In this document: positions 1 to 64,000 of the stretch, piece after piece | Layout of the letters: the number at the start of each line of letters is the position of its first letter | How positions within the stretch are numbered: the first letter of the stretch is position 1 | Source: Paramoeba atlantica | Taxonomy: Eukaryota > Protista > Discosea | Direction of reading: 5' to 3' | Length of the DNA stretch: 64,000 nt | Assembly (NCBI GenBank): GCA_977017575.1 | Contig: CDRNVI010000002.1 | Coordinates: 558,001-622,000 of the forward strand | Notes under the pieces: generated by a model | What the model was told of the DNA's origin: nothing | Databases searched by the model: none | The model's input: the letters and a program-made list of their open reading frames with translations, nothing else | Translations under genes and position numbers: made by a program

Positions 1-795
1 GATGCCAGAACCAGAGCCAGATGGGTTTCCCAAACGGGGAATGGCGCATCGGAGTGGGCGTTCGTAACCCCATCAAAGAACAACGGTCATGCGTTCACCC
101 CCACCGAATTTCGCATCCTAACCCGGTGGTGGCTCGGTAACGACGTTTACCCAAAGGCCAGGCCCTGTCCTATGGACAAATGTGGATTGCCATTGGGCCC
201 TGAAGGAGACCACGCCCTTTCTTGTAAGAGTGGGCACGGTATCATTGCCCGACACAACGCTCTCGCTCGACAATTTTCCCTAGACTGCAACAGGTCTGGG
301 CTGACAACGAAGCGTGAAGTCAGCCTAGATAATACGGGCCCAGGGGGTGGTCGGACCCGACCGGCCGATGTGTTTATTAAAGAGTTTTGCCTTGGCCAGG
401 GTCTGGTCCTTGATTTCGCCGTCACCAATGTTCAGCAAACGAAGTATACGGACTTGGTCCGTGATGCTAACTTGGTTGAGGCGGGATCCTTCGCCGAAAG
501 ATACGCGACAGAGCATAAGCAGAAACAAAGGGAAGAAGCCGAAGCGGCCAAGCTCAGATTCGCCGCCATGGCTGTCGAATCGTATGGATCTTGGTCCCCA
601 AGCGCTATGGCCGTCATTCGAGATTTATCGGTCAACCGGTCACTCCAATCCGCGAACCTATCCAAAGCAGACGCATTACACGCACTGTTAACTGCCCTGA
701 ACATTACCTTGATGAGATCACAAGCGCGAATGATGGTGCTGCGCTCTCCTCCCACCCCCGATTCAGACCTCGTAGGCTACGGCTCCGAGCTTTGA
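1..795 (+). CDS. C-terminal part (zinc knuckle + RLE endonuclease) of CRE-clade non-LTR retrotransposon ORF, family A2; runs off left edge
   Basis: Frame open from base 1. Motifs CPMDKC..HALSC, RHN, RPADVF, LDFAVT, VESYG. Near-identical to 5476-6030 + 10817-11056. Confidence 0.9.
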   Translation, partial: DARTRARWVSQTGNGASEWAFVTPSKNNGHAFTPTEFRILTRWWLGNDVYPKARPCPMDKCGLPLGPEGDHALSCKSGHGIIARHNALARQFSLDCNRSGLTTKREVSLDNTGPGGGRTRPADVFIKEFCLGQGLVLDFAVTNVQQTKYTDLVRDANLVEAGSFAERYATEHKQKQREEAEAAKLRFAAMAVESYGSWSPSAMAVIRDLSVNRSLQSANLSKADALHALLTALNITLMRSQARMMVLRSPPTPDSDLVGYGSEL

Positions 796-1265
796 GAACT
801 ACGTGATTCTCGCCCCCCCCCCATTCACCAGCCTGAACCCGTCGGGTGTTGGTCGAGTCGGCAGGACCTATACTCACACCTAGCCCCCGTCGGCTAGGTA
901 CCCCAAGTGAGGTAGTGCCCGGGGAGGGGACCCTGCCCCTCCCCGTCGGCCACCACCTGGTTCTGTGACTGTTCCGCTGCCGGCGGAGGCCCATTGCTTG
1001 CGCCCTCTCGTACAACAAGAGCAGGGTTACCAAGGCAAGCTGGGAGAGGTCGAAAGACCCGGTCCAGAACACGTAAGGAAGGTTTTCCCTGGGCCGACTC
1101 CTAGCAAAAGCGCAGGGAGTCCTCAACCTCCCCAATGAGTTTGGAAGTCGAGTGAGGAAAGCGAAGGGAAGTAAAGGAAAGGAACGAAAAGGAAAAGCAA
1201 AGGGAGGTAAAGAAAGGGAGGTAAAGGAAGTAAAAGGAAAGAAAGAAGTCGTGAAAAAAAAAAAA
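796..1265 (+). other. Family A2 3' UTR (divergent structured core 845-1070, purine-rich end) and poly(A)
   Basis: Follows the ORF stop and ends in A12. Repeated at 11057-11540. Confidence 0.85.
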
Positions 1266-1366
1266 TAGAATATATTTTAGAAGTATTCTACTCCATTAAA
1301 AACGTACTGTTGCATCGGTTCTTTGCCTATATCCTTGAACGTTACTAAAAAAAAAAAAAAAAAAAA

Positions 1367-3078
1367 GTGTCCTTTGGATGATGTTTCCAGGTCCCAGGCA
1401 CAGCGACTGAAGAAACATGGGGGATTTGGCATTCGTTCATCCGAGCTACATGCCTCCGGGGCTTATATTTCTTCAGTGACATTCGGCGCCAAGCAAGACT
1501 CCTGGGAACCGCAAGGAGCAGAAGGTTTCGAAGATGCAGTTCATGACTTCAACAACGCACTAGGCATCACGGTACTTGACCGGACCACAGGATCTATCAC
1601 CAACAGCCAACAAGATAATCGCCCAACGAGTAACGACATCGAGGCGGATTTACCGGAAGGAACCTATGCCTCGGAGAAATACACAGTACCACGGCAAAAA
1701 CAGTTAAGCCACATTATTTCAGAACACGAATTCGGGCAAGCATTTTACAACGCAGACATTAAGACCCGAACTCGCTGGATTTCACAGTCTGGCAAGGGAG
1801 CTGGGGACTGGGCATTTTCCACTCCATCCAAAGACCTTGGTTTTGCTTTCACACCAGCTGAATTCCGCGCACTGGTAAGGTGGTGGCTCGGAGCACAACT
1901 TGTACCCAGCGTCCAACCATGTCCCATGGAAAAATGTAAAATGTCTATCGGACTCGATGGGGACCACGCTCTAGTGTGCAAATCTGGACATGGCATCATG
2001 GCACGACATAACTCTCTTTGTCTACAGTTTGCGCAAGAGTGTAGTAAGGCGCAGCTGGCTCCTCAGAGGGAAAAGACGCTAGGAAATCATGGTCCGGGAG
2101 GCGGCTTGACACGACCAGGTGACGTTTACTTGCCAAACTATGACCTTGGCACAGCTCTCGTCCTTGACTTCGCAGTTACACATGTCCAGCAAAACAAATA
2201 TACGGACTTAGTCCGAACTGCTACATGGGTAAAGGCGGGGTCATTCGCCGAGCGCTACGCCTCGGAACATAAAATATCGGAGAGAGCAGAAGCTGTCGCT
2301 GCTGGTCACCGTTTTGAAGCGATGGTTGTAGAATCTTTTGGATCCTGGTCCAAAAGTGCCCTGACCATCATAAAAAGCGTCGGGAAACACCGAGCTTCAA
2401 CCTCTAATGGGACTTTGAGCCATGCACAGGCCACAGCACAACTCATAAGGGGTATGAACATAGCCCTCATGCGTTCACAGGCACGGATGTTGGTCCGACG
2501 TCTCCCGGATGAAGATCCCACTGGCCAACTCGTCACACATGACGACCGGCTGGATTCATTCCGAACTGGTCGTTTGCGCCCATGAACATCTGGTCGGGAT
2601 GCTGGTCGGGTCGACAGAGTCTATGCTCACGCCTAGCCCGCGAGGGCTAGGTACCCCAAGTGAGGTAGTACACGGGTAGTGAATCTCCTCCCCGTCGACC
2701 AGCATCCTGTTTCGCGACCGTGTCGCTGTCGACACAGGCCCGCGCCTGCGCCCTCCCATATAGCAAGGGAAGGGTTCACAAGTCAGGCCGTGGTGAGGTC
2801 GAAAGACCCGGTCCGGGACGCGCGAATGGATTGGGTCTGTATTGCTTGTTTTAGTTTTTACTGTTTCTTGTTTGTAGTATATACTTAGGGGAGATTAAAT
2901 TGCTAGTTTTGGGCTGAGAGAAAAAAACAAAAGGTACATCTGTGGAAACAAAAAGATTTGCTAATTTGATTGCTTATTTTCAACTCGTATACCCCCCCCA
3001 ATGGACCTACTTGGTTCGTCTACTGGGTCAAAATATAGAGGCAATGCCGCGATTCATACTTCTCCCCCCTTATTAATT

Positions 3079-3109
<31 letters not shown>
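1367..3109 (+). mobile_element. 5'-truncated CRE-clade element, family A1 (ORF remnant 1367-2585, common 3' UTR, poly(A))
   Basis: GGFGIRS, RWISQSGKG, RHN, RPGDVY, LDFAVT motifs. A20 on the left and A29 on the right. Confidence 0.9.
2597..2819 (+). ncRNA. Conserved structured RNA core of group-A 3' UTRs (exemplar copy; function unknown)
   Basis: Helices 2597-2607/2697-2707, 2621-2630/2660-2668, 2632-2651 (GCGA loop), 2709-2720/2809-2819 and GGUC-GAAA-GACC. Compensatory changes between variants. Confidence 0.7.
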
Positions 3110-3402
3110 CGCGCGAATGGATTGGGTCTGGATTGCTTGTTTTTATTTTTACTGTGTCTTATTTGTCGTATATACTTAGGGGAGATTGAATTGCTAGTTT
3201 TGGGCTGAGAAAAAAGAAAAAGAAAATATACTTCTGTGGAAATGAAAAGAATTGCTAATTTGGTTGCTTGTTTTAAATTCATATACCCCCCTAATGGACC
3301 TACTATGTACTTGGTTCGTCTACTGGGTCAAAATATAGAGGCAATGCCGCGATTCATACTTCTCCCCCCTTATTAATTGCAAAAAAAAAAAAAAAAAAAA
3401 AA
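3110..3402 (+). mobile_element. Tail-only (5'-truncated) group-A copy
   Basis: Distal common 3' UTR plus A22, directly after the previous poly(A). Confidence 0.9.
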
Positions 3403-6030
3403 CACATCCCAAATTGCTGCAAGGCGGAATGGTCTCGAGTGTTTACCTCATGCTTGAATGCAGCCATGCTGGATAACACGTTGGAGGCTTGGACCCGCCT
3501 CGCTATGCTTCCTAAATGCGTACTCCCAGCCCCACACCGGGGCGGTAGCGGGAACAAAACCTCTTATGCGTCTTTCGTTCGTAAAAGCCTAGCTAGATGG
3601 AACCAACAAGAGTATTCGTCCCTCTGGAGCGACGCCATATCCAGTCTACGGCGCAAACGCAAACCCCAGACCCAGGCATCCAGTTTAGAGGAAGACGAAA
3701 AAAGGGCAGCACTACGAGCTGAGCGACTCGTTCGAGACAGAGAACTGTCACGTGCCATGACAGCACTGACCTCCGAACCACTCGCTCCCAACGACGACGC
3801 CACATACGCCAAACTTGTAAGCAAACATCCCTCGCGACTAGCGGAAGAACGCCCGAATATTCAACCTTCCCCCCTCCCCGTGAATCCGCTAAAGGCCACA
3901 GAAGAAGACATAACCGCGGCTCTCTCAAGCTTCCACCGTGGCTCCTCCGGTGGGGCATTTGGCCTCCGGCCCGAGCACGTGCAAATTGCAACGGAATACC
4001 ACAACGACGAACGCACAAACCCCTTGGGAACACTTACGAAGTTTACGAACCATCTCCTTTCCGGGAGAGCCCCGGAGGAGGTCCAGCCATACTTCGCCGG
4101 AGGACGATTGTGCGCACTTCATAAGGGGGAGCACGATGTACGACCCATTGCTGCTGGAGAAACCCTCCGGCGCCTGGCAAGCAAAGTTGCATGTCTTTCC
4201 GTCAAAGAAAAAGCCCGAAAGCTCTTTAGTGGGCATCAGTTTGGTGTTGCCATACCAGCAGGGATCGACCGGGTCATACATTTGTGTCGTCTAACGATGG
4301 CGGAACACTGTGCCGACGAGGATTTTGTTTTCTGCATAGTTGACCTCCGGAATGCATTCAATCACGTGTCGCGTAACTGTTTTATTTCGCTTACACGCAA
4401 ACATTTTCCCGAACTCAGCGCCTTTGTCGAATGGTGCTACGCCACCGACAGTAGTCTCACGTTCGGGGATCGAACAGTCACCTCCTCCGAAGGTGTCCAA
4501 CAGGGAGATCCACTAGGTCCCTTCCTATTCTCCTTGGTAATGAAACAAGTATACCTAAAGATCCATGATGCGGCCCCAAAACTAGACTTAAACATGTGGT
4601 ATCTGGACGACGGAACTCTTTCGGGAAGATCTTCAGATGTAAGGCACGCGCTCGACGCAATTGCCATCGAAGGTCCCAAATGGGGATTACATCTTAACTC
4701 CTCCAAATGTGAACTCATTACCAATCCTGCGGCCTCGGATCGACTAGATCTCTTCCCAGATATTCCGGGTCTAAACAAGAAGTCGGAAGGCAACCTTGAC
4801 ATCCTAGGCAGCCCCATCGGATCCACGCCCCACTGTCGCCGATACCTTATAGACAACGCGGTCAGCCTAGCTGAGGAGTCCCTTGACGCGATCGAAAAGC
4901 TGGAAGATCCACAGGTAGCCTTATCTCTCATCCGTCATTGTACCGGATTCTGTCAAATGGTGCATACACTTCGAACTACACCCGCAACAGAGCTACAGGA
5001 CCTCTGCCAACGCCTAGATAATGCAGTCCAGCACGCAGCAGAGCGTTTCGTTGGTCCCTTGAGTGGCGCTGCTCGACGACAGGCGCAACGTGACAAGAGG
5101 TATGGGGGGTTTGGACTGCGCTCAGCGGAATCGCATGCCACATCAGCCTACGTATCGTCAGTCGCTTCCGCATCCTCTAAGGATCGTTGGGACCCAATGC
5201 AAGCCCAAGGCTTCGAGTCGGCAGTACGGGATGTGAATAGTCGTGCAGGATACGACCTCGTTTCTAACTCCGGGAGAATTATAAAGCCCCCTTCCCCCTC
5301 CTCACCGGAACAATCGTACCCCGAGAGCACACGCTCTGATGAAGATATCCCGGACGCAGCCCACCCAAGCGAATCACTTAACACAGAATCCCGCCCCAAA
5401 CTGGTAATCCCCCGCCAGCGCGAGCTAAGCCAGGCGATTTCCTCTCATGAATACGAGCTGGAATACGCGAAAGCTGATGCCAGAACCAGAGCCAGATGGG
5501 TTTCCCAAACGGGGAAAGGCGCATCGGAGTGGGCGTTCGTAACCCCATCAAAGAACAACGGTCATGCGTTCACCCCCACCGAATTTCGCATCCTAACTCG
5601 GTGGTGGCTCGGTAACGACGTTTACCCAAAGGCCAGGCCCTGTCCTATGGACAAATGTGGATTGCCATTGGGCCCTGAAGGAGACCACGCCCTTTCTTGT
5701 AAGAGTGGGCACGGTATCATTGCCCGACACAACGCTCTCGCTCGACAATTTTCCCTAGACTGCAACAGGTCTGGGCTGACAACGAAGCGTGAAGTCAGCC
5801 TAGATAATACGGGCCCAGGGGGTGGTCGGACCCGACCGGCCGATGTGTTTATTAAAGAGTTTTGCCTTGGCCAGGGTCTGGTCCTTGATTTCGCCGTCAC
5901 CAATGTTCAGCAAACAAAGTATACGGACTTGGTCCGTGATGCTAACTTGGTTGAGGCGGGATCCTTCGCCGAAAGATACGCGACAGAGCATAAGCAGAAA
6001 CAAAGGGAAGAAGCCGAAGCGGCCAAGCTC
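3403..6030 (+). pseudogene. RT to RLE portion of family A2 ORF (interrupted; last part at 10817-11056)
   Basis: RPIAAGETLRR, VDLRNAFN, GVQQGDPLGP, WYLDDG, RPADVF. Confidence 0.92.
6021..6030 (+). repeat. 10-bp target-site duplication GGCCAAGCTC (second copy 10807-10816)
   Basis: Identical 10-mer on both sides of the insertion. Single copy in the empty allele at 546-555. Confidence 0.92.
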
Positions 6031-9000
6031 AACAACAACAACAACAACAAAGACACTGATACATATGTATCAGCTGGGGGGTTTACAATTTACACCATAA
6101 ACATAAACACTTCTCCATGTAAACTCACATAAAATTTACGCGCAAAGAGTCCATCTGCAGCCAAGAACTCGTGCATCCTCATTACTTTCTTATGAGAATG
6201 GCCCTATAGGGCGAAAATGTCCTCCAACTCACCTCCCATACACTTGGCCACCTTATCTGCTGGCGAAACACAACTAAAACAAATAATAACGTATAAATAC
6301 AATTTATAAATATATATATAAATATATAAATATATGAACAACCCTTCGTCTCACAACCCCCTCTTCAACTGCTGAAACAGACCAATTGATCGCATTATTG
6401 AATATAAAATAAAAGTAAAAATAAATAAACAAAATAAATAAAATGATACTCCATTCAACTTTTGGGCTTCCAAAATCACGTTTTAGAAGAAGAGCCCCCC
6501 CCCCTTTCGAGTTCTCTTGCACTCCTCTTCACAATTAGCTCGCTTTCTTTGTGGATTCTTTCTTGCTAAAGTTACCTCTGCTAATCCTGGTGAATATGCA
6601 TTCGTACTCCTCTTTCCATCAGTTTTTCGTGCTTTTTGGTTGCTGTGCGTATTCGTATTTTCACGCTTGTTCTTGGATCTTGATCGTTTCCCCTTTTCAT
6701 TTATCAGGTTACCTTTATTTTTCGTGCTTATAGAGTGCGTAGGAGACATTTCGATAGGTGTGTGCGCAAACTCTGGTAATTTCGTATTTTTGTTTTTGTT
6801 CTTTTTCATATTGTTTTGAATTTCGTTACCTTTCCTCTTTTGATTGGTCACGATATCAAAACCGCGGTAAGTAAAGGAAGGGTTTTCGTCTTGATGTGCG
6901 CAAGCTCGTTTAGCGAGCCAGTCTGAGGTTGCGTTGTGCGGGTTTCCTTCATGCCCTCTGGTTTTGATGCAATATACATTGCTATTTTGCTCGATCTTAG
7001 AACACAAAAGTTGTATCTTCTTGAGTAGTTGTGCGCTCTGGAATAATTGAAACCCAACTATGCAAAATCGATGCCTTATAATGTGGAAGAATTCCCATAC
7101 GTATTTTGAGTCTGTGTGTAATACAATGTCCTGCCCATAATGTGCCGCAAGATTCAGTGCCTCATATACGGCATAGAGCTCTACCGCAGTTATGGTGAGC
7201 TCAATATCCGTTGGAGGTCGTACTCCCATTAAGGACTTCTCAATACCATCCCCCCACCACACGATTCCGCATCCAGAAGTAACTTTCGATTTCGTTGTTT
7301 TAAGAGAGCCATCAGTATACATGTGTACGGCTGGAGAAATATTTGGGAATGGCAATGCGCCTTCTTCGACGAATTGTAGTGATTTATATTGACTCTCTTT
7401 TCGTGCAACCATTGCTCGTTTTTCCCATGATTTTGCTTCGATGGGTACATAATCAGGGCGTGGTTCGATCCGATTTCGTAGTCGATCAACGCTTGACCTC
7501 CATAAGGCGCGGTCCCGAGACGAATGTATGACTTCTTCTATTGAAAGATTTAAATCTTTTGCGCATAATTCAGAGATCGAAGGATATGATGATTTGTCTT
7601 GCACGCGCCACAGAATGGCTAGGCTAAACGGCGATTCATGTCGAACGAGATGGCCAATAAGTTGAGCACGTTGTATTTTTGATGTTGTGCTGAGTTTCAA
7701 GTCATCTTGATAAAGAGATTCAAGACGAATGCACTTTCCCGTTTTCCATCTTTTCCCTACTCCGCATACCCATCTTCGCATTTTGCTGACTTGTACGTCC
7801 AATTCGCTCATTTGATTCGATGAAATATTCCACGTGCCGCAGTTGTAATTAATAACAGGCATAACAAGTGTTCGAAATATTTTTAACCGACTTGCGACTT
7901 GAATGGGTGAGTTCCATATCGCATGAAGTTTATGCATTGTGGCCCATCCTAGACGAATGCGTTCTTGTGGGGCTACATGACGATTTTCATTCTCTTGTGT
8001 ACTTCCAAGATATTTATATTTGTATACTCGGGGGATTTCTCCAACACTTGGGACTAGAAGGGGAGCTGTCATGTCATCAATTTTTCCTAGAACCATCCAT
8101 GCGGTCTTGTTTTTGCCCAGATTTACCTGAAGGTTTGCCCTCTTTGCATACTTGCACAGGTTTTCTAGCATTTCGGAGAGTTCAGACCTAGAAGAAGCGA
8201 AGAGAACTACGTCATCTGCATATGCCACATCAGAAATTCGGAGGTGCCTTTCGCCGCGACTCTTCGTCCCGGTGGAATAAGCAATGACACCCAACCCCTT
8301 CGCGTCAATGGCCTCTGCCATAATCCTGTCGAGGACCATAATAAAGAGATATGGCGCGAGCACATCCCCTTGTAGAGTACCATTTTCAATAGAAAACGAT
8401 TCGGTGTCACCATGAGGCGTCCTCACATAAGATTTCAGGCCTTCATACATGCTCATAATAACTTTAGTAATATTTTCCGGTATGTGGAATGCTCTCAGCG
8501 CATCTCGTATTGCAGAGAAAGTAACGGAAGGAAATGCCTGCTTAAAGTCAACAAACGCTACCGCAACACCTTCTCCCCTCGAAGCTTTAGTAGCTATTTC
8601 CACGAAAGTTGCCTGTGCGCCGGCAGTGGATCGGTGCGGGCGAAATCCAAACTGATTTGAGCGAAGCATATTCTCAACGGCTGGTTGTATACGCTCTAGT
8701 ACCATCCGGTTCATTACCTTTACCACATGGTTTACAATGCATATCGGTCTCCAATTTGTAAGATCATTGAGATTCCCTTTCTTTGGAAGTGGCACTTGCA
8801 GAATCATCTTCCATTTATCCGCCGCGGCACCGGTACACATTACTTCATTTATTATGTTCAAGAGCATGCCAAGTGCTCCTTCGCTCTGAGCCAATGTAGA
8901 GAGAGCCTCAATAGGAATGTTGTCGGAGCCTGAAGCTTTTCCAGATTTGACTTTTTGCAGAGAAATTCTGAGCTCCTTTAGGGTAAATTCCGTATCCTCA

Positions 9001-10806
9001 ATACCAATTAAGCTTTTATTACAGTTAGGGAAGTTTACCGGTTCGGAAATTTGATTTAATTGGTTACCTATCGCCTGAAAATGTCCTCTCACTCTGCACA
9101 TACTGTCTCGAACATTTTCACCAAACATGGAGAATACTTTTCGATTTTCCCCTACAATATAGCGAATTGCTTGATACGCGCTTTTTGGACATTTATATAG
9201 CTTTTCTTGGATCACTTCACATTCTTCTTTCACGCATTCTTCAATCATTTTTCCGTGTTCTCGAGCAAAGGTATCGAAAGTCCTTCGATTTCGAGCAATT
9301 TGCACAATAGTTTTCATATCAAGGGAATGCGAGTCAGTTTCCGAGTCAGGAGCTTTTCCAATATTGGCAATTTTCCTGGGTAATTTCTCTGCGGCGGAGT
9401 TGACTGCGGACGATAGCTTATCCCATAAAGCGGGGCCAATTGACCCTTCTCGTGACCGTTTATTTCCCCCCTGAATTGACTCCTCCACATTTTTCACGAA
9501 TGTATCACATATGGTTTCGTTTCTCAAGGATCCCCAAAACGGTTGTAACTTACCAGGTTTGCATGCCACTCTCCATTTTATATTTAATCCTGCTATTACT
9601 GCACAGTGTCTCGTAGGTATGGGAGCCAAAAGCACCTTCTGATACCGAAATGCTGAGCTGAAACGGGAATTTATTATGATATGATCAAGCTGTTTTGTTA
9701 GACCATCAGGGTGTTTCGGCGTAGGTGGAAACCTATAAGTCCACTTTCTTTCTGCGCTGCAACATTGATGAGCCGATTTAGATCCAAGGGTTACCAAAAA
9801 TTTGCGAAATTCTTGCGCTCTTTCCGAACAACATTTTCTGCCGTTTGGATCTTGCAAAGGTGCGTTCATGTCTCCGCATATTAGCTTTAGCGAACATTGT
9901 GAATCATGCCAAGAATCAAATAGCTCCTCATCAAACGATTCTTGCTTCTCTTTCTTTGCACCAGCCGTCGGGGAGTAAACATTAAATATACACGCCTTCA
10001 TCTTTCCAATATGCATTGTTCCTTTCATAATGCGATCATTGATCTTTTCAACACCCATGGGTTGCAGACTCAGCATTGCCATTCCGTTATAGCCCTTTAT
10101 TGCACTCATAATATATATATTAACACTAATGCCAGCCAGATAGAGCCTACGATGAATGATCGGTTCCTCGCTCTTGAACGATAGTCGCGTTTCCTGCAAG
10201 GCCATTATTGTTACGCCGTAACTTCGCATGAACTCTACAGCTTGATGCAAACGGAAACATTTACGTAGAGCAAACTCGTCTGTGGTTTTACACTTTAAAG
10301 TATCTACATTCATGGTGCTTACTGCAAACCCCTCTCTCATAGCTTTGATCTTGGGTCTCTGCTCTCGGTAGCCACGCCGAAAGCAGGATTTGCGTTTCCG
10401 ATTACGTTTGCGCAAAGATTTTGGAAGCAGTCCAACTCTGCCGCCTAGCACATGGATACGATCATCTCTCGGAGGAAACGGGAGAAGGCGCCCATTCATC
10501 AAGTCGTACTTGACGAGCCAACCAGACCCATCAAGCGATGAGTGAACCACCCCTTCCCAGAGTGTAATACGTTCGTTATAAGCCATACACCAAACAACAG
10601 CCACGTGTTTTCCCACAGCCAAAACCTTTGACATCTGTAAAAGGGCCCGCTGCCGGAGTTTTGTCCCAACCCCCCTCTGCTGTGGAGGCAGAAAAAGGTT
10701 GCCCCGACCACACCTGGCCGTCCGAAGTTTGCCACAGACTTCCAACACACTTTCGAACGGTCCGGAGGCCTCCGCCATTTTGTACCAACGTATTAATACA
10801 AAAAGT
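6031..10806 (-). mobile_element. Full-length RTE-like LINE with APE-RT-RNase H ORF and (GTT)6 tail
   Basis: TSD-bounded. (AAC)6 at 6031-6048 on the plus strand. 18-bp palindrome CTGATACATATGTATCAG at 6056-6073. Short 5' UTR. Confidence 0.92.
6483..10778 (-). CDS. Intact 1431-aa polyprotein: Tudor/SH3-like N-terminus, AP endonuclease, reverse transcriptase, RNase HI
   Basis: APE: TMNVDTL, LQETR, NVYSPT, GDMNA, LDHII. RT: QGDVLAP, YADD, YKYLG. RNase H: YTDGS, VELYA, HTDS, GHEGNPHN..D. Confidence 0.93.
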   Translation of the reverse strand: MAEASGPFESVLEVCGKLRTARCGRGNLFLPPQQRGVGTKLRQRALLQMSKVLAVGKHVAVVWCMAYNERITLWEGVVHSSLDGSGWLVKYDLMNGRLLPFPPRDDRIHVLGGRVGLLPKSLRKRNRKRKSCFRRGYREQRPKIKAMREGFAVSTMNVDTLKCKTTDEFALRKCFRLHQAVEFMRSYGVTIMALQETRLSFKSEEPIIHRRLYLAGISVNIYIMSAIKGYNGMAMLSLQPMGVEKINDRIMKGTMHIGKMKACIFNVYSPTAGAKKEKQESFDEELFDSWHDSQCSLKLICGDMNAPLQDPNGRKCCSERAQEFRKFLVTLGSKSAHQCCSAERKWTYRFPPTPKHPDGLTKQLDHIIINSRFSSAFRYQKVLLAPIPTRHCAVIAGLNIKWRVACKPGKLQPFWGSLRNETICDTFVKNVEESIQGGNKRSREGSIGPALWDKLSSAVNSAAEKLPRKIANIGKAPDSETDSHSLDMKTIVQIARNRRTFDTFAREHGKMIEECVKEECEVIQEKLYKCPKSAYQAIRYIVGENRKVFSMFGENVRDSMCRVRGHFQAIGNQLNQISEPVNFPNCNKSLIGIEDTEFTLKELRISLQKVKSGKASGSDNIPIEALSTLAQSEGALGMLLNIINEVMCTGAAADKWKMILQVPLPKKGNLNDLTNWRPICIVNHVVKVMNRMVLERIQPAVENMLRSNQFGFRPHRSTAGAQATFVEIATKASRGEGVAVAFVDFKQAFPSVTFSAIRDALRAFHIPENITKVIMSMYEGLKSYVRTPHGDTESFSIENGTLQGDVLAPYLFIMVLDRIMAEAIDAKGLGVIAYSTGTKSRGERHLRISDVAYADDVVLFASSRSELSEMLENLCKYAKRANLQVNLGKNKTAWMVLGKIDDMTAPLLVPSVGEIPRVYKYKYLGSTQENENRHVAPQERIRLGWATMHKLHAIWNSPIQVASRLKIFRTLVMPVINYNCGTWNISSNQMSELDVQVSKMRRWVCGVGKRWKTGKCIRLESLYQDDLKLSTTSKIQRAQLIGHLVRHESPFSLAILWRVQDKSSYPSISELCAKDLNLSIEEVIHSSRDRALWRSSVDRLRNRIEPRPDYVPIEAKSWEKRAMVARKESQYKSLQFVEEGALPFPNISPAVHMYTDGSLKTTKSKVTSGCGIVWWGDGIEKSLMGVRPPTDIELTITAVELYAVYEALNLAAHYGQDIVLHTDSKYVWEFFHIIRHRFCIVGFQLFQSAQLLKKIQLLCSKIEQNSNVYCIKTRGHEGNPHNATSDWLAKRACAHQDENPSFTYRGFDIVTNQKRKGNEIQNNMKKNKNKNTKLPEFAHTPIEMSPTHSISTKNKGNLINEKGKRSRSKNKRENTNTHSNQKARKTDGKRSTNAYSPGLAEVTLARKNPQRKRANCEEECKRTRKGGGLFF

Positions 10807-11540
10807 GGCCAAGCTCAGATTCGCAGCCATGGCTGTCGAATCGTATGGATCTTGGTCCCCAAGCGCTATGGCCGTCATTCGAGATTTATCGGTCAACCGG
10901 TCACTCCAATCCGCGAACCTATCCAAAGCAGACGCATTACACGCACTGTTAACTGCCCTGAACATTACCTTGATGAGATCACAAGCGCGAATGATGGTGC
11001 TGCGCTCTCCTCCCACCCCCGATTCAGACCTCGTAGGCTACGGCTCCGAGCTTTGAGAACTACGTGATTCTCGCCCCCCCCCCCATTCACCAGCCTGAAC
11101 CCGTCGGGTGTTGGTCGAGTCGGCAGGACCTATACTCACACCTAGCCCCCGTCGGCTAGGTACCCCAAGTGAGGTAGTGCCCGGGGAGGGGACCCTGCCC
11201 CTCCTCGTCGGCCACCACCTGGTTCTGTGACTGTTCCGCTGCCGGCGTAGGCCCATTGCTTGCGCCCTCTCGTACAACAAGAGCAGGGTTACCAAGGCAA
11301 GCTGGGAGAGGCCGAAAGACCCGGTCCAGAACACGTAAGGAAGGTTTTCCCTGGGCCGACTCCTAGCAAAAGCGCAGGGAGTCCTCAACCTCCCCAATGA
11401 GTTTGGAAGTCGAGTGAGGAAAGCGAAGGGAAGTAAAGGAAAGGAACGAAAAGGAAAAGCAAAGGGAGGTAAAGAAAGGGAGGTAAAGGAAGTGAAAGGA
11501 AAGAAAGAAGTCGTGAAAAAAAAAAAAAAAAAAAAAAAAA

Positions 11541-11994
11541 CCCAAGTGAGGTAGTACACGGGTAGTGAATCTCCTCCCCGTCGGCCAGCATCCTGTTTCG
11601 TGACCGTGTCGCTGTCGACACAGGCCCGCGCCTGCGCCCTCCCACATAACAAGGGAAGGGTTCACAAGTCAGGCCGTGGAGAGGTCGAAAGACCCGGTCC
11701 GGAACGCGCGAATGGATTGGGTCTGGATTGCTTGTTTTTATTTTTACTGTGTCTTGTTTGTCGTATATACTTAGGGGAGATTGAATTGCTAGTTTTGGGC
11801 TGAGAAAAAAGAAAAAGAAAATATACTTCTGTGGAAATAAAAAGAATTGCTAATTTGATTGCTTGTTTTAAATTCATATACCCCCCTAATGGACCTACTA
11901 TGTACTTGGTTCGTCTACTGGGTCAAAATATAGAGGCAATGCCGCGTTTCATACTTCTCCCCCCTTATTAATCGAAAAAAAAAAAAAAAAAAAA
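11541..11994 (+). mobile_element. Tail-only group-A copy
   Basis: Common 3' UTR starting inside the structured core, with A-tracts on both sides. Confidence 0.9.
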
Positions 11995-12272
11995 TTCGTA
12001 TTCGCTCTATTACAGCAATCTCTTCTTCACTTGGTTCGCCTTCTTCTTCTTTAGTGTCGGTCTCAAAGGAAAATTCTTCCACGGCATCATCGGATTCAAT
12101 ATTTATGTTGTCGACATTTACTTCAGGTTCTTGAGGAGAGATGTCAGGATCCATATTAGAACCATTTTTTTTGTCCAAACCATGTGCCTTGCAAATCTAA
12201 TCCTCTCGAAAATAAATTTATATTTCTTTTTTCAAACATGAGAATTTATGATTGACCCATCAAAAGAAGCTC

Positions 12273-12363
12273 TGTCAACGTTCAACACCCAATTCTGAGA
12301 ATAGTGACCAATAAAGATCATTTTCCGTGTCAACGTTCAACACCCTATTCTCAGAATAGTGAC
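12273..12363 (+). repeat. 36-bp direct repeat (12273-12308 and 12328-12363)
   Basis: TGTCAACGTTCAACACCC(A/T)ATTCT(G/C)AGAATAGTGAC, 2 mismatches. Confidence 0.9.
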
Positions 12364-12367
12364 TTTC

Positions 12368-12438
12368 ACTGTAGTCCAGTTGGTAAAGGGGTTCTATTTT
12401 GACGCTGGACGGCCGCGGTTCGGTTCCCGACACCGACA
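12368..12438 (+). pseudogene. Degenerate tRNA-like sequence (A-box/B-box-like)
   Basis: TAGTCCAGTTGG at 12372-12383 and GGTTCGGTTCC at 12417-12427, with tRNA-like spacing. Acceptor and anticodon stems do not pair properly. Confidence 0.3.
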
Positions 12439-12861
12439 TTTTACTAATAAAAATGAAAAAAAAATTGCTCAAGTTCGCAAAAAAAAACAATTTCGGAACG
12501 ATTTTTTTTTATTTTTTTTCTCGAAAAAGTGGCCAGCTGGTCACCAAAAACACGGTTTGCTTTTTGTAAACCGTTACCCCCCCTTACTTCGCCTCCCCCC
12601 TTACTTTACCACATTTAGTCACTGGACGTGTGGTGAAGTAAGGGGGGTGTCAGATTTTTCTCCAGACAACTTACCACCTCTTTACACACCCGGAGGGCTG
12701 CACTGCAACCGACTGTTGCATCGGGGTAAGGCGAGGCAGGGCCACGCCCAGTGGTCTTCAAAGGGGGGGACATAGATGGCGCACAAAGATCGATGCACAA
12801 AGGTTCTTTGTGCAACTTTCTTGGTGAAGACGACGCCGTCATACCGGGATTTTAAACCACA

Positions 12862-12938
12862 GTCAAAATATAGAGGCAATGCCGCGATTCATACTTCTCC
12901 CCCCTTATTAATTGCAAAAAAAAAAAAAAAAAAAAAAA
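12862..12938 (+). mobile_element. Very short tail-only group-A copy
   Basis: Last ~54 nt of the common 3' UTR plus A23. Confidence 0.85.
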
Positions 12939-12939
12939 C

Positions 12940-12975
12940 CTTTAACGATAAAGATACAGTTTCTGTACCTTGTTG
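12940..12975 (+). other. Spliced-leader (mini-exon)-like sequence at 5' end of CRE A3
   Basis: CTTTAACGATAAAGATACAGTTTCTGTACCTTGTTG contains the ACAGTTTCTGTAC core of kinetoplastid/diplonemid SL exons and ends in TTG. No GT intron follows. Confidence 0.8.
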
Positions 12976-13012
12976 ATTTTTCTTTCTCTTTATTGCTTAC
13001 TAGGGTCGCACC

Positions 13013-16000
13013 ATGCCGCCCGATGATTCCTTTGATGCCAACGCGTTACCAATGGATGATGACTCTTTTCGCCAGGAACAAATGTCACACAAACCCGGAG
13101 ATTGGGACCAATTCGCAGGAAACGCTCACCTGATTTCCGGCCAAAGCACCTACAATGAACTTTTGTATACGACACCTATCCCCGAAAACGTACCTAAACA
13201 CTGGACCGAAAGAGCCTACAAGATCGCGGCAGAGGAGCCTACACCGGACACAGGCAGAATGACCGCGGACGAAGAGACAAATCACTCCCTTGTCGTGGCA
13301 AACAACGTGGGAATTACTTTGGAGGCCTCATCCGCCCACATTTTCTCTCCAACTAAGGCTACAAAGCGCAAGAATACTGATTCTGCCCCTACCACATACC
13401 ACAACGCCAATACGCAGCAGAAGGATGTAGAACGTCAATGCCCAGCAGAAGGATGTACGTGGAAAACCCCACCACATAGCGGAAAATGGCAGGCATTTTA
13501 TCACCATGTAGCTCATCGACACGGCAAAAACATTCCAAACGAGTGGTGGGAGGGAGAGGGAAGATTCCTCTGCAGAGATTGTGGCAGACACTACGCCAAG
13601 AACAAGCTCAAGTCTCACCCCAAAAACTGCAGGGGCCGCAACAATTCCGGACGGTCATTAGCCCCACCAACGGCACGTCCCCAAAACGCAGAAGAAAATC
13701 CAACAGACAATTTGCCATCACTCGGCTCCATCTGCGCACTTCCCATGAGTACCTGCAAAGACGTTCCACACTGTTGCAGATTCCTCTGGGCGAGCATCCT
13801 CACGCAATCCTTGACATCCGCAGTGAAGGAAAACACGGTAGAGGCATGGACACTTCTCGCAATGCTCCCTAAGTGTGTCCTACCAGCACCTTTCCGAGGC
13901 GGTCGCAAAGGCCACACATCATACTCTACGTACGTCGAAAACCGCATGAAACTGTGGCTAGCGGGGGAGTACCTCTTGCTATGGGAAGATGCCCAGAGGG
14001 ATCATTATAAAAAGCGCTCCAGATCACGCGACTCCGAAATCGATGCAGACAGAGCGGCAATTCGAGCCGAACTCTTGGCCCGCCAGGGGGAATTTTCCAG
14101 GGGAATGGCAGCCCTAACCGCAGCCCCCATGGCGCCAGACAATGCAGATACCCTCGAAAAGCTCTTGGAGAAGCATCCAGACCCACACGAAAATCCCTTG
14201 CAGAATGATCTACCACCGATCGAGGGCAACCCCCTACACCTAGAGGAAACAGAGGTCAAAAAAGCGATCGTCAGCTTCCGCAGGGGATCTTCAGCCGGCA
14301 CGATGGGCCTTCGCCCAGAGCACCTCCAGGCAGCCATCTTGGAACATGTGGACAAGGATGTGAATCCTCTCTCGGCCCTCACGCGACTAGTGAACCACAT
14401 GCTTCAAGGAAAAGCGCCACAAGACGTCCAATCATTCTACGCTGGAGCCCGGCTCTGCGCCCTGGAAAAAGGCGAGGACGATGTTCGACCAATCGCAGCG
14501 GGTGAAACCCTTAGACGCCTCGTAAGCAAGGCGGCATGTATCTCGATAAAGGAGAAAGCGGGTACTCTGTTCAACGGGCGACAATATGGTGTAGCAGCCC
14601 CCGCGGGAGCCGAACGAGTTATCCACCTCTGCCGGAGAGCCATGCTCAATAACCTGGGGAGTGACAATTTTGTCTTCTGCAAAGTGGACTTAAGAAACGC
14701 TTTCAATAACGTCAGCAGGCCTGTTCTCACCCTAACCACGCGCTTAAATTTCCCCGAACTCTCACCTTGGGTAGAGTGGTGTTACTCCAACGTGAGCTGT
14801 CTTACCTACAGAGACAATGTCATACCCTCGGCAGAGGGGGTACAACAAGGAGACCCACTAGGCCCTCTTCTCTTCTCTCTAGTACTATCCAGTGTAACAG
14901 AAGAAATATCGTCTCGGTCGAATCTAGACACTCAACTTTGGTACCTAGATGACGGGGTACTCATAGGGGAGGCTGAGGAGGTCAGGAAGGCGCTCGATGT
15001 TTTTTCCAATGTTGGCTCCCGATGCGGACTTTTCCTAAACCCATCGAAATGTGAGATAATAACACCGCCTGCTTCATCCCATCTCACAGGATTATTTCCA
15101 GAGATACCGAAGACTAAAACTCGTACTGATGGAAATTTCGACATCTTGGGCTCCCCGATTGGGTCAGCGGAGCATTGCGTGGAGTTTCTCAGGTCAGAAG
15201 CCATTGAGCCCGCACGCGAAACATTAGACGCAATAGGTTTCATAGGAGACCCACAAGTAGCCATGTCCCTCATCCGGCAGTGCACTGGATTCTGTCAAAT
15301 GGTCTACGCACTTCGCACGACACCCCCTCAGGCGCTTTCTGAGCTTTGTAATTCCCTTGATGAAAATGTTCTAAAAGCCGCGGAATGGGCACTTTTCCCT
15401 CTGGATTCCCACGCGCGTGACCAAATCCAACGTAAGAAGCGCAACGGGGGTTTTGGTCTCAGGTCTTCGCTCCTCCACGCAACAGCAGCATATGTCTCCT
15501 CCGTTGCGCACGCCGCCGATGCAGACGATTGGGACCCTTCAGAAGCCGAGGGATTCACCATTTCCGTGCAAGACGTGAATAGAAAGGCGGGGGTAGAACT
15601 TGTGGATCCCGGTACAGGACGCATCCCGAAACAGAATAAACCACATCCAGAGTCCAGCCAAAGACACAACCTCACCTCGAGAAGCAAACGCCCACGACAC
15701 ATACTCAACAACATGGACGCGGATAAGACGGCCGAGCCGGAAATGGTTATACCCCGGCAGCAGCAACTGAGCCAAGCCATATCGCAGCAGGAATTCACTA
15801 CAGCCTACGGCCAGGCCGACCCCCGCACCCGAGCACGATGGGTTTCACAGTCAGGAAAGGGAGCTGGGAGCTGGGCCTTCGTCACGCCCTCAAGGAGTAA
15901 AGGTTTTGCTTTCACACCAACCGAGTTCCGCACGTTATCGCGCTGGTGGTTTGGCATGGACATTTATGGCCAAGACCGCCCCTGCACAGCAAACGGGTGT

Positions 16001-16603
16001 TCCCTACCCCTACAGAAAAATGGGGAGCATGCATTATTGTGCAAGAACGGACATGGCCTCATCACGCGGCACAATGCGCTTTGTGTAGAATTCGCCTCCT
16101 TTTGCAGCAAGGCCAACATGGCTCCCCAGCGAGAAAAAAGTCTAGGAAATCGGGGGCCAGGAGGGGGTCTCACCAGACCGGCTGACGTTTTCCTCCCCAC
16201 GTACACTCTAGGGAAAGGCATGGTACTAGACTTCGCAGTCACCCACGCACAGCAAACAAAGTATTTGGACTCTGTCCGGAATGCTAGCTGGGTGGCTGCA
16301 GGGTCTTTCGCCGAGCATTACTCAGAAACGAAGGAAAAACAACGTCAAGAAGCAGAAGAAGCACAACTAGGGTTCACGGCCATGGTTGTCGAGTCTTTTG
16401 GCTCGTGGAGTAAAAGCGCAATGGCGGTCTTATGGAAGGTGGGAGCACTGCGCGCCAACTCGTCAAAAGGTCTTCTCACGGATGCTCAAGCCCGAAATGA
16501 CCTTCTGAAAGAGCTTAACGTCACACTCATGCGCTCTCAGGCCCGCATGATGGTCTCCCGGATAGTCGTCAGTGACCCCCAAGCTCCCCTGGAAGGGGAG
16601 TAG
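13013..16603 (+). CDS. 1196-aa CRE polyprotein: two N-terminal zinc fingers, RT, zinc knuckle, RLE
   Basis: CPAEGC..HVAHRH, CRDC..H..C, GVQQGDPLGP, WYLDDG, CTANGC..HALLC, RPADVF, LDFAVT, VESFG. Confidence 0.93.
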   Translation: MPPDDSFDANALPMDDDSFRQEQMSHKPGDWDQFAGNAHLISGQSTYNELLYTTPIPENVPKHWTERAYKIAAEEPTPDTGRMTADEETNHSLVVANNVGITLEASSAHIFSPTKATKRKNTDSAPTTYHNANTQQKDVERQCPAEGCTWKTPPHSGKWQAFYHHVAHRHGKNIPNEWWEGEGRFLCRDCGRHYAKNKLKSHPKNCRGRNNSGRSLAPPTARPQNAEENPTDNLPSLGSICALPMSTCKDVPHCCRFLWASILTQSLTSAVKENTVEAWTLLAMLPKCVLPAPFRGGRKGHTSYSTYVENRMKLWLAGEYLLLWEDAQRDHYKKRSRSRDSEIDADRAAIRAELLARQGEFSRGMAALTAAPMAPDNADTLEKLLEKHPDPHENPLQNDLPPIEGNPLHLEETEVKKAIVSFRRGSSAGTMGLRPEHLQAAILEHVDKDVNPLSALTRLVNHMLQGKAPQDVQSFYAGARLCALEKGEDDVRPIAAGETLRRLVSKAACISIKEKAGTLFNGRQYGVAAPAGAERVIHLCRRAMLNNLGSDNFVFCKVDLRNAFNNVSRPVLTLTTRLNFPELSPWVEWCYSNVSCLTYRDNVIPSAEGVQQGDPLGPLLFSLVLSSVTEEISSRSNLDTQLWYLDDGVLIGEAEEVRKALDVFSNVGSRCGLFLNPSKCEIITPPASSHLTGLFPEIPKTKTRTDGNFDILGSPIGSAEHCVEFLRSEAIEPARETLDAIGFIGDPQVAMSLIRQCTGFCQMVYALRTTPPQALSELCNSLDENVLKAAEWALFPLDSHARDQIQRKKRNGGFGLRSSLLHATAAYVSSVAHAADADDWDPSEAEGFTISVQDVNRKAGVELVDPGTGRIPKQNKPHPESSQRHNLTSRSKRPRHILNNMDADKTAEPEMVIPRQQQLSQAISQQEFTTAYGQADPRTRARWVSQSGKGAGSWAFVTPSRSKGFAFTPTEFRTLSRWWFGMDIYGQDRPCTANGCSLPLQKNGEHALLCKNGHGLITRHNALCVEFASFCSKANMAPQREKSLGNRGPGGGLTRPADVFLPTYTLGKGMVLDFAVTHAQQTKYLDSVRNASWVAAGSFAEHYSETKEKQRQEAEEAQLGFTAMVVESFGSWSKSAMAVLWKVGALRANSSKGLLTDAQARNDLLKELNVTLMRSQARMMVSRIVVSDPQAPLEGE

Positions 16604-17160
16604 GGCCCACAGGCATGGTCCTCTAGGGTAACAAGACGATTAGGGTGCTGGTCGCGTCGACAGAGTCTATACTCACGCCTAGCTCGCGAGGGCTAGGTAC
16701 CCCAAGTGAGGTAGTACACGGGCAGTGAATCTCCTCCCCGTCGGCCAGCATCCTGTTTCGCGACCGTGTCGCTGTCGACACAGGCCCGCGCCTGCGCCCT
16801 CCCATATAACAAGGGAAGGGTTCACAAGTCAGGCCGTGGAGTGGTCGAAAGACCCGGTCCGGAACGCGCGAATGGATTGGGTCTGGATTGCTCGTTTTTA
16901 TTTTTACTGTGCCTTGTTTGTCGTATATACTTAGCGGAGATTGAATTGCTAGTTTTGGGCTGAGAAAAAAAAAGAAAAAAAAAAGAAGAAGAAAAAAGAA
17001 AAAGAAAATATACTTCTGTGGAAATAAAAAGAATTGCCAATTTGATTGCTTGTTTTAAATTCATATACCCCCCTAATGGACCTACTATGTACTTGGTTCG
17101 TCTACTGGGTCAAAATATAGAGGCAATGCCGCGATTCATACTTCTCCCCCCTTATTAGTT

Positions 17161-17194
<34 letters not shown>

Positions 17195-17196
<2 letters not shown>

Positions 17197-17949
17197 CAAC
17201 AAGGCACGAATGCTTGTAAGACGCATGGCAGACGTGGATATCCATGCCAGTCTCGCTTTACTGAACGAGGCACCCTCTGACACCACACCAAATCGTGCCA
17301 GCTGCGGACCGGCAGGAGCGATCGAGCCTACAGTGCCTATTCTCACGCTTCGCCTTCGTGAGTGAGGTACCCCAAGGTGAGATAGGTAGGGATTCGGACT
17401 GACAGTCCTATTTCAGCACGAAGACGCCATGGTATCCAGGACGGGTGCTGGTCGGGTCGACAGAGTCTATACTCACGCCTAGCCCGCGAGGGCTAGGTAC
17501 CCCAAGTGAGGTAGTACACGGGTAGTGAATCTCCTCCCCGTCGGCCAGCATCCTGTTTCGTGACCGTGTCGCTGTCGACACAGGCCCGCGCCTGCGCCCT
17601 CCCATATAGCAAGGGAAGGGTTCACAAGTCAGGCCGTGGAGTGGTCGAAAGACCCGGTCCGGAACGCGCGAATGGATTGGGTCTGTATTGCTTGTTTTAG
17701 TTTTTACTGTTTCTTGTTTGTAGTATATACTTAGGGGAGATTAAATTGCTAGTTTTGGGCTGAGAAAAAACAAAAGGTACATCTGTGGAAACACAAAGAT
17801 TTGCTAATTTGATTGCTTGTTTTCAACTCGTATACCCCCCCAATGGACCTACTTGGTTCGTCTACTGGGTCAAAATATAGAGGCAATGCCGCGATTCATA
17901 CTTCTCCCCCCTTATTAACTGCAAAAAAAAAAAAAAAAAAAAAAAAAAA
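17195..17949 (+). mobile_element. Chimeric truncated copy: last codons and start of 3' UTR of another group-A family (17195-17400) joined to the A4 tail
   Basis: KARMLVRR matches the QARMLVRR C-terminus. Variant GGTACCCCAAGGTGAGATAG. 17398 onward matches 21838 onward. Confidence 0.75.
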
Positions 17950-17985
17950 CTTTAACGATGAAGATACAGTTTCTGTACCTTGTTG
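17950..17985 (+). other. SL exon-like sequence at 5' end of CRE A4
   Basis: One A>G difference from 12940-12975. Confidence 0.8.
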
Positions 17986-18031
17986 AATTATTTTCTTTAT
18001 TTCATCTTTTCCAGGTACGCGGTTCTTTCTC

Positions 18032-21000
18032 ATGTCTGAAGACGATCTTCTCAAAGCCTCACCTCCGCCGATGGACGACGATTCATTTTTACAAGAGGAA
18101 GCAGTACACAATAGAGGATCCTGGGACCAGTTTGCTGGAAACGCACATCTCATTAAGCAACGGAGTACGTACAACGAATTGCTCTACACGACCCCTATTC
18201 CTGCGAACATTCCGGAAGAATGGAACATGAACGCCGCCTTGATCTCAACTGAGAACCAGACACGTGATACGGGACAGGTAGATAGTAGCGATGAGGAAAC
18301 AAACCACTCACGAGTCATCAGATTACATCATGGACACCAAAAAATGCAATCTGATAGTAACACTATCACTAAAAAGTTTACTCGATGCCAACCATCTTCC
18401 ACACCCCCAAGCGTCAAAGGGAATCGGGGAATCGTAAAGTCTCATCGAAAAGCGCGCGAACCAGCTACACCTCGAAAAGGGGAAGCGACGGAACATAACC
18501 CCGAAAACAACTCTCCACGCCAAATAATACAAGGAACTTCCCTTGAAATCCCACCTTCGACGAGCGAACCAGTTCTCACGTTTCCATCTTCCCAAAACCG
18601 TCCGACACAAAGGGAGTGCCCCGCAGAAAACTGTATTTGGAAAACTCGTGCCCATGGAGGTCAATGGCAGTCGTACTACAACCACGTTGCTTACCGACAC
18701 GGAAATAACATACCCAATGACTGGTGGACAAAGGAAGGACGATTTCTCTGCGACGCATGCGGTCGTCATTACGATATTAGCAAGAAAACTTCTCATTTGA
18801 ATCATTGTAAAATGCAATCTACACCGCCCTCCTCGCAGCCGCCCTCACAACCACAGCAGCCTTCACAGCTGTCAGAGTCCGGAGAAGCCATGTACGATAT
18901 GCAAGGTACGCATAGTCTACCGTCCCTAGAGGAAGTTTGCACGACCCAAATAAGCACGTGCAAGGATGTCCCACACCGATGTCGATATCTGTGGACCAGA
19001 ATTTTTACCGCAGCCCTCTCCACCGCGGTAAACGAAAACTCACTGAGAGCCTGGACCCTTCTTGCCTTGCTTCCGAAATGCGTCCTACCAGCCCCGTACC
19101 GAGGAGGCCGTAAAGCTCACAAGTCCTATACCTCCTACATCTCAAAGCGAATGGAACTTTGGATACAAGGCCAATATACCACCCTATGGGCCCAAGCAAA
19201 TTCGGAGCATGACAGGAAGCGCTCAAAAGTGCCGAATAATGAGATTGAGGGTGAAGAAGACAAGGCTGCAATACGGGCTGAAATTCTGGTTCGCCAAGGA
19301 GAATTTTCCCGAGGCATGGCTGCCCTTACTGCAGCTCCACTTGCACCATACAGCGAGGAAACCCTGCTAAAGCTGCAGGAAAAACACCCCAGCCCCCATG
19401 GTAATCCGATCTCGTGCCCCCTACCTCCCCTGGAAGAAGAAGCTTTAAAACTGGACGAATCCGAGGTAAGAAAAGCAGTAGATACCTTCCGTCGCGGATC
19501 CTCTGCTGGGACTATGGGGCTCCGGCCTGAACACCTCCAAACAGCGCTTCAAGAGCACGTCGACCAGAATATGAATCCTCTTACGACGCTCACTTCCTTC
19601 GTAAACCATCTTCTAGCTGGCAAAGCCCCAGACGAAGTGCAACCTTTTTTTGCAGGGGCACGGCTATGCGCACTCGAAAAAGGGGAAGATGACGTGCGGC
19701 CTATCGCTGCGGGGGAAACCCTTAGACGCCTGGTGAGCAAGGCAGTATGCCTTTCGATAAAAGAAAAAGCAGGATCCTTCTTTGGACGTCGTCAATACGG
19801 AGTCGCAGCGTCTGCTGGGGCGGAAAGAGTGATACACCTTTGTCGCCGTCTAATGAGAAATAATGAAGAAAATGAGAACATAACGTTCTGTAAGGTGGAT
19901 CTTCGGAACGCCTTTAATAACGTGAGCCGACCCGTCTTCATCTTCCTCACACGAAAGCATTTCCCTGAACTATCCCCATGGGTAGAATGGTGTTATGCCA
20001 ATCATAGCTGTCTTACATTCGGCGATGATTTTATCCCCTCGGCAGAAGGAGTGCAACAAGGAGACCCTCTGGGCCCACTCCTCTTCTCTTTGGTGTTAGC
20101 AGAGGTAACAGAAGAAATTGCATCAAATTCTAACCTACGAACACAATTATGGTATTTAGATGACGGTGTGCTTGTAGGTGATCCCAAAGAAGTCCGTAAA
20201 GCCCTAGACGTCCTCGACGAGATAGGACCGAAGTGGGGACTCTTCCTGAATCTCTCCAAGTGCGAGATCATTACCCCCCCAGCATCAGCTCATACATCCG
20301 TTTTCTTTCCTGACATCCCCAGTGATAAAATACGGTACGACGGGAACTTCGACATTCTTGGAAGCCCAATAGGCTCTGCGGAACACTGTGCGGAGTTTCT
20401 CATGACACACGCGATTGAACCAGCCCGCGAAACATTAGAAGCTACTGCTGTGTTAGAAGATCCCCAAATAGCTCTCGCACTAATACGGCAATGTTCGGGG
20501 TTTTGTCAGATGGTGTACGCACTGCGCACGACTCCTCCCCAAGCCCTTGGAGAATTATGCCAAAAACTTGACTCTCATCTAGTCCAGGCCGTGGAGCACG
20601 CAATTTCTCCCTTAGGCGTCGCCGCTCGCGACCAAATACAACGACCAAAACGCCACGGCGGGTTCGGACTTCGCTCATCAATTCTCCACCAGTCAGCAGC
20701 CTACGTTTCTTCCGTCGCGCACGCCGCTAGCTTGGACAACTGGGACCCCACAGAAGCTGAGGGATTTTCCAGCTCAGCACATGACATAAATGACAAAGTT
20801 GGGACTGATCTGGTTGATCCATACACTGGACGCATTACCAAACCTAGCGTGCCTGGTTAATATCATGCAAATCGGAGCATCCTTTCCCGCCCAGCGAAAA
20901 GAAAACTCGCACTATCCCTCAATCACTCCCTTCTCCCGGTCTCGACGGATCAGGAAAAGATCATCCCGAGGCAAAAACATCTCAGCCAAGCTATCTCGGA

Positions 21001-21831
21001 TAGGGAATTTCAAACGGCATATTCAAAGGCAGACGCAAGAACGCGGGCGCGATGGATCTCGCAGTCCGGAAGAGGGGCCGGAAACTGGGCTTTCGCAACT
21101 CCCTCCAAGACCAGAGGCTACGCTTTCACTCACACGGAGTTTCGTACCCTAACACGCTGGTGGCTAGGCATGGACGTCTTCCCCGAAGATCGGCCTTGCC
21201 CAGCTGACGGGTGCACCCTTCCCTTGCTCAAGAATGGAGAGCACGCTTTGCTCTGCAAGAACGGCCATGGTATCATCTCACGGCACAACGCTCTGGCCCA
21301 ACAATTTACATCGTTCTGCAGCAGAGCCTTCCTGGCGCCACAGAGAGAGAAGAGTTTGGGAAATCGGGGTCCTGGGGGGCTCTCACGAGACCAGCGGACG
21401 TATTTCTGCCAACGGCCTCCATCGCCAAAGGATCTTTAGCGCAAGGCATGGTCCTAGATTTTGCGGTCACTCACGCACAGCAAACAAAGTATTCGGACTC
21501 AGTCCACAATGCTAGCTGGGTGACCCCGGGGTCTTTTGCTGAGCACTTCGCGGAGACCAAGGCGCGACAGCGACAAGAAGCAGAAAAAGCAGGACATCTC
21601 TTCACAGCGATGGTGGTGGAATCCTTTGGTTCCTGGAGCGAGAGTGCGCTAGCGTTACTCCGGGACATCGGAACCCAACGGGCGAATGCGTCCAAAGGGC
21701 TCCTTTCACGAGACCAAGCGCGAAACGATCTCCTAACGGATCTGAACGTGACGCTAATGCGTTCTCAAGCCAGGATGATGGTTTCGCGCATCCGCGTAGA
21801 GGACCCAGCGGATCCTTTGGTAGAGGCTTAA
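18032..21831 (+). pseudogene. CRE A4 polyprotein with an in-frame TAA (20858-20860) and a 1-nt frameshift near 21380
   Basis: Homology to 13013-16603 continues in frame past the TAA. RPADVF reappears in another frame after the G-run near 21380. Confidence 0.88.
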
Positions 21832-22362
21832 GCCTCTACTGACAGTCCTATTTCAGCACGAAGACGCCATGGTATCCAGGACGGGTGCTGGTCGGGTCGA
21901 CAGAGTCTATGCTCACGCCTAGCCCGCGAGGGCTAGGTACCCCAAGTGAGGTAGTACACGGGTAGTGAATCTCCTCCCCGTCGGCCAGCATCCTGTTTCG
22001 CGACCGTGTCGCTGTCGACACAGGCCCGCGCCTGCGCCCTCCCATATAGCAAGGGAAGGGTTCACAAGTCAGGCCGTGGAGTGGTCGAAAGACCCGGTCC
22101 GGAACGCGCGAATGGATTGGGTCTGTATTGCTTGTTTTAGTTTTTACTGTTTCTTGTTTGTATTATATACTTAGGGGAGATTAAATTGCTAGTTTTGGGC
22201 TGAGAAAAAACAAAAGGTACATCTGTGGAAACACAAAGATTTGCTAATTTGATTGCTTGTTTTCAACTCGTATACCCCCCCAATGGACCTACTTGGTTCG
22301 TCTACTGGGTCAAAATATAGAGGCAATGCCGCGATTCATACTTCTCCCCCCTTATTAACTGC

Positions 22363-22389
<27 letters not shown>

Positions 22390-22393
<4 letters not shown>

Positions 22394-22600
22394 GTACGTA
22401 GATAACAAACCAATTCAACATTTCCGATACTTGGGTACCATAATCAGTGAGGACACGAGCCTCGACAGAGAGTTATCTAATAGAATACGATCCGCCAACA
22501 TAGCTCTAAGGAATATGTCTATGTTTTGGCGAAACTTCGATATCTCGAACAGGACAAAGGTTTACATAACTTCATTCATTGTAAGACAAAAAAAATGAAC
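22390..22600 (+). pseudogene. Short RTE-like RT fragment
   Basis: FRYLGTIISED..NRIRSA matches YLGTVISED..NRIRRA of 28964-30547. Confidence 0.75.
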
Positions 22601-22812
22601 GTTCATTTCATAAGTACGGCCTTTTGATGAAAAGCGAAATTTACAACGTCAGTCCAAAGAATAAGAGAAAGAAAGTAGCATTCAAAGTCATGGCAGAAAG
22701 ATTCCTAGCCACTTTTAAGAACTAAGTGGTATATTATTATTATTATAAAAAAAAAAAAAAAAAAAGGCAATCTTTCTGGATGCCTGCATCTTGACAAGAT
22801 TACTGTATATGA

Positions 22813-22828
22813 TTTCTGTACCTTGTTG
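22813..22828 (+). other. 3' half of SL exon-like sequence heading a SLACS-like element
   Basis: TTTCTGTACCTTGTTG followed by a pyrimidine-rich tract and ATG at 22856. Confidence 0.65.
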
Positions 22829-23302
22829 ATTTTAATTTTCTATTTTTCTACGCTTATGACACGCCTTTCTCGTACGTCTTCTCGTTTAGATTCCGAAAAC
22901 ACGCGGAAAAAGGGCAGCAGAACAACAGTGAACAACGGGAAGTCTCACGGGAGAGTTGAAAAACAACGTACTCAACGAGATCAAAGCAAGACGAACGGAA
23001 TAAAGGTAGCAGAAGAATCAGGATCGCACACGGAGACACCAGTGAAGGTGAAGAAGACTCCAAAGATCAAGATAATAGGTTCCAAAACACTAGCCTTCCC
23101 GGCGAAAGAAGAAAGTACCCGAGGAGCGACCTCCACCGCCACCGCTTCCGCCACCGCCACCACCACCACCACCACCAACACTCCAGCCGCCGCTCGCGCA
23201 TTCGCCGCCCTCGCCCGCTCCACCGCCATCTCCTCCACATACGCCTCATCGGTCGCCACCTCCAGCGTTGCCGCTGCCGATGTCTCCGCCAAAGAAGCAA
23301 AC

Positions 23303-24014
23303 CCCCTTTTTGTAATACCCCCTTTTTGTTTATCCTAACTGGGTCGCCACTGCCACGGCATATCCTTTTGGGTGCGTCAGAAGGGGAAGATGAGGTCAGG
23401 AGCCCGGCATTGGACCGTTGCCGGTGATGGGGCGTGGCGACCCCAGCCTTCCGACGTAAGGGTTTCCGAGCTGGCAGGAGGGAATGTGTCCGTTCCTATT
23501 CCTGTTCAACCCTTGTTCGCGGCGTCGTTAACCGCGTTCCGGGGCATAGACGGGGTAGCATCCCGTCGCCGAGGCATGTATGTCGTTAGCGAGCGCGCTA
23601 ACCCTACCCCCTCGGTGGAGGTGGAACGGCATTGGTGCTAGCTGAGGTTTTATCCCTCCCCATCTCCCGGAGAAGCGAAGGGACTGGATCCTTTTTTCTA
23701 GGCTAGGTCCTTCGTTTCTCCACGCTAGGAGCGCTCCTGGACTAACAATCCGGAGCAGTGGAGTTTTTAGCGAGTGAGCTACCAGAGTCTCTGACGCAAT
23801 CCGAGATTCAACAAAACTCTGGTAAGCAAGTCTCGCACTACCCTGTAATGGGGTGTCTCCCCTGAGGTGTGTGGGTGGAAACACCCATTCATCTTGCCAC
23901 TGGAAGGTGGCCAGCTCACTCGACCAAGAAAAACCTGCCGGTTGGACACCGGGTGGCGGTCGAGGCGGTTGAGGCAAAGATTTTCTCCATGTACGAAAAA
24001 AAAAAAAAAAAAAA
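23303..24014 (+). mobile_element. Non-coding, highly structured poly(A)-tailed retroposon (SINE-like or LINE 3' UTR copy)
   Basis: 12-bp TSD AAAGAAGCAAAC (23291-23302, 24015-24026), poly(A) from 23996, many hairpins, no credible ORF. Confidence 0.78.
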
Positions 24015-25792
24015 AAAGAAGCAAACACCAGAGGAACCGCAGCCGGTGCCACCCTCGCCGCCAGCCCAAACGCCGCGGCGCTCTCATAAGCCGTCTCCGG
24101 TGCCAAGTCATCCGCAGTCGCCGCCACAGCAGTTGGAGTCAGCACCACCTTCGCCGTTACCATCACACGCGTCGCTGCGACCTTCTCTGCCGAATCATCC
24201 GCAGTCGGTACGTTCGCCGCTACCATCGAACACGTCAGCGCGGTTGTTTGCGACCCCAATTCATTCGCAATCGCCGTTACCACAGGCACGGTCGGCACCA
24301 TTGCCTCTGACATCGCACGTGCGATCGTCTCCGATGCCACATCATCCGCAATCGCCGCCACCTTCGCCACCGCAGCCACCTTCGCCACCGCTGCCGCAGT
24401 CGCAGTCGGTACCGTCTTCACCTCCACCATCTCACGCACCGTTGCAAATCAAATCTCCGACGCACAGTCATCCGGGATCTCCTCCACCGCCACCTTTATC
24501 TCCACCACCGGTGCCAACGCCGAAGCAGTCGGTCAAGAATCCGCCAAAGAAACCGTCCTTCTACGACACACTCGCCGCACATTTCCCGTCCCGCTTCCCC
24601 ACGAGGGCCAGGCGTAATTGTTTCCAAGTCTCTTCACCGACCCCGACACCCCCGCCAAAACAACATACACCGCCCATAGCACTAGTTCCAGAGCCTCCTT
24701 CGGCGCCATCTCAGCCATCTCCGGTCATAACGCCCTCTCCGCCTTCTTTTCCGCCATCATCTCCGCATAAATCTCGTCCGAGCATGCACACAGCATCCCG
24801 GAGAGCGATGGTACGAGCACTGAATGGTGTGAGTGTTGAATCAAAATCTACAGATCTTGAAAGCAAAGGAAGCTCTTCGACACCGTCCCCATTGCCGCCT
24901 CTCTTACCAACGCCGAACACGCCACCACCTATTATGCACTGTGAGGAGTCGCCCATTGCAAAAGGAGTAACGTACAACTTATACAGAACTCCAATCTTCG
25001 ACACTGATTTCGAGAATCCTGAAGAACACACAGTCATTGCTAATAATCCTGCACACGATCAAAGATGCCAAAACACATCAACCCCCTTATTCCCACAAAA
25101 TACAAATGATCAAGCACCCATTTGTGTTGATGATGAGTTTTTCGATTGCCCATCTCCACCAAAGGATACGACGATCTACGAACAAGCAACGAGTATTGTC
25201 GTTTCTCCCCGCGAAAATCAGACATCGAATGCACCTCCACACGAGAATAGTCGGACGGGAACACACCAGCCAAGTGTATCTGAAGAAAATATATCAAAAG
25301 ACACAGAAGCATCCATCGAAGAGTTCGCGATAGGGAACAGTATGATAGAAAAAATACACCCTTCTCAGGAATTCCCTTTGTCCCATCAGTCCATACTGAT
25401 GTCAACAAAACAGGCAAAAGCAGATGACACAGTTATGGTGGCGTGGAGTTTCGACTGTCAAGAACAGCTGAACGTATCGAAAGGAACAGTCAAAAATGTG
25501 CGAGGAAGAGCTGGAAAAGGGAAAATAAGCCTGGAGTATTTCGGAATACACGGACACAAACAGGGTAAATCATTCAGTGGCTTCCTTCCTCCACAGTCCA
25601 ATGTGCGTGTCTATCATCTTGTTTGGAAAAACGGGGAAGGAATTTATGATCTTTCGCAAGCCACAAACGATCCAGCACTCAACGATCCCTCGATGGCGTA
25701 CAATCACACAACTGCGGACATGGATTTTGAACCAATCCCGACGCAACGAAATATAAGTCCTGAATATGCTTCATGCGTTGTCGCCATATTTC
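24015..25792 (+). pseudogene. B1 N-terminal region (Pro/Ser-rich linker, Tudor/SH3-like module, start of pre-RT region)
   Basis: VMVAWSF..KGTV..LEY..FLPP, then DMDFEPIP..SCVVAIF, homologous to the 46582 and 51704 ORFs. Confidence 0.8.
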
Positions 25793-26010
25793 TAAGAGTT
25801 TACGAAAAGAATTTTAGGAAGTGTGCAGTGGTTAACGTGTTTCATGCACGCACCAACCAGTGCAATCTTGAATACATCTTTAGCATATACTGCACTTTTA
25901 CGCATAAACTTTACGTGTAATGTACTTTTGTTTCGTTATTTCATATAATATTTCTTAGAAGAAGATTCTTAGGACAATATTTTCTTCACTTTACTTCGAT
26001 AATTTTTGCG
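25793..26010 (+). repeat. Split direct repeat A1 (A2 at 37965-38182)
   Basis: 218-bp sequence, apparently identical in both copies. Confidence 0.92.
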
Positions 26011-27171
26011 ATGGTCAACACAAGGTCGATGGCCCAGCGTTCACAAAGGTCTTTAACTCCACCTCCGACGGGGCGTGCAGGACGGTACGATCCAGGTCAT
26101 TCTCAGATTCCGATGCCGAGTCCCTATCCTGTAGTAAATCCTTTGCCCGACATGTCACTGCCTGGAGCTAATGTTCAAGAACAGCGAAATGCATCTCATC
26201 AAGAAAGAACCCAACAGACTCAGCAAGAAAGAACGCAGCAGACACAAAGTAATTCGGAACAAAATGGGCCGGCAGCAACCCCCGTAGGTGCACCTTTAGC
26301 ACAGCGCGAGCTTGATCTTTTTGTGCATGTAAAGACTCTTATAGACCAAGGTGCAAGAGTTACTGTGAAGGCTGTTTGGGCTCCATCTACTGGGCCCGTC
26401 GCGCAAAGGCCGTACGCTCCGCAAAATACGGACACAATTATTGGAGTTCTATCGCTTGAAGGTACACAATTGTGGGCCAAATGGACGACGAACCCAAGCC
26501 GGAAGTACCGGTTTCCCCATCGCGATATCTATTACTATGATCTTGTTGTAGAAAATGTGTACTACGAAATGCCAGGGGGTCAGGAAATCGAAGTTGATAA
26601 CGAGGTGGAACGTCGGGGAGATGCGTACAACTTCGATGCAATGGATCCCTTAACATGGAAATTGTGGATGGCGCATGATGGAGATCCGTTGAAATTACGC
26701 GAATTAATTCGTGAACTACGCGACGCGGAAGAATTCGGTTTACGTGATGACCCGCCCAAGTACCGACTACGGATATTTAAGAATCTACTTGTCGAGTGGA
26801 TTTATAATGCGCGAGAGACAGAAGATTGGGATGAGGGACACTGTCTTAAGCTCGGTAAAAACATTTGTGAACTTCTACGAGACATGCATTATCAACGCGA
26901 ACTGAAGGTTGATGTAGAATCGATCCGTTCGAAAATGGAGGCTGAAGAACGTACAGGCGATCGGTTTGCTCAGCTTGCCGAAGATGAGCGTGCAAAACAG
27001 AAGAAAATCAAAGCGAAAACGGGACCAGGTAGCTTCGGAAGGAAAAAGCGTGTGTGCTTTATTTGTCATCAAATTGGACACTTGCAGAAAGATTGTCGCA
27101 GCGCAAAGACGGGGGATTTCGAAAAACGGGTGGACGGCTCTGCCATACAAGGCAGCAAGAGGTCCTACTAG
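26011..27171 (+). CDS. Gag-like protein with C-terminal CCHC zinc knuckle (Y1)
   Basis: CFICHQIGHLQKDC. Colinear with 40368-41771. Confidence 0.85.
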   Translation: MVNTRSMAQRSQRSLTPPPTGRAGRYDPGHSQIPMPSPYPVVNPLPDMSLPGANVQEQRNASHQERTQQTQQERTQQTQSNSEQNGPAATPVGAPLAQRELDLFVHVKTLIDQGARVTVKAVWAPSTGPVAQRPYAPQNTDTIIGVLSLEGTQLWAKWTTNPSRKYRFPHRDIYYYDLVVENVYYEMPGGQEIEVDNEVERRGDAYNFDAMDPLTWKLWMAHDGDPLKLRELIRELRDAEEFGLRDDPPKYRLRIFKNLLVEWIYNARETEDWDEGHCLKLGKNICELLRDMHYQRELKVDVESIRSKMEAEERTGDRFAQLAEDERAKQKKIKAKTGPGSFGRKKRVCFICHQIGHLQKDCRSAKTGDFEKRVDGSAIQGSKRSY

Positions 27172-28414
27172 GGACCCCCACCCGTAACAGCTCGTACTCT
27201 TCGAAAGAAACGAAGGGTGAAAAGTACTCCAGCTTCCGAGACTTTATCGTCCGGATCAGTGAACTCATGTCAAACTACCTCGCAAAAAGCGAAGAAGAGG
27301 AAGATTCGACAAAGTGTTCGAATTGCGGATACTGCGCCCCCTCAGGACCAAATAACGTCAAGGAGGGTGATAACAAACGTTGTAAACGACAGGAAAACCG
27401 CACAAGACAATCTTTTGTGGAGGCTGACCGCGACAAAAAAGTCAGACGCAGCCATAGAAACCTCCCTTCAAACTATGAGAGGAATGTGGGCAACAAGCAC
27501 GTGGGCCACGAGGGGACGCTTGTGGCACCAACTAAACGAGTTTTGTTGCAGGAAAAGCCTAGAGGTGACTCCCTTGTCCGCCGTAGCATACTTGGAAACG
27601 TTGACAATAGCGGTCACAACGAAACTCACATACGCCCGAAACTTGATGGCCATATTCAATGGTCTACAAATGAACACGAATGCGATAAAATTTCGTTGCA
27701 AAACATTGTTATCCGAGGGGGCTGCGGAGCCGATTCATCAAATGAAACCGATAACGCCTCTACTTCTCGCGCAATTGCGAAGCAATCTAACGAGATCCCA
27801 GGACATAGCCGCACTAATATGTTGGAAGGCGGCGTCCCGGTGGACCGAAACGTCAAACTTAGTCAAAGAACAATTTTGCCACGTCACGAGCGCAAGAGTA
27901 GTCATATGGTGGGGACGAAAGACGAAGACGACTCGATTAGACCCGTATCGGGCGTCGATGTACGCTGTGCTGGAGGGGGACGGGACGAGCGAAATAGCGC
28001 AACAAGTTTCAAAGATGAAAAAAGGGGTTCTCCTCTGCAAAACAACCGTGCGCGAAATGGACACAATAATTCGTTCGACTCTCGGGGACGGCTACGGAAC
28101 GCATTCGCTGAAACGAGGGGCGATAACGTATCTATTCGAACAAGTGGCAAGAGGCCTCTTAACCCTGGAAGAAGTGCAACGTCTAGCGAAACATCAAGAA
28201 GCAGAATCGTTGTTCCGATACAACGAGAACCCCTTGACAACAGCTCTTGCACTAGGGACCCAAAAAGCGACACAACTATTACCAATATGATGGGCTATAA
28301 AGACTTCGAATCGTACCTCGATGATTATCCTCTCAAAAAACGTCACACAATAGTGCGACCGCGCCGTTCCTCTAGATTGGCCGGCCCCGACGATCTGAAT
28401 TTACCATTGCATAT
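27121..28414 (+). CDS. -1 frame overlapping the whole YR gene and leading into the RT N-terminus (Y1)
   Basis: Stop-free (ORF 27054-28478). Ends in RRSSRLA..LPLH, as in the Y2 RT. Confidence 0.7.
27172..28290 (+). CDS. Tyrosine recombinase (Y1), in frame with gag after TAG; no early AUG
   Basis: Catalytic set R (AASRW), K (RKTKT), HxxR (HSLKR), H (AKH), Y (FRY). Confidence 0.88.
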   Translation, partial: GPPPVTARTLRKKRRVKSTPASETLSSGSVNSCQTTSQKAKKRKIRQSVRIADTAPPQDQITSRRVITNVVNDRKTAQDNLLWRLTATKKSDAAIETSLQTMRGMWATSTWATRGRLWHQLNEFCCRKSLEVTPLSAVAYLETLTIAVTTKLTYARNLMAIFNGLQMNTNAIKFRCKTLLSEGAAEPIHQMKPITPLLLAQLRSNLTRSQDIAALICWKAASRWTETSNLVKEQFCHVTSARVVIWWGRKTKTTRLDPYRASMYAVLEGDGTSEIAQQVSKMKKGVLLCKTTVREMDTIIRSTLGDGYGTHSLKRGAITYLFEQVARGLLTLEEVQRLAKHQEAESLFRYNENPLTTALALGTQKATQLLPI

Positions 28415-30618
28415 GTTGAATGTTGTTAGGCTTTCTATCCCATTGGGGATGTTGCCTCCCCGGAGTAAGCCGAGGTAGCTTTGGGGGAGGCTATCACTCA
28501 AAGGTGGATTTTCATCCACCTTGTCCGCTGAACTATCTTAACCCTTTCAGGTTGAGACATTCAAATCCAAGGACAGCATGCAAATCCAAGGACTACATAA
28601 GTATGTTCCGCAGGACCGAGAGTGGCCTCCCCCGGAGTAGCCGCCCACTACTGCTTGCTGGCATAGTTCGGGAGCGTTGAGTCTCAGCTTCAACAGTTTA
28701 GACTCCTCAGCTTCAATGGACCAAGTCTTCTAGGGTGTTATACCCCCGAGTGGCCTTGGCTCCTCAGCTTCAACGGGCTAAACTTCGGCTTCAAAGAGCT
28801 CCTATCTCTCCGAATTCTGACCCTAACCCCGTTTTAATGGGTCAGTTGCAAGCCGCAGATGAGCGGTACCCAACCCGAAAAGCGGTATGAAGTTCCCCTT
28901 AGGGGCTCATCTTCAGGGTGCATTTCAGGCCTATCCATTACAGGGTCTAGCGTTCACACAGTTTTAGTTCCTTGAGAATGATTTTTTATTACCTTTGTTT
29001 AACGTTTGGGTTTTCGTGCTCTTTCTATATTCATCTATTATCTTTATCCAACTTTTTTTATTCTGGGCTTTCAGTTTCCATGAGCAATCTGTTGTTATCC
29101 CAACTCTTTCCAGTGCAGCTACAAGGCTTCTACTATAGCATTGCAGGCTTCGTTTATATGTATTTCCTCTATTTTGAGTTGATCGATATTTGCCGAATAA
29201 CACTCTGTTCGGGAATCTATCTGGACCCATTCTTGCGACGTGTCCAGCAAACAGTAAACTTCGGGCATCTATTTGTGGCTGGAGTGGGTCCATTCCTGCG
29301 ATCGATAGGCATTCCTTCTGGGAGGTATATCTTATTGCATCCTTCGCAGATTCTTGGTGCTGTTTATCATTGTATGCGCTATTGTCGTTCTTGACCCATG
29401 GTATGCCGAAAGATGTTTTGATGTATCTTATATAGGCGCGGTTGAGTTTCAGATGCTGGGTTGGTGTAAGCGCCCACGTTGAGCTCGCATATAGTAGAAT
29501 TGGTACTATACAGACTTCCAGGATGAGTCTTTTCGTTTTCCTTGTGATAGCCTTGTCTTTCCACAAGTCTCTAAATTTTCTCATACCTGCGCAAGCTCTT
29601 CTTATTCTGTTTTCTATTTCTTCTTCCAATGAAGCATCTTCACTGATGACTGTTCCAAGGTATGAGAAGTTCCGTACTTGTTCAATAGTTTCTTCTTGTG
29701 CTTTTATCTCGGATGTGTAATACTTTTCTGCTTTGCAAGGTTGAATTACCTGTGTTTTAGTTTTCCTTGTGTTTATCCTTATTCCCCATTGGTTCATAAC
29801 CCCTACTACTGCGTTTAAGGTATTTTGCAGTTCCGTTTGTTCGTCCGACCAAAGAACAAGGTCATCCGCATACGCTATGAGTCCGAAAACATCTGTACCG
29901 GTTACTTTATCGCCTCGTTGAGCTTTTCCTTTTGGGATCCTCCATTCGACACGGATGCCTGCAGTTTTAATCTGTAGTGCTTTCCGGAGTACAGCATCAA
30001 ATGTTGCATTGAATAGCAGGCAGCTCATTCGACAGCCTTGTTTTAAGCCGCCAGGTATTTCGAAGCTTTCACTCTTCGTGCCGTCGTTTAACATGACGCT
30101 TGCAGTTGTTGTGTTATATAGTGCGCGAATTAGTTCCAATAATGGTCCTTCAATTTTCAAACTCTGAAGGGTGGCCCAGACTGCCTCTCGTGGTAAGGTA
30201 TCATAAGCCTTCTCGAGATCCAGGTAGGCAAGATATAACGGTGATTTGTGTCTCCTGACTTCCTCCGTGATTCTTCTGAGTATGAAGATCGCATCGTCTA
30301 TACCTCTATTATGTCGGAAGCCATTTTGGGCTTCTAGAAGTCTAGCATCGACGCGCGCTGCAATACGATGTGTGAGTATGCCAGATAGGACTTTCGCTGC
30401 AGGGCTCATTATTGAAATTGGGCGGTAGGATCCGGGATCGCAGGCTTTGCCTTTTGCTGCGCCTTTGTAGATTGGTATGATGTGGGAGTGCGTCCACTCT
30501 TTGGGAACCTTGGAGTTTTGCCAGCAAAGTTTCAATATCCATGTCATCCAAATAATTGCGGCTTTTCCTGCATATTTGAGATGTTCGGGGAAAATTCCGT
30601 CTGGGCCTTGTGCTTTCC

Positions 30619-30626
<8 letters not shown>
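28415..30626 (-). mobile_element. 5'-truncated RTE-like LINE with ~550-nt structured 3' UTR (its 5' tip continues at 36208-36222)
   Basis: RT ORF and conserved terminal stem. GKNRKAQGPDG is restored when the CRE block 30627-36207 is removed. Confidence 0.88.
28964..30619 (-). pseudogene. RTE-like reverse transcriptase (5'-truncated)
   Basis: KAQGPDG, YRPISI, DLEKAYD, GLKQGCRMS, YADD, FSYLG, FAGHVARM. Confidence 0.92.
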
Positions 30627-30654
<28 letters not shown>

Positions 30655-31010
30655 CTCCTCTTTCTCACCTCTTGACATACTTTTCCCACCTTTCTCCCTA
30701 CTTTCCTGCTTTCCCCTACCCAACTTTTCAACTTTTCAGGGGGGGTAAGGTCTCCCTCAGCTTCGCCTCACCCGGCCTGCAGGCGGCTCCTCAACCATTC
30801 GCGCGTTCCGGACCGGGTCTTTCGACCTCTCCACGGCCTGACTTGTGGACCCTTCCCTTGTTATACGGGAGGGCGCAGGCGCGGGCCTGTGTCGACAGCG
30901 ACACGGTCGCGAAACAGGATGCTGGCCGACGGGGAGGAGATTCACTACCCGTGTACTACCTCACTTGGGGTACCTAGCCTTGACGGACTAGGCGTAGAGG
31001 CCTTTTAGAG
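30627..31010 (-). mobile_element. Tail-only group-A variant (common core + different purine-rich distal end) with poly(A)
   Basis: Core matches 2632-2830 and diverges after GCGCGAATGG. Ends in a long T-run on the plus strand at 30621-30654. Confidence 0.85.
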
Positions 31011-31614
31011 CGTAGAGGCCTTTTATTTTTTTATTTGGGAAGACGTTTTTTTTGCAATTAATAAGGGGGGAGAAGTATGAATCGCGGCATTGCCTCTATA
31101 TTTTGACCCAGTAGACGAACCAAGTACATAGTAGGTCTATTAGGGGGGTATATGAATTTAAAACAAGCAATCAAATTAGCAATTCTTTTCATTTCCACAG
31201 AAGTATATTTTCTTTTGCTTTTTTCTCAGCCCAAAACTAGCAATTCAATCTCCCCTAAGTATATACGACAAATAAGACACAGTAAAAATAAAAACAAGCA
31301 ATCCAGACCCAATCCATTCGCGCGTTCCGGACCGGGTCTTTCGACCACTCCACGGCCTGACTTGTGAACCCTTCCCTTGCTATACGGGAGGGCGCAGGCG
31401 CGGGCCTGTGTCGACAGCGACACGGTCACGAAACAGGATGCTGGCCGACGGGGAGGAGATTCACTACCCGTGTACTACCTCACTTGGGGTACCTAGCCCT
31501 CGCGGGCTAGGCGTGAGTATAGACTCTGTCGACTCGACCAGCATCCCGACCAGCTCTTCATGGGCGCAAACGTGTTCCCGTGCCAAAAGGGGCGCGGTCG
31601 ACGTTTACGAACGT

Positions 31615-34600
31615 TTACACCTCCGTAGGAGAGAGCGGATCCTCAGGAAGTAAACGAGTAACCATCATGCGCGCCTGAAGGCGCATGAGGGTGACGTTCA
31701 GCTCCGTAAAGATTCTGCTCGTGGCTTCCCCTTCTGTCAATAACCCACACGAGGCATGTGAGAGACGTTCCCCAACTTTGCGGATCACTGCTGAAGCACT
31801 GGGGCTCCAGGCGCCATAGCTTTCGACCACCATGGCCGTAAAGTCACACCCGGCGTCAACGGCTTCCCGGCGCTGCCTACCCTTCTCCATGGAGGAATAA
31901 TGCTCGGCAAACGACCCCGCGGTTACCCAGCTAGCGTTCCGGACTTTGTCCGTATATTTTAGTTGCTGAGCATGGGTGACCGCGAAGTCAAGCACGATGG
32001 GATTCCCCAAGAAAAGACTGCGCAGGTATACGTCGCCAGGTCTGGTGAGGGCCCCCCCTGGGCCTCTGTTGCCAAGACTTTTCTCCCGTTGTGGGGACAG
32101 TTTGGCTCTGCTGCAAAGGTCCGTGAACTGATCTGCCACGGCATTGTGCCTCGCGATAATTCCGTTGTCGTGCTTGCAAGACAATGCGTGGTCCCCTTTT
32201 GTGTCGAGTGGAAGAGGGCATTTCGGCATAGGACACTTCCCTTCTTCAGGGTAAACATCGATCCCTAACCACCAACGGGCCAAGGTTCGAAATGCTGTAG
32301 GGGTAAAGGAATACCCCATGTCCTTAGACGGGGTTACAAAAGCCCAGCTGCTTGCCCCTTTACCGCACTGAGATATCCATCGTGCTCGTGTCCGCACATC
32401 TGACATTTCGTATGATTGGGAGAAATCGTGGGCCGCGATCGCGTAGCTGATGTCTCGCTGGCGAGGGATCTTCCCTTTCAACCATTGCGGGGGGGTCGTA
32501 TCAGCACAATCCTCCGAGGCGTACAGCGGTGTAGAAAAGTGTATTTCCTCAGGTGTATGCATGGTGCGGGAAGTTATGCGCAGGGGTAGGCAGATCTCCG
32601 AGGGAGGCTGATCGATGACACCTAGGGGGCGTTTCCTCTTTCTATGGGAGAAAGGGCTGCCAACTGCTTTTTCGCAAGGGGCGTTCGGCGCTGTGAGGAT
32701 ACGGCCTCGCGAGTCAAGTAAAGATATTCCGGCCTTCTTGTTGATATCCCTGACAGCTTCCGCGAATCCATCTGCGTCAGTGGGGTTCCATGAGTCTCTG
32801 GCCGCACAGAAAGCGACGGAAGATACGTAGGCGGCCGTGGCATGCAACGCTGCGGACCTTAATCCAAAACCGCCGTGCCGCTTCAAACGCTGTACCTGAG
32901 ATCGCGCGTGGCGATCCAGGGGGCAAATTATTGCTTCGGTAGCAGTCATAAGAAAGCCGTCGAGTCGGGTGCATAGATGGGTTATGGCTTGGGGCGGTGT
33001 ACTTCTCAGAGCGTACACCATCTTGCAAAACCCAGCACACTGTCTGATAAGGGCAAGTGCGACCTGTGGGTCCCGGATGGTGGCTATCGCGTCAAGCGTG
33101 TCCTCCGCGGGGCCTATGGCATGTGTCTCGAGGTACTCTGAGCAATGTTCTGGCGATCCCACCGGGCTCCCAAGGATGTCGAAATTGCCGTGGACATTGA
33201 TCTTATTGGAGGGGATATCTGGAAATTCGGAGGCGTGGTGTGCCGATGCCGGGGGTGTAACGATCTCACATTTAGACATGTTAAGATGTAAACCCCATTG
33301 TGGACCTACTCGGGCAATCGTGTCGAGGGCGTTCCTAACGTCTTGCGCTTGTCCAATGAGGACGCCGTCATCGAGGTACCATAACTGGGCAAAGAGGTTA
33401 GCCTGAAGAGCAATTGCTTCTGCGAGCGCTAAGGACACTAGCGAGAAGAGTAGCGGTCCTAAAGGGTCGCCCTGTTGCACTCCCTCTTCAGAAGAAAGTG
33501 ATCGGAGTCCATAGGTGAGGGAGCTGGGGTTCGAGTAACACCAGCTTATCCATGGGAATAGCTCTGGGAAGTGCTCTTGGACTAGAGGAAGAAAACAAGT
33601 CCTGCTCACGTTGTTGAAAACGTTCCGTAGGTCAACTTTGCAGAGTACAAAGTTGGAGCAGTCCATGTTTGATGAGATGGCCAAGCGGCACATGTGGATA
33701 ATGCGTTCATTCCCAGCTGGGGTAGCCACACCAAATTGCCGTCCTGCAAAAAGAGTTCTAGCCTTGGACCTGACTGCGTTGCATGCAGCCTTGCTCACTA
33801 ACCGTCGCAAAGTTTCCCCGGCGGCAATTGGGCGAACGTCGTTTTCACCTTTCTCTAGGGCACACAGTCGGGCTCCCGCAAAGTGACTCTGTACTTCCTT
33901 TGGTGCTTTTCCTGCGAGGAGATGATTAGCGAGCTTCGTAAGGGATTCGAGTGGGTCTGTGTTCTTGCCTCCGTGGGTAAGGAGCGCTGCCTGTAAATGC
34001 TCGGGGCGTAATCCCAAGGTACCCGCGGAGGAGCCTCTGTGAAAGCCCTTGATTGCCTTCGCGATTTCAGATTCATCCAACTCCAGGGGCTCTGCTGCGG
34101 GGAAAAAGTTGGCGGCCCCCGGAACGAGCAAACGGCAGGGGTGCTTTTCTTGTAATTTAGAGAATGTGTCGTCGTCGTCCGGAGCCATGGGGTCTGACGT
34201 TAGAGCAGCCATGCCTCTGGAATATTCTCCCTGTCGAGCAAGGAGTTCTGCCCTTAGTGCTGCTTTTTCATCTTCATCACTATCCTCGGTAGGAGTTACT
34301 TTCTTTTTGCGGTAGTTCGTCGTGGCCTCTTGCCATAGGGAGGAATAATCCAACGCAAGCCAACGCTGCATGCAACTGTAGGCGTGGGAAGCGTAAGCCA
34401 TGTGACCTTTGCGTCCTCCACGGCGCGGGGCGGGAAGGACACATTTAGGCAACATGGCCAACAAGGTCCATGACTGCAGCGTATTTTCTTTGACGGCGTT
34501 ATCCATGGCCTCTGTAAGAATTTCGCCCCACAACTGGCGGCATCGATGCGGTACGTCTTTGCACGTACTAAGGGGTAGTGAGCAGATATTGGATAAAGAT

Positions 34601-35607
34601 GGAAGCTCGAGCTGCGTGGTTCCATCCACCAGGGTGGGGCTGTCTTCCTCAGAAAGGGTTTCGGCGTGAGGTTCGGGTAGTGAGGAGGCCTTTGTTGCTT
34701 GGCAGCTATGAGAGTGAGATGAACGCTTGCTTTTATCATAGTTACGCCCGCAAGAGGAACATACGAAGCGACCCTCCCCCTCCCACCACTCTGCAGGAAT
34801 GCTGCTTCCATGCCGGCAAGCGACGTGGTTATAGAAAGCTTGCCACGACCCGCCATGCGGTAAGCTCCGCCATGAGCATCCCTGGGCTGGGCACTCTCGA
34901 GCGTCGACCCTATTGCAGGGTAGGGGTGTATCTTGTGAGCTGGTGGGGCCATGTTCCAGTTGTTTTTGACTCACTTCCGCTGAGTCAACGTCTTCTTCAC
35001 ACCTGTTAGCTGGGAACGTTCCTTGTTGCTGCGACAGCGGGAAATAAGGGGGAGTTTGTTCGTGAACGGCGGTCCCAGCGGATGGATCGAGCTCCATTGC
35101 AGGAGAATCTCCTCTATCGCATGGGTCCTTGTCGTGTGCCCTAAGGTCCGACGCTTCGCCTCTAATGGGCGTGGTTTTCTCTCGCGTCTTGGTGGTTTTT
35201 ATGATGCCTCGAATATGTCCTTTAGCGCAGGGAGGTATAGTGGTTACTCGACGTCGAGAGAACTTCCTTGCGACAGAATCCTTTTCAGACTGTGGTGATT
35301 GGGTGTTGTGATCTGGGCCGATAAGCACACGAGAGTGATTTGATTCTTCATCGCTGCCATCTTCGCGTCCTGTATCAGGCGTCGGTTTTTCGTGGGAAAT
35401 CAAAGCAGCATTTTTGCACCAGTCATGAGGAATATTCGCAGGTATAGGAGTTGTGTATAGTAGTTCATTGTAGGTACTCGGCTGTTTAATGAGATGCGCA
35501 TTACCCGCGAACTGGTCCCAGGATCCTGTTTTATGAGTCGCCTCCTAATGCAAAAACGAATCGTCATCCATAGGAGATGGCTCTTCAAAGTGGTCTTCGC
35601 CTGACAT
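31615..35607 (-). pseudogene. CRE A5 polyprotein; ATG at 35607, premature TAG at 35545-35547, otherwise open
   Basis: N-terminus MSGED..PMDDDSFL..WDQFAGNAHLI matches A3 and A4. Zinc-finger, RT and RLE motifs intact. Confidence 0.9.
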
Positions 35608-35653
35608 AGAACGAACCGCGTACCTGAAAAAGGATGAAATATAGAAAATAATT

Positions 35654-35689
35654 CAACAAGGTACAGAAACTGTATCTTTATCGTTAAAG
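35654..35689 (-). other. SL exon-like sequence at 5' end of CRE A5
   Basis: Reverse complement identical to 12940-12975. Confidence 0.8.
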
Positions 35690-35692
35690 ACG

Positions 35693-36165
35693 TTTTTTTT
35701 TTTTTTTTTTTTGCAGTTAATAAGGGGGGAGAAGTATGAATCGCGGCATTGCCTCTATATTTTGACCCAGTAGACGAACCAAGTAGGTCCATTGGGGGGG
35801 AATACGAGTTGAAAACAAGTAAATTTTTTTTTTTATATGATTTTAAAACAAGCAATCAAATTAGCAATTTCATATTTTGGAGCCCAAAACTAGCAATTCG
35901 ATCTCCCGTAAGTATAAGAACATTAAAAACAATAACAATAAAAACAAGCAATATATGCCCAATCCATTCGCGCGTTCCGGACCGGGTCTTTCGACCTCTC
36001 CACGGCCTGACTTGTGAACCCTTCCCTTGTTATATGGGAGGGCGCAGGCGCGGGCCTGTGTCGACAGCGACACGGTCGCGAAACAGGATGCTGGCCGACG
36101 GGGAGGAAGTTTTAGTTCCCGACCCATGTCCTACCTCACTTGGAGTACCTAGCCCTTGAGGGCGA
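35693..36165 (-). mobile_element. Tail-only group-A variant copy
   Basis: Common core with a variant hairpin (GGGAA/TTCCT), common distal end, poly(A). Confidence 0.85.
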
Positions 36166-36222
36166 TATTTTTTTATTTTTTTATTTTTTTTTTTTTTTTT
36201 TTTTTTTTTTCCTATTTTTTCC

Positions 36223-37754
36223 TACCATTGCATATAAAGCCTGACATTCCCCGAATAGATCTTGAAAAAGTTCGAAAATGGATGAACCCAGCGACTTTGT
36301 ACCGTTTCGAAGAGGTCTGGGATATGTTGACTAAGCTCCCGGAGGGGACAACGAAAACTGGTCGGGTGAGCGGGGGGCTTGCGAATGAGGATGTTCGCGC
36401 TCTTGTTGAACATGGAATTATTTCCCGCGTCGGGGAAAATGAATTGGTGGACCGTCCAACGATGCAAGAGATTATTCCCTTTTCAGTAGTTGAACGCACA
36501 GATGATGGAGAATCCCAGAGGCGAAGATTCATAGCTTGGACGCGAGTCGACAATATGTCGTTAAAAGAATATGAGCCGTACGTGCCTCTCTCACATCCAG
36601 CGTATTATCTACATAATGTAAGCTCTTCATTCGCAGTCAAACGTGACCTGGCGTGTAGTTTCTTTCAGATTGGACTACCCCTCGAGTCACGCGCAAAGTT
36701 TCGGTTCTCCCATGAGGGAGAAATGTACGAAATGACAGTAATGCCTATGGGTCACAGATGCGCGCCCGAAATTATGCACACAGTGACCGCCACTATAGCG
36801 GGTCATTCCCACTATTGCAAGCAATCACATGGCTTTACTTCGTCAGCCATTGATGTATATATTGATGGCGTTCGGTTCGCAGGCTCTTTCAATGCTGTAC
36901 AACATTACGAGAACTTTATCGATCAAAGGGCAAAAAGCATAAGCGCGAAATTCAAATCCGCAGAAGGTTATCCACTGACGAAATATGTTTATAACGGCGT
37001 GCTTTACGACCATCAAGCGCATAAGGTCGCACTTGGACCGAAGGTGTTGTCTAAAATAGAGGCGAACCATTTTGGAATACTGACGTACAGTGATCTTGAA
37101 GCCTGTGTTGGCCGTTTTATCTACTCGTCCGCGATATTAGGAATGAACCTCCCCCGCTTTCACAATATTTTACGGATCACGCGACGCCGCATAAACGAGC
37201 TGAATCGCTACCCTTTATTGGCGGATGTTGCTGTGCCATTATCCAAGGTTACTAGGTGTGGTCTAGCAAAATGGAGAGACGAGTTACGAGCTAATATACC
37301 CGTTGCTCCTCAACCTCGACCGGATACAGTCGTTCACCAACATGTTTTGTACACCGATGCCTCCAAGGTTGGATGGGGAGGGGTGTTGTACACGGACTAT
37401 GGAGAAATGATCTGTGTCGGCGGTAAGTGGGATGCATCGTTTGACTATGAAGTCAATCGGGCAGAAACTCGTGCCGTTTATCTTAGTATTGAAAAATTAA
37501 AACACCACTTTCGGGAAGGGACGTGTCTAGATTTATATGTAGACAACGTTTCGTGCATGGCAGCCGTCAATAGGAAAATATCGAAATCTTCCGGCGTTTC
37601 TGACGAACTTGAAAAGGTTTTGAATGTAATTAAAAAGCAAGGAATTGCCGTAGATGCGCGGTACGTGAGCACGAAAAGTAACCCTGCGGACAAAATCAGC
37701 CGACTTCGTTATGCCGAGGCAGACCCTGATAATGCGAAAGGGGTGGAAAGTTAG
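36223..37754 (+). CDS. RT/RNase H of Y1 (3' portion)
   Basis: KRDLACSFFQI, PMGHRCAP, YIDG. RNase H: YTDAS, NRAE, YVDN, NPAD. Confidence 0.9.
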
Positions 37755-37770
37755 TAGCGAGAGGGTGGTG

Positions 37771-37961
37771 GCGCCGGCCAGGCGCGATGCCCTATCGTAT
37801 AGTTTTGATTTAGGTAGTTTATATTATAGGTCGACAAAACGAATGTTGATATCATTCTATTCTGCAACTATATGTTTTGATAGTTATTGTAAACCTTACC
37901 CTGAATGGGCGTATACTTTATATAGGATCTCTACAAAGTACGATATTCACACAAAATGAAA
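37771..37961 (+). repeat. Split direct repeat B1 (B2 at 38200-38390)
   Basis: 191-bp sequence, apparently identical in both copies. Confidence 0.92.
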
Positions 37962-38390
37962 TTCTAAGAGTTTACGAAAAGAATTTTAGGAAGTGTGCAG
38001 TGGTTAACGTGTTTCATGCACGCACCAACCAGTGCAATCTTGAATACATCTTTAGCATATACTGCACTTTTACGCATAAACTTTACGTGTAATGTACTTT
38101 TGTTTCGTTATTTCATATAATATTTCTTAGAAGAAGATTCTTAGGACAATATTTTCTTCACTTTACTTCGATAATTTTTGCGCCCACCCACCGGCCCCCG
38201 CGCCGGCCAGGCGCGATGCCCTATCGTATAGTTTTGATTTAGGTAGTTTATATTATAGGTCGACAAAACGAATGTTGATATCATTCTATTCTGCAACTAT
38301 ATGTTTTGATAGTTATTGTAAACCTTACCCTGAATGGGCGTATACTTTATATAGGATCTCTACAAAGTACGATATTCACACAAAATGAAA

Positions 38391-40189
38391 TTCGAGGAAT
38401 AATTGGTGATTATAAGGAATGCAATTATGATGAGAAAAATCTTATATGGAATCGCGCCTTATCAGCCGTTAAGTACTCACTCACAACCGTCCAGATAGCC
38501 GAGGCCAGACGCAGACGGCGACGTCCACTGAAAGAAAACCTTGAATCGACCACATCGCCTCAACAAGAAATCGACAAACGAGCAATTAAAAAAGCTATTC
38601 GATTAGTGCTGGAAGGTGCAGTCTCAAAAGCCACTAAAGTACTAGACAGGAAAATCAAGCCAAATACTCTATCCGACGAAGAAATTTTCTCCCAGCTTAA
38701 AACATTGCATCCGGATGGCCCGATTACATTTCAGTTGCCTCATGATGCACCCCAAATCGCATGCATTACAACCGAGGAGCTCCGTTCTGCAGGACGTCGT
38801 TTGGCAAAGGGGGCAGCACCAGGCCCCACAGGACTGACCGACGGCATCATTCGTCTACTGTTAGATGATGAAGTCTGTTGCATAAACTTAAGCCACATGC
38901 TTCTCGATTTAATCAATGGGTGTCTGTCCAAACAGCTCATGACACGCCTGCGACGCGCTCGACTTGTTGCCCTCCCCAAAGCCGAAGGTCGCGTACGGCC
39001 TATTGCGATGGGAGAAATCCTCCTAAAGCTTGCTGGCCTTGTTCTGCTGCAACGCAACGAAGGGACTCTAGAAAGTCTCTTCAAGCCAATGCAACACGGC
39101 GTAATGATGAACGGAGGATGTGAACAAGTGGTCCATAAACTACACGCTTTGTACAATGACGGACATGCAATTCTTTCTCTGGATGTCAAGAATGCCTTTA
39201 ACGTCCCCACCCGCGACGACATTGCGAAAGCAATGTTTGCCTTCCACACGATGAAACCATTCCAAAGACTGTTTCACACCGAATATTCAGAGAGCTCGGA
39301 GTTGTTATTCTACGGTTCAAGTGGCAACCTCCATGGAATGGTTAATAGCACAGCAGGGGTCCGACAGGGTTCATCGTTATCCACGTTATACTTCTGTACG
39401 TTTTTCCAGCCATTGCTGGAAACGATGGCACATGAGTTTCCCGAACTATATATCTACGCATACATCGATGACGTAAATTTTGCTTCTAAAGATCCTGCGC
39501 TCATTAGCACGGCTTTCCAGCGGTTTAAGGTACTTCTTCAGGAGAAAAGAATAGAGCTGTCATGCCAAAAATGCGTTTGGTTCACCGGGAAGAATGACAT
39601 CGCAATGCCTGATACTCTAGAGTGTCAAGGCACTTCAACAGAAGCTAAAGCCGCTAAATTTCTCGGTGCCTTTGTTGGGGAGAATCAATCCGTGAGTTCG
39701 AAATTAGTTCAACAACTCGAAAAACATGACACCATTTTCCGGAGGCTGGAGGCCATGGGCGCTAATAATATTTCACTACGGTTACTATCGAAAAGCGTTA
39801 ATGTAAGGCAAAATTACCACATAAGGGTGCACCCCCCACAAGCCTCCCTTGACCTGACCAGAAATTTTGACGAAAAGGTTAACAGCGTATTACAGTCATG
39901 GTTTGGCAACCTAACTGCCGAGCAAATTTTATGGATGCGGCTGCCACTAAAGAAAGGTGGCTTAGGCCTGAGTCCAACAGAACCCTTTCGCCAAACGGCA
40001 TACGAGACCTCTAAAAGCATCTCTCTTGAGCATTTTAATCTTAATTCAGCTCGGGAGTGCTTACTAGCGGCCCCTAAACCCGTCGGCGAGAATTCGATTA
40101 CGGACTCTAAGGCCAACACTGCATTATACCACGAAAACATTCGTACACGTCTCATGTTGAACCCAAAGACGGTGTCTGCCATCCTGTCC
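38391..40189 (+). pseudogene. RT region of SLACS-like B1
   Basis: APGPTG, RPIAMGE, LDVKNAFN, GVRQGSSLS, YIDD, KGGLGL. Confidence 0.9.
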
Positions 40190-40367
40190 TAATAGTCCAC
40201 GTTTTGAAATTTACCCGAGGGGCTGTTATGTATTTGCCTGCTGGCCCTTCGGGGCACATAATTTCTTCAAATTATGATTTGTGTTCTATAATTACATGGA
40301 TTGGATATTCTACTATTTCTTATATATCCTTGTTAGGTTGTTAGTCGTACTACGTTTAAGTTTTTGT

Positions 40368-41771
40368 ATGAGATCCCAACGATTGCGGGCTCCGTCGGAG
40401 CCACGACAGGAGCGCGATAGATCACCGAAGCGGAATAGGGCGCCGACACCCATTCAGACCTCCTCTTTCCAAGACCATTCCAAGCGTCAGTCCCTTTCGT
40501 GCCCTCCCGTGCGCCCCCCTCTCCCTCCTCTCCCCACGCAGCCGGCTCCGCAGGTATCCGCGCGACCTCCTCCGATTCCCCCTACTCCTGTCCCAGCGCG
40601 CCGAAAGGTACGCCCTTCTGGTAGAGCGCTCAGCCCCGCCCGCGAACCGCCTAGCCCTCTCCCTTCCAACCTTCCCAGTTTGCCTGCGAGCTCCCTCCCT
40701 AGCCCGTACCCATTTCCGCTGGAGGCTCCCGAGCCCCATATGCGACGAAGAGGAACCCTTAACCCTGACCAGGTTGAGGCTTCTCGCTCGCCGCGCCGTT
40801 ACGAGGCCCTTGACATTGACCACGTCGAGTTGCCTCAGCGTTCACGCTGTGATGCGCGTGGGATCATGACACAATCCAGCAAAGAAGAGTTCATCACGAA
40901 AGTAATTGAGCTTCTGCGCAAGGACTATGAGGTCACCGTCGAGGCTGTATGGTCCCTTCCCCGTGACGGCCTACGGCAGACGGTTATAGGGTTGGTGCAT
41001 ATGACGCATCCTAAGGACCCTAACTCAACTGAGTTGTTCGCCGAGTGGGATGGGGACAAGAACACTGCCTACCGTTTTCCCCATCCCGAGATCAACTACC
41101 ACTCTTTGGAACTGGCCCATGTTCGGGCGCAGATGCCGGGTGGGAAACCAGTTGAAGATCTGATCCCCACTTTTGAACGCGTCCGTATTACGGACCCGAA
41201 AGGCTTCTCCCCCTACGATCCGGTTACTTGGCAACCGTGGATCGACACGGATGATTTGTTCAAGCCACGTGAACTCATCCGTGAGCTGCGCGAATCTCCG
41301 CAGCTTGGGGTACGCTTCAACCCGCCGCCGCAGCGTGAGCGCCTGTTTAAAATGTTAACTGAATGGGTGTACGCTGCGTGTAATACGGAGGGATGGCTAG
41401 AGAAGCACAACCTCGCCGTAGCCCTTCTCATCATCGAAGAGCTTCGCAACCATTATTGGGCTGCGGCGGGCGTTGCTGTCGAGCGTGTGCAACAGCGTTT
41501 GCACCGTGACGACGACCCTCAGGACCGCTATGGTCAGCTTGTTGTGGACGAGCAACTGAGGGGCCGAACCGCTCAGCGTGCTCCCCGCCGACGAACCCAG
41601 GCGCCATATTGCTTCGCGTGCCACCAGTCTGGCCACTTCCGCTCAAACTGTCCCCAATCATCTCAACACCAAGGGGGACAGTTCCGCAGCCAACGAACCC
41701 CAGCCCAGGATTTTCGAGGCGGGGTGGTGGGCGGCGCCAACCGTTACGGCGCAACACGGGCTTTCCACTAG
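40368..41771 (+). CDS. Gag-like protein with CCHC knuckle (Y2); start codon uncertain
   Basis: CFACHQSGHFRSNC. VTVEAVW..YRFPH..DPVTW..RELIRELR shared with Y1 gag. Confidence 0.85.
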   Translation: MRSQRLRAPSEPRQERDRSPKRNRAPTPIQTSSFQDHSKRQSLSCPPVRPPLPPLPTQPAPQVSARPPPIPPTPVPARRKVRPSGRALSPAREPPSPLPSNLPSLPASSLPSPYPFPLEAPEPHMRRRGTLNPDQVEASRSPRRYEALDIDHVELPQRSRCDARGIMTQSSKEEFITKVIELLRKDYEVTVEAVWSLPRDGLRQTVIGLVHMTHPKDPNSTELFAEWDGDKNTAYRFPHPEINYHSLELAHVRAQMPGGKPVEDLIPTFERVRITDPKGFSPYDPVTWQPWIDTDDLFKPRELIRELRESPQLGVRFNPPPQRERLFKMLTEWVYAACNTEGWLEKHNLAVALLIIEELRNHYWAAAGVAVERVQQRLHRDDDPQDRYGQLVVDEQLRGRTAQRAPRRRTQAPYCFACHQSGHFRSNCPQSSQHQGGQFRSQRTPAQDFRGGVVGGANRYGATRAFH

Positions 41772-44644
41772 GAAATGCCCCCCACCCCAATTACTGCTCG
41801 TGCCCGTCGTCCCAGGCGACGACGGGTGGATATTCTTACCCCTGTTTCCTCCCCGTCTCTCCTCCAGCGCGAAAGACGGCCACGCGTGCGTGGCACTACT
41901 CCTCCTCCCCGCCCTCTCTCCCCGTTACGTCTAAGGCGCAGAAGCGTCTCCCTCCCAATCCGTCCTCTACCCCGGCTTCCCGTTCCCGTTTACGCCGCCG
42001 CCAAGACCGCCGCCGCCAAAACCGCCGCCGTCGTAACCGCCGACGCCGCACAGCCGCCAGGGAGACGCCGCCAGGAGTTGCTGAGGGCGATTCTTCGAAT
42101 GCCCCCCGAGGACCCGCGCGCCACCCAGATGAACGAGGCGCTCCAGCCCATGTGGGCGACGGCCACGTGGGCCACAAGGGAGCGATTGTGGTTCCGCCTG
42201 CGCGAGTATTGCCAGGCGAAGGGAATCACCGCGAATCCTGCAAACGCGGTGCTCTTCCTAGAGACTCTGCCTCTCGCTACCTCGACGCGCATGGGGTACG
42301 CAGGGGCATTGAGGACTCTGTTCGAGCTCATGGGAATCGAAGGTACCCCATTGAGTCTCTACGTAAAGGCCCTGCAGGCGCAGGGGGGGCTAGAACCCAC
42401 GCGGCAGATGCTACCAATCACGCCACTTCTTCTAAAGAAGCTGAGACGTCACCTCGACGTAAAGGAGAGCATGTGTTGCCTCCTGTGTTGGAAAGCCGCT
42501 GCGAGATGGACCGAGACCGCCGACCTGAGGCGGGAGCAGTTTGTGAGTGTGGCCAGTCACGAGGTAGTCATTTATTGGGGCAGGGGGACAAAGACGACTC
42601 GTCTGAATCCTTACCGACCGTACCTCTACGCGATAGTGACTGGCCCGGGGACACCCGAACTGGCTCAGTTTGTGGGAAGTTTGAGACCAGGCCAACGCCT
42701 GTGTTACACGACGGTCCGGGAGATGGACCACAGGATAAATCAGCTTCTCGGTCCGGGGTATGGAACGCATTCCATAAAAAGAGGGGCAATAACTTGCCTG
42801 TTTCACGAGATCTCCCTCGGGAATCTCAGGATGGAGGACGTCCAGAACCTCACGAAACACCTCAACGTCGAATCACTGCTGCGCTACAACGCAAGCAGTA
42901 TTACAACGGCAAGGGCTCTCGGGACGCAGAGAGTCTCAGCACGTCTCCCAGTGCTGTAACCTCGGAGCACGTGGCAAAGTGCTTCGAGGAAGTGCCTTAC
43001 CTTCGCAGGCACTCCGTTGTTTGTGCACGCCGCTCTTCACGGCTAGCCAAGGCACACGACGCTCACCTACCTTTGCACGTTAAGAAGTCGATACCTGTTA
43101 TCCATATGGATCAGGTTAAAGAGTGGATGAGTCTGTCAGCTGCCACTCGTTTTCGCAAGGTAGTGGATGAATTATTATGGGTACCTAAAGCCCCGTACCC
43201 CGAACCTAGTGTGAAAGGTTCGTTGCCTGAGGCGGACGTCCGATTGTTGGAGGACGCAGGCATAATCTCTAAGGTCCCGGCGCAGGAGTTGAGAAAGCGC
43301 CCATCGGTGCAGTTCATGATTCCCTTCACGGTTGTGGAGACCGATGATGAGGGCAATCAGCGCAGAAGATTTATTTCATGGACAAGGGACGATAACGATA
43401 GATTAAAATCATATGAACCAAAGGTCCCATTATATCATCCCTCCAAGTATCTTCATAAGGCGCACGAGCCGATGGCTGTGAAGCGGGACTTCACATGCGG
43501 GTTTTACCAGATTGGTATCCCGAAGAGGGCGCGGCCCAAATTCCGCCTTAGAACGAACAGTGGAGACGTGTATGAGATGAACGTCCTCCCGATGGGCCAT
43601 AGGTGTGCACCGGAGGTTATGCACACGGTTACCGCCGCGATTGCTGGCGAGGCGTCGATTTGTTCTCAGCGCTACTCGTTTCACCGAGGCGCTATCGACG
43701 TTTATGTTGACGGAGTTCGGTTTGCAGGAACCCACTCCGAGGCCACCACGTACGCTCAGTTCATTGACGAGCGTTGCGACAAGGCGAACGGTCTTTTCAA
43801 AGATCGGGGTCAGCCCCCTGTAGCACAGTACGTGTTCAATGGGGTGGCGTTCGACCATAACGCGCATACGGTCTGCCTGGGACCGCGAGTGATCAGGAAA
43901 CTGCGAGCCGACTCTTTCTTCAACATTTCCTTTGTTGACCTAGAGGCGGTGGTGGGGCGCCTCATTTATGGCTCCGCAGTTCTCCGACTCAATATGCCGC
44001 GGTTTTATTTCGCTTTGAAGGTGGCGCAACGGCGTATCAACTTGTTGAACCGTTGCCCGAAGTTATGTGACCGTCCGGTCGCACTCCCTGTCGTCACTCG
44101 CTCCATGCTAGCAGAGTGGAGAAACGAGTTGTTGGAGAATGTTCCACGGTCTCCACCTCCCCATCCCGATGTTGTTCCACACAAGCATCGTCTCTACACC
44201 GATGCCTCGGTGAAAGGATGGGGAGCGATTATGTATTTAGACAGCGGAGAGGTTTTGATTACGGGAGAGGCGTGGCCTGAGTCCTCCTCGTATGAGGTGA
44301 ATCGTGCGGAAGCTGCAGCAGTCCGCTTAGCCCTCGAGAAGTTTTCCGCGCATTGCCCCCGTGGAACCTGCTTGGATGTTTTTGTTGACAACACCTCCTG
44401 TCAGGCTGCACTGAACAGGAGGATCTCCAAGTCAGAGGGGGTTTCAATGGAATTGCGCGAAGTCCTGCGACTGACAGAGGAGAAAGGTATTTGTGTCAAG
44501 GCAGCGTATATATCCACGGATGAGAACCCGGCGGATGCTGTCAGTCGCGGGAAGGAGATTGAGATGGAGAAGGTCGAGAGATACGAAGGTAAGATCGAGA
44601 GAGACATTAGTAAGGTAGGCAGTCATATTCAGAGAAAGCCCTAA
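41715..44644 (+). CDS. -1 frame ORF: YR-overlapping linker + RT/RNase H (Y2)
   Basis: Stop-free 41609-44644. KRDFTCGFYQI, PMGHRCAP, YVDG, YTDAS, NRAE, FVDN, NPAD. Confidence 0.88.
41775..42959 (+). CDS. Tyrosine recombinase (Y2)
   Basis: AAARW, RGTKT, HSIKR, TKH, LRY. Confidence 0.9.
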   Translation: MPPTPITARARRPRRRRVDILTPVSSPSLLQRERRPRVRGTTPPPRPLSPLRLRRRSVSLPIRPLPRLPVPVYAAAKTAAAKTAAVVTADAAQPPGRRRQELLRAILRMPPEDPRATQMNEALQPMWATATWATRERLWFRLREYCQAKGITANPANAVLFLETLPLATSTRMGYAGALRTLFELMGIEGTPLSLYVKALQAQGGLEPTRQMLPITPLLLKKLRRHLDVKESMCCLLCWKAAARWTETADLRREQFVSVASHEVVIYWGRGTKTTRLNPYRPYLYAIVTGPGTPELAQFVGSLRPGQRLCYTTVREMDHRINQLLGPGYGTHSIKRGAITCLFHEISLGNLRMEDVQNLTKHLNVESLLRYNASSITTARALGTQRVSARLPVL

Positions 44645-45418
44645 GGGACAGGATCACCAAATACAAAAAAAAAACAAGAAAAGAAAAAAAAAGAAAAAAA
44701 ACAAAGACAAGAAAAAAAGAAAAAAAACAAAGACAAAAAAAAAAAAAAAAAAAAAAAGCGGACGGGGTCCTGGGGTATGGAGGTTGTCCCTATAATTTTG
44801 GAAGGTTATGGATGTTAATCGGTTAACAGGTCTTTATTCTCACTCCTTGTTTTTTCGGAAGCAAGGTTCCCCAATGTGAGGTAGGGATGAGTAAAGGTTT
44901 CCTTTGCACTACGGTTAGCGCCTTAATGTTTTTAGCCGCGTCACTGTTGACACGGCCCTACGCATCACGCCTAGTTGCTCCACACTTCTAGGTACACAAG
45001 TTGGTCTAGGGCAGAGGATAAAAACGTAACCTGCGTAGCTCGTGTGAGCTTGTAAAGGGCGTGGCAGTGGACTGGTCATCTATTGCTATCGTTATCCTTT
45101 TGTGAGTTCTGGGATGGTATATGAAAAATTATTTTACTATGTGATTGGGCATTTCTTTTGTTTATTTATATTGATTGTGTGACGTGTGTGTGGGCAGGTT
45201 GGCCGAGGGTTCCGGTGGGGGGAACCCCGTTAACAACGTGACATATGATTTTTGGTTTTATGCAGGCTTTCTTTTGAACGAGGTATAAGCGTGTGAATTC
45301 TATCTACTATACGTTCTTGGATTTCGGGACGATTTGGATGTGTGATTATATTAGTCATAGTTGTTTACTTATATTTGTTTGTTTACGTATATGTTTTCAT
45401 GGAGCCCCTCGGCGTGGA

Positions 45419-46196
45419 TTTCGCAAGCGAAAAGGGGAACCACGAGTGGCTGATGTACACTGCACGTTTCGTTCCTTCACAGCAATTCACTTTCGCCATA
45501 CTGCCGCGATTCAATCTACCACATCCGAACTTACCACCAAACGTACAATGTCCGGGGTGTCAAGTCACATATGACTCAGCCACAGCACTGCGGCACATCC
45601 CTGCATGTACGAAATGTCCGGGAATCAACGCTACAACTAAACACAATGCCCTCGTACGCTATATATATGGGCTGTGCCTCAAAGCAGGATTGCCGGCTGA
45701 ACGCGAACCACGACAGTTCACATCTTACAAGTGTATGAAGTGCTCCGAAACAGTCGCCGAACGTCTTAAAAATGAGCACATGAAGAGGTGTACTACGGGA
45801 CGCATGCATCGCACAGGGCCAGACCTTGTTGTCTACTGGGCTTCTGGGGAAAAATTCTATGACCTCACCGTGGTTCATGAATTGGCCCCATCGCATCAAG
45901 GCAAAAAGGCCCCCCAACTCATGCGTGACGCGATCTCCCGCAAGCAAAACACCTATGTCGCATCAGGTTTGATCGAATCAGGACAATTCGAATGCATACC
46001 GATGCTCGCCGGAGGGGCACTTCATAAAAACACACGCAATCTACTATACGCGCTCGCGGACCGTTGCCAAATGCCTAGAGAAGATGTGATTCAACATTTT
46101 ATTCTGCATCTCCAGGAACTAAACGGAACAACAACGCATGCTCACATGCGTCCGTTTCTTTCTTCCAATATGCAGGAAAAGGAATATGGTTTTTAA
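45419..46196 (+). pseudogene. Zinc-finger/RLE C-terminus of SLACS-like B1
   Basis: CPGC..HIPACTKC, TKHNALVR, GPDL, YDLTVVH. Confidence 0.88.
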
Positions 46197-46422
46197 TATG
46201 AGAGAGAAGAAGAGAAGTCTGATTTAACCAATGCAGGCAATCCCAATGAATAAAAAAAAAGGAGAAGTGACACGTAAACTCCCTAGATATCAAAAAAAAA
46301 AAATCGTAGTTTTGTTAAGACAAAAAAAAAAAAAAAAAAAAAAGGCTAATATCGGGTCAAATGCCCCGGAAGGGGGAACAAGCTTGAAAAACACCGGGCA
46401 ATTTTCCGGCGGCTGAAAACCA

Positions 46423-49400
46423 CTAGCCCCGAATTGGGCGGACCATGAGCCTCCGTGTGAAATCACATCGCGGAATCTAATCAAAATCAAAGCCAAGAAC
46501 TTCCGCATCGGATCTACGAGTCAATCACACGAGAACATAGCCCATGACGAAAACCATATCCAAGAGGACCCAGCCAAAGAAATGTCCGAAACAGAAAGCG
46601 AGACCAGTGATACAATGTGTCTGGACGACGATGGATCGACGCAAGATCGAGTACAGGAGCTAATGACACAGGCCGGCAACAAATCGCCCGACCAAGTGTA
46701 CAACATCGTTTCCAAGTGGGGCAAGGGTACAGAATGTGTGATCGAATGGGGCTTCCGACAGAACACTACAAACTACAAGTCAAACGGCATCGTTGTAGGC
46801 AGGACCGTGCGAAAATCAACCGTGAAAGTCAAGATTTCATACGAGCCGGCTCTAGGTCACGATGGTCCATGCGGTTTTCTTTATCTTCCACCGTCCAATA
46901 AAATCAGAATCTGTAACCTCCAAGCCACTAAGTTATTCAAAATCGAGATGCCGACACAAAATTTGGAGGAACAAGCGGAGCACATCTCATGCGAAGACGG
47001 TCAGAGTGACCTTGATCCGCTCCCGCCTATGGCTCAAATAGACCCATCTTTCGCGGTTCATGTTGTGGCGATTTTCCGTGCGATAATTCGGGGATATGCA
47101 GCGGCGGAGCTTGACTCAGAAAAAGAGGCGATATGGCACAAATTTTTGAATGCGCCTCGCGATTCACTTGCGACAGTACGTCAAGCAATTCGACGAAACC
47201 AAAAAGTAGCTCATGTTCGCAACGACCGAGAAAACTTGGAAGCTAGCAACTTGAGTGCGGAACAACGGGCGGAGTTAGAAATTGACAGGCGTTCGATCAG
47301 GCACGCCCTACAGACGGCGCGGGCAGGAAACCTTGGCAAAGCAACTCGGATCCTGGACAATGTCTACAAGGAATCAGCTCTCACTCCTGAAGAAAAAGTG
47401 CGAAAGCTTCAACAACTTCATCCTGAAGGCGACGCCATACGAATCCCGGAAGCAGACTTCCCACGGACTGGCGTTGTTGAGAAATCAGAGGTTCGCCTAG
47501 CGACCGAAAAATTATCCAGAGGCGCTTCACCAGGACCAACCGGCCTGAGTGAAAGCATGATGCGACTGCTCGTAGACGACGAAGAGTCATGTCTTTCACT
47601 TTGCCACATGCTTCGGGATGTCATCAACGGCGAAGTTCCTCTGAATGTGCGAAAACGTCTAACCCGATGCAGAATCATCGCGCTAGCGAAACCTCAAAAT
47701 GGAATTCGACCTATTGCGATGGGGGATACCATTCTGAAGATTTGCGGTTCCATCCTTCTACAACGACATGAAAACGCTCTGCAAATTTTTTTCTCCCCAA
47801 TTCAACGAGGCATTTTGCAAAAAAACGCATGTGAGTCCATCGTTCACGAACTTTTAAATGAATACGAAGAAGGACATGCTCTCCTCACCGTCGATTTTAG
47901 CAACGCGTATAATACACCACAACGCAACGCCATTGCTGAGGCACTCCTTGGTAATCCCATTTTCAAGCCTTTCATGCGCCTATTCTACCTAGAATATGGG
48001 ATTCCCTCTGAGCTGCTATTTTTTGCGCACAATGCTCTGTTTGCTACCATCGAAAGCTCTTCAGGAATTCGCCAAGGATCGGCACTTTCATCAATGTACT
48101 TCTGCGCACTTTTGCAAGGCCCGCTACGAGAACTCATGCACCTCTATCCTGACGTGAAGATCCGAGCATACCAAGACGATGTGACTTTGAGCTCCAAAAA
48201 CGTGCAAGCATTGGAGGCAGCTTTCTTTTACCTGCGTGAGATCGCCGCAGAGATGAACCTCCGAATTAATTTCCAGAAATGCGATTGGTTTCAGAAGAAC
48301 ATTCCCAACATAGCTCAGCCTCCTCCGTTGGAAAAACTTGGAGTAAACTTTTGCAGTGATGCGATAAAAGTCTTAGGCGCATACGTAGGTACAGACCAAG
48401 TCGTGGAAAATCTGCTGATCAAGAAAATGGAGAAACACAAGTGCCTATTCCGCAGGTTGTTGCTTATGGGTCCCAGTAACTTGTCTCTTGCCATTCTCCG
48501 CCGTTGTACGATTCCACGGCACGATTACCATCTACGAGTACATCGGCCAGGCGCTACTTTCCAACTAGCACAATCCTTCGAGAACCAAGTAAACAAAGTT
48601 CTAGAAAAGTGGAGTGGAGCAGACGCAAACGCCCTGAAACTCGCCGCTCTACCACAGAAACTCGGTGGCCTAGGCTTAATTTCCTCGACTCTGAAGCAAA
48701 AACATTTCTTCGAAACTGCCAGCAAATCTATTGATGAGCACCTTAAACCCAATAACGCTCCGGTAGATCAGAAAGGCAGCGAAAAAGCTGTGAAACAACC
48801 GCAAAGCCGAGGAGAGGCAGCGCGCAAGCTATTGAAAAAGAAGCTAAGTGCAGAACACGATAAACAGATAACTGAGCTGCAGAAGGATTCTCACATGGGA
48901 CTTTTATTGAAGCGTACAAAGGAATCAAACATGCATTTAGAAAGCACCAGCAATTATGTAAACCCGTACCTCTTCCGATACACTTTGATGATGCGTTTGG
49001 GCATCGGATTACATAACGCACCGGCCGATGTTATATGCCCTGGATGCTGTGGCCATGAATCTCCTACCAGCATTATACCACACGTCGCAGGATGCTCCCG
49101 GTGCTCGGGCATGAATTGCACCAGAAAGCACTCACACATAGTGAGGTACCTCGCAGATTTGTGCTCCAAAGCTGGTCTCCCTTGTATTATCGAACCGCGC
49201 ATCCATTCTTCGTTTTTCTGTACTAAGTGCAAGTGTTCCATCTCAGCGGAAGTAGCTGAACATCATCCTTGCAAAGCCCGCAGAATCCGATCCGGTCCTG
49301 ATCTTGCTATTATGTGGCCCCACATGGGGGAGGTCCTGTATGATTTTACCGTTGTTCACACTTGTTGCAGCAGCTATGCCAAACAAACAAGTACAGCGCT

Positions 49401-49826
49401 GATGCAGCACGTGCTCGACAAGAAATTCAAGAAGTACGTTACGGAGAAAGGCGTAGAAAGCGACTCTTTTCGTTGCCTGGCCGCCTCTGACTGCGGTCTT
49501 CTGCACAACGACACCAAAACCCTCCTCAAGGCATTATCCCAACGAGCCAAACAAAAGTACGAAGACGTACGTGAGGCCTTCCAACTCGAGATAGAAAAGC
49601 TAGCAGCGTATACTATTGTATCGCAGCTCCGCGAGTATATTCCAGAAGCACATTGGATTGGTGGACTGCGTCAGTGAGTCGACCAACAAGTTCGCACATT
49701 AGAAAAGCTCTTAAAAGTTCTTATTATTATTCACAACGATTATCCGTGTTTAGAATGCCTGCGAGATTTAGGATAATACGAACGATCTTTGGGAGAAGGC
49801 TCAGAAAAAGAAAAAAAAAAAAAAAG
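46423..49826 (+). mobile_element. 5'-truncated SLACS/CZAR-like element, family B3
   Basis: Frame open from ~46423. 3' UTR and A-tail end at ~49826. Confidence 0.88.
46582..49677 (+). CDS. B3 polyprotein (Tudor/SH3-like module, RT, zinc fingers, RLE); true start lost
   Basis: SPGPTG, RPIAMGD, VDFSNAYN, GIRQGSALS, YQDD, CPGC..C, TRKH, CTKC, GPDL, YDFTVVH. Confidence 0.9.
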   Translation: MSETESETSDTMCLDDDGSTQDRVQELMTQAGNKSPDQVYNIVSKWGKGTECVIEWGFRQNTTNYKSNGIVVGRTVRKSTVKVKISYEPALGHDGPCGFLYLPPSNKIRICNLQATKLFKIEMPTQNLEEQAEHISCEDGQSDLDPLPPMAQIDPSFAVHVVAIFRAIIRGYAAAELDSEKEAIWHKFLNAPRDSLATVRQAIRRNQKVAHVRNDRENLEASNLSAEQRAELEIDRRSIRHALQTARAGNLGKATRILDNVYKESALTPEEKVRKLQQLHPEGDAIRIPEADFPRTGVVEKSEVRLATEKLSRGASPGPTGLSESMMRLLVDDEESCLSLCHMLRDVINGEVPLNVRKRLTRCRIIALAKPQNGIRPIAMGDTILKICGSILLQRHENALQIFFSPIQRGILQKNACESIVHELLNEYEEGHALLTVDFSNAYNTPQRNAIAEALLGNPIFKPFMRLFYLEYGIPSELLFFAHNALFATIESSSGIRQGSALSSMYFCALLQGPLRELMHLYPDVKIRAYQDDVTLSSKNVQALEAAFFYLREIAAEMNLRINFQKCDWFQKNIPNIAQPPPLEKLGVNFCSDAIKVLGAYVGTDQVVENLLIKKMEKHKCLFRRLLLMGPSNLSLAILRRCTIPRHDYHLRVHRPGATFQLAQSFENQVNKVLEKWSGADANALKLAALPQKLGGLGLISSTLKQKHFFETASKSIDEHLKPNNAPVDQKGSEKAVKQPQSRGEAARKLLKKKLSAEHDKQITELQKDSHMGLLLKRTKESNMHLESTSNYVNPYLFRYTLMMRLGIGLHNAPADVICPGCCGHESPTSIIPHVAGCSRCSGMNCTRKHSHIVRYLADLCSKAGLPCIIEPRIHSSFFCTKCKCSISAEVAEHHPCKARRIRSGPDLAIMWPHMGEVLYDFTVVHTCCSSYAKQTSTALMQHVLDKKFKKYVTEKGVESDSFRCLAASDCGLLHNDTKTLLKALSQRAKQKYEDVREAFQLEIEKLAAYTIVSQLREYIPEAHWIGGLRQ

Positions 49827-50133
49827 TGGAGTGGTCGAAAGACCCGGTCCGGAACGCGCGAATGGATTGGGTCTGTATTGCTTGTTTTAGTTTTTACTGT
49901 TTCTTGTTTGTAGTATATACTTAGGGGAGATTAAATTGCTAGTTTTGGGCTGAGAAAAAACAAAAGGTACATCTGTGGAAACAAAAAGAATTGCTAATTT
50001 GATTGCTTGTTTTCAACTCGTATACCCCCCCAATGGACCTACTTGGTTCGTCTACTGGGTCAAAATATAGAGGCAATGCCGCGATTCATACTTTTCCCCC
50101 CTTATTAACTGCAAAAAAAAAAAAAAAAAAAAA
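49826..50133 (+). mobile_element. Tail-only group-A copy inserted in the A-tail of B3
   Basis: Matches 17636-17949, with A-tracts on both sides. Confidence 0.9.
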
Positions 50134-50279
50134 TAGAATATATTTTAGAAGAAAGAATTTTTCAGTCTTGAACGTTTGAGGTAAGTTTGATTGAAATGGC
50201 CAGGTATCGATCGCTGGCGGCGCTTGATGCCACGCTAGTTTATAGATCCGTACGTCCTCTTGTGGAGGTAAAACAATGA

Positions 50280-51262
50280 AAGATTACTATACGGAAGTGC
50301 CTCATGGGCACTTACAACTCAACAACACGACAAGCTCAATTTAGTTTACATGGGAATGGTAAAATTTGCAATGGGAATACCTACCGCAAAAGCACTAAGG
50401 AACCCATAAGGACATGCACAAGCGCAAGGCTACTCGATAAAACGTACATCGCACAAGTACACACTTCGAAGATCCGAATTATGTCCATTAAGAGTAAAAA
50501 TCGACACTCGCATTATGGAATTTGCTGGGCATATAGCAAGGATGCAAAACGACAGGACTCCCAACAAAATACTTTTTGGAAAATACGCAGCCTCATCAAC
50601 CGCCCTCTCCCGTCCACCTGTATTTGAAAGAACCGTCATCTCTGCGGTTGAGAGAACAAACATGCCATCGAACATTACATGGAAAAGTATGGCCCAAGAT
50701 AGAACACAATGGTCCAGGTACATCACACAATACAATTCGAAGCACAAGCCTATTACGAAACAAAAGAATAAGCGTCAAAAATTAATGAATTGACAAAGCG
50801 TTAAATCTGAAACTCCACCGCCCGGCGTCAATAAAGAAAGGCGCTAAAGAACTAGGGCGTCGGGAGTTTTGCGGAAACACACTATCTGGCACCACCAAAA
50901 CGAGGTGCTAAGAAACTAGGGTAGTATGTCTTTCCCGTGGATGGGGTTACCCGGCGTCAGCAAAACAAGATGCCAAATAATTAGGGTAAACGCCCAGACA
51001 CACCAAACTGGAACCAGCTGCTGCGGCTTTACGCTTGCGCGAGAGCTGGTATGGCCATGGGGCGCTGCAAGCATCTTTACAGAATTGCCAGCAGTGTAGG
51101 GGTACTTGCGCACCCCGCCTCCCAAGCAAAAATGGAACCAACTTCCTACACCGAGCTACACGCTCTGCAGTTAGTTGGTGTGAGGCACCTCAGCTCTCTC
51201 TGAGGAGGTAACATCCCTTTATTGGGATATATGCCTTTACCATCATCATCATCATCATCATC
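50280..51262 (+). mobile_element. 3' fragment of an RTE-like LINE (degenerate ORF end to 50793, structured 3' UTR, (CAT)7 tail)
   Basis: LLYGSASWALT, IDTRIMEFAGHIARM..PNKILFG match the 28964 ORF. (CAT)n at 51242-51262. Confidence 0.82.
50820..50989 (+). repeat. Three copies of a fixed-geometry stem-bulge-stem motif
   Basis: 50820-50858, 50882-50924 and 50947-50989, each with a 6-bp stem, 10-nt loop and 9-nt bulge. Confidence 0.8.
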
Positions 51263-51488
51263 AATAATACCAAAGATTTCTAATAGACCGAAACTAAAAA
51301 CCTGTTCAGAGGCCCAGTTCCTGAGATGTCTCCTGCGTTAGATAATTTTTCAGCTGGGAAAATACCACTGATCCGTTCAACTCTTGAAGGTGCAACGAAA
51401 ATTCGTTCAAAGTTTTCCCTCTTTCAAGCCCACAGCAGTCCGCTAGCGTATGCAGAAGGGTCTTGAGCCCTTGATGCATGGCGCCGCC

Positions 51489-51523
51489 GGAGAGGACTGG
51501 GAGAGGACTGGGAGAGGACTGGG
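51489..51523 (+). repeat. 11-bp tandem repeat (GAGAGGACTGG)x3
   Basis: Direct reading. Confidence 0.9.
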
Positions 51524-51703
51524 TTGGTTCGCGACGTGGTGGGCATAATGCCCGTTCGTAAGTTACATATAGGAAGTGATTGCTAGGTTCTAAGAGCTCT
51601 ATTTTGTGATACTTCTGCTACGTGTGATACTTGTAATACTTATTGCAAAGTAAATGTGTATAGCCGGATAAATCTTCTACATGGGAAATATTGATTTCTT
51701 TGC

Positions 51704-54700
51704 TTACTTTCTTTTACGAAGTTTATGGCCAGGATAAAGGGTCCGTTGATTTCGGATGCATTTAAAACGTTCCTGCGGAATCATCCCCGATGCGACGTAC
51801 GTATTATGTTTCCGTGCGATCGCATCCCTCATTAGGGCCCCACTCCCTCGCCGCAAGTTCGACGGCGCCAATTCATGGATTACAGTGAGGTCGTAGAAGA
51901 CTTCACCGGACGCCCAATATATGACTATATCAGGTCCGGACCGGTGAAGACTAGCATTTCGGCAGATCTGTTGGTGCTCACGTTTGCGCCAATGCGGGAA
52001 CGACTCCCCGCAAGTGGAGCATTTGTAGGTCGTAAATTGTCGTGGCTCCCGCTCGCATGGTACCCCAGCCTTCATGCACAGATCGTAAATTCTACGCACC
52101 AGCGCATCATGTTTCGTCGTGGCATTGTTTCCAGAGCACTGAACACATCCCGCTATGTGCGAGAGGGCTGACGAAGACTCAAGAATGACTCGACACCCCG
52201 GGCATTGTAAGTTTCCTGGAAGCCGCGGGTGACTGAGACCAAGACGAGGTATAAGTGCCAAGGTGTAAAATTTGGAAGATACTAGTTTTGCGTTCGACTG
52301 TATCCACGATGAATTCCCTTTCTCGCTTGCGGCGCGCAGTAACGACGCGACATTCGGGTCTTTCGACAGCGATTCCTTAATTGATTTGTTAAGCTGTGCT
52401 TCGGTGACGAATTCGTCGTTAGGGGGGCGGATTGAATCTTCATTTCCTACCGGCGATGGGGATGTAAGGCCTGTCGCTCGAACTGAAAGTGAATTTAGTC
52501 GTTCAAAAGCGTTGTGCCTCGACGCCTCATACGCCGATTTTCGTAGAAGATCCGTGGGCGTCAGCCCTAAACCTCCACTCTTTACCGGAAGTCGTGCCCA
52601 CGCGATCTGTTTCGGATTCATTTCTCCGAACCAGGTGGTCAGAACTTCTTGCACCTCTTTGTCGAAGGATTTCGCCATCTCAAAGGTTTCCTCTGGCCGA
52701 TGGACTCGTATGTGGTACCTGTGTCTCACATTAACGCATCGCGACAAGAGGAGCATCGAAATGTTATTCGCACCCATGGTTTTCAGCCGCCGGAAAATTG
52801 CCCGGTGTTTTTCAAGCTTGTTGAGAAGTAATTCGCTGACTCTGGTTGATCCCCCTAAATAGGCTCCTAGAACTTTGACGGCTTTTTCGGCTATCTGAAC
52901 ACCTTCGTTGACTAGTTTCTCGGGTAGTTTGACGTTGTTTAATCCATCAAACCAAACACATTTTTGCGGCGCAAGTCGGATCGATTTACTTTCCAGGAGC
53001 TCCTTGAGACGGACGTATGCAGAGGCGATGAGATCCACATCGTGTGAGGAGATGTTGATGTCATCGACATAAGCGTATATGTTAAGCGATGGGAATTCCT
53101 GCGCGATCGTCTCAAGAATCGGTTGAAGAAATGTACAGAAATACAACGTTGATAACGGCGACCCCTGACGCACTCGAGCCGAACTCTCGACTTTGGAGAA
53201 TAATTCCCCGTTTTTGCCATAGAAGAGGAGCTCTGATGGTTCCCCATATTCAGCAACAAAAAGTCGCTGAAAGGGTCGAAGTGCGCTAAACGCGAAAATC
53301 GCTTTCGCAATGTCATCGCGTGAAGGGCTGTTAAAGGCGTTTTTCATGTCCAGAGAGAGAATGGCGTGTCCTTCCATGTACCGACGATTGAGCTCGTGCA
53401 CGATAGTTTCACAGCCCGCTTGGCTCATAACCCCGTGTTGCATCGGAAGAAACAGCTTCGCGAATTTGTGTTCATGTCGAAGTATTAGGACCAGCCCCGC
53501 CAACTTCAACAGAACCTCCCCCATCGCCACAGGCCTAACGGATTTTGATGTCTTGGGAAGTGCCACGAGACGCGCTCTCCTCAATCTACGCATGACTTCT
53601 TTGGACAGCATCCCGTTGACAAGATCACAGATCATATGACACAGACTGGAACAACAGATCTCATCATCCAATAACAACCGAACAATGGCTTCCGTTGTAC
53701 CCGAAGGTCCGGGAGCCGATCCCTTTGCTAGTCTTTTCCCTGCATCACGTAGCTCTTGCGGTGGGAGGCACGCAATCTTCGGGGCGTCTGTCGGAAGCGC
53801 GAATGAAATAGGCAACGAGGGATGCAATTTTCGCAATTGGTCCAATTTTCCTTCATCCGTCATCGTTGTAGTTGCAGTTTCCTGATCTAATACTCGCGTT
53901 CCCTTCTTCGTTGCTCCTTCCAAGAGCAGTCTCGTTGCTTTCTTTATAGCCCGCAAATCACTCGCCTTTTGCTCCGCTTCACTGTTCAGAGTTGTCGTCT
54001 CCTGAATTTCAACTGGACGGCGACGACGCTTCTTTCCAATGATGTGGCGCACTGTGGCTAAAGAGTGTTTCATTGCCGACAGAGTTCTGTTCCAAATTTG
54101 ATTCCGTTGCTCGTACGAGGAACTCGCGTAGTCCCTCATGATATCCCGATAGATCGCGACAACACAAGGTACAAACTCGGAACTAACGGACCGTAAGGTG
54201 GGCATTGGGTCGAGGTCCAAATCAGCTTCGGTGTGATCAAGATCATGTCTGTCTTTGTCTTCTGTGGAATTCGTTTCCCCCGCGTTTCTCCTTGGCTCAT
54301 CAAGCCAGCGTATCGAATGTTTATCGAATGAATTCGCACGTTGGGATTCGGCGGAATAAACCCCTCAAATTTGGTTCCAGATTTGTGCCCTTCCACGCCT
54401 TCATATGATATGGCTATTCTACCGGCTCCCGCCCGTTATTTCATCATCATAAAGAGAAAAAGAAAAAGAAAAAGAAAAAGAAAATCTTAATGGATAGTTC
54501 TTGGATAGTTGGGTTGCTGTTCGTCTGTTGTAGGTGTAGATTTCTCTTCGTAAATTGAGAGAAGGGGGGAAGGTGAACAAAAAAAAAAAAAAAAAAAAAA
54601 AAACTGGACAACTGGGACCCCACAGAAGCTGAGGGATTTTCCAGCTCAGCACATGACATAAATGACAAAAAAAAACCCGTTTCTTGACTGATTTCACCAC

Positions 54701-54973
54701 ACCCCTCGATATATTTAATTGTGTGGAATCGCTAAAACACCACGCCACCAGGCAACCATCACCGCGCTTCGACATTTTTGATTGATCCCAAACGAGGTCT
54801 GGTGCCATAGGGAAATGTCGAGCCGAATCTATCGTTCCTTTCCACGTCTCTATTATTCTCGCTTCTTCAGCTAATCCGGCCGGGGGTGCTTCAACTGCGG
54901 TTTCAATGGTCGTGTTTGTTTGTTCACTGTCTTCGACCTCCGATTCCCCAGCAGCATTGAAAACCGGAATCAC
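51704..54973 (-). pseudogene. SLACS-like family B2 ORF; RT-RLE part 51760-54220 open, N-terminus broken by a frameshift and an insertion at ~54430-54675, C-terminus truncated
   Basis: RVRQGSPLS, YVDD, CPGC, TKHDALVR, GPDI, YDLTVIH. Tudor-like module split across 54320-54420 and 54676-54760. Confidence 0.88.
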
Positions 54974-55018
54974 ATTATGGCTGATGCTCCCTCCAGCGCG
55001 TGTCGGGATTTCGTCGGG

Positions 55019-55135
55019 CTTTGTTAAGACCCTTTCTTTTGTTAAGACCCTTTCTTTTGTTAAGACCTTTCTTTTTATGAGAACCTTTCTTTTTATGAGA
55101 ACCTTTCTTTTTATGAGAACCTTTCTTTTTATGAT
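55019..55135 (+). repeat. 18-bp tandem repeats (TTTTGTTAAGACCCTTTC-type x3, then TTTTTATGAGAACCTTTC-type x3-4), probably B2 5' UTR
   Basis: Direct reading. Lies upstream of the B2 ORF on the minus strand. Confidence 0.8.
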
Positions 55136-55298
55136 TCGTTCCTTTAGATATTATGAAAGTATCGCACATATGTCCCGTATCCCAAAATATCACGAATGTT
55201 CACGTATCGCATAAAGTTCCCGTATCCCAAAAAACACTTACCATACGCCGTATCATACACCCCGATTTGTGAGGATTCTGCAGCTATTCCTTGCCTTC

Positions 55299-56930
55299 CT
55301 AGAAAGCCATTTCATCGTCTTCCAACGGTAGGAAAAATTGTCTGAGCTGACCGATAATGACTGATCCGTGGAGTTCTTGCAAACGAAGCACGAAATCTTG
55401 AATGGCTCTCTCCCGTTCGAGCCCACACGCATCGGCCAGTGTATGCAGAAGGATTTTCGTGTTCCCGTGCAAAGCGCCTCCCGATAGCATAGGTATACAT
55501 CGAAATTGGTGGCTTGGTATTTGCTTGGAAAGAACGTAGGTATTATGCTTTCGTCGTATAACTTCGCGCATTAGCTGTGCACCGGATCTGGATACGTTAG
55601 ACGGGGAGAGCTAGACCCTTTCTTAAGACTCTTACTTTTGTATGATTTCAATTTTTTGCGCATATTCGCTGGCCTGTTGTTCATTCAAAAACAAAGGTCT
55701 TAACAAAAGCCCGTGGAGCGCATACATTATATACGCGCCGATTACTATCAAATGTTCACATTCTAATAAACTAATATCCCTTTCTTTTCTTAAGAAGTAT
55801 TTGAGATGACAAGCTTAAAAACTTGTCTCAGTGTATTGGTCGTGAGCTAGAAACTGGCGGAGTTGAGCGTGGAGGATACTTCCTGCCTGTTCCTGGTGGA
55901 GTAGCGTAAATGTTTCCATTACGCTGTGTCTCTCTAGCCCGCAACGGTCCGCAATAGCCCACAGGAGATTCCGAGTGGCGTTGTGCATGGAACCGCAGGA
56001 CAGAACAGGGATACATTCAAAGCATTCCTTGTTTATCATGCCACTGTCAACATAGCGTACACGCTTGCGCTTTATCGCTTCGTAATTCCTCTCCGGGTAT
56101 GCTCTCTGCTATTTTATCTCCACATTTGTAAGAAGAAAGACGTAAAGTTTCTATGCTATATGAATTGAGTAAATGCTACTACATATTCGTTCTTTGATGA
56201 AAGGTATGTTGTTTACGCTAACTTTGAAGAGAAAATTTTTTATTACTTGAAATCTAGTTGACTTACGAGTGGGTGTTCGCCGGCACCCACCCGCGAACAA
56301 AACTACCCACCTAGAAGGAAAAAGAATAGAAAAATATTCTGTAAAAAAATAATATGCTATTTTGTAATTCGTCACTACGAAGGTAATAAAGACAACATAC
56401 TAAACAAATTTTTAACCACTCCGATGAATTACTTTCGTAAACTTTCATTCATGAGGAATGTCGTATTGTGTTTGATATTCGAGGGAGCCAGTTCGTGAAC
56501 TACTGTGAGGTCGTAGTATTTCTCTCCTGAAGCCCATTGAATTGCGAGGTCGGGGCCCGTGCGACGCAGAGTACTTCCAACACATGTCCTGGTATGTTCC
56601 GTTTTGTTTTCAGGGTGGATCGTGGCTGCGCACGCAGAGCACTCATAGTAACTGAACTGACGAGGTTCACGTTCACACGGCAAGCCAGCTCGGAGGCATA
56701 GCTCGTAAAGGTAGCGAACAAGGGCATGATGCTTCGTAGTTACATTGTGTCCTGCACATTTGACGCATCCAGGTATGTGGGTTAGCGCTTCCGAGGAGCT
56801 TAGGAGCTTTTTGCATCCCGGGCATAGCAACGAGTTTGGCAGTTGTGGGTGGCTTATTTTTAGTCGTGACATGATGTTTAGCGTGTAGATGTGCGAAGGA
56901 ATGATTTTGCGATTCCCGATAAGCCATTCA
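55299..56930 (-). pseudogene. Three separate SLACS-like C-terminal fragments (55299-55571, 55815-56090, 56429-56930)
   Basis: CIPMLSGGALH, CIPVLSCGSMH, CPGC..TKHHALVR..GPDL..YDLTVVH. Confidence 0.8.
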
Positions 56931-57103
56931 TAGCTCCCTTTCTTGCTGCAAGCTTTAATCGTCGGAGCCCACTCCTTGTTTTTGAGAAGATTTGTCTGGA
57001 TTTCTGTGGCTCTTTTGGTCTCCTATATTCAGCCTATGCAGTCGTCTCTCAATTGCGCCAATATATAGAAACCGAGAAATGGGTAGGAGGACTCCGTCTT
57101 TAA
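56930..57103 (+). pseudogene. C-terminal tip of a B3-like ORF
   Basis: AYAVVSQLRQYIETEKWVGGLR matches AYTIVSQLREYIPEAHWIGGLR. Confidence 0.75.
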
Positions 57104-57119
57104 ACACTCCTCTGAATAT

Positions 57120-57405
57120 TACATTTTCGCTGCTTTTAACATTTCGTTAATAATGTTTCGTTGCTTTCAGCCTTTGGTGATTAATAATGTTTCGTTGCTT
57201 TCAGCCTTTGGTGATTACTGTTTCGCTGCTTGGTTAGGTTTCAGCCTTTGGTTATTTTTTTTTTGCTGCTTGGTGATTATTGTTCCGCAGCTTTCAGCTC
57301 TTGGTTGTTACTGTTTCGCTGCTTTGGGTTATCACCGTTTCGCTGCTTTGAGTCGTCACTTTTTCGCTGCTTTCAGCATTCGGCTATTACTGTTTTGCTT
57401 TTTTG
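57120..57405 (+). repeat. Degenerate minisatellite (~20-33-bp units containing TTTCGYTGCTTT)
   Basis: About 8-9 recurrences of the core. Confidence 0.75.
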
Positions 57406-57779
57406 AGTAACATGTGAATAAATAAAGGAACGGAAAACACGTGAAACTATTATTTTGAGTATACAGCAACATTGTATACTGCCATTGTATACTACAACAA
57501 GACGTTAAAGTCGTAAAAAAAAGACTAAATCATTGATCGACTAAAAAAAAATAAACGCATCTTTAGACCTTTACTTTTATTAAGACCTTTACTTTTAAAA
57601 AAAAAAAAAAAAAGTATGTGGATCAAAAGGTTTTTTTTTTTTTTTTTTGTGAGCTTGTAAAAAAAAAAAAAAAAAAAAAAAAAGGAGGGGAAGGAAGTAG
57701 GGGAAGGAAGGAAGTATGGTGAAAGGTTTTAAGTGGTGGAAAGTTCGAAACATAGATATAAACATTAGAATCAATACTA

Positions 57780-57812
<33 letters not shown>

Positions 57813-57933
57813 ACAGAGTCATTAAAGAATCGTTGAGTAAGGACCCGAAAATTGCACCAGTGCTGAGAGCAGCAAGTAAAAAAAAATAATCTCCCGCTTT
57901 TTTTTTTGTGAACACTATTGTGGTATTCTTGAT

Positions 57934-60250
57934 TTATCTTGTCTCCTCGTCCTCAGGTGTCTTATGTGATTCCTCCAACGTCCCTGCAGGTGCTGGCGGT
58001 TCCATGCGTTGTGCCATCCGAGCTGAAAAGGTTTTTTGATGCTCAAAAACGGCATGTCGCGATGAAGTGTACGCAGCGTTCCGCAAGGGTTCTGTTGCTG
58101 GAATACCCAATCCACCTTTCTTTAAAGGTAGTCTTGCTATCATTTCTTGCTCTGGACTCAGAGGTCCCAACCACGATGTGACGACATTCTTGATCTCGTG
58201 GTCAAATTTTTGCGCTAGCTCAAGTGAGGCCTCTGGTTTATGTACCCGTACGTGATAACGGTGCCGAACGTTTACGCTGCGCGATAGCAAAAGCAGGGAC
58301 GCGTTGTTGGCACCCATCTTTTTAAGACGTCTGAATATCGTATGGTGTTTTTCCAGCGTTCGGATTAATTCGGATCCTATGCGCTGTTCCTCCCCAACGA
58401 ATGCACCCAGTACTTTAATGACTTCGCTCTCTGTACGCACACCTTCTTCTTTGAGTGTTGATGGAATGGGGGCGTCGCTTTTCCCTTCAAACCAGATGCA
58501 TTTTTCGTTATTGAGTTGAATTCCTTTAGTGAGAAGCAGGGTTTGTAACCGGTGGTATGCCGCCTCGACCTCTTTTCCACTAGGAGAAGTGAGGCTGACG
58601 TCGTCGACGTAAGCTAGAACTTTGACGTTTGGAAATTCCTGCGCTATGGTCTCCAACATGGGTTGCAGAAAGCAGCAAAAGAAAACCGTCGAGAGTGGGG
58701 AGCCTTGACGAACACCTGCATTGCTCTCAAGTACGCAGTACAATGTACCGGTATGTCCGTAAAAAAGAAGTTCTGAGGCTTCTTTGTATTGCGCCGCAAA
58801 CACTCTTTGAAAGGGCTTCATTGTGGCGAAACCAAAGACTGCTTTTGCTATTTCGTCACGGGATGGAACGTTGAATGCGTTGCGAAAGTCGAGCGATAAA
58901 ATGACGTGGCCTTGCTCATATAGATCACTGAGATTATGTATTACGCTTTCACAACCGGATTTGGATAACACTCCTTGTTGAAGGGGCTGGAATAAGGTAG
59001 CGAGCGATGATTCGTGTCGAAGTAATAGGACGAGTTCAGCGAGTTTTAGTAGTGTTTCTCCCATGGCGATTGGACGAACTCCTCCATTTGGCTTTGGAAT
59101 AGCCACCAATCGAGCTCTTTTCAATCGTCGCATAATGTCGGTAGGCAGCACCCCGTTGACCAGATCCACTAGCATGTGGCACAAGCTTCTGCAGCATATT
59201 CCGTCGTCGATTAGCAGACGGAGAATGATTAGCAGACGGAGAATTTTTTTTTCAGACGGAGAATGACGTCATTCATCCCGGTCGGACCTGGAGATGAACC
59301 TTTGGCCAACCGGCGACCAGCAAGTCGAAGTTCCTCGGGCGATATGCAAGCCATTGCCGGCGCATCGAGTGGCAACGTGAAGGTGCAAGGATGCTTTGGA
59401 TGTAGTTTCTCCAATTTTTCCAGAATTTCCTGATCTGACGCACTTGTTGTGATCATTTCCCGGTCTAAAATTTTAGTAGCCCTGGATGTCGCACCCTCCT
59501 TTACTAGCCGCATTGCTTTCTTAATGGCTCGATTGTCACAGTTTTCTTCGTGGGTCTTGTTAGTATCGTTGCGTGATCGAAAAGGGCGATTCCTGCGTCT
59601 TCTTTCTGATTCGGCCCGTACTGTCGGATTCTGGCTCGTACGAAATCTTTGCAGCTGATATCCTTTCTTGAGAAGGACAAACGGGGTACAGACTATGCGA
59701 TATGAAGGAACAATGGCAGGAATGTGTTTCGTTTTTTTTGTTTTTGTTTTGATTTGAAAGAACTTCACGATATTCAAGTTCAAGTAAAATCAAAATTTCC
59801 ATTGTGCAATTCTTTTCGTAAACTTTCAGTATCTGGGCCGTTGTATACGAGGTTCCGTGACTGTGATGAATCCGAGTGTTCTGATTGCGTGTCGCAGTCC
59901 GTTTGCAAGATGTTCTTTATATTCAACGAACTTGAATTTGAGATTTTGATTCACTTTTTATAAAGAACAGTGACAAAGAACACTACATAAGAAAAAGGTC
60001 TGTTTCAAAGTAAACTTCGTAGCCTGACATCTTCGTCTTCTTTTCTTCGTCTGACGCAATCGTCTCAAAGCCTGTCGCCAATGAGAACTTGACTGCCGAT
60101 AGCAACTTATGCCATATCTGGTTTTTGAGCTTTTGCGGACTATCCGCGTATTCACGCATGAGGTCTCTGAAAATTGAAATGACGCATGGAATGAATTCGG
60201 TTTCAATGGTTTTTGTCGTGGGAAGTGGTTCAAAGTCAAGGTCTTTTTTT
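57934..60250 (-). pseudogene. SLACS-like RT region broken by small insertions (59245-59264, ~59640-59960)
   Basis: DLDFEPLP..CVISIFR, SPGPTG, RPIAMGE, GVRQGSPLS, YVDD. Confidence 0.85.
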
Positions 60251-60254
60251 CTCA

Positions 60255-61980
60255 ATACCATCTTTCCACCCCCCGCACCATCGACGCCATCGCCACCTCG
60301 GGCACCCTCACCTCCGCCGTCTGCGCCGACGCCTCCGCCATCTCCGCGATCTTCGTTGCCTCCTACACCGCTCGCATTTCGAGGGCCGACGACCCTTCCG
60401 CCGACTGAAGCGCGTTCGCCGTCGCCACCTCCGCCCCTCACATTGCGGGAGCCGTCGTCCCCCCAAACGAATACACCGCGATCGGACCCGGTGTTACCAC
60501 CACCATTGCCGTCTCCGACACCACTACCCTTGCCGCTGCCGACACCCCGCAAGCCTCGAATCAAAGTGATAATGCAGAAAAAGAAGCCTGAGGATCACAG
60601 GTTGCACCGAGATAAAGAACAAACAACTCTGGAACCCTCTCGTCTGGAAACACTCGGGAAAGTTGCTGGCGTCGTCGGAAAAACCGTGTGGAAAGGTCTT
60701 CTGACACTGCACGGTTTCCCAACTGCGGAAGAAAGATTGGAGCGCGAACGAAGGCTCTCGGAGATCGAAGCTCAAGAAAAGCAATTCAGCGCCCCATCGC
60801 CCACTTCGTCGGACTTGGCTACATCCTCCGTTGTCAAAAGCATTGAGACTCCAGCGCCGAGCATGAGAGGAGAGACGAAGGAGTCAGATACACAAGATCA
60901 GACCTTTGCTGACTGTATTACGCCCGACGAAACTCGGGCTCACCCCAACTGAACCGATTCGCGAAGCAGCGTTCTTCAAATCCAAACGAGCAGCTATGGA
61001 GCGACCAATTCATCTTTCAGCTCCCGCTACTCTAATGGATTTGCCAGCGCTGAACTCGCTCTCCAGCCAACGACCTCTCACTGATGAAGCGGTTACGGAA
61101 GAAGTCCACCACAATGCAGTGCGCGAGTCTTTGATGAAAGACAAGGGTCAGGCTGATATCATTCGTGTGGCCAGTGCGAAAGGGAATTACAATTGGCTCA
61201 CCGCTTGCACCAAATTCATTCCTTCGCGACTTTTCACGTTGGCGATAATGCCCCGTTTCGGAATAGAGCATCCGTTGCTACCATCGAAGGTACAATGTCC
61301 TGGGTGCCACGTTCTCCTCACCTCCAGCAGCGCAATTGCTCACGTGTCCGGATGCGTTAAATGCTCTGGGATTAACGCTACCACAAAACACAACAGAATG
61401 GTGCGTCAACTCTATGCGCTATGTATTAAGGCCGGCATTCCCTGCGAGCTCGAACCTAGACAATTCGCGACATACACCTGCGGAAAGTGCGGTACCACTG
61501 TTGACGGTGAAAATAAAGCGTCACACCAAAGGACTTGCGGATCTGGTTCATTCCACCATTCCGGGCCAGATTTAGTCATCCATTGGGCAGACGGGGACAT
61601 CTTTTATGATTTTACCGTCATACACGAGCTTTCACAATCCAACATCAAACGCAGCGGCGCAATTCTCATGCGAGACGCTATCAAGCGTAAGATTAACCGG
61701 TACGTCGTGTCGAGCTTAATTCCGAAACAGCAGTTTTTGTGCATTCCCATGCTTTCTGGAGGCGCCATGCATCCAAACACCAAGGAATTATTGTCGGCTC
61801 TTGCAGATGCATGTGGACTGGCACGCGATAAGATTCACCAGGATTTCGCTTTGCAATTGCAAGAACTGAATGGTTCGGTCGCAATGTCTCAATTTAGGAA
61901 ATACTTGGCACCGGTCGATGGAGATGAAACGGCCCTGTGAATACCAGTTGAATGCCGTTAGCGAGGTGCGTTAAAAAAAA
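60255..61980 (+). pseudogene. Pro-rich N-terminal piece fused to a SLACS-like C-terminal piece (60930-61940) with 3' UTR and A-tail
   Basis: LGLTPTEP, CPGC, TKHNRMVR, GPDL, YDFTVIH, CIPMLSGG. Confidence 0.8.
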
Positions 61981-62328
61981 ATAGGAAATCTTTAACGGTG
62001 AATTTTGAATACACGATAAATCAAGAATACCACAATAGTGTTCACATTAGTAATTCCGATAATATATTTGTTAAGACCCTTTCAGTCTATAAATCAGCTC
62101 GACTGCCGATATCGTTGGCGAGAGGCACGGAGGAAACGGCGGTGATGTCAACAGGGGAAGCCGAGTAAATTGGAAATAAGTTAAGGCTGCAAGTTGCAGC
62201 TATAAGGTTAAAAATTTTTGCACAAATGATGGCGAATATATCTAAATATAGTTACCTTCGTCAAAAAAAAAAAAGATATTTTATTTATAAAAGGATTTTC
62301 TGCAAAAAAAAAAAAAAAAAAAAAATAG

Positions 62329-62359
62329 ACGATAAAGATACAGTTTCTGTACCTTGTTG
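62329..62359 (+). other. SL exon-like sequence (31 nt) followed by polyY-AG and ATG 62388
   Basis: ACGATAAAGATACAGTTTCTGTACCTTGTTG, identical to the other copies. Confidence 0.8.
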
Positions 62360-62387
62360 TTTTCTTCCATACACCATCTTCCAGACC

Positions 62388-63446
62388 ATGGGAGGGCACC
62401 CCCCTCAAATACACTCCTTTTTGTCGGCATCCCCCTTCCCCGTCTCGTCCCATCACCCCCCTGCGCCGCATCCCCCCACCTCACCCTCCCTCCGCAGTGC
62501 GCTTGCCCCCCTGTTGTGTTTCTCTCTCGCGTCCCCCACCCCCGTGTCAGCAGCCAAAAGTATACAATACTTGCTCACGGGGTGGGGGCAGAGTTCCTGG
62601 CAGATGGGCCCGTGCTTCGCCTCCTCTCGCCCCTGCGTCAGTCCCCCCGTGTCTCTCTCCGCGCTCTTCTCAAGCGCGGAGGAAGCTAATTTTCACCTCG
62701 AACATACAAGTAACTACGTTAACCCGTATCTTTTCAGATACACGCTCATGATGCGCTTGGGAATCGGCGTGCCAAAAGCACCGACCAAAATGATTTGCCC
62801 TGGATGTTCGAATCAAGAATCTCCTTCAACCATCCTTCCCCACGTTGCTGGATGTTCCCGTTACTCCGGCATGAACTCTACCCGCAAGCATTCACACATC
62901 GTCCGTTATCTCGCAGAGTTATGCTCAAAAGCAGGCCTTCCTAGTGTTATCGAACCGCGCATTTACTCTTCGTACCACTGCACAAAATGTAAGTGCACGA
63001 TTTCCGCAGAAGTCGCCGAGCAACATCCTTGCAAAGCCCGCCGCATTCGTTCCGGCCCAGATCTTGCCATCATGTGGCCTCACATCGGTGAGGTGCTCTA
63101 TGATTTTACAGTGGTTCATACGTGCTGTACTAGCTATGCCAAACAAACCAGCTCTGCCCTCATGCAACAGGTCGCCGACAGAAAGTACAAGAAATATGTG
63201 GTTGAGAAAGGCGTCGACAGCGATTCATTCAAATGTCTGGCCGCAACAGATTGCGGCCTGCTACATGTTGATACAAAGGCCCTATTAAAGGCTCTCTCAC
63301 AAAGAGCGAAGCTGAACTATGATAACGTGCGCAACGCGTTCCAACTCGAGATTGAGAAGATGTCCGCTTACACGATAGTATCTCAACTCAGAGACTACAT
63401 CCCGGCAGAGAAATGGATGGGAGGACTTCGTATAAGTTTACGATAA
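62388..63446 (+). CDS. Short ORF: ~96 aa of unassigned sequence fused to a B3-like zinc-finger/RLE C-terminus (no RT)
   Basis: From ~62677, closely matches 48920-49677 (NYVNPYLFRYTLMMRLG..GPDLAIMWPH). Confidence 0.65.
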   Translation: MGGHPPQIHSFLSASPFPVSSHHPPAPHPPTSPSLRSALAPLLCFSLASPTPVSAAKSIQYLLTGWGQSSWQMGPCFASSRPCVSPPVSLSALFSSAEEANFHLEHTSNYVNPYLFRYTLMMRLGIGVPKAPTKMICPGCSNQESPSTILPHVAGCSRYSGMNSTRKHSHIVRYLAELCSKAGLPSVIEPRIYSSYHCTKCKCTISAEVAEQHPCKARRIRSGPDLAIMWPHIGEVLYDFTVVHTCCTSYAKQTSSALMQQVADRKYKKYVVEKGVDSDSFKCLAATDCGLLHVDTKALLKALSQRAKLNYDNVRNAFQLEIEKMSAYTIVSQLRDYIPAEKWMGGLRISLR

Positions 63447-63625
63447 GAAATTTAGGAGACTTTATTTTGTTGATATTGCAGATGGTGCCCCGAAAGGGGT
63501 CTAAACTGTTTTCAAATTCTACCCCGAAATGGGTCTAAACTATTTATCTATGTACCAGGGATAGATTGAGGTAATTATAAATATACTGTATATTAGTGAC
63601 ATTTCCTCCTATAAACAACAAAAAC

Positions 63626-64000
63626 GTAGAACCAACCCGCCAAATGGAGCCCGCGACCCCATGGCATATCAGAAAGTTGCGCGCCAAACTCATACCAAGG
63701 GATTCGATAGCGGTGTTGATCTGTTGGAAAGCCGCGGGCCGATGGACCGAGGTAGCCGAATTGACCAAAGACCGGTTTGTCAAGGTGGACGACAACGAAG
63801 TAATTGTGTATTGGGGGCGGCAAACGAAAACCAGACGACTCAACCCGTATCGGTTATCCATGTGCACAACGATAGTGGTTCCAGGGACTCCAGAGATAGC
63901 TCAACACGTCAGGCATATGATTGCAGGGCAGCGCATAAGCGCCACGACAGTACGGGAGATGGATCTCCGAATACGCAAGATTCTGGGCCCGAAATTCGGA
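63626..64000 (+). pseudogene. Tyrosine recombinase fragment of a third YR element (Y3); runs off right edge
   Basis: VEPTRQMEPATP..CWKAAGRW..YWGRQTKT..NPYR..TTVREMD. Not in the supplied ORF track; translated by hand. Confidence 0.88.

Follow-up and report, generated by a model that had tools for sequence, protein, structure and literature searches.

A covarying two-domain RNA module behind the stop codons of CRE/SLACS-clade retrotransposons in Paramoeba atlantica

Introduction

To our knowledge, R2 is the only case in which structured 3′ UTRs that choose the template for target-primed reverse transcription (TPRT) are understood in detail. Another endonuclease lineage that branched early is the CRE/SLACS clade. 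Stringent-type LINEs share 3′ stem-loops with partner SINEs, as in the tail of the eel pair UnaL2/UnaSINE1. For TPRT, the R2 protein selects its template by binding a structured 3′ UTR, part of which is pseudoknotted; two stem-loops add to the affinity, and the pseudoknotted element initiates TPRT (PMC11194090, PMC12222951, PMC10499050).

Here we analysed a window of 64,000 nucleotides from a P. atlantica contig. Long ORFs in this window, which we assign below to CRE elements, are followed by a structured RNA module. Like the R2 3′ UTR (R2_retro_el), it is a ~250-nt multi-helix element in a single-ORF, restriction-like-endonuclease (RLE) non-LTR retrotransposon, and covariation maintains its fold as the sequence drifts from one lineage to the next (PMC11194090, PMC12222951, PMC10499050). 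The two RNAs differ in that no sequence or covariance-model similarity connects them, and no conserved pseudoknot was found in the CRE module. R2 RNA ends its element, whereas the CRE module is followed by a 180-290-nt tail and poly(A). The CRE targets are A-rich tracts, whereas R2 targets rDNA.

The UnaL2/UnaSINE1 tail resembles the module as a 3′ RNA structure acting as an exchangeable ticket, which lets different RNAs use one RT; the CRE module is common to several autonomous families with different ORFs and tails. Unlike the short single stem-loops of the UnaL2 type, which lie at the very 3′ end, it measures ~225 nt, comprises two junction domains and is internal to the UTR, and it has no SINE partner in the sequences examined. 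With the trypanosomatid elements CRE1, CRE2, SLACS and CZAR and the Diplonema SLACS-like ORFs, the elements of the window have in common an RT with a C-terminal restriction-like endonuclease and poly(A) tails. As in the spliced-leader-associated CRE/SLACS elements, full-length copies begin with spliced-leader-like sequence. In contrast to CRE1/CRE2/SLACS/CZAR, which lie in spliced-leader genes, insertions here are found in the poly(A) tails of other copies, and the Diplonema locus and the metagenomic relatives that we fetched are without the module. We found no published description of a structured 3′ UTR in CRE/SLACS elements.

Results

Retroelements of the window

The window is densely filled with retroelements. 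The long ORFs adjoining the modules contain RVT_1, and their best named relative is the "SLACS 132 kDa protein" of Diplonema papillatum (32% identity); closer relatives all come from a single ENA assembly, ERZ24900291. The C-terminal part of these ORFs, as read from the sequence, shows a CCHC and a PD-D/ExK-like pattern as in restriction-like endonucleases, and full-length copies open with a spliced-leader-like sequence (…CAGTTTCTGTACC…). On the basis of the RVT_1 domain, the SLACS relative, the spliced-leader-like starts and the C-terminal pattern, we assign the elements to the CRE/SLACS clade of (restriction-like-endonuclease) non-LTR retrotransposons.

Most CRE copies are 5′-truncated and chained head-to-tail within the poly(A) tails of older copies. 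Poly(A) insertion sites were noted at 1355-1377, 3083-3110, 3381-3402, 11527-11540, 17163-17194, 17927-17950 and 49815-49825, and the target preference seems to be for A-rich tracts rather than spliced-leader genes. The spliced-leader-like start CTTTAACGAT(A/G)AAGATACAGTTTCTGTACC lies at 12940-12975 and 17951-17985, in both cases immediately 3′ of the preceding poly(A).

Copies of the module

The module is about 225 nt long, consists of two domains and begins 11-48 nt 3′ of the stop codon in the RVT_1-bearing ORFs. A stop-codon readthrough signal was considered and rejected, since this variable spacing speaks against it. The reference copy, of the common type, spans 2597-2819 on the forward strand (blastn match 2597-2830) and begins 11 nt past the TGA at 2583-2585. 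About ten more copies were located in the window by blastn and two covariance models.

Two copies with both domains belong to the A2 type, which is 77% identical to the common type in blastn. One lies at 840-1077 on the forward strand (blastn match 840-1075), after an ORF with its stop at 793-795, and the second at 11102-11339 on the same strand (blastn match 11102-11337). In the poly(A) of an A2 element sits a forward-strand common copy (11541-11712, blastn match 11541-11716) that is 5′-truncated within the ACCCCAA loop. Complete common modules on the forward strand are found at 16643-16872 (blastn match 16643-16876), where the module belongs to a full-length element with the ORF 13013-16603, at 17443-17672 (blastn match 17443-17676) and at 21883-22112 (blastn match 21883-22116). 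On the reverse strand, a common module at 31317-31550 (blastn match 31546-31313(-)) lies 3′ of the ORF 31615-35403(-); it is accompanied by a copy whose domain 1 is damaged or truncated (30798-31024, blastn match 30999-30795(-)) and by one that is 5′-truncated in domain 1 (35967-36163, blastn match 36163-35963(-)). The covariance models added a more distant homologue with both domains, type D, at 44806-45032 on the forward strand.

All the copies listed in the original prediction were recovered by blastn, which also detected the last 41 nt of a module at 49826-49866 (forward strand). This piece forms the 5′ end of a heavily truncated copy, comprising tail and poly(A), in the poly(A) of another element. 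The "third variant" predicted at 17337-17390 is real, but it is a partial relic of domain 1 rather than a complete module. This relic (var3, 17320-17417, forward strand; covariance-model match, E 3.6e-4) keeps the P2 hairpin and its loop intact and has lost the 3′ strand of P1 and the entire domain 2. It lies directly upstream of, and is fused to, a complete common module, and a second example occurs at L001:13796-13893.

The distance from module to poly(A), put at 250-280 nt in the original prediction, covers a wider range, with about 180 nt in A2 and up to about 290 nt elsewhere. The final 25-30 nt ahead of the poly(A) are alike in the common tail (3050-3082, …ACTTCTCCCCCCTTATTAATTGC) and the L001b tail (L001 2340-2375, …ACTCTTCCCCCCCTATTATCTGC), while the rest of the two tails differs; the similar ends may be a second, terminal signal.

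Architecture of the RNA

Domain 1 (reference 2597-2707) is a three-way junction of a closing stem P1 (2597-2609/2695-2707), a long arm P2a-P2b-P2c and a hairpin P3, all on the forward strand. The arm is built from P2a (2619-2624/2665-2671), P2b (CUCAC/GUGAG, 2626-2630/2660-2664) and P2c (2631-2639/2644-2652), and it bears a one-sided loop of 7-8 nt, (U/A)CCCCAA, which in the reference is the conserved, unpaired ACCCCAA at 2653-2659. P3 (2673-2679/2688-2694) is variable: its sequence and length differ in each lineage, yet it is always a hairpin.

Domain 2 (reference 2709-2819, forward strand) is a four-way junction. P4 (2709-2714/2814-2819) and P5 (2716-2719/2810-2813) close it; from the junction extend the hairpin P6 (2720-2725/2730-2735), a long arm of P7 (2739-2742/2789-2793), P8 (2744-2748/2784-2788) and P9 (2750-2757/2767-2775) with a conserved unpaired CAAG, and the hairpin P10 (GGUC-GAAA-GACC, 2797-2808), which reads GGUC-GARA-GACC across lineages.

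Most of the helices proposed at the outset stand, namely CTAT-N-CTCAC/GTGAG-RTAG, GTTTCG/CGGAAC versus GTTCTG/CAGAAC, GCCTG/CAGGC versus GCTTG/CAAGC, and CCC/GGG versus CTC/GAG. The GTGTCG/CGACAC hairpin (P6) is likewise retained, and in A2 a register-shifted hairpin of other sequence, TTCCGC/GCGGAG, takes its place. The GGTC-GAAA-GACC helix was confirmed but is not invariant, as the loop reads GAGA in type C and the whole hairpin is missing from type D. The suggested pseudoknot between CCCAA and a downstream TTGGG is not conserved: this TTGGG is confined to the common tail, and the flanks of A2, L001b, type C and type D do not contain it. No other pairing partner was identified for the loop, which is nearly invariant; a GGAG in the domain-2 junction was tried and fits the L001b variant alone.

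Single-sequence folds gave minimum-free-energy z-scores of -3.5 and -4.5 against shuffles, and the minimum-free-energy folds of domain 2 are concordant among A2, L001b and type C. When the type D copy L006:2150-2374 was folded without input from the model, P1, P2a-c, P3, P4/P5, P6 and P7-P9 were recovered (z -4.0); the copy of type D within the window shows more decay (z -1.4). G-U pairs are frequent, and the reverse strand scores 22 bits in the covariance model against 137 bits for the sense strand, which together indicate that the sense RNA is the folding strand. RNAalifold on a MAFFT alignment of two types offered an alternative pairing in domain 2 (columns 134-145 with 211-220). This pairing is broken in A2 and conflicts with the P6/P10 hairpins common to the minimum-free-energy folds of A2, L001b and type C, and it was discarded. 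A coding origin by way of the minus-strand ORF 11038-11652 was also rejected, since the substitutions follow the RNA pairing instead.

Covariation between lineages

Further lineages were sought in contigs encoding relatives of the RT, with one covariance model for domain 2 (model "R1", 123 positions and 37 pairs) and one for domain 1 (model "R2", 118 positions and 40 pairs). This check, which had been proposed with the original prediction, brought up further lineages with compensatory changes. Five lineages are now distinguished: the common type, A2, the L001b mosaic, type C and type D. L001b (L001:1886-2126) has a domain 1 that resembles the common type and a P7-P9 arm identical to that of A2. 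Type C (L004:13226-13453) combines a strongly divergent domain 1 with a domain 2 that is 89% identical to the common one. The type D copies (window 44806-45032, L006:2152-2371 and L015:8600-8843) are AT-rich, with 39-42% G+C in domain 1; they retain ATNCTCAC…GGT(A/T)CCCCAA(T)GTGAG, the ACA junction motif, the P6 hairpin and the CAAG loop, and P10 is missing.

In the domain 1 alignment (A8), 93.0% of the cells are paired and both sides have changed in 15 of the 40 pairs; none of 500 shuffles reached the observed value, and slid partners gave 0-8. The corresponding values for domain 2 (A9) are 96.1% and 20 of 37 pairs, again with 0/500 shuffles and with 1-4 for slid partners. Together, 35 of the 77 pairs carry changes on both sides, in alignments that are structure-aware, fitted to the covariance models with the type D alignment included, and that lean towards the model. 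A separate count over six representatives, one per lineage, gave 92-94% paired, 14 and 17 double-changed pairs, and 0-6 for slid partners. Counting each distinct pair state in these representatives a single time, we found 32 double changes that preserved the pair and 9 that disrupted it; some of the nine breaks are alignment artefacts (P6 of A2 and the tip of P9 in type D).

The changes are apparent in individual helices. P4 occurs as GUUUCG/CGGAAC (common), GUUCUG/CAGAAC, CUUCG/CGAAG and GUUUUU/AAAAAC, and P2c as CCUAGCCC/GGGCUAGG (common) and CCUUGUUU/AAGCAAGG. P1 reads UGGUCG/CGGCCA in the common type and CGAUCG/CGAUC or UAAUCG/CGGUUA elsewhere. The covariation claimed for P1 was only partly borne out, as changes within group A are mostly one-sided or wobble, with a U-C mismatch in A2, and double changes appear with types C and D only. 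The independent lineages are few (about five), and certain helices are common to several of them through mosaicism. The independent fold of type D and the slid-partner controls indicate that the covariation signal is real. The evidence strongly supports a sense transcript able to form two independent multi-helix domains, a fold that selection has kept through compensatory substitutions.

A conservation island exchanged between families

Among the elements with the common module, the 400 nt of coding sequence upstream are 50-77% identical and the next 250 nt downstream 42-95%, while the 234-nt module between them is 94-100% identical. Measured against one reference C-terminal domain, the families that bear the common module have 57-85% amino-acid identity, and those bearing type C, L001b and A2 have 64, 69 and 59% against the same domain. 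These identities overlap between bearers of differing modules, which indicates that the module type does not track the protein phylogeny. In the organism's DNA runs, the assembler depth is greater over the module than over the adjoining ORF, by a factor of roughly 30-145, and loose ends there link common-type sequence with domain 1 of type C, with the arm found in A2 and L001b, and with tails of type C or L001b. As the module is 94-100% identical next to such diverged coding ends, it is the unit that is retained, and it is swapped as a cassette between families whose proteins have diverged and whose distal tails differ. The sharp edges of this conservation island, the 35 of 77 double-changed pairs and the independent type D fold uphold the original view of a selected RNA element.

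The ENA contig ctg3706c (L005, 18.5 kb) consists of tandem repeats spaced about 4.47 kb apart, in which the unit is a CRE ORF with two common modules; module starts lie at 326, 4205, 4789, 8681, 9264, 13151, 13735, 17621 and 18206. These paired modules were considered as SINE-like copies and are ordinary 5′-truncated copies instead. SINE-like stand-alone modules were absent from the window and the loci examined.

A homologue in a gag-pol element

The module had been ascribed to all group-A CRE families. This is true of every family sampled, but the module is also found outside CRE elements, since type D lies in the 3′ non-coding region of a gag-pol retroelement. The ORF pair of this element comprises a zinc-knuckle ORF (40281-41771) followed by an ORF (41609-44644) with weak RVT_1 and RT_RNaseH matches. 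The three type D copies have an A-rich tract and the module in common, with the tract preceding the module. In one gag-pol subfamily these belong to a segment of ~430 nt that runs from a short sequence ending …GGGACAGGATCACCAAATAC through the A-rich tract to the type D module (44645-45050; L006 2010-2380; L015 8475-8850; compare L014 8495-8540).

In a relative with a 64%-identical pol protein, the stop codon joins directly to the sequence that follows the module elsewhere. The absence of the segment from this relative points to an insertion into the subfamily. In the simplest reading, a 3′ fragment from a further CRE-like lineage landed in an A-rich tract, was captured there as the type D segment and is now co-amplified. 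Type D serves as an outgroup and is no proof that gag-pol elements require the module.

Searches for known families and for the module elsewhere

The expectation that no known RNA family would match was confirmed. Rfam 15 gave no matches over the whole window at the gathering score; in E-value mode (E up to 10), positions 700-3500 gave chance-level matches only (E 0.27-7.7, well under gathering), and types D and C gave none or one chance-level match. The families covered include R2_retro_el and the HDV-like, hammerhead, twister, pistol and hatchet ribozymes, none of which matched. For a tRNA-like fold, ARAGORN reported 0 genes in 700-3500. As an RNA family the module is new; its presumed function belongs to a known kind.

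The CRE group B element of the window (46582-49677) has a short UTR in which the module is absent, which fits clade-specific RNA-protein pairs. The module is also missing from foreign CRE relatives of ~30% identity, namely Diplonema papillatum (L003), a JGI contig (L008), a Logan contig (L009) and ENA contigs (L010-L012), of which L009 and L010-L012 hold just about 60-120 nt past the stop and are weak evidence of absence. The relative on the JGI contig has an AT-rich UTR after its ORF. In the Diplonema locus (L003 10770-11400), several hundred bases of CTG/CTT-rich microsatellite come after the SLACS-like ORF. A motif scan over metagenome contigs gave a sole match, L013, which has neither the hairpin nor a covariance-model score and is due to chance. 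None of the stretch was found in the assembler contigs of one RNA-labelled run.

Discussion

A role in template recognition

The module might be a cis-acting recognition site for the element's own reverse transcriptase, like the R2 3′ UTR, and we put the probability of this reading at about 0.5. It is the model that best accounts for the position after the stop codon, the clade-specific distribution and the cassette behaviour, given the precedent of R2, and of the three functions suggested at the outset (RT recruitment, stability and catalysis) it is the most plausible. The RT/endonuclease protein, newly released at the stop codon, would bind the module of its own mRNA, and this binding would provide both cis preference and assembly of the ribonucleoprotein. 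The particle would then nick A/T-rich DNA, which here is mostly the poly(A) tail of an older copy; the poly(A) of the RNA could pair with the nicked T-rich strand, and TPRT could start at the tail. Such a pathway would yield the 5′-truncated, head-to-tail copies found in the window. The invariant unpaired motifs, namely ACA in the domain-1 junction, CCCCAA and CAAG, might serve as protein or tertiary contacts.

Three observations count against RT recognition or constrain it. A tail of 180-290 nt separates the module from the poly(A), unlike the R2 element, which abuts the 3′ end. One module is common to proteins that are 57-85% identical at their C termini, which would call for either an RNA-binding surface conserved among them or activity in trans. 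Type D resides in a gag-pol element, for which TPRT use is not expected, though it looks like a captured insertion.

The same observations can be read in favour of a host-directed cis element, which would recruit a host factor or resist nuclease and so act in mRNA stability, export, localisation or translation, whichever RT is encoded. The same module is carried by families whose proteins have clearly diverged, a well-folded homologue survives in a gag-pol element of another class, and the great distance from the 3′ end is as compatible with an mRNA element as with a TPRT primer site. We regard this reading as a tentative second, because the absence of type D from the 64%-identical gag-pol relative makes it look like a passive insertion with no requirement behind it, because CRE group B and the foreign CRE relatives manage without the module, and because the RNA is without a match to known stability or export families.

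A bolder proposal, which we hold to be unlikely, is that the module is a portable "retrotransposition passport". It would then represent a new large RNA class with tertiary contacts (the GNRA hairpin, CCCCAA and CAAG), recognised in trans by one dominant RT or host factor and spreading horizontally among unrelated classes (CRE, gag-pol and possibly RTE-type) by conferring mobility or protection.

That the module is a catalytic RNA, self-cleaving or other, which would process the retroelement transcript, seems highly improbable. HDV-like ribozymes sit at R2 5′ ends, and this occurrence of ribozymes in other RLE elements, together with the large multi-junction fold, the GNRA tetraloop hairpin and the few invariant unpaired nucleotides, would speak for catalysis. 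Against it, no ribozyme family matched even at E up to 10, and the 5′ ends of truncated copies are scattered over query positions 30, 40, 59, 99, 152, 164, 176, 194 and 206, with no recurrent end of the sort that a discrete cleavage site would leave. The two copies starting at position 59 look like copies of one composite, to judge from partial matches at L002 2642-2785 and window 11502-11596. Type D also dispenses with P10 and its GAAA loop, and a cut in the 3′ UTR would part the ORF from the poly(A) and the template end.

The absence of any selected function, with the similarity due to recent descent, gene conversion or template switching and the fold incidental to G+C-rich sequence, could draw on the 94-100% identity of the common copies, which makes them uninformative on structure, on the frequent recombination that the mosaics reveal and on the fact that related sequences without structure can exceed shuffle controls, but it is hardly credible when 35 of 77 pairs are double-changed between lineages and still paired while slid partners, a control that preserves relatedness, give 0-8, when double changes in the six representatives kept the pair 32 times against 9 breaks, when P3 and P6 have been replaced by unrelated sequences that are still hairpins, and when an AT-rich homologue (39-42% G+C in domain 1) retains the fold.

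For RT recognition, the module and the CRE protein form a concrete RNA-protein candidate pair that bears on the evolution of template choice in RLE elements. The covariation record is unusually clear for a eukaryotic transposon RNA, and natural swaps of domains, hairpins and tails map the dispensable parts, namely P10 and the sequences of P3 and P6. The module shows how a 3′ cassette moves between families, and a poly(A)-targeting RT could be equipped with it as a compact recognition RNA; so far it is limited to one genome.

Further features of the CRE proteins

An ORF of 284 aa at 45342-46196 is 33% identical (E 6e-45) to residues 772-1020 of the group-B CRE protein (46582-49677), which are its C-terminal endonuclease part. 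This ORF has no RT part upstream and possesses its own poly(A) at about 46250-46345. Near the N-terminus of the protein encoded by 13013-16603, residues 44-91 show a weak match to LsmAD (Ataxin-2/Pbp1-type; E 0.008, under the Pfam cut-off). In precomputed Pfam annotations, PF06741 LsmAD is present for the relative P0014 and, weakly, for one gene in locus L007. If real, the match could tie the CRE protein to poly(A)-bound mRNPs.

Follow-up and report, generated by a model that had tools for sequence, protein, structure and literature searches.

Dispersed R2/CRE-type retrotransposons headed by the host spliced leader exon

LINE-like elements must rebuild their 5′ expression signal at each new locus, a problem that is acute under polycistronic transcription and spliced leader (SL) trans-splicing. 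In the 64,000-nt stretch of DNA analysed here (the window), copies of such elements carry an SL exon at their 5′ ends, and the question posed is how such a copy, having no promoter and no acceptor, can give rise again to an authentic SL 5′ end. The SL-headed units of the window and their immediate context are the following:

12916–12938, plus strand: 23-nt poly(A) of the 5′-truncated unit 11995–12938, the insertion context of element A1
12939, plus strand: single additional C separating the A run from SL nt 3
12940–12975, plus strand: SL exon nt 3–38 of element A1, identical to the exon of contig L012 and ending at its last base
12976–13012, plus strand: 37-nt 5′ leader of A1, T-rich at 12976–13001, with AG at 13002–13003
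13013–16603, plus strand: intact 1196-aa ORF of A1 (ATG at 13013) with zinc fingers, reverse transcriptase (RT) and restriction-like endonuclease
16604–17194, plus strand: 3′ tail of A1, common to several families, with poly(A) at 17163–17194
17950–17985, plus strand: SL exon nt 3–38 with one A to G change, heading element A2
17986–22389, plus strand: element A2, with a 46-nt T-rich leader, AG at 18013–18014, the shared tail and poly(A) at 22363–22389
22813–22828, plus strand: last 16 nt of the SL exon; the T-rich leader that follows has no AG, and the ORF after it is 160 aa long and of low complexity
30621–35653, minus strand: element A3, with leader at 35653–35608, ATG at 35607 and poly(A) at 30654–30621
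35654–35689, minus strand: SL exon nt 3–38 heading element A3, with a 20-nt poly(A) and extra CGT upstream
62329–62359, plus strand: SL exon nt 8–38 (first 7 nt absent), preceded by a 22-nt poly(A) and 3 nt that do not match
62360–63446, plus strand: group-B derivative with a 28-nt leader, AG at 62383–62384, ATG at 62388 and a 352-aa ORF

The first 25 nt of the A1 leader are 84% pyrimidine. The SL of A2 directly adjoins the 27-nt poly(A) of the 5′-truncated unit 17195–17949, and the A2 ORF (start at 18032, 942 aa) carries the RT. The ORF of A3 is interrupted by an early stop, its RT ORF lying at 31615–35403, and the unit headed at 22813 has its poly(A) end at 23996–24017. A preliminary description of this DNA had reported a shared SL-like exon at 12940, 17950, 35689 (minus strand), 62329 and, in part, 22813, and both coordinates and sequence are confirmed. 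Its further statement that full-length copies start with the SL stands for the group-A heads; the head at 62329 leads not a full-length element but an RT-less derivative, in whose ORF 89 novel residues are joined to the group-B endonuclease C-terminus. The window also contains an APE-type LINE (6032–10802), which carries no SL.

The 36-nt block at 12940, 17950 and 35689 (minus strand) is the host SL. It corresponds to exon nt 3–38 of a bona fide SL RNA gene on metagenome contig L012, where the identical 38-nt exon is followed by GTATGAGAAGC (intron GTATGAG), and it terminates at the last base of that exon. L012 is a 1.78-kb SL-5S repeat unit, 5S gene included, with contig ends that overlap each other, and it shows every feature of an SL RNA gene that was tested, i.e., a GT 5′ splice site, a structured intron, an upstream promoter and a tandem array with 5S. 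The 23-mer GATACAGTTTCTGTACCTTGTTG has four copies in the window (12953, 17963, 35676 on the minus strand, and 62337), with none expected from 100 shuffles. In three RNA contigs of the same species, a match to the SL and short leader at or near one end gives way to different sequence; these contigs, together with the L012 gene, its GTATGAG intron and its 5S neighbour, bear out the preliminary identification of the 36-mer. A gathering scan of the window with Rfam gave no match, and no diplonemid SL family came up; a full-text literature search with an SL 16-mer was negative. The SL resembles but is not identical to the one in Diplonema papillatum, and this resemblance, together with the nearest named protein relative, suggests a euglenozoan assignment.

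The A1 protein has N-terminal C2H2-like zinc fingers (residues 142–205), an RT (residues 486–694) and a C-terminal CCHC + RHN + RPAD..D.A endonuclease. RVT_1 was found in three group-A ORFs (E-values of 1.5e-17, 7e-19 and 8e-14), and the best PDB matches of the RT are R2 RTs. Pfam has no HMM for the endonuclease region, the motifs of which (C-x4-C..H..C, RHN, RPADV ... LDFAV) were read in the translation; it aligns through to a SLACS-annotated D. papillatum protein and to the group-B protein. That D. papillatum protein, annotated ‘SLACS 132 kDa’, is the nearest named relative (32% identity over 984 aa), and the apparent likeness to the CRE clade is an annotation-level similarity to it alone. 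An RT, a C-terminal restriction-like endonuclease, N-terminal zinc fingers and a 3′ poly(A) (20–34 nt at each 3′ end) are all features of that clade; its fixed insertion site inside the SL exon of SL RNA genes was not seen at 10 heads and 24 tails, a sample drawn from transposon nests. An exact database look-up of the A1 protein returned no record, and an atlas search with the element protein gave generic RT clusters only. No SL was found within reach of the D. papillatum homologue locus (L007) or of metagenome relatives (L008–L011), but the cross-species comparison says little because L007 lacks the N-terminal 230 residues.

Ten heads from eight families were compared, five in the window and five from the same assembly, ENA ERZ24900291 (three on L001, two on L013), the total sample being 160 kb of transposon nests, not SL arrays. 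All ten show the same order: a flank, either the poly(A) of the preceding unit or different sequence, 0–4 extra nt, the SL, a T-rich leader and an ATG. The extra nucleotides vary by head (none, C, T, CT, CGT, GC or TAGA), and the start at SL nt 3 is accompanied by varying extra nucleotides even inside one family (L001 head 1 versus head 2; A2 versus A3). In every case the SL ends at the last base of the exon and passes directly into the element leader. None of the ten is followed by a GT intron, as the preliminary description had also observed, and none has the stuttered SL that truncated relics in series would form. Comparison of the 1.7 kb upstream of the L012 SL gene with every head context revealed no similarity to the SL promoter; the idea that the 3′ tail of the upstream element mimics this promoter was rejected on the same ground. 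Over SL nt 9–38, the eight heads retaining those nucleotides show 1 mismatch in 240 nt, while the proteins of SL-headed families share 52–75% aa identity and the A2 and A3 leaders are 13% diverged. Near-invariance of the SL against such strong divergence of leaders and proteins suggests that it is either renewed or constrained. Target-site duplications around SL-headed copies are unreadable because both flanks are A runs. One head (L013 head a) shows a GTTG duplication at its junction, typical of a DNA-level 5′ join.

The T-rich leader is likewise present at all ten heads. The preliminary description read it as a polypyrimidine-AG acceptor belonging to the element; the tract proves universal and the AGs at 13002–13003, 18013–18014 and 62383–62384 are where it placed them, but an AG is present in only 5 of 10 leaders and 4 of 8 families, which is chance level. 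In the L001 family the first AG sits inside ORF codon 2. The ‘own acceptor’ reading is therefore unsupported, and a dedicated acceptor as a general feature was rejected. Copies lacking the tract, with the SL joined straight to post-AG sequence, had also been envisaged; they number 0 of 10 heads, and no such joint occurs in the DNA contigs of three sequencing runs.

Copies truncated at their 5′ ends start at poly(A) without an SL, both in the window (11995, 17195 and 46344) and on L002, L003 and L006, in agreement with the earlier claim. All 24 canonical tail/poly(A) ends and all 10 heads lie in A-tract or transposon context, flanked by no SL promoter, split exon or intron; 19 of the tails adjoin non-SL sequence and 5 adjoin an SL. 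The retroposed units begin with a DNA-encoded SL and end in poly(A), and their heads have none of the GT 5′ splice site, intron, upstream promoter or 5S-linked array of an SL RNA gene. From the uniform head layout, the absence of intron and promoter and the SL-free truncated copies, it follows that the SL belongs to the transposed RNA and not to the target. The preliminary description had proposed the same and named poly(A)-SL-GT-intron right junctions as the observation that would speak against it; no such junction was seen among these ends. Its view that SL exons are being seeded outside the SL array likewise agrees with the A-tract and transposon context of the heads.

The elements are very probably non-LTR retrotransposons of R2/CRE type, encoding zinc fingers, RT and restriction-like endonuclease and moving through an RNA intermediate with the complete 38-nt SL at its 5′ end, and the T-rich leader that follows the SL very probably belongs to the element, its AG not being a conserved acceptor. 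Such an RNA would have the 5′ end of a normal host mRNA, so that a full-length cDNA would start from SL nt 3 and have, in the place of the modified cap nucleotides, a few that are untemplated or misread. The observed start at nt 3 and the extra nucleotides are consistent with an RT stop at cap-modified nucleotides; in D. papillatum cDNA, loss of the 5′-most A has been put down to cap modification (PMC10161547, supplement). The cDNA would be inserted into A tracts, mainly the poly(A) tails of earlier copies, giving head-to-tail chains. The single RNA-type run contained no transcript of A1, so that for this element the RNA form was not directly observed.

The most likely source of the SL-headed RNA, to which we give somewhat less than even odds, is a small number of master copies joined to the last exon base of real SL RNA genes. 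These would be transcribed from the SL promoter with a start at +1, the dispersed copies in the window being their off-array progeny, and the SL on the RNA could also direct exact 5′ joining at SL genes. Both steps have precedents: SLACS of Trypanosoma brucei is transcribed from the SL promoter, starting at +1, and the 28S sequence on R2 RNA has been proposed to guide 5′ joining. Three observations were counted for master copies, namely the GTTG duplication of L013 head a, the fixed site in SL genes occupied by all named CRE-clade elements (PMC12278014) and a junction on L004. There, positions 1420–1488 are the SL intron from G1, immediately after a tail poly(A) and TT; this tail-poly(A)-TT-GTATGAG junction fits a master copy at an SL promoter, one of two template sources put forward in the preliminary description, but retroposition of a free SL intron, or a template jump by the RT, would account for it equally well. 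The other source put forward there, an RNA spliced at an upstream acceptor since lost, is likewise still a candidate. Weighing against master copies is the massive insertion into A tracts, given that SL-gene residence would need a second target mode or long persistence in the array. No copy behind an SL promoter was seen in the 160 kb of transposon nests; the D. papillatum SL genes lie in uniform SL-5S-U2 clusters, and the genome paper mentions no insertions there (PMC10161547). We put the probability of the whole reading, SL-headed RNA together with master copies, at roughly 0.45.

Alternatively, the SL may be added in trans by trans-splicing, an unlikely course in either of two versions. In its favour, the junction coincides exactly with the bond at the 5′ splice site of the SL RNA, and every SL has the host's sequence. 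In dinoflagellates trans-spliced RNA is known to be retroposed, and it has been suggested that SL relics there contain a TG acceptor (PMC12014239), and dispersed SL exon fragments in D. papillatum have been attributed to reverse transcription of mRNA (PMC10161547, supplement). In the first version the SL would be added once, to the RNA of SL-less masters having an AG before the T-rich leader, and SL-headed copies would be dead-end progeny; but eight families with as little as about 50% aa identity cannot be maintained by a master incapable of its own reproduction, and all ten copies that reach the leader carry the SL. In the second, splicing would recur each generation at the TG ending the DNA-encoded SL, with the pyrimidine-rich 3′ half of the SL as tract, and the old SL would be replaced exactly. 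This requires a non-AG acceptor, and use of canonical AGs would have left traces (stutters from those inside the SL, tract-less copies from those in the leader) that none of the ten heads shows.

That the DNA-encoded SL makes each full-length copy self-sufficient, either as a portable initiator or through a non-canonical TG 3′ splice site of its own, is doubtful overall. The initiator version, taken by itself rather unlikely, would have every full-length dispersed copy yield SL-headed RNA from an internal promoter, starting at or next to SL +1 behind an A tract that the element itself picks as target; nucleosome exclusion by this tract and the T-rich leader may help, and the SL would recruit the cap and translation machinery. 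In its favour, 8 of 10 heads across 8 families show an unchanging succession of A tract, SL and T-rich leader, the SL is conserved amid diverged surroundings, and the model explains how many families could last for long without SL-gene residence. The SL exon of Ascaris is an intragenic promoter element, but the kinetoplastid SL promoter lies upstream of the exon. Retrocopies in dinoflagellates have been proposed to use a TTTT box in the SL (DinoSL) as their basal promoter (PMC12014239), and Pr77 of L1Tc binds the SL-gene factors SNAP50 and TBP (PMC8190864). Against an initiator stand the lack of anything shared with the region upstream of the SL gene and the T runs just after the SL, which might end SL-type transcription.

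Renewal of the SL by an RT template switch is very improbable. By analogy with R-mediated strand transfer in retroviruses, cDNA made on read-through RNA would reach the internal SL copy, jump through the 36-nt homology to a cellular RNA bearing the SL and end at its cap; no promoter would be needed to explain why the SLs are identical and why copies stop near the cap. Template jumping comes readily to R2-type RTs, and the head-to-tail chains and extra junction nucleotides resemble jump products; however, efficiency should be low for a switch in trans over 36 nt, and many copies should continue into the upstream poly(A) and tail, where they are indistinguishable from nested insertions. The view that the SL is target DNA, a flank or target duplication left by insertion beside existing SL exons as in CRE and SLACS, was rejected as barely tenable, since the SL-gene specificity of the CRE clade (PMC12278014) and the 5 tail ends adjoining an SL are outweighed by the other 19 tails, by truncated copies that are SL-free on both sides, by SLs that always precede an element leader and ATG and never an intron or unrelated DNA, and by heads that are 5′-shortened and carry extra nucleotides, like cDNA ends.

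Several known systems share part of this arrangement. The CRE clade (SLACS, CZAR, CRE1 and CRE2) has the same single large ORF with zinc fingers, RT and C-terminal restriction-like endonuclease, poly(A) and a link to the SL, but its members occupy a single fixed site within the SL exon of SL RNA genes (PMC12278014), whereas the elements described here sit at A tracts and poly(A) tails and carry the whole exon on their own 5′ end, without promoter or intron. In the recycled cDNAs of dinoflagellates, as here, a DNA-encoded SL at the 5′ end of a retrocopy tags a retroposed SL-bearing RNA; DinoSL relics, however, are found on host retrogenes, where re-splicing leaves truncated relics in series (PMC12014239), while here the SL heads autonomous retrotransposon families as a single near-complete copy. 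D. papillatum has hundreds of exon-only SL pieces outside its SL-5S-U2 arrays, attributed to retrotransposon activity (PMC10161547, supplement), but these are treated as collateral mRNA retrocopies and are not linked to retrotransposon 5′ ends (PMC10161547); the one copy examined (L007) has no SL, and its N-terminal region is absent. L1Tc/ingi Pr77 also expresses a LINE in a genome without gene-specific promoters and binds SL-gene transcription factors (PMC8190864), though it is an element-specific 77-nt sequence giving unspliced transcripts. R2 has the same protein architecture; unlike R2, the present elements have a capped mRNA leader as their 5′ sequence and are dispersed. The 5′ end of R2 RNA carries host-gene (28S) sequence that could restore the 5′ junction by annealing to the target, the RNA is cut from a co-transcript by a ribozyme, and R2 stays in the rDNA.

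Two solutions to the problem of 5′ expression are known in Euglenozoa, residence in SL genes (CRE, SLACS and CZAR) and an internal promoter (Pr77 of L1Tc/ingi). In the present case, hundreds of dispersed elements related to the SL-gene residents take the complete SL exon with them. If the DNA-encoded SL does make each copy self-sufficient, a retrotransposon would have captured the universal 5′ module of host mRNAs as a promoter substitute, in a genome nearly without gene promoters. SL matches in such genomes may be mistaken for trans-splice sites or SL genes, and the SL head is a natural tag for full-length insertions. It also explains the scattered and so far unexplained ‘SL exon fragments’ of diplonemid genomes.

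The 23-mer GATACAGTTTCTGTACCTTGTTG occurs four times in the window against zero expected. Re-reading of the coordinates bore out the preliminary description in placing a spliced leader (SL)-like block at the starts of the elements, and its AG and ATG positions were also correct. The blocks are:

12940–12975, + strand, SL block of 36 nt, CTTTAACGAT..CCTTGTTG
17950–17985, + strand, SL block of 36 nt with one A>G change
35689–35654, − strand, SL block of 36 nt
62329–62359, + strand, SL block without the first 7 exon nt
22813–22828, + strand, SL block reduced to its last 16 nt

The 36-mer is the host SL, as had been proposed. Scanning JGI metagenome contigs with an SL 20-mer gave a single contig, L012 (Ga0316204_10168667), the minus strand of which reads ..gtagt / AACTTTAACGATAAAGATACAGTTTCTGTACCTTGTTG / GTATGAGAAGCTTCG.. 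Here the block sequence is a 38-nt exon, with a canonical SL-intron start directly after it; the intron (~72 nt) contains a GC stem-loop and ends in TTATTT. Compared with an intron copy on L004, a contig of the same ENA assembly as the window, it shows paired changes in the stem. The ends of L012 overlap to give a repeat unit of ~1.78 kb, as would be expected of a tandem array, and the unit has the classical euglenozoan SL-5S arrangement:

L012:1–1785, complete SL-5S repeat unit, SL RNA gene on the − strand and 5S on the + strand
L012:450–568, + strand, 5S rRNA gene (98 bits)

Three contigs of X5, the one RNA-type run with the same species label, align to the stretch solely along the SL and 9–17 nt of T-rich leader, at or near one contig end, and then continue into unrelated sequence. 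This suggests that transcripts carrying SL and leader exist, the kind of run (RNA) being a guess. Set against window 17961–18002, all three (records 25–27) pass from the SL into element-like T-rich leaders, and one is identical to the leader of A2 (the group-A element headed at 17950) for 13 nt, diverging after. The exon is similar, though not identical, to the Diplonema papillatum SL (PMC10161547 supplement). By the resemblance of its SL to that of D. papillatum and by the nearest named protein relative (below), the host is a euglenozoan, though a different one from D. papillatum.

Further contigs of the ENA assembly were reached via homologues of the 1196-aa ORF of A1 (the element headed at 12940), giving 10 heads in ~160 kb, of which the window has five, L001 three and L013 two. 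In every head the SL stops exactly at the last base of the exon and is followed by a T-rich leader of 24–46 nt and the ATG of the ORF. A poly(A) run of 17–31 nt precedes eight of the ten, separated from SL nt 3 by 0–4 variable nt (none, C, T, CT, CGT, GC or TAGA), and two are truncated within the SL. The head at L013:13129–13144, cut inside the SL with ~13 nt left before the leader and ATG, adjoins an inverted element tail instead of an A tract. No SL intron sequence was found 3′ of the ten heads, and the regions 5′ of them show no likeness to the 1.7 kb that precedes the SL gene on L012.

The preliminary description had also given each full-length copy its own polypyrimidine-AG acceptor. Such a tract is indeed present in every head: over their first 25 nt, the leaders are 72–84% pyrimidine and 40–68% T. 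A dedicated acceptor was rejected, because an AG lies between tract and ATG in only 5/10 heads (4/8 families) when shuffled leaders predict 4.1/10, because the first AG of the L001 family falls within codon 2, so that splicing there would delete the start codon, and because tract-less copies, with the SL joined straight to post-AG sequence, were absent from all ten heads and from the DNA contigs. The N-terminus of the called L001-family protein can be aligned in frame with A1, starting at residue 14.

The proposal that the SL is carried as part of the transposed RNA, and is not the target, was upheld. Among 24 canonical tail-plus-poly(A) ends, an SL head is next in five; the other 19 are followed by 5′-truncated element pieces or other DNA. 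Truncated copies start at poly(A) without an SL (window 11995, 17195 and 46344; also on L002, L003 and L006), so truncated and full-length copies share one insertion context, A tracts, and the SL is present only where the cDNA extended to the 5′ end. Target duplications of SL-headed copies are not legible, as A runs lie on both flanks. The extra nt before SL nt 3 vary within single families (L001 heads 1 and 2; A2 and A3, the latter headed at 35689); a start at nt 3 with variable extra nt is what would be given by cDNA ending on a cap-modified SL, and D. papillatum cDNA likewise lacks the 5′-most A of the SL (PMC10161547 supplement). As a control, a full-length APE-type LINE at 6032–10802 (− strand) has no SL and shows a 15-bp target duplication with an empty site at 542–556. 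We put at about 0.9 the probability that the SL forms the 5′ terminus of the RNA intermediate of the SL-headed elements.

The window is a retroelement nest, with RVT_1 ORFs throughout and the one APE-RT-RNase H LINE. That LINE has a 1431-aa ORF with its ATG only ~24 nt from the start, and sits in a duplicated segment (flanks 6017–6031 and 10803–10817), the uninterrupted copy of which, at 1–1265, supplies the empty site and target duplication. Besides C2H2-like fingers and an RT, the A1 protein carries at its C-terminus a CCHC / RHN / RPAD..D.A module, by its motifs a restriction-like endonuclease. Among solved structures the protein is closest to R2 proteins, and among named proteins to one of D. 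papillatum with the annotation 'SLACS 132 kDa'. Families are deeply diverged (52–75% aa identity), and despite this share a ~550-nt 3′ tail at 86–99% identity, the depth of which in DNA runs is ~50 times that of element bodies:

16604–17194, 17398–17949, 2552–3109, 22076–22389, 49826–50133 and 35693–36163 (− strand), shared 3′ tail

The unit headed at 62329 is possibly a non-autonomous derivative: its ORF (62388–63446) joins 89 proline-rich residues to a group-B endonuclease C-terminus, without an RT, and this C-terminus is 78% identical to residues 772–1030 of the group-B ORF at 46582–49677. The 22813 head belongs to a short unit whose ORF is of low complexity. Between 11975 and 24017, seven poly(A)-ended units (W, X, A1, Y, A2, a 376-nt unit and the 22766–24017 unit) lie head-to-tail in one orientation with zero unique DNA between them, a chain that may have grown by insertion of units into one another's poly(A) tails, or by RT template jumps that joined units end to end.

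SL nt 9–38 show one mismatch in 240 nt across the eight heads keeping them, and the adjoining leaders diverge by 13% inside one family and by much more from family to family. The SL is therefore not just inherited passively but is renewed or kept by strong selection. As a source of SL-headed RNA we tentatively rank first master copies that would lie where exon meets intron in genuine SL genes, with the SL promoter driving their transcription. SL genes are where the CRE clade resides (PMC12278014), and such masters would explain the exact junction, perfect SL and cap-type 5′ end without a new mechanism. Also in their favour are an SL intron from G1 at L004:1420–1488, directly 3′ of tail-poly(A)+TT, TGAGAAGC pieces 3′ of two other poly(A) runs on L004, and a GTTG duplication at the junction of L013 head a. 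The L004 junction is not decisive, however, since a retroposed free, debranched SL intron explains it equally well. The same junction in eight diverged families makes masters unable to reproduce their own head implausible.

The SL-intron-like unit at L004:1376–1495 (contig ctg3930l; GTATGAGAAGC.., GC stem-loop, ..TTATT, then A7) begins at its own first base right behind element tail, poly(A) and TT; its origin is either the retroposition of a free SL intron or a retrocopy of read-through RNA from an element at the SL exon/intron bond. Two more poly(A) runs have the octamer TGAGAAGC behind them, at L004:1056 and 1399, and part of a stem-loop occupies 862–891.

Trans-splicing variants, a TG acceptor included, rank second and are unlikely. 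If a DNA-encoded head were re-spliced canonically, the products would be stutters, through the internal AGs of the SL (nt 15–16 and 21–22), or tract-less copies, through the leader AG; neither was found in the ten heads. In dinoflagellates, stutters do arise from re-splicing at a site inside the SL relic (PMC12014239). Self-initiation at dispersed heads is about as unlikely, and RT template switching is very improbable.

Overall, the original observation is confirmed and its interpretation is borne out in part, for the SL as passenger and not for the acceptor. A literature search found no account of dispersed, A-tract autonomous retrotransposon families with a complete SL 5′ end. Known CRE elements are residents of SL genes, whereas the elements described here are dispersed at A tracts and themselves begin with a complete SL. 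Dinoflagellate SL relics are found on retrogenes, and here the SL is on autonomous retrotransposon families. The scattered SL exon fragments of D. papillatum were put down to mRNA retrocopies (PMC10161547); here, in contrast, the SL copies are retrotransposon 5′ ends.

Follow-up and report, generated by a model that had tools for sequence, protein, structure and literature searches.

A candidate programmed -1 frameshift signal at the end of gag, and a stop-free frame across the recombinase gene, in VIPER-like tyrosine-recombinase retrotransposons

In the VIPER-like retrotransposons described here, ribosomes very probably make the reverse transcriptase/RNase H (RT/RH) as a Gag-linker-RT/RH fusion, by means of a programmed -1 frameshift close to where gag ends. 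Three such elements, Y1, Y2 and Y3, lie in the window, the whole stretch of 64,000 nucleotides that was analysed. The frame architecture, the selection against stop codons, the conservation of the slip site, the covariation of the RNA and the occurrence of the same cassette in other species are read directly from the sequences, and the frameshift fusion is the only reading that accounts for all of the comparative data.

In both Y1 and Y2, gag and the tyrosine recombinase (YR) occupy one reading frame and are separated by a lone TAG (at 27169 and 41769, respectively; Table 1). The first in-frame ATG of the Y1 recombinase lies 306 nt 3' of the gag TAG. A preliminary description of this DNA had placed RT/RH of Y1 and Y2 in the -1 frame relative to gag, stop-free over the whole recombinase, and frame maps bear this out: in Y1 the -1 frame contains 23 stops over gag and then none across 27033-28476. 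Over the recombinase, the +1 frame contains approximately 36 stops in Y1 and 22 in Y2, and in Y3 it contains 9. For Y3 the openness of the -1 frame stands (63565-64000) while the start previously given, 63643, does not, as the YR frame begins at ATG 63644 and 63643 belongs to the -1 frame. The position 28414, at which the description had ended the Y1 cassette, is the point where a 7.8-kb nested insertion splits Y1, with RT/RH picking up again at 36236. The insertion is marked by a 13-bp target-site duplication, TACCATTGCATAT, with copies at 28402-28414 and 36223-36235.

Table 1. Features of Y1, Y2 and Y3 in the window (P1-P3, paired helices)
Feature	Coordinates	Strand	Remarks
Y1 gag-like ORF	26011..27171	+	CCHC zinc knuckle (zf-CCHC, residues 347-363); terminator TAG 27169-27171
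Y1 candidate slippery heptamer G_GAU_UUC	27114..27120	+	gag frame; U_UUY core kept in all families
Y1 three-way junction	27126..27185	+	-30.9 kcal/mol, z -4.7; covariation; P1 27126-27133 with 27178-27185, P2 27140-27144 with 27151-27155, P3 27161-27166 with 27171-27176
Y1 -1 frame, stop-free	27033..28414	+	last 139 nt of gag, whole YR and first conserved RT-ORF residues
Y1 YR reading frame	27172..28290	+	shares gag frame
Nested insertion(s) interrupting Y1, plus second target-site duplication copy	28415..36235	.	duplication boundaries
Rest of Y1 RT/RH ORF	36236..37754	+	same -1 frame; 52% identity to Y2 RT
Y2 gag-like ORF	40371..41771	+	from first ATG; CCHC knuckle; terminator TAG 41769-41771
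Y2 -1-frame ORF	41510..44644	+	1045 codons; overlies gag 3' end and all YR, then RT/RH
Y2 candidate slippery heptamer G_GAU_UUU	41708..41714	+	gag frame; 28/30 Y2-family copies
Y2 three-way junction	41721..41788	+	-36 kcal/mol, z -1.9; covariation; P1 41721-41733 with 41776-41788, P2 41734-41738 with 41748-41752, P3 41762-41766 with 41771-41775
Y2 YR ORF	41775..42959	+	gag frame; ATG two codons past gag TAG
Y3 C-terminal YR fragment	63565..64000	+	YR frame from ATG 63644; -1 frame open to window end

The predicted proteins were compared with known domains by profile. The YR profile gave a weak match to phage integrases (E 0.004), with invariant residues R, K, H, K, H and Y. The RT profile matched Ty3 RT, HIV RT and the viral "enzymatic polyprotein" entry 8r0s, which we take to be of caulimovirus type, and RNase H gave a weak match to PF17917; the RT/RH ORF finishes after RNase H. 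Searches of the PDB with single YR and RT sequences found no match, and Pfam searches with single sequences returned weak CCHC and RNase H matches only. A protein search with RT found no named trypanosomatid protein, the sole named matches being from Diplonema at 28% identity. A pair of 199-nt direct repeats (37771-37969 and 38200-38398) lies 3' of the Y1 RT end; no 5' repeat partner near Y1 gag and no repeats around Y2 were found at the settings used. The gene set, comprising gag-like (CCHC), tyrosine recombinase and RT/RNase H genes with no methyltransferase, is VIPER-like, and the order gag-like, YR, RT/RH is shared with trypanosomatid VIPER (Lorenzi 2006; Ludwig and Krieger 2016, PMC5146736; Ribeiro 2019, PMC6681497), although RT and YR here are only distantly related to their trypanosomatid counterparts. 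Y1-Y3 are VIPER-like tyrosine-recombinase retrotransposons whose sequence likeness to trypanosomatid elements consists of short motifs judged by eye: MWA.STW within YR, and RRS..LA...LPLH where the RT ORF begins.

The open -1 frame was followed through a comparison set of 22 copies from the same genome, which contains roughly 500 YR copies; the set spans approximately 10 diverged families with YR 50-100% identical to that of Y2; families nearer Y1 entered only as genome motif-pattern matches, and the Diplonema loci L053 and L054 were left out. Gag and YR share a frame in all copies examined (22/22), and a single TAG splits them wherever the junction is intact, the exceptions being L032 (TGG), L042 (an additional TGA) and the degenerate junctions of L036 and L044. 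Across the families the last -1-frame stop lies 97-262 nt upstream of the gag TAG, always before the heptamer described below, and in most copies the frame then runs on through YR into RT/RH for 836-1045 codons. The frame is ended early by a stop in several copies, within YR in four of them (L031, L032, L037 and L040). Stops in the -1 frame of other intact copies were looked for, and none was found over YR in any intact family. The +1 frame carries 12-36 stops in YR among the families, and the -1 frame carries 6-29 over gag. From synonymous-codon shuffles that preserve the YR protein and its codon usage, the -1 frame of YR would be expected to hold 10-13 stops; none was observed in 10/10 family representatives, and for each of the 10, zero stops was reached by 0/2000 shuffles. 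These results agree with the earlier estimate that openness by chance is very unlikely. YR is under selection against stops in the -1 frame. In the most abundant family this frame lacks an ATG for 332 codons; in the Y2 family none occurs between -259 and +737, counted from the TAG. Conserved -1-frame start codons were sought among the families and none was found, ATG positions differing from one family to another.

The same stretch had been described as approximately 1.1 kb of "dual coding". Its openness is upheld, but the label is too strong because the -1 product shows no constraint at the protein level beyond the absence of stops. Amino-acid identity of the -1 frame over YR is 27%, which is the level of the non-coding +1 frame (28%), compared to 61% in the YR frame. 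Hydrophobic content is 16-21% in the linker versus 31-36% in YR and RT. AlphaFold modeling of residues 1-480 of the Y2 -1 ORF gave pLDDT values of 20-25 and no secondary structure; the predicted fold starts at the YR stop, with residues ~485 to 1020 forming the folded RT/RNase H. The -1 product over YR is, by these predictions, a disordered, stop-free linker and not a second protein.

Immediately upstream of the gag stop, an N_NNU_UUY heptamer is conserved across the families. The heptamers noted earlier in Y1 and Y2 were both verified in the gag frame, and alignment of the genomic copies found the U_UUY core in every family. At the same position, families carry G_GAU_UUU, G_GAU_UUC, G_GUU_UUC, G_GUU_UUU or G_AUU_UUU. 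The residue preceding Phe varies (D, V or I, and G in a distant relative) but its codon always ends in U; with GAT, GTT, ATT and GGT at only 52%, 36%, 44% and 23% in codon usage, the probability of this by chance is ~1e-4, a rough estimate made by multiplying usage frequencies over ~11 lineages. U_UUY, the A-site part, does not vary among the families of this genome; the P-site codon (GAU, GUU or AUU) departs from the canonical pattern. Re-pairing in the P site after a slip would be poor in most families (GAU to GGA, AUU to GAU), which counts against frameshifting, and we know of no proven shift site with the sequence G_AUU_UUU. Gag ends in UAG throughout, with G and then a purine on the 3' side.

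An RNA structure begins 5-6 nt 3' of the heptamer. Independent minimum-free-energy folds produced the same three-way junction in 11/11 representatives, with energies of -31 to -51 kcal/mol and z-scores of -1.9 to -4.7, and in both Y1 and Y2 the gag UAG is found in and beside the P3 loop. RNAalifold recovered 21 pairs, and compensatory double changes occur in 9; 92% of the cells of the junction alignment are paired, compared to 42-54% when the partners are slid, and the observed covariation was reached by 0/500 shuffles. The nucleotides of P1 are kept even where codon phase and amino acids differ, as between Y1 and the other families. The pattern GGGTGG-N33-63-TAGG-N4-12-CCACCC has 125 matches in the genome versus 3 for a reversed control. 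The preliminary description had drawn a hairpin for each element; its inner stems, CTGCC/GGCAG and GCGCC/GGCGC, are retained as P2, but its outer pairing of GGTGG with CC(T)ACT, the 3' arm of which ran into the gag TAG, is replaced, as the conserved partner of GGGUGG is CCACCC, 6-9 nt past the TAG. The putative stimulator is therefore a three-way junction, closed 3' of the TAG and with the TAG in its P3 hairpin loop.

Elements outside these families carry a similar arrangement. L052 (~35% identical) has the canonical heptamer G_GGU_UUU, a 6-nt spacer and a G-run, and L051 has G_GAU_UUC, 6 nt and a G-run; the frame plan is shared by both. At these two loci the minimum-free-energy fold differs from the expected structure, whose stability is no better than that of shuffles, which counts against the frameshift reading; therefore only the heptamer and G-run are claimed there. 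By eye, a published T. cruzi VIPER copy contains A_AAA_AAC, 6 nt and a 9-bp stem (GGGGCUGCC/GGCAGCCCC) whose loop contains the gag UGA and the YR AUG, and a published C. fasciculata VIPER copy contains A_AAA_AAA, 6 nt and a hairpin with UGA in the loop. The heptamers are of the type U_UUY here and A_AAA_AAN in VIPER, with a three-helix junction here and a single long stem there. The coordinates of T. cruzi VIPER (ORF1 169-1509, YR 1510-2517, RT/RH 1386-4214), taken from PMC5146736, give the frame plan found here, with YR in the gag frame and a -1 RT/RH ORF that runs from the gag 3' end over all of YR. Supplementary ORF tables of PMC6681497 hint at a different frame plan in some Bodo saltans copies, against the frameshift reading; ORF lengths in these tables are not multiples of 3 in some species, and therefore the tables were not used for frames. 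In Bodo saltans TATE copies, gag, YR and RT lie within a single ORF.

The overlap of YR and RT in VIPER and TATE is already published (PMC5146736, PMC12278014), and the searched text of PMC5146736 and PMC6681497 describes the overlap but no shift. Searches of the wider literature on YR and kinetoplastid elements yielded only mutational frameshifts or nothing relevant; Lorenzi 2006, the original description of VIPER, may mention a frameshift. The earlier remark that no description of this mechanism was known for VIPER/TATE-like elements held, in that we found no paper proposing it, the gene overlap itself being known.

Under the proposed mechanism, most ribosomes would translate gag and terminate at the UAG. 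A fraction would be held up on the N_NNU_UUY heptamer, where its UUY (Phe) codon occupies the A site, by the three-way junction that starts 5-6 nt downstream and closes just past the gag stop, and these would slip back by one base. The slipped ribosomes would then read ~390 codons in the -1 frame across YR, an unconstrained disordered linker, before reaching the conserved RT/RH domains and completing a Gag-linker-RT/RH fusion. For Y2, the residues predicted at the shift junction are ...AQDF followed by SRRGGGRR. We infer from sequence the slippage itself, its frequency and the role of the fusion as the functional form of RT. A Gag-transframe RT/RH fusion through a linker encoded over the recombinase had been proposed in the preliminary description, and the stop-free frame, the slip site, the covarying RNA and the VIPER copies argue for it.

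Known -1 sites include U_UUU_UUA of HIV-1, A_AAU_UUA of RSV and A_AAA_AAC of MMTV among retroviruses, and G_GGU_UUA of the L-A totivirus; the heptamer of the T. cruzi VIPER copy is that of MMTV. Retroviral gag-pol or gag-pro and L-A have a heptamer close before the gag stop, a spacer of 5-9 nt and a stable downstream RNA, an arrangement matched here by the candidate heptamer, its 5-6-nt spacer and the predicted junction, and they express pol in the -1 frame as a fixed-ratio Gag fusion, the plan which by analogy we propose. No protease domain that could free RT from the fusion is present, which counts against a frameshift fusion; the Gag-Pol of L-A likewise has no protease for cleavage of the fusion. 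Unlike in retroviruses and L-A, a shifted ribosome here would cross ~390 codons over a complete 0-frame YR before RT, the stimulator would be a three-way junction with the gag stop inside a hairpin loop, the host is euglenozoan and the element encodes a tyrosine recombinase instead of an integrase.

Two of the heptamers found here are identical to proven shift sites of RNA viruses: G_GAU_UUU is the site of the dianthovirus RCNMV and the umbravirus PEMV2, and G_GUU_UUU that of cardioviruses and of arterivirus nsp2TF. At all of these sites, as would be the case here, perfect re-pairing after the slip is limited to tRNA-Phe in the A site. Shifting in cardioviruses and arteriviruses depends on a trans-acting protein, and the spacer there is longer. 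The viral sites serve replicase or accessory proteins, whereas here the heptamer is followed by a 5-6-nt spacer and then RNA structure. PEMV2 also has a stop codon near its shift site, as found here (PMC5009743). DIRS1-like elements are YR retrotransposons that share an extensive overlap of pol and YR frames, but their catalytic YR domain lies in the non-overlapped 3' part and pol lies before or over the YR N-terminus (PMC3266345); here the entire YR, catalytic core included, is overlapped by the pre-RT linker.

It is conceivable, but very unlikely, that RT/RH is translated separately and that the open -1 frame is a by-product. Ribosomes would then begin RT/RH by termination-reinitiation on an AUG at or close to the YR stop, or would read it from a subgenomic mRNA made by trans-splicing. 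A -1-frame ATG lies within ~10 nt of the YR stop in 5/10 families, overlapping that stop as ATGA in the case of Y1 and L041, and both the conserved RT-ORF sequence and the predicted fold begin at the YR stop. PMC5146736 also mentions that ORF3 has alternative, shorter starts in some T. cruzi copies. However, the Y2, L033, L039 and L046 families have no ATG at this position, yet the segment past the YR stop is conserved in them. An independent start also leaves unexplained the absence of -1 stops over ~390 codons in every family, as well as the opening of the frame before the gag stop beside a conserved slip site and structure.

We give still less credence to the possibility that the junction serves read-through or reinitiation at the gag stop for YR expression, or RNA packaging or dimerization, with little or no frameshifting. 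Structures near stop codons are typical of read-through signals, the gag stop is always within the P3 loop, and 7 families have no ATG in frame 0 between the stop and the YR core, a stretch over which this frame is uninterrupted. Most of the structure is 5' of the stop, however, whereas read-through stimulators are normally 3', and neither the open -1 frame nor the conservation of U_UUY is explained. An alternative downstream hairpin, in which CCACCC pairs with a later GGGTG, was considered as a read-through driver and rejected, since it is found in only 3/10 families. Roles of the junction in frameshifting and at the gag stop are not mutually exclusive.

The single junction may even direct two recodings, the -1 shift for Gag-linker-RT/RH together with either read-through of the UAG or stop-adjacent non-AUG reinitiation for Gag-YR or YR, to give three products per mRNA; we offer this tentatively and consider it on balance doubtful. 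Bearing on read-through or reinitiation, every family has an uninterrupted frame 0 between the gag stop and the YR core, and 7 of them lack an ATG for 33-101 codons, with a per-family chance of 0.005-0.29. The two-recoding reading also leans on the invariant UAG context, the TGG of L032 and the single ORF of Bodo saltans TATE copies. If it is true, the 390-codon linker would offer an unusually clear example of overprinting in which selection acts on nothing but freedom from stops.

It is highly improbable that the frame changes in the RNA itself, whether through slippage of the polymerase or through editing at a T or A run. The C. fasciculata copy has an eight-A run at the site, and U-insertion/deletion editing is well known in kinetoplastids, in mitochondria only. 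Runs in this genome are just T4-T5, too short for efficient polymerase slippage, and structure conserved at a spacing of 5-6 nt is a hallmark of ribosomal rather than transcriptional slippage. Contigs from four runs, which look DNA-like, showed no indel variants at the site; a search for RNA-seq runs of this organism found none. An origin of the open -1 frame in chance or composition can be dismissed, for although GC-rich sequence has fewer stops in general and Y2 is 57% GC, the protein- and codon-usage-preserving shuffles were never stop-free, stops abound in the +1 frame of the same DNA, as they do over gag when it is read in the -1 frame, and the pattern recurs in the more AT-rich Y1 and in 10 families.

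Taken together, programmed frameshifting would explain the complete overlap of the YR and RT ORFs in VIPER and TATE, a long-noted oddity, as the trace left by a Gag-Pol frameshift of the retroviral kind. The candidate signal is concrete and testable, and elements of T. cruzi, a human parasite, have it too. To our knowledge, no -1 frameshift signal has previously been reported for tyrosine-recombinase retrotransposons or for euglenozoan nuclear translation. The frame of approximately 1.1 kb, kept open over a functional gene while the sequence it encodes is unconstrained, is a clean natural example of its kind, and one that gene finders and "dual-coding" statistics would miscall. In annotation of these elements, gag and RT/RH should be joined via the shift site, rather than ORF3 being started from an arbitrary ATG.

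Three YR (tyrosine recombinase) retrotransposon copies, Y1, Y2 and Y3, were found in the window, and their features are listed in the table together with the helices of the predicted RNA structure around the gag stop. Truncation of Y1 at 28414 was ruled out: the element is split by a nested insertion of 7.8 kb flanked by a 13-bp target-site duplication, TACCATTGCATAT, at 28402-28414 and 36223-36235, and its reverse transcriptase/RNase H (RT/RH) is picked up again in frame from 36236. Next to the right-hand junction of the insertion lies a long T-run. A pair of direct repeats of 199 nt, 99% identical (37771-37969 and 38200-38398), directly follows the Y1 RT/RH stop and probably belongs to the element's split direct repeats. 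The interval from the Y1 3' repeats to Y2 gag contains an ORF of 628 codons (38306-40192). Similarity to the contigs of other copies in the Y2 family is lost upstream of approximately 40361-40367, a mere 10 nt or so from the gag ATG (40371).

Features of the YR retrotransposon copies in the window and helices of the predicted RNA structure
Element	Feature	Position	Remarks
Y1	gag-like ORF	26011-27171	with CCHC zinc knuckle
Y1	gag/YR separator	27169-27171	single TAG
Y1	YR reading frame	to 28290	same frame as Y1 gag
Y1	RT/RH continuation	36236-37754	same frame
Y2	gag	to 41771
Y2	YR	41775-42959	same frame as Y2 gag, one TAG between
Y2	-1-frame ORF	41510-44644	1045 codons
Y3	C-terminal YR fragment	63565-64000	edge of window
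RNA	P1		outer helix, invariant
RNA	P2		hairpin, sequence variable; includes CTGCC/GGCAG and GCGCC/GGCGC
RNA	P3		hairpin, gag UAG in apical loop

Stop counts in each frame agreed with the reading frames assigned to Y1 and Y2 in the preliminary description. The -1 frame of Y1 contains 23 stops over gag and then none from 27033 to 28476, with about 36 stops in the +1 frame over YR; that of Y2 contains 31 stops up to 41507 and then none until 44642. Y3 is open in both the YR and -1 frames, as had been described, with 9 stops in the +1 frame, but its YR frame starts at 63644 and not 63643. When YR was shuffled among synonymous codons, preserving protein and codon usage, 10-13 stops were expected in the -1 frame and each of the 2000 shuffles contained at least one, which excludes chance and composition as the source of the open frame.

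Several hundred YR matches (43-100% identity) are present in the 45.7-Mb genome, and 22 oriented copies from about ten families were compared. Gag and YR occupy one frame in all families, with a single stop between them that is always TAG then G; this UAG is followed by G and a purine in the window (27169-27480, 41769-41777) and at loci L031-L047 of the same genome. The -1 frame opens 97-262 nt upstream of the gag TAG and, in most of the 22 copies, continues across all of YR and on into RT/RH, spanning 836-1045 codons. Several copies have it shortened by a stop, which lies inside YR in four, and the +1 frame within YR contains 12-36 stops across the copies examined. Within the Y2 family, the -1 frame is open over YR in 30 of 30 copies.

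The in-frame heptamers reported at 27114-27120 in Y1 (G_GAT_TTC) and 41708-41714 in Y2 (G_GAT_TTT) were confirmed, and alignment on the gag stop placed G_GAU_UUU, G_GAU_UUC, G_GUU_UUC, G_GUU_UUU or G_AUU_UUU at this one spot in all families. The codon before Phe always ends in U although it may encode Asp, Val, Ile or, in a distant relative, Gly, and GAT, GTT, ATT and GGT make up 52%, 36%, 44% and 23% of their own codon families in these elements. As a rough estimate, multiplying codon frequencies over about 11 lineages puts the chance of a U-ending codon throughout at ~1e-4, so this conservation despite residue change indicates selection on the nucleotides U_UUY. G_GUU_UUU is an established shift site in cardioviruses and arteriviruses, and G_GAU_UUU is reportedly one in RCNMV. 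In PEMV2, frameshifting at G_GAU_UUU is established (PMC5009743).

The motif GGGGUGG begins 5-6 nt after the heptamer, and its complement CCACCCC lies 6-9 nt past the TAG. This is the conserved partner, and the outer stem with CC(T)ACT in the preliminary description is not a conserved helix; the two inner stems proposed there were recovered, both within P2. GGGGUGG/CCACCCC is conserved at the nucleotide level even where reading phase and amino acids differ, being read as R-V-D and P-P-P in Y1 versus G-V-A and P-T-P in other families. Independent minimum-free-energy folds gave the same three-way junction for 11 of 11 representatives, with z-scores of -4.7 (Y1), -1.9 (Y2), and -3.3 and -3.0 (two further representatives). 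RNAalifold returned 21 pairs, nine of them with compensatory double changes; paired cells amounted to 92%, versus 42-54% with partners slid by 1-3 columns, and the observed covariation was reached in none of 500 shuffles. The module pattern occurs 125 times in the genome versus 3 for the reversed control, and the matches include further covarying variants. Of 30 Y2-family copies, 28 retain the heptamer, the two arms of P1 and the TAG.

A YR profile combining ten sequences of this genome with two of distant relatives gave a weak match to phage integrases (E 0.004), with R, K, H, K, H and Y at invariant positions. Where tyrosine recombinases have their second catalytic Arg (H-x-x-R), the YR alignment has H-S-I-K-R-G-A with an invariant Lys (e.g. 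42770-42790); the residue after this Lys is Arg here and His in the two distant loci. The C-terminal part of the -1 ORF matched the viral "enzymatic polyprotein" entry 8r0s, Ty3 RT and HIV RT in profile comparison. When families were compared pairwise over the catalytic region of YR, amino-acid identity was 61% in the YR frame versus 27% in the -1 frame and 28% in the non-coding +1 frame, and by this measure no conservation was found in the -1 product over YR. Hydrophobic residues account for 16-21% of this product versus 31-36% of YR and RT. AlphaFold2, given an alignment of nine full -1 ORFs, predicted no secondary structure for residues 1-480 (pLDDT 20-25), the first helices at residue 485, exactly the YR end, and thereafter an RT/RH fold with scores mostly of 60-90. 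The "dual coding" proposed earlier thus stands as a stop-free -1 frame over a real YR gene but not as a second protein, since conservation and predicted structure are lacking and hydrophobic residues are few; as modelled, the -1 product over YR is probably a disordered linker.

An ATG two codons past the TAG is found only in the Y2 and L033 families, other families having ACG, TTG, GTG, GCG or nothing at that position. In these others the first in-frame YR ATG lies 33-101 codons past the TAG, seven families having none over that span, yet no stop interrupts frame 0 in this stretch (per-family chance 0.005-0.29). In L032, a Y2-related copy, TGG replaces the gag TAG (2195-2197), giving a continuous gag-YR ORF of 866 residues, and in Bodo saltans TATE copies one ORF encodes gag, YR and RT alike. 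Together these suggest that YR may be made by UAG read-through or by initiation, perhaps at a non-AUG codon, right after UAG as a second recoding event, which we consider plausible but tentative.

RT/RH could also be translated from a separate start, by reinitiation near the YR stop. Five of ten families have a -1-frame ATG no more than about 10 nt away from the YR stop (28287-28290 in the window; L041, L038, L047 and L043), overlapping it as ATGA in Y1 and L041, and in these five such a start may serve as an additional route. The remaining families have no ATG near the YR stop yet keep the conserved segment after it, -1-frame ATGs are few and not conserved in position, and none occurs between -259 and +737, counted from the TAG, in the Y2 family, which includes many copies at 94-100% identity; nor would a separate start explain why the -1 frame is kept free of stops beginning upstream of the gag TAG. 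Transcriptional slippage at T-runs, in place of a frame change on the ribosome, is disfavored by the T-runs at the site, which at 4-5 nt are too short for it to be efficient.

The -1 frameshift arrangement was also sought in other elements. L051 and L052, distant relatives from other assemblies, are ~30-37% identical in YR and RT and show the same arrangement of frames, gag ending in TGA; L052 has the canonical G_GGU_UUU and L051 G_GAU_UUC, each followed by 6 nt and a G-run, and folding detected no significant structure downstream of either heptamer. The L051 ENA contig carries tandem elements (453-2930 and 8577-10877) with an ORF of 360 residues between them on the opposite, minus strand (7342-8424). 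Two published VIPER cassettes were read by eye from supplement 10 of PMC6681497. In T. cruzi Dm28c, TCA AAA AAC (A_AAA_AAC) follows the CCHC knuckle; after a spacer of 6 nt comes a stem of 9 bp, GGGGCUGCC/GGCAGCCCC, with the gag UGA and the YR AUG in its loop. Past the cassette, stops close the +1 frame and leave the -1 frame open. In C. fasciculata, CAA AAA AAA (A_AAA_AAA) is followed by 6 nt and a GC-rich hairpin whose loop contains UGA; after the hairpin, YR keeps the reading frame of gag and RT occupies the -1 frame. Coordinates published for the T. cruzi consensus (ORF1 169-1509, YR 1510-2517, RT/RH 1386-4214; PMC5146736) give the same frames as the elements here. The YR/RT overlap of VIPER and TATE is already published (PMC5146736, PMC6681497, PMC12278014); according to PMC3266345, VIPER is usually without overlaps. 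In the available parts of these four papers "frameshift" denotes mutations only, and a literature search whose coverage did not extend to the original VIPER description (Lorenzi 2006) found nothing relevant on programmed frameshifting in VIPER, DIRS, Ngaro, tyrosine-recombinase or kinetoplastid elements.

From these sequence comparisons, we infer that these VIPER-like elements carry a -1 frameshift cassette of the gag-pol type. Its unusual features are the three-way junction enclosing the gag stop and the unconstrained linker of 390 codons overprinting the YR gene.
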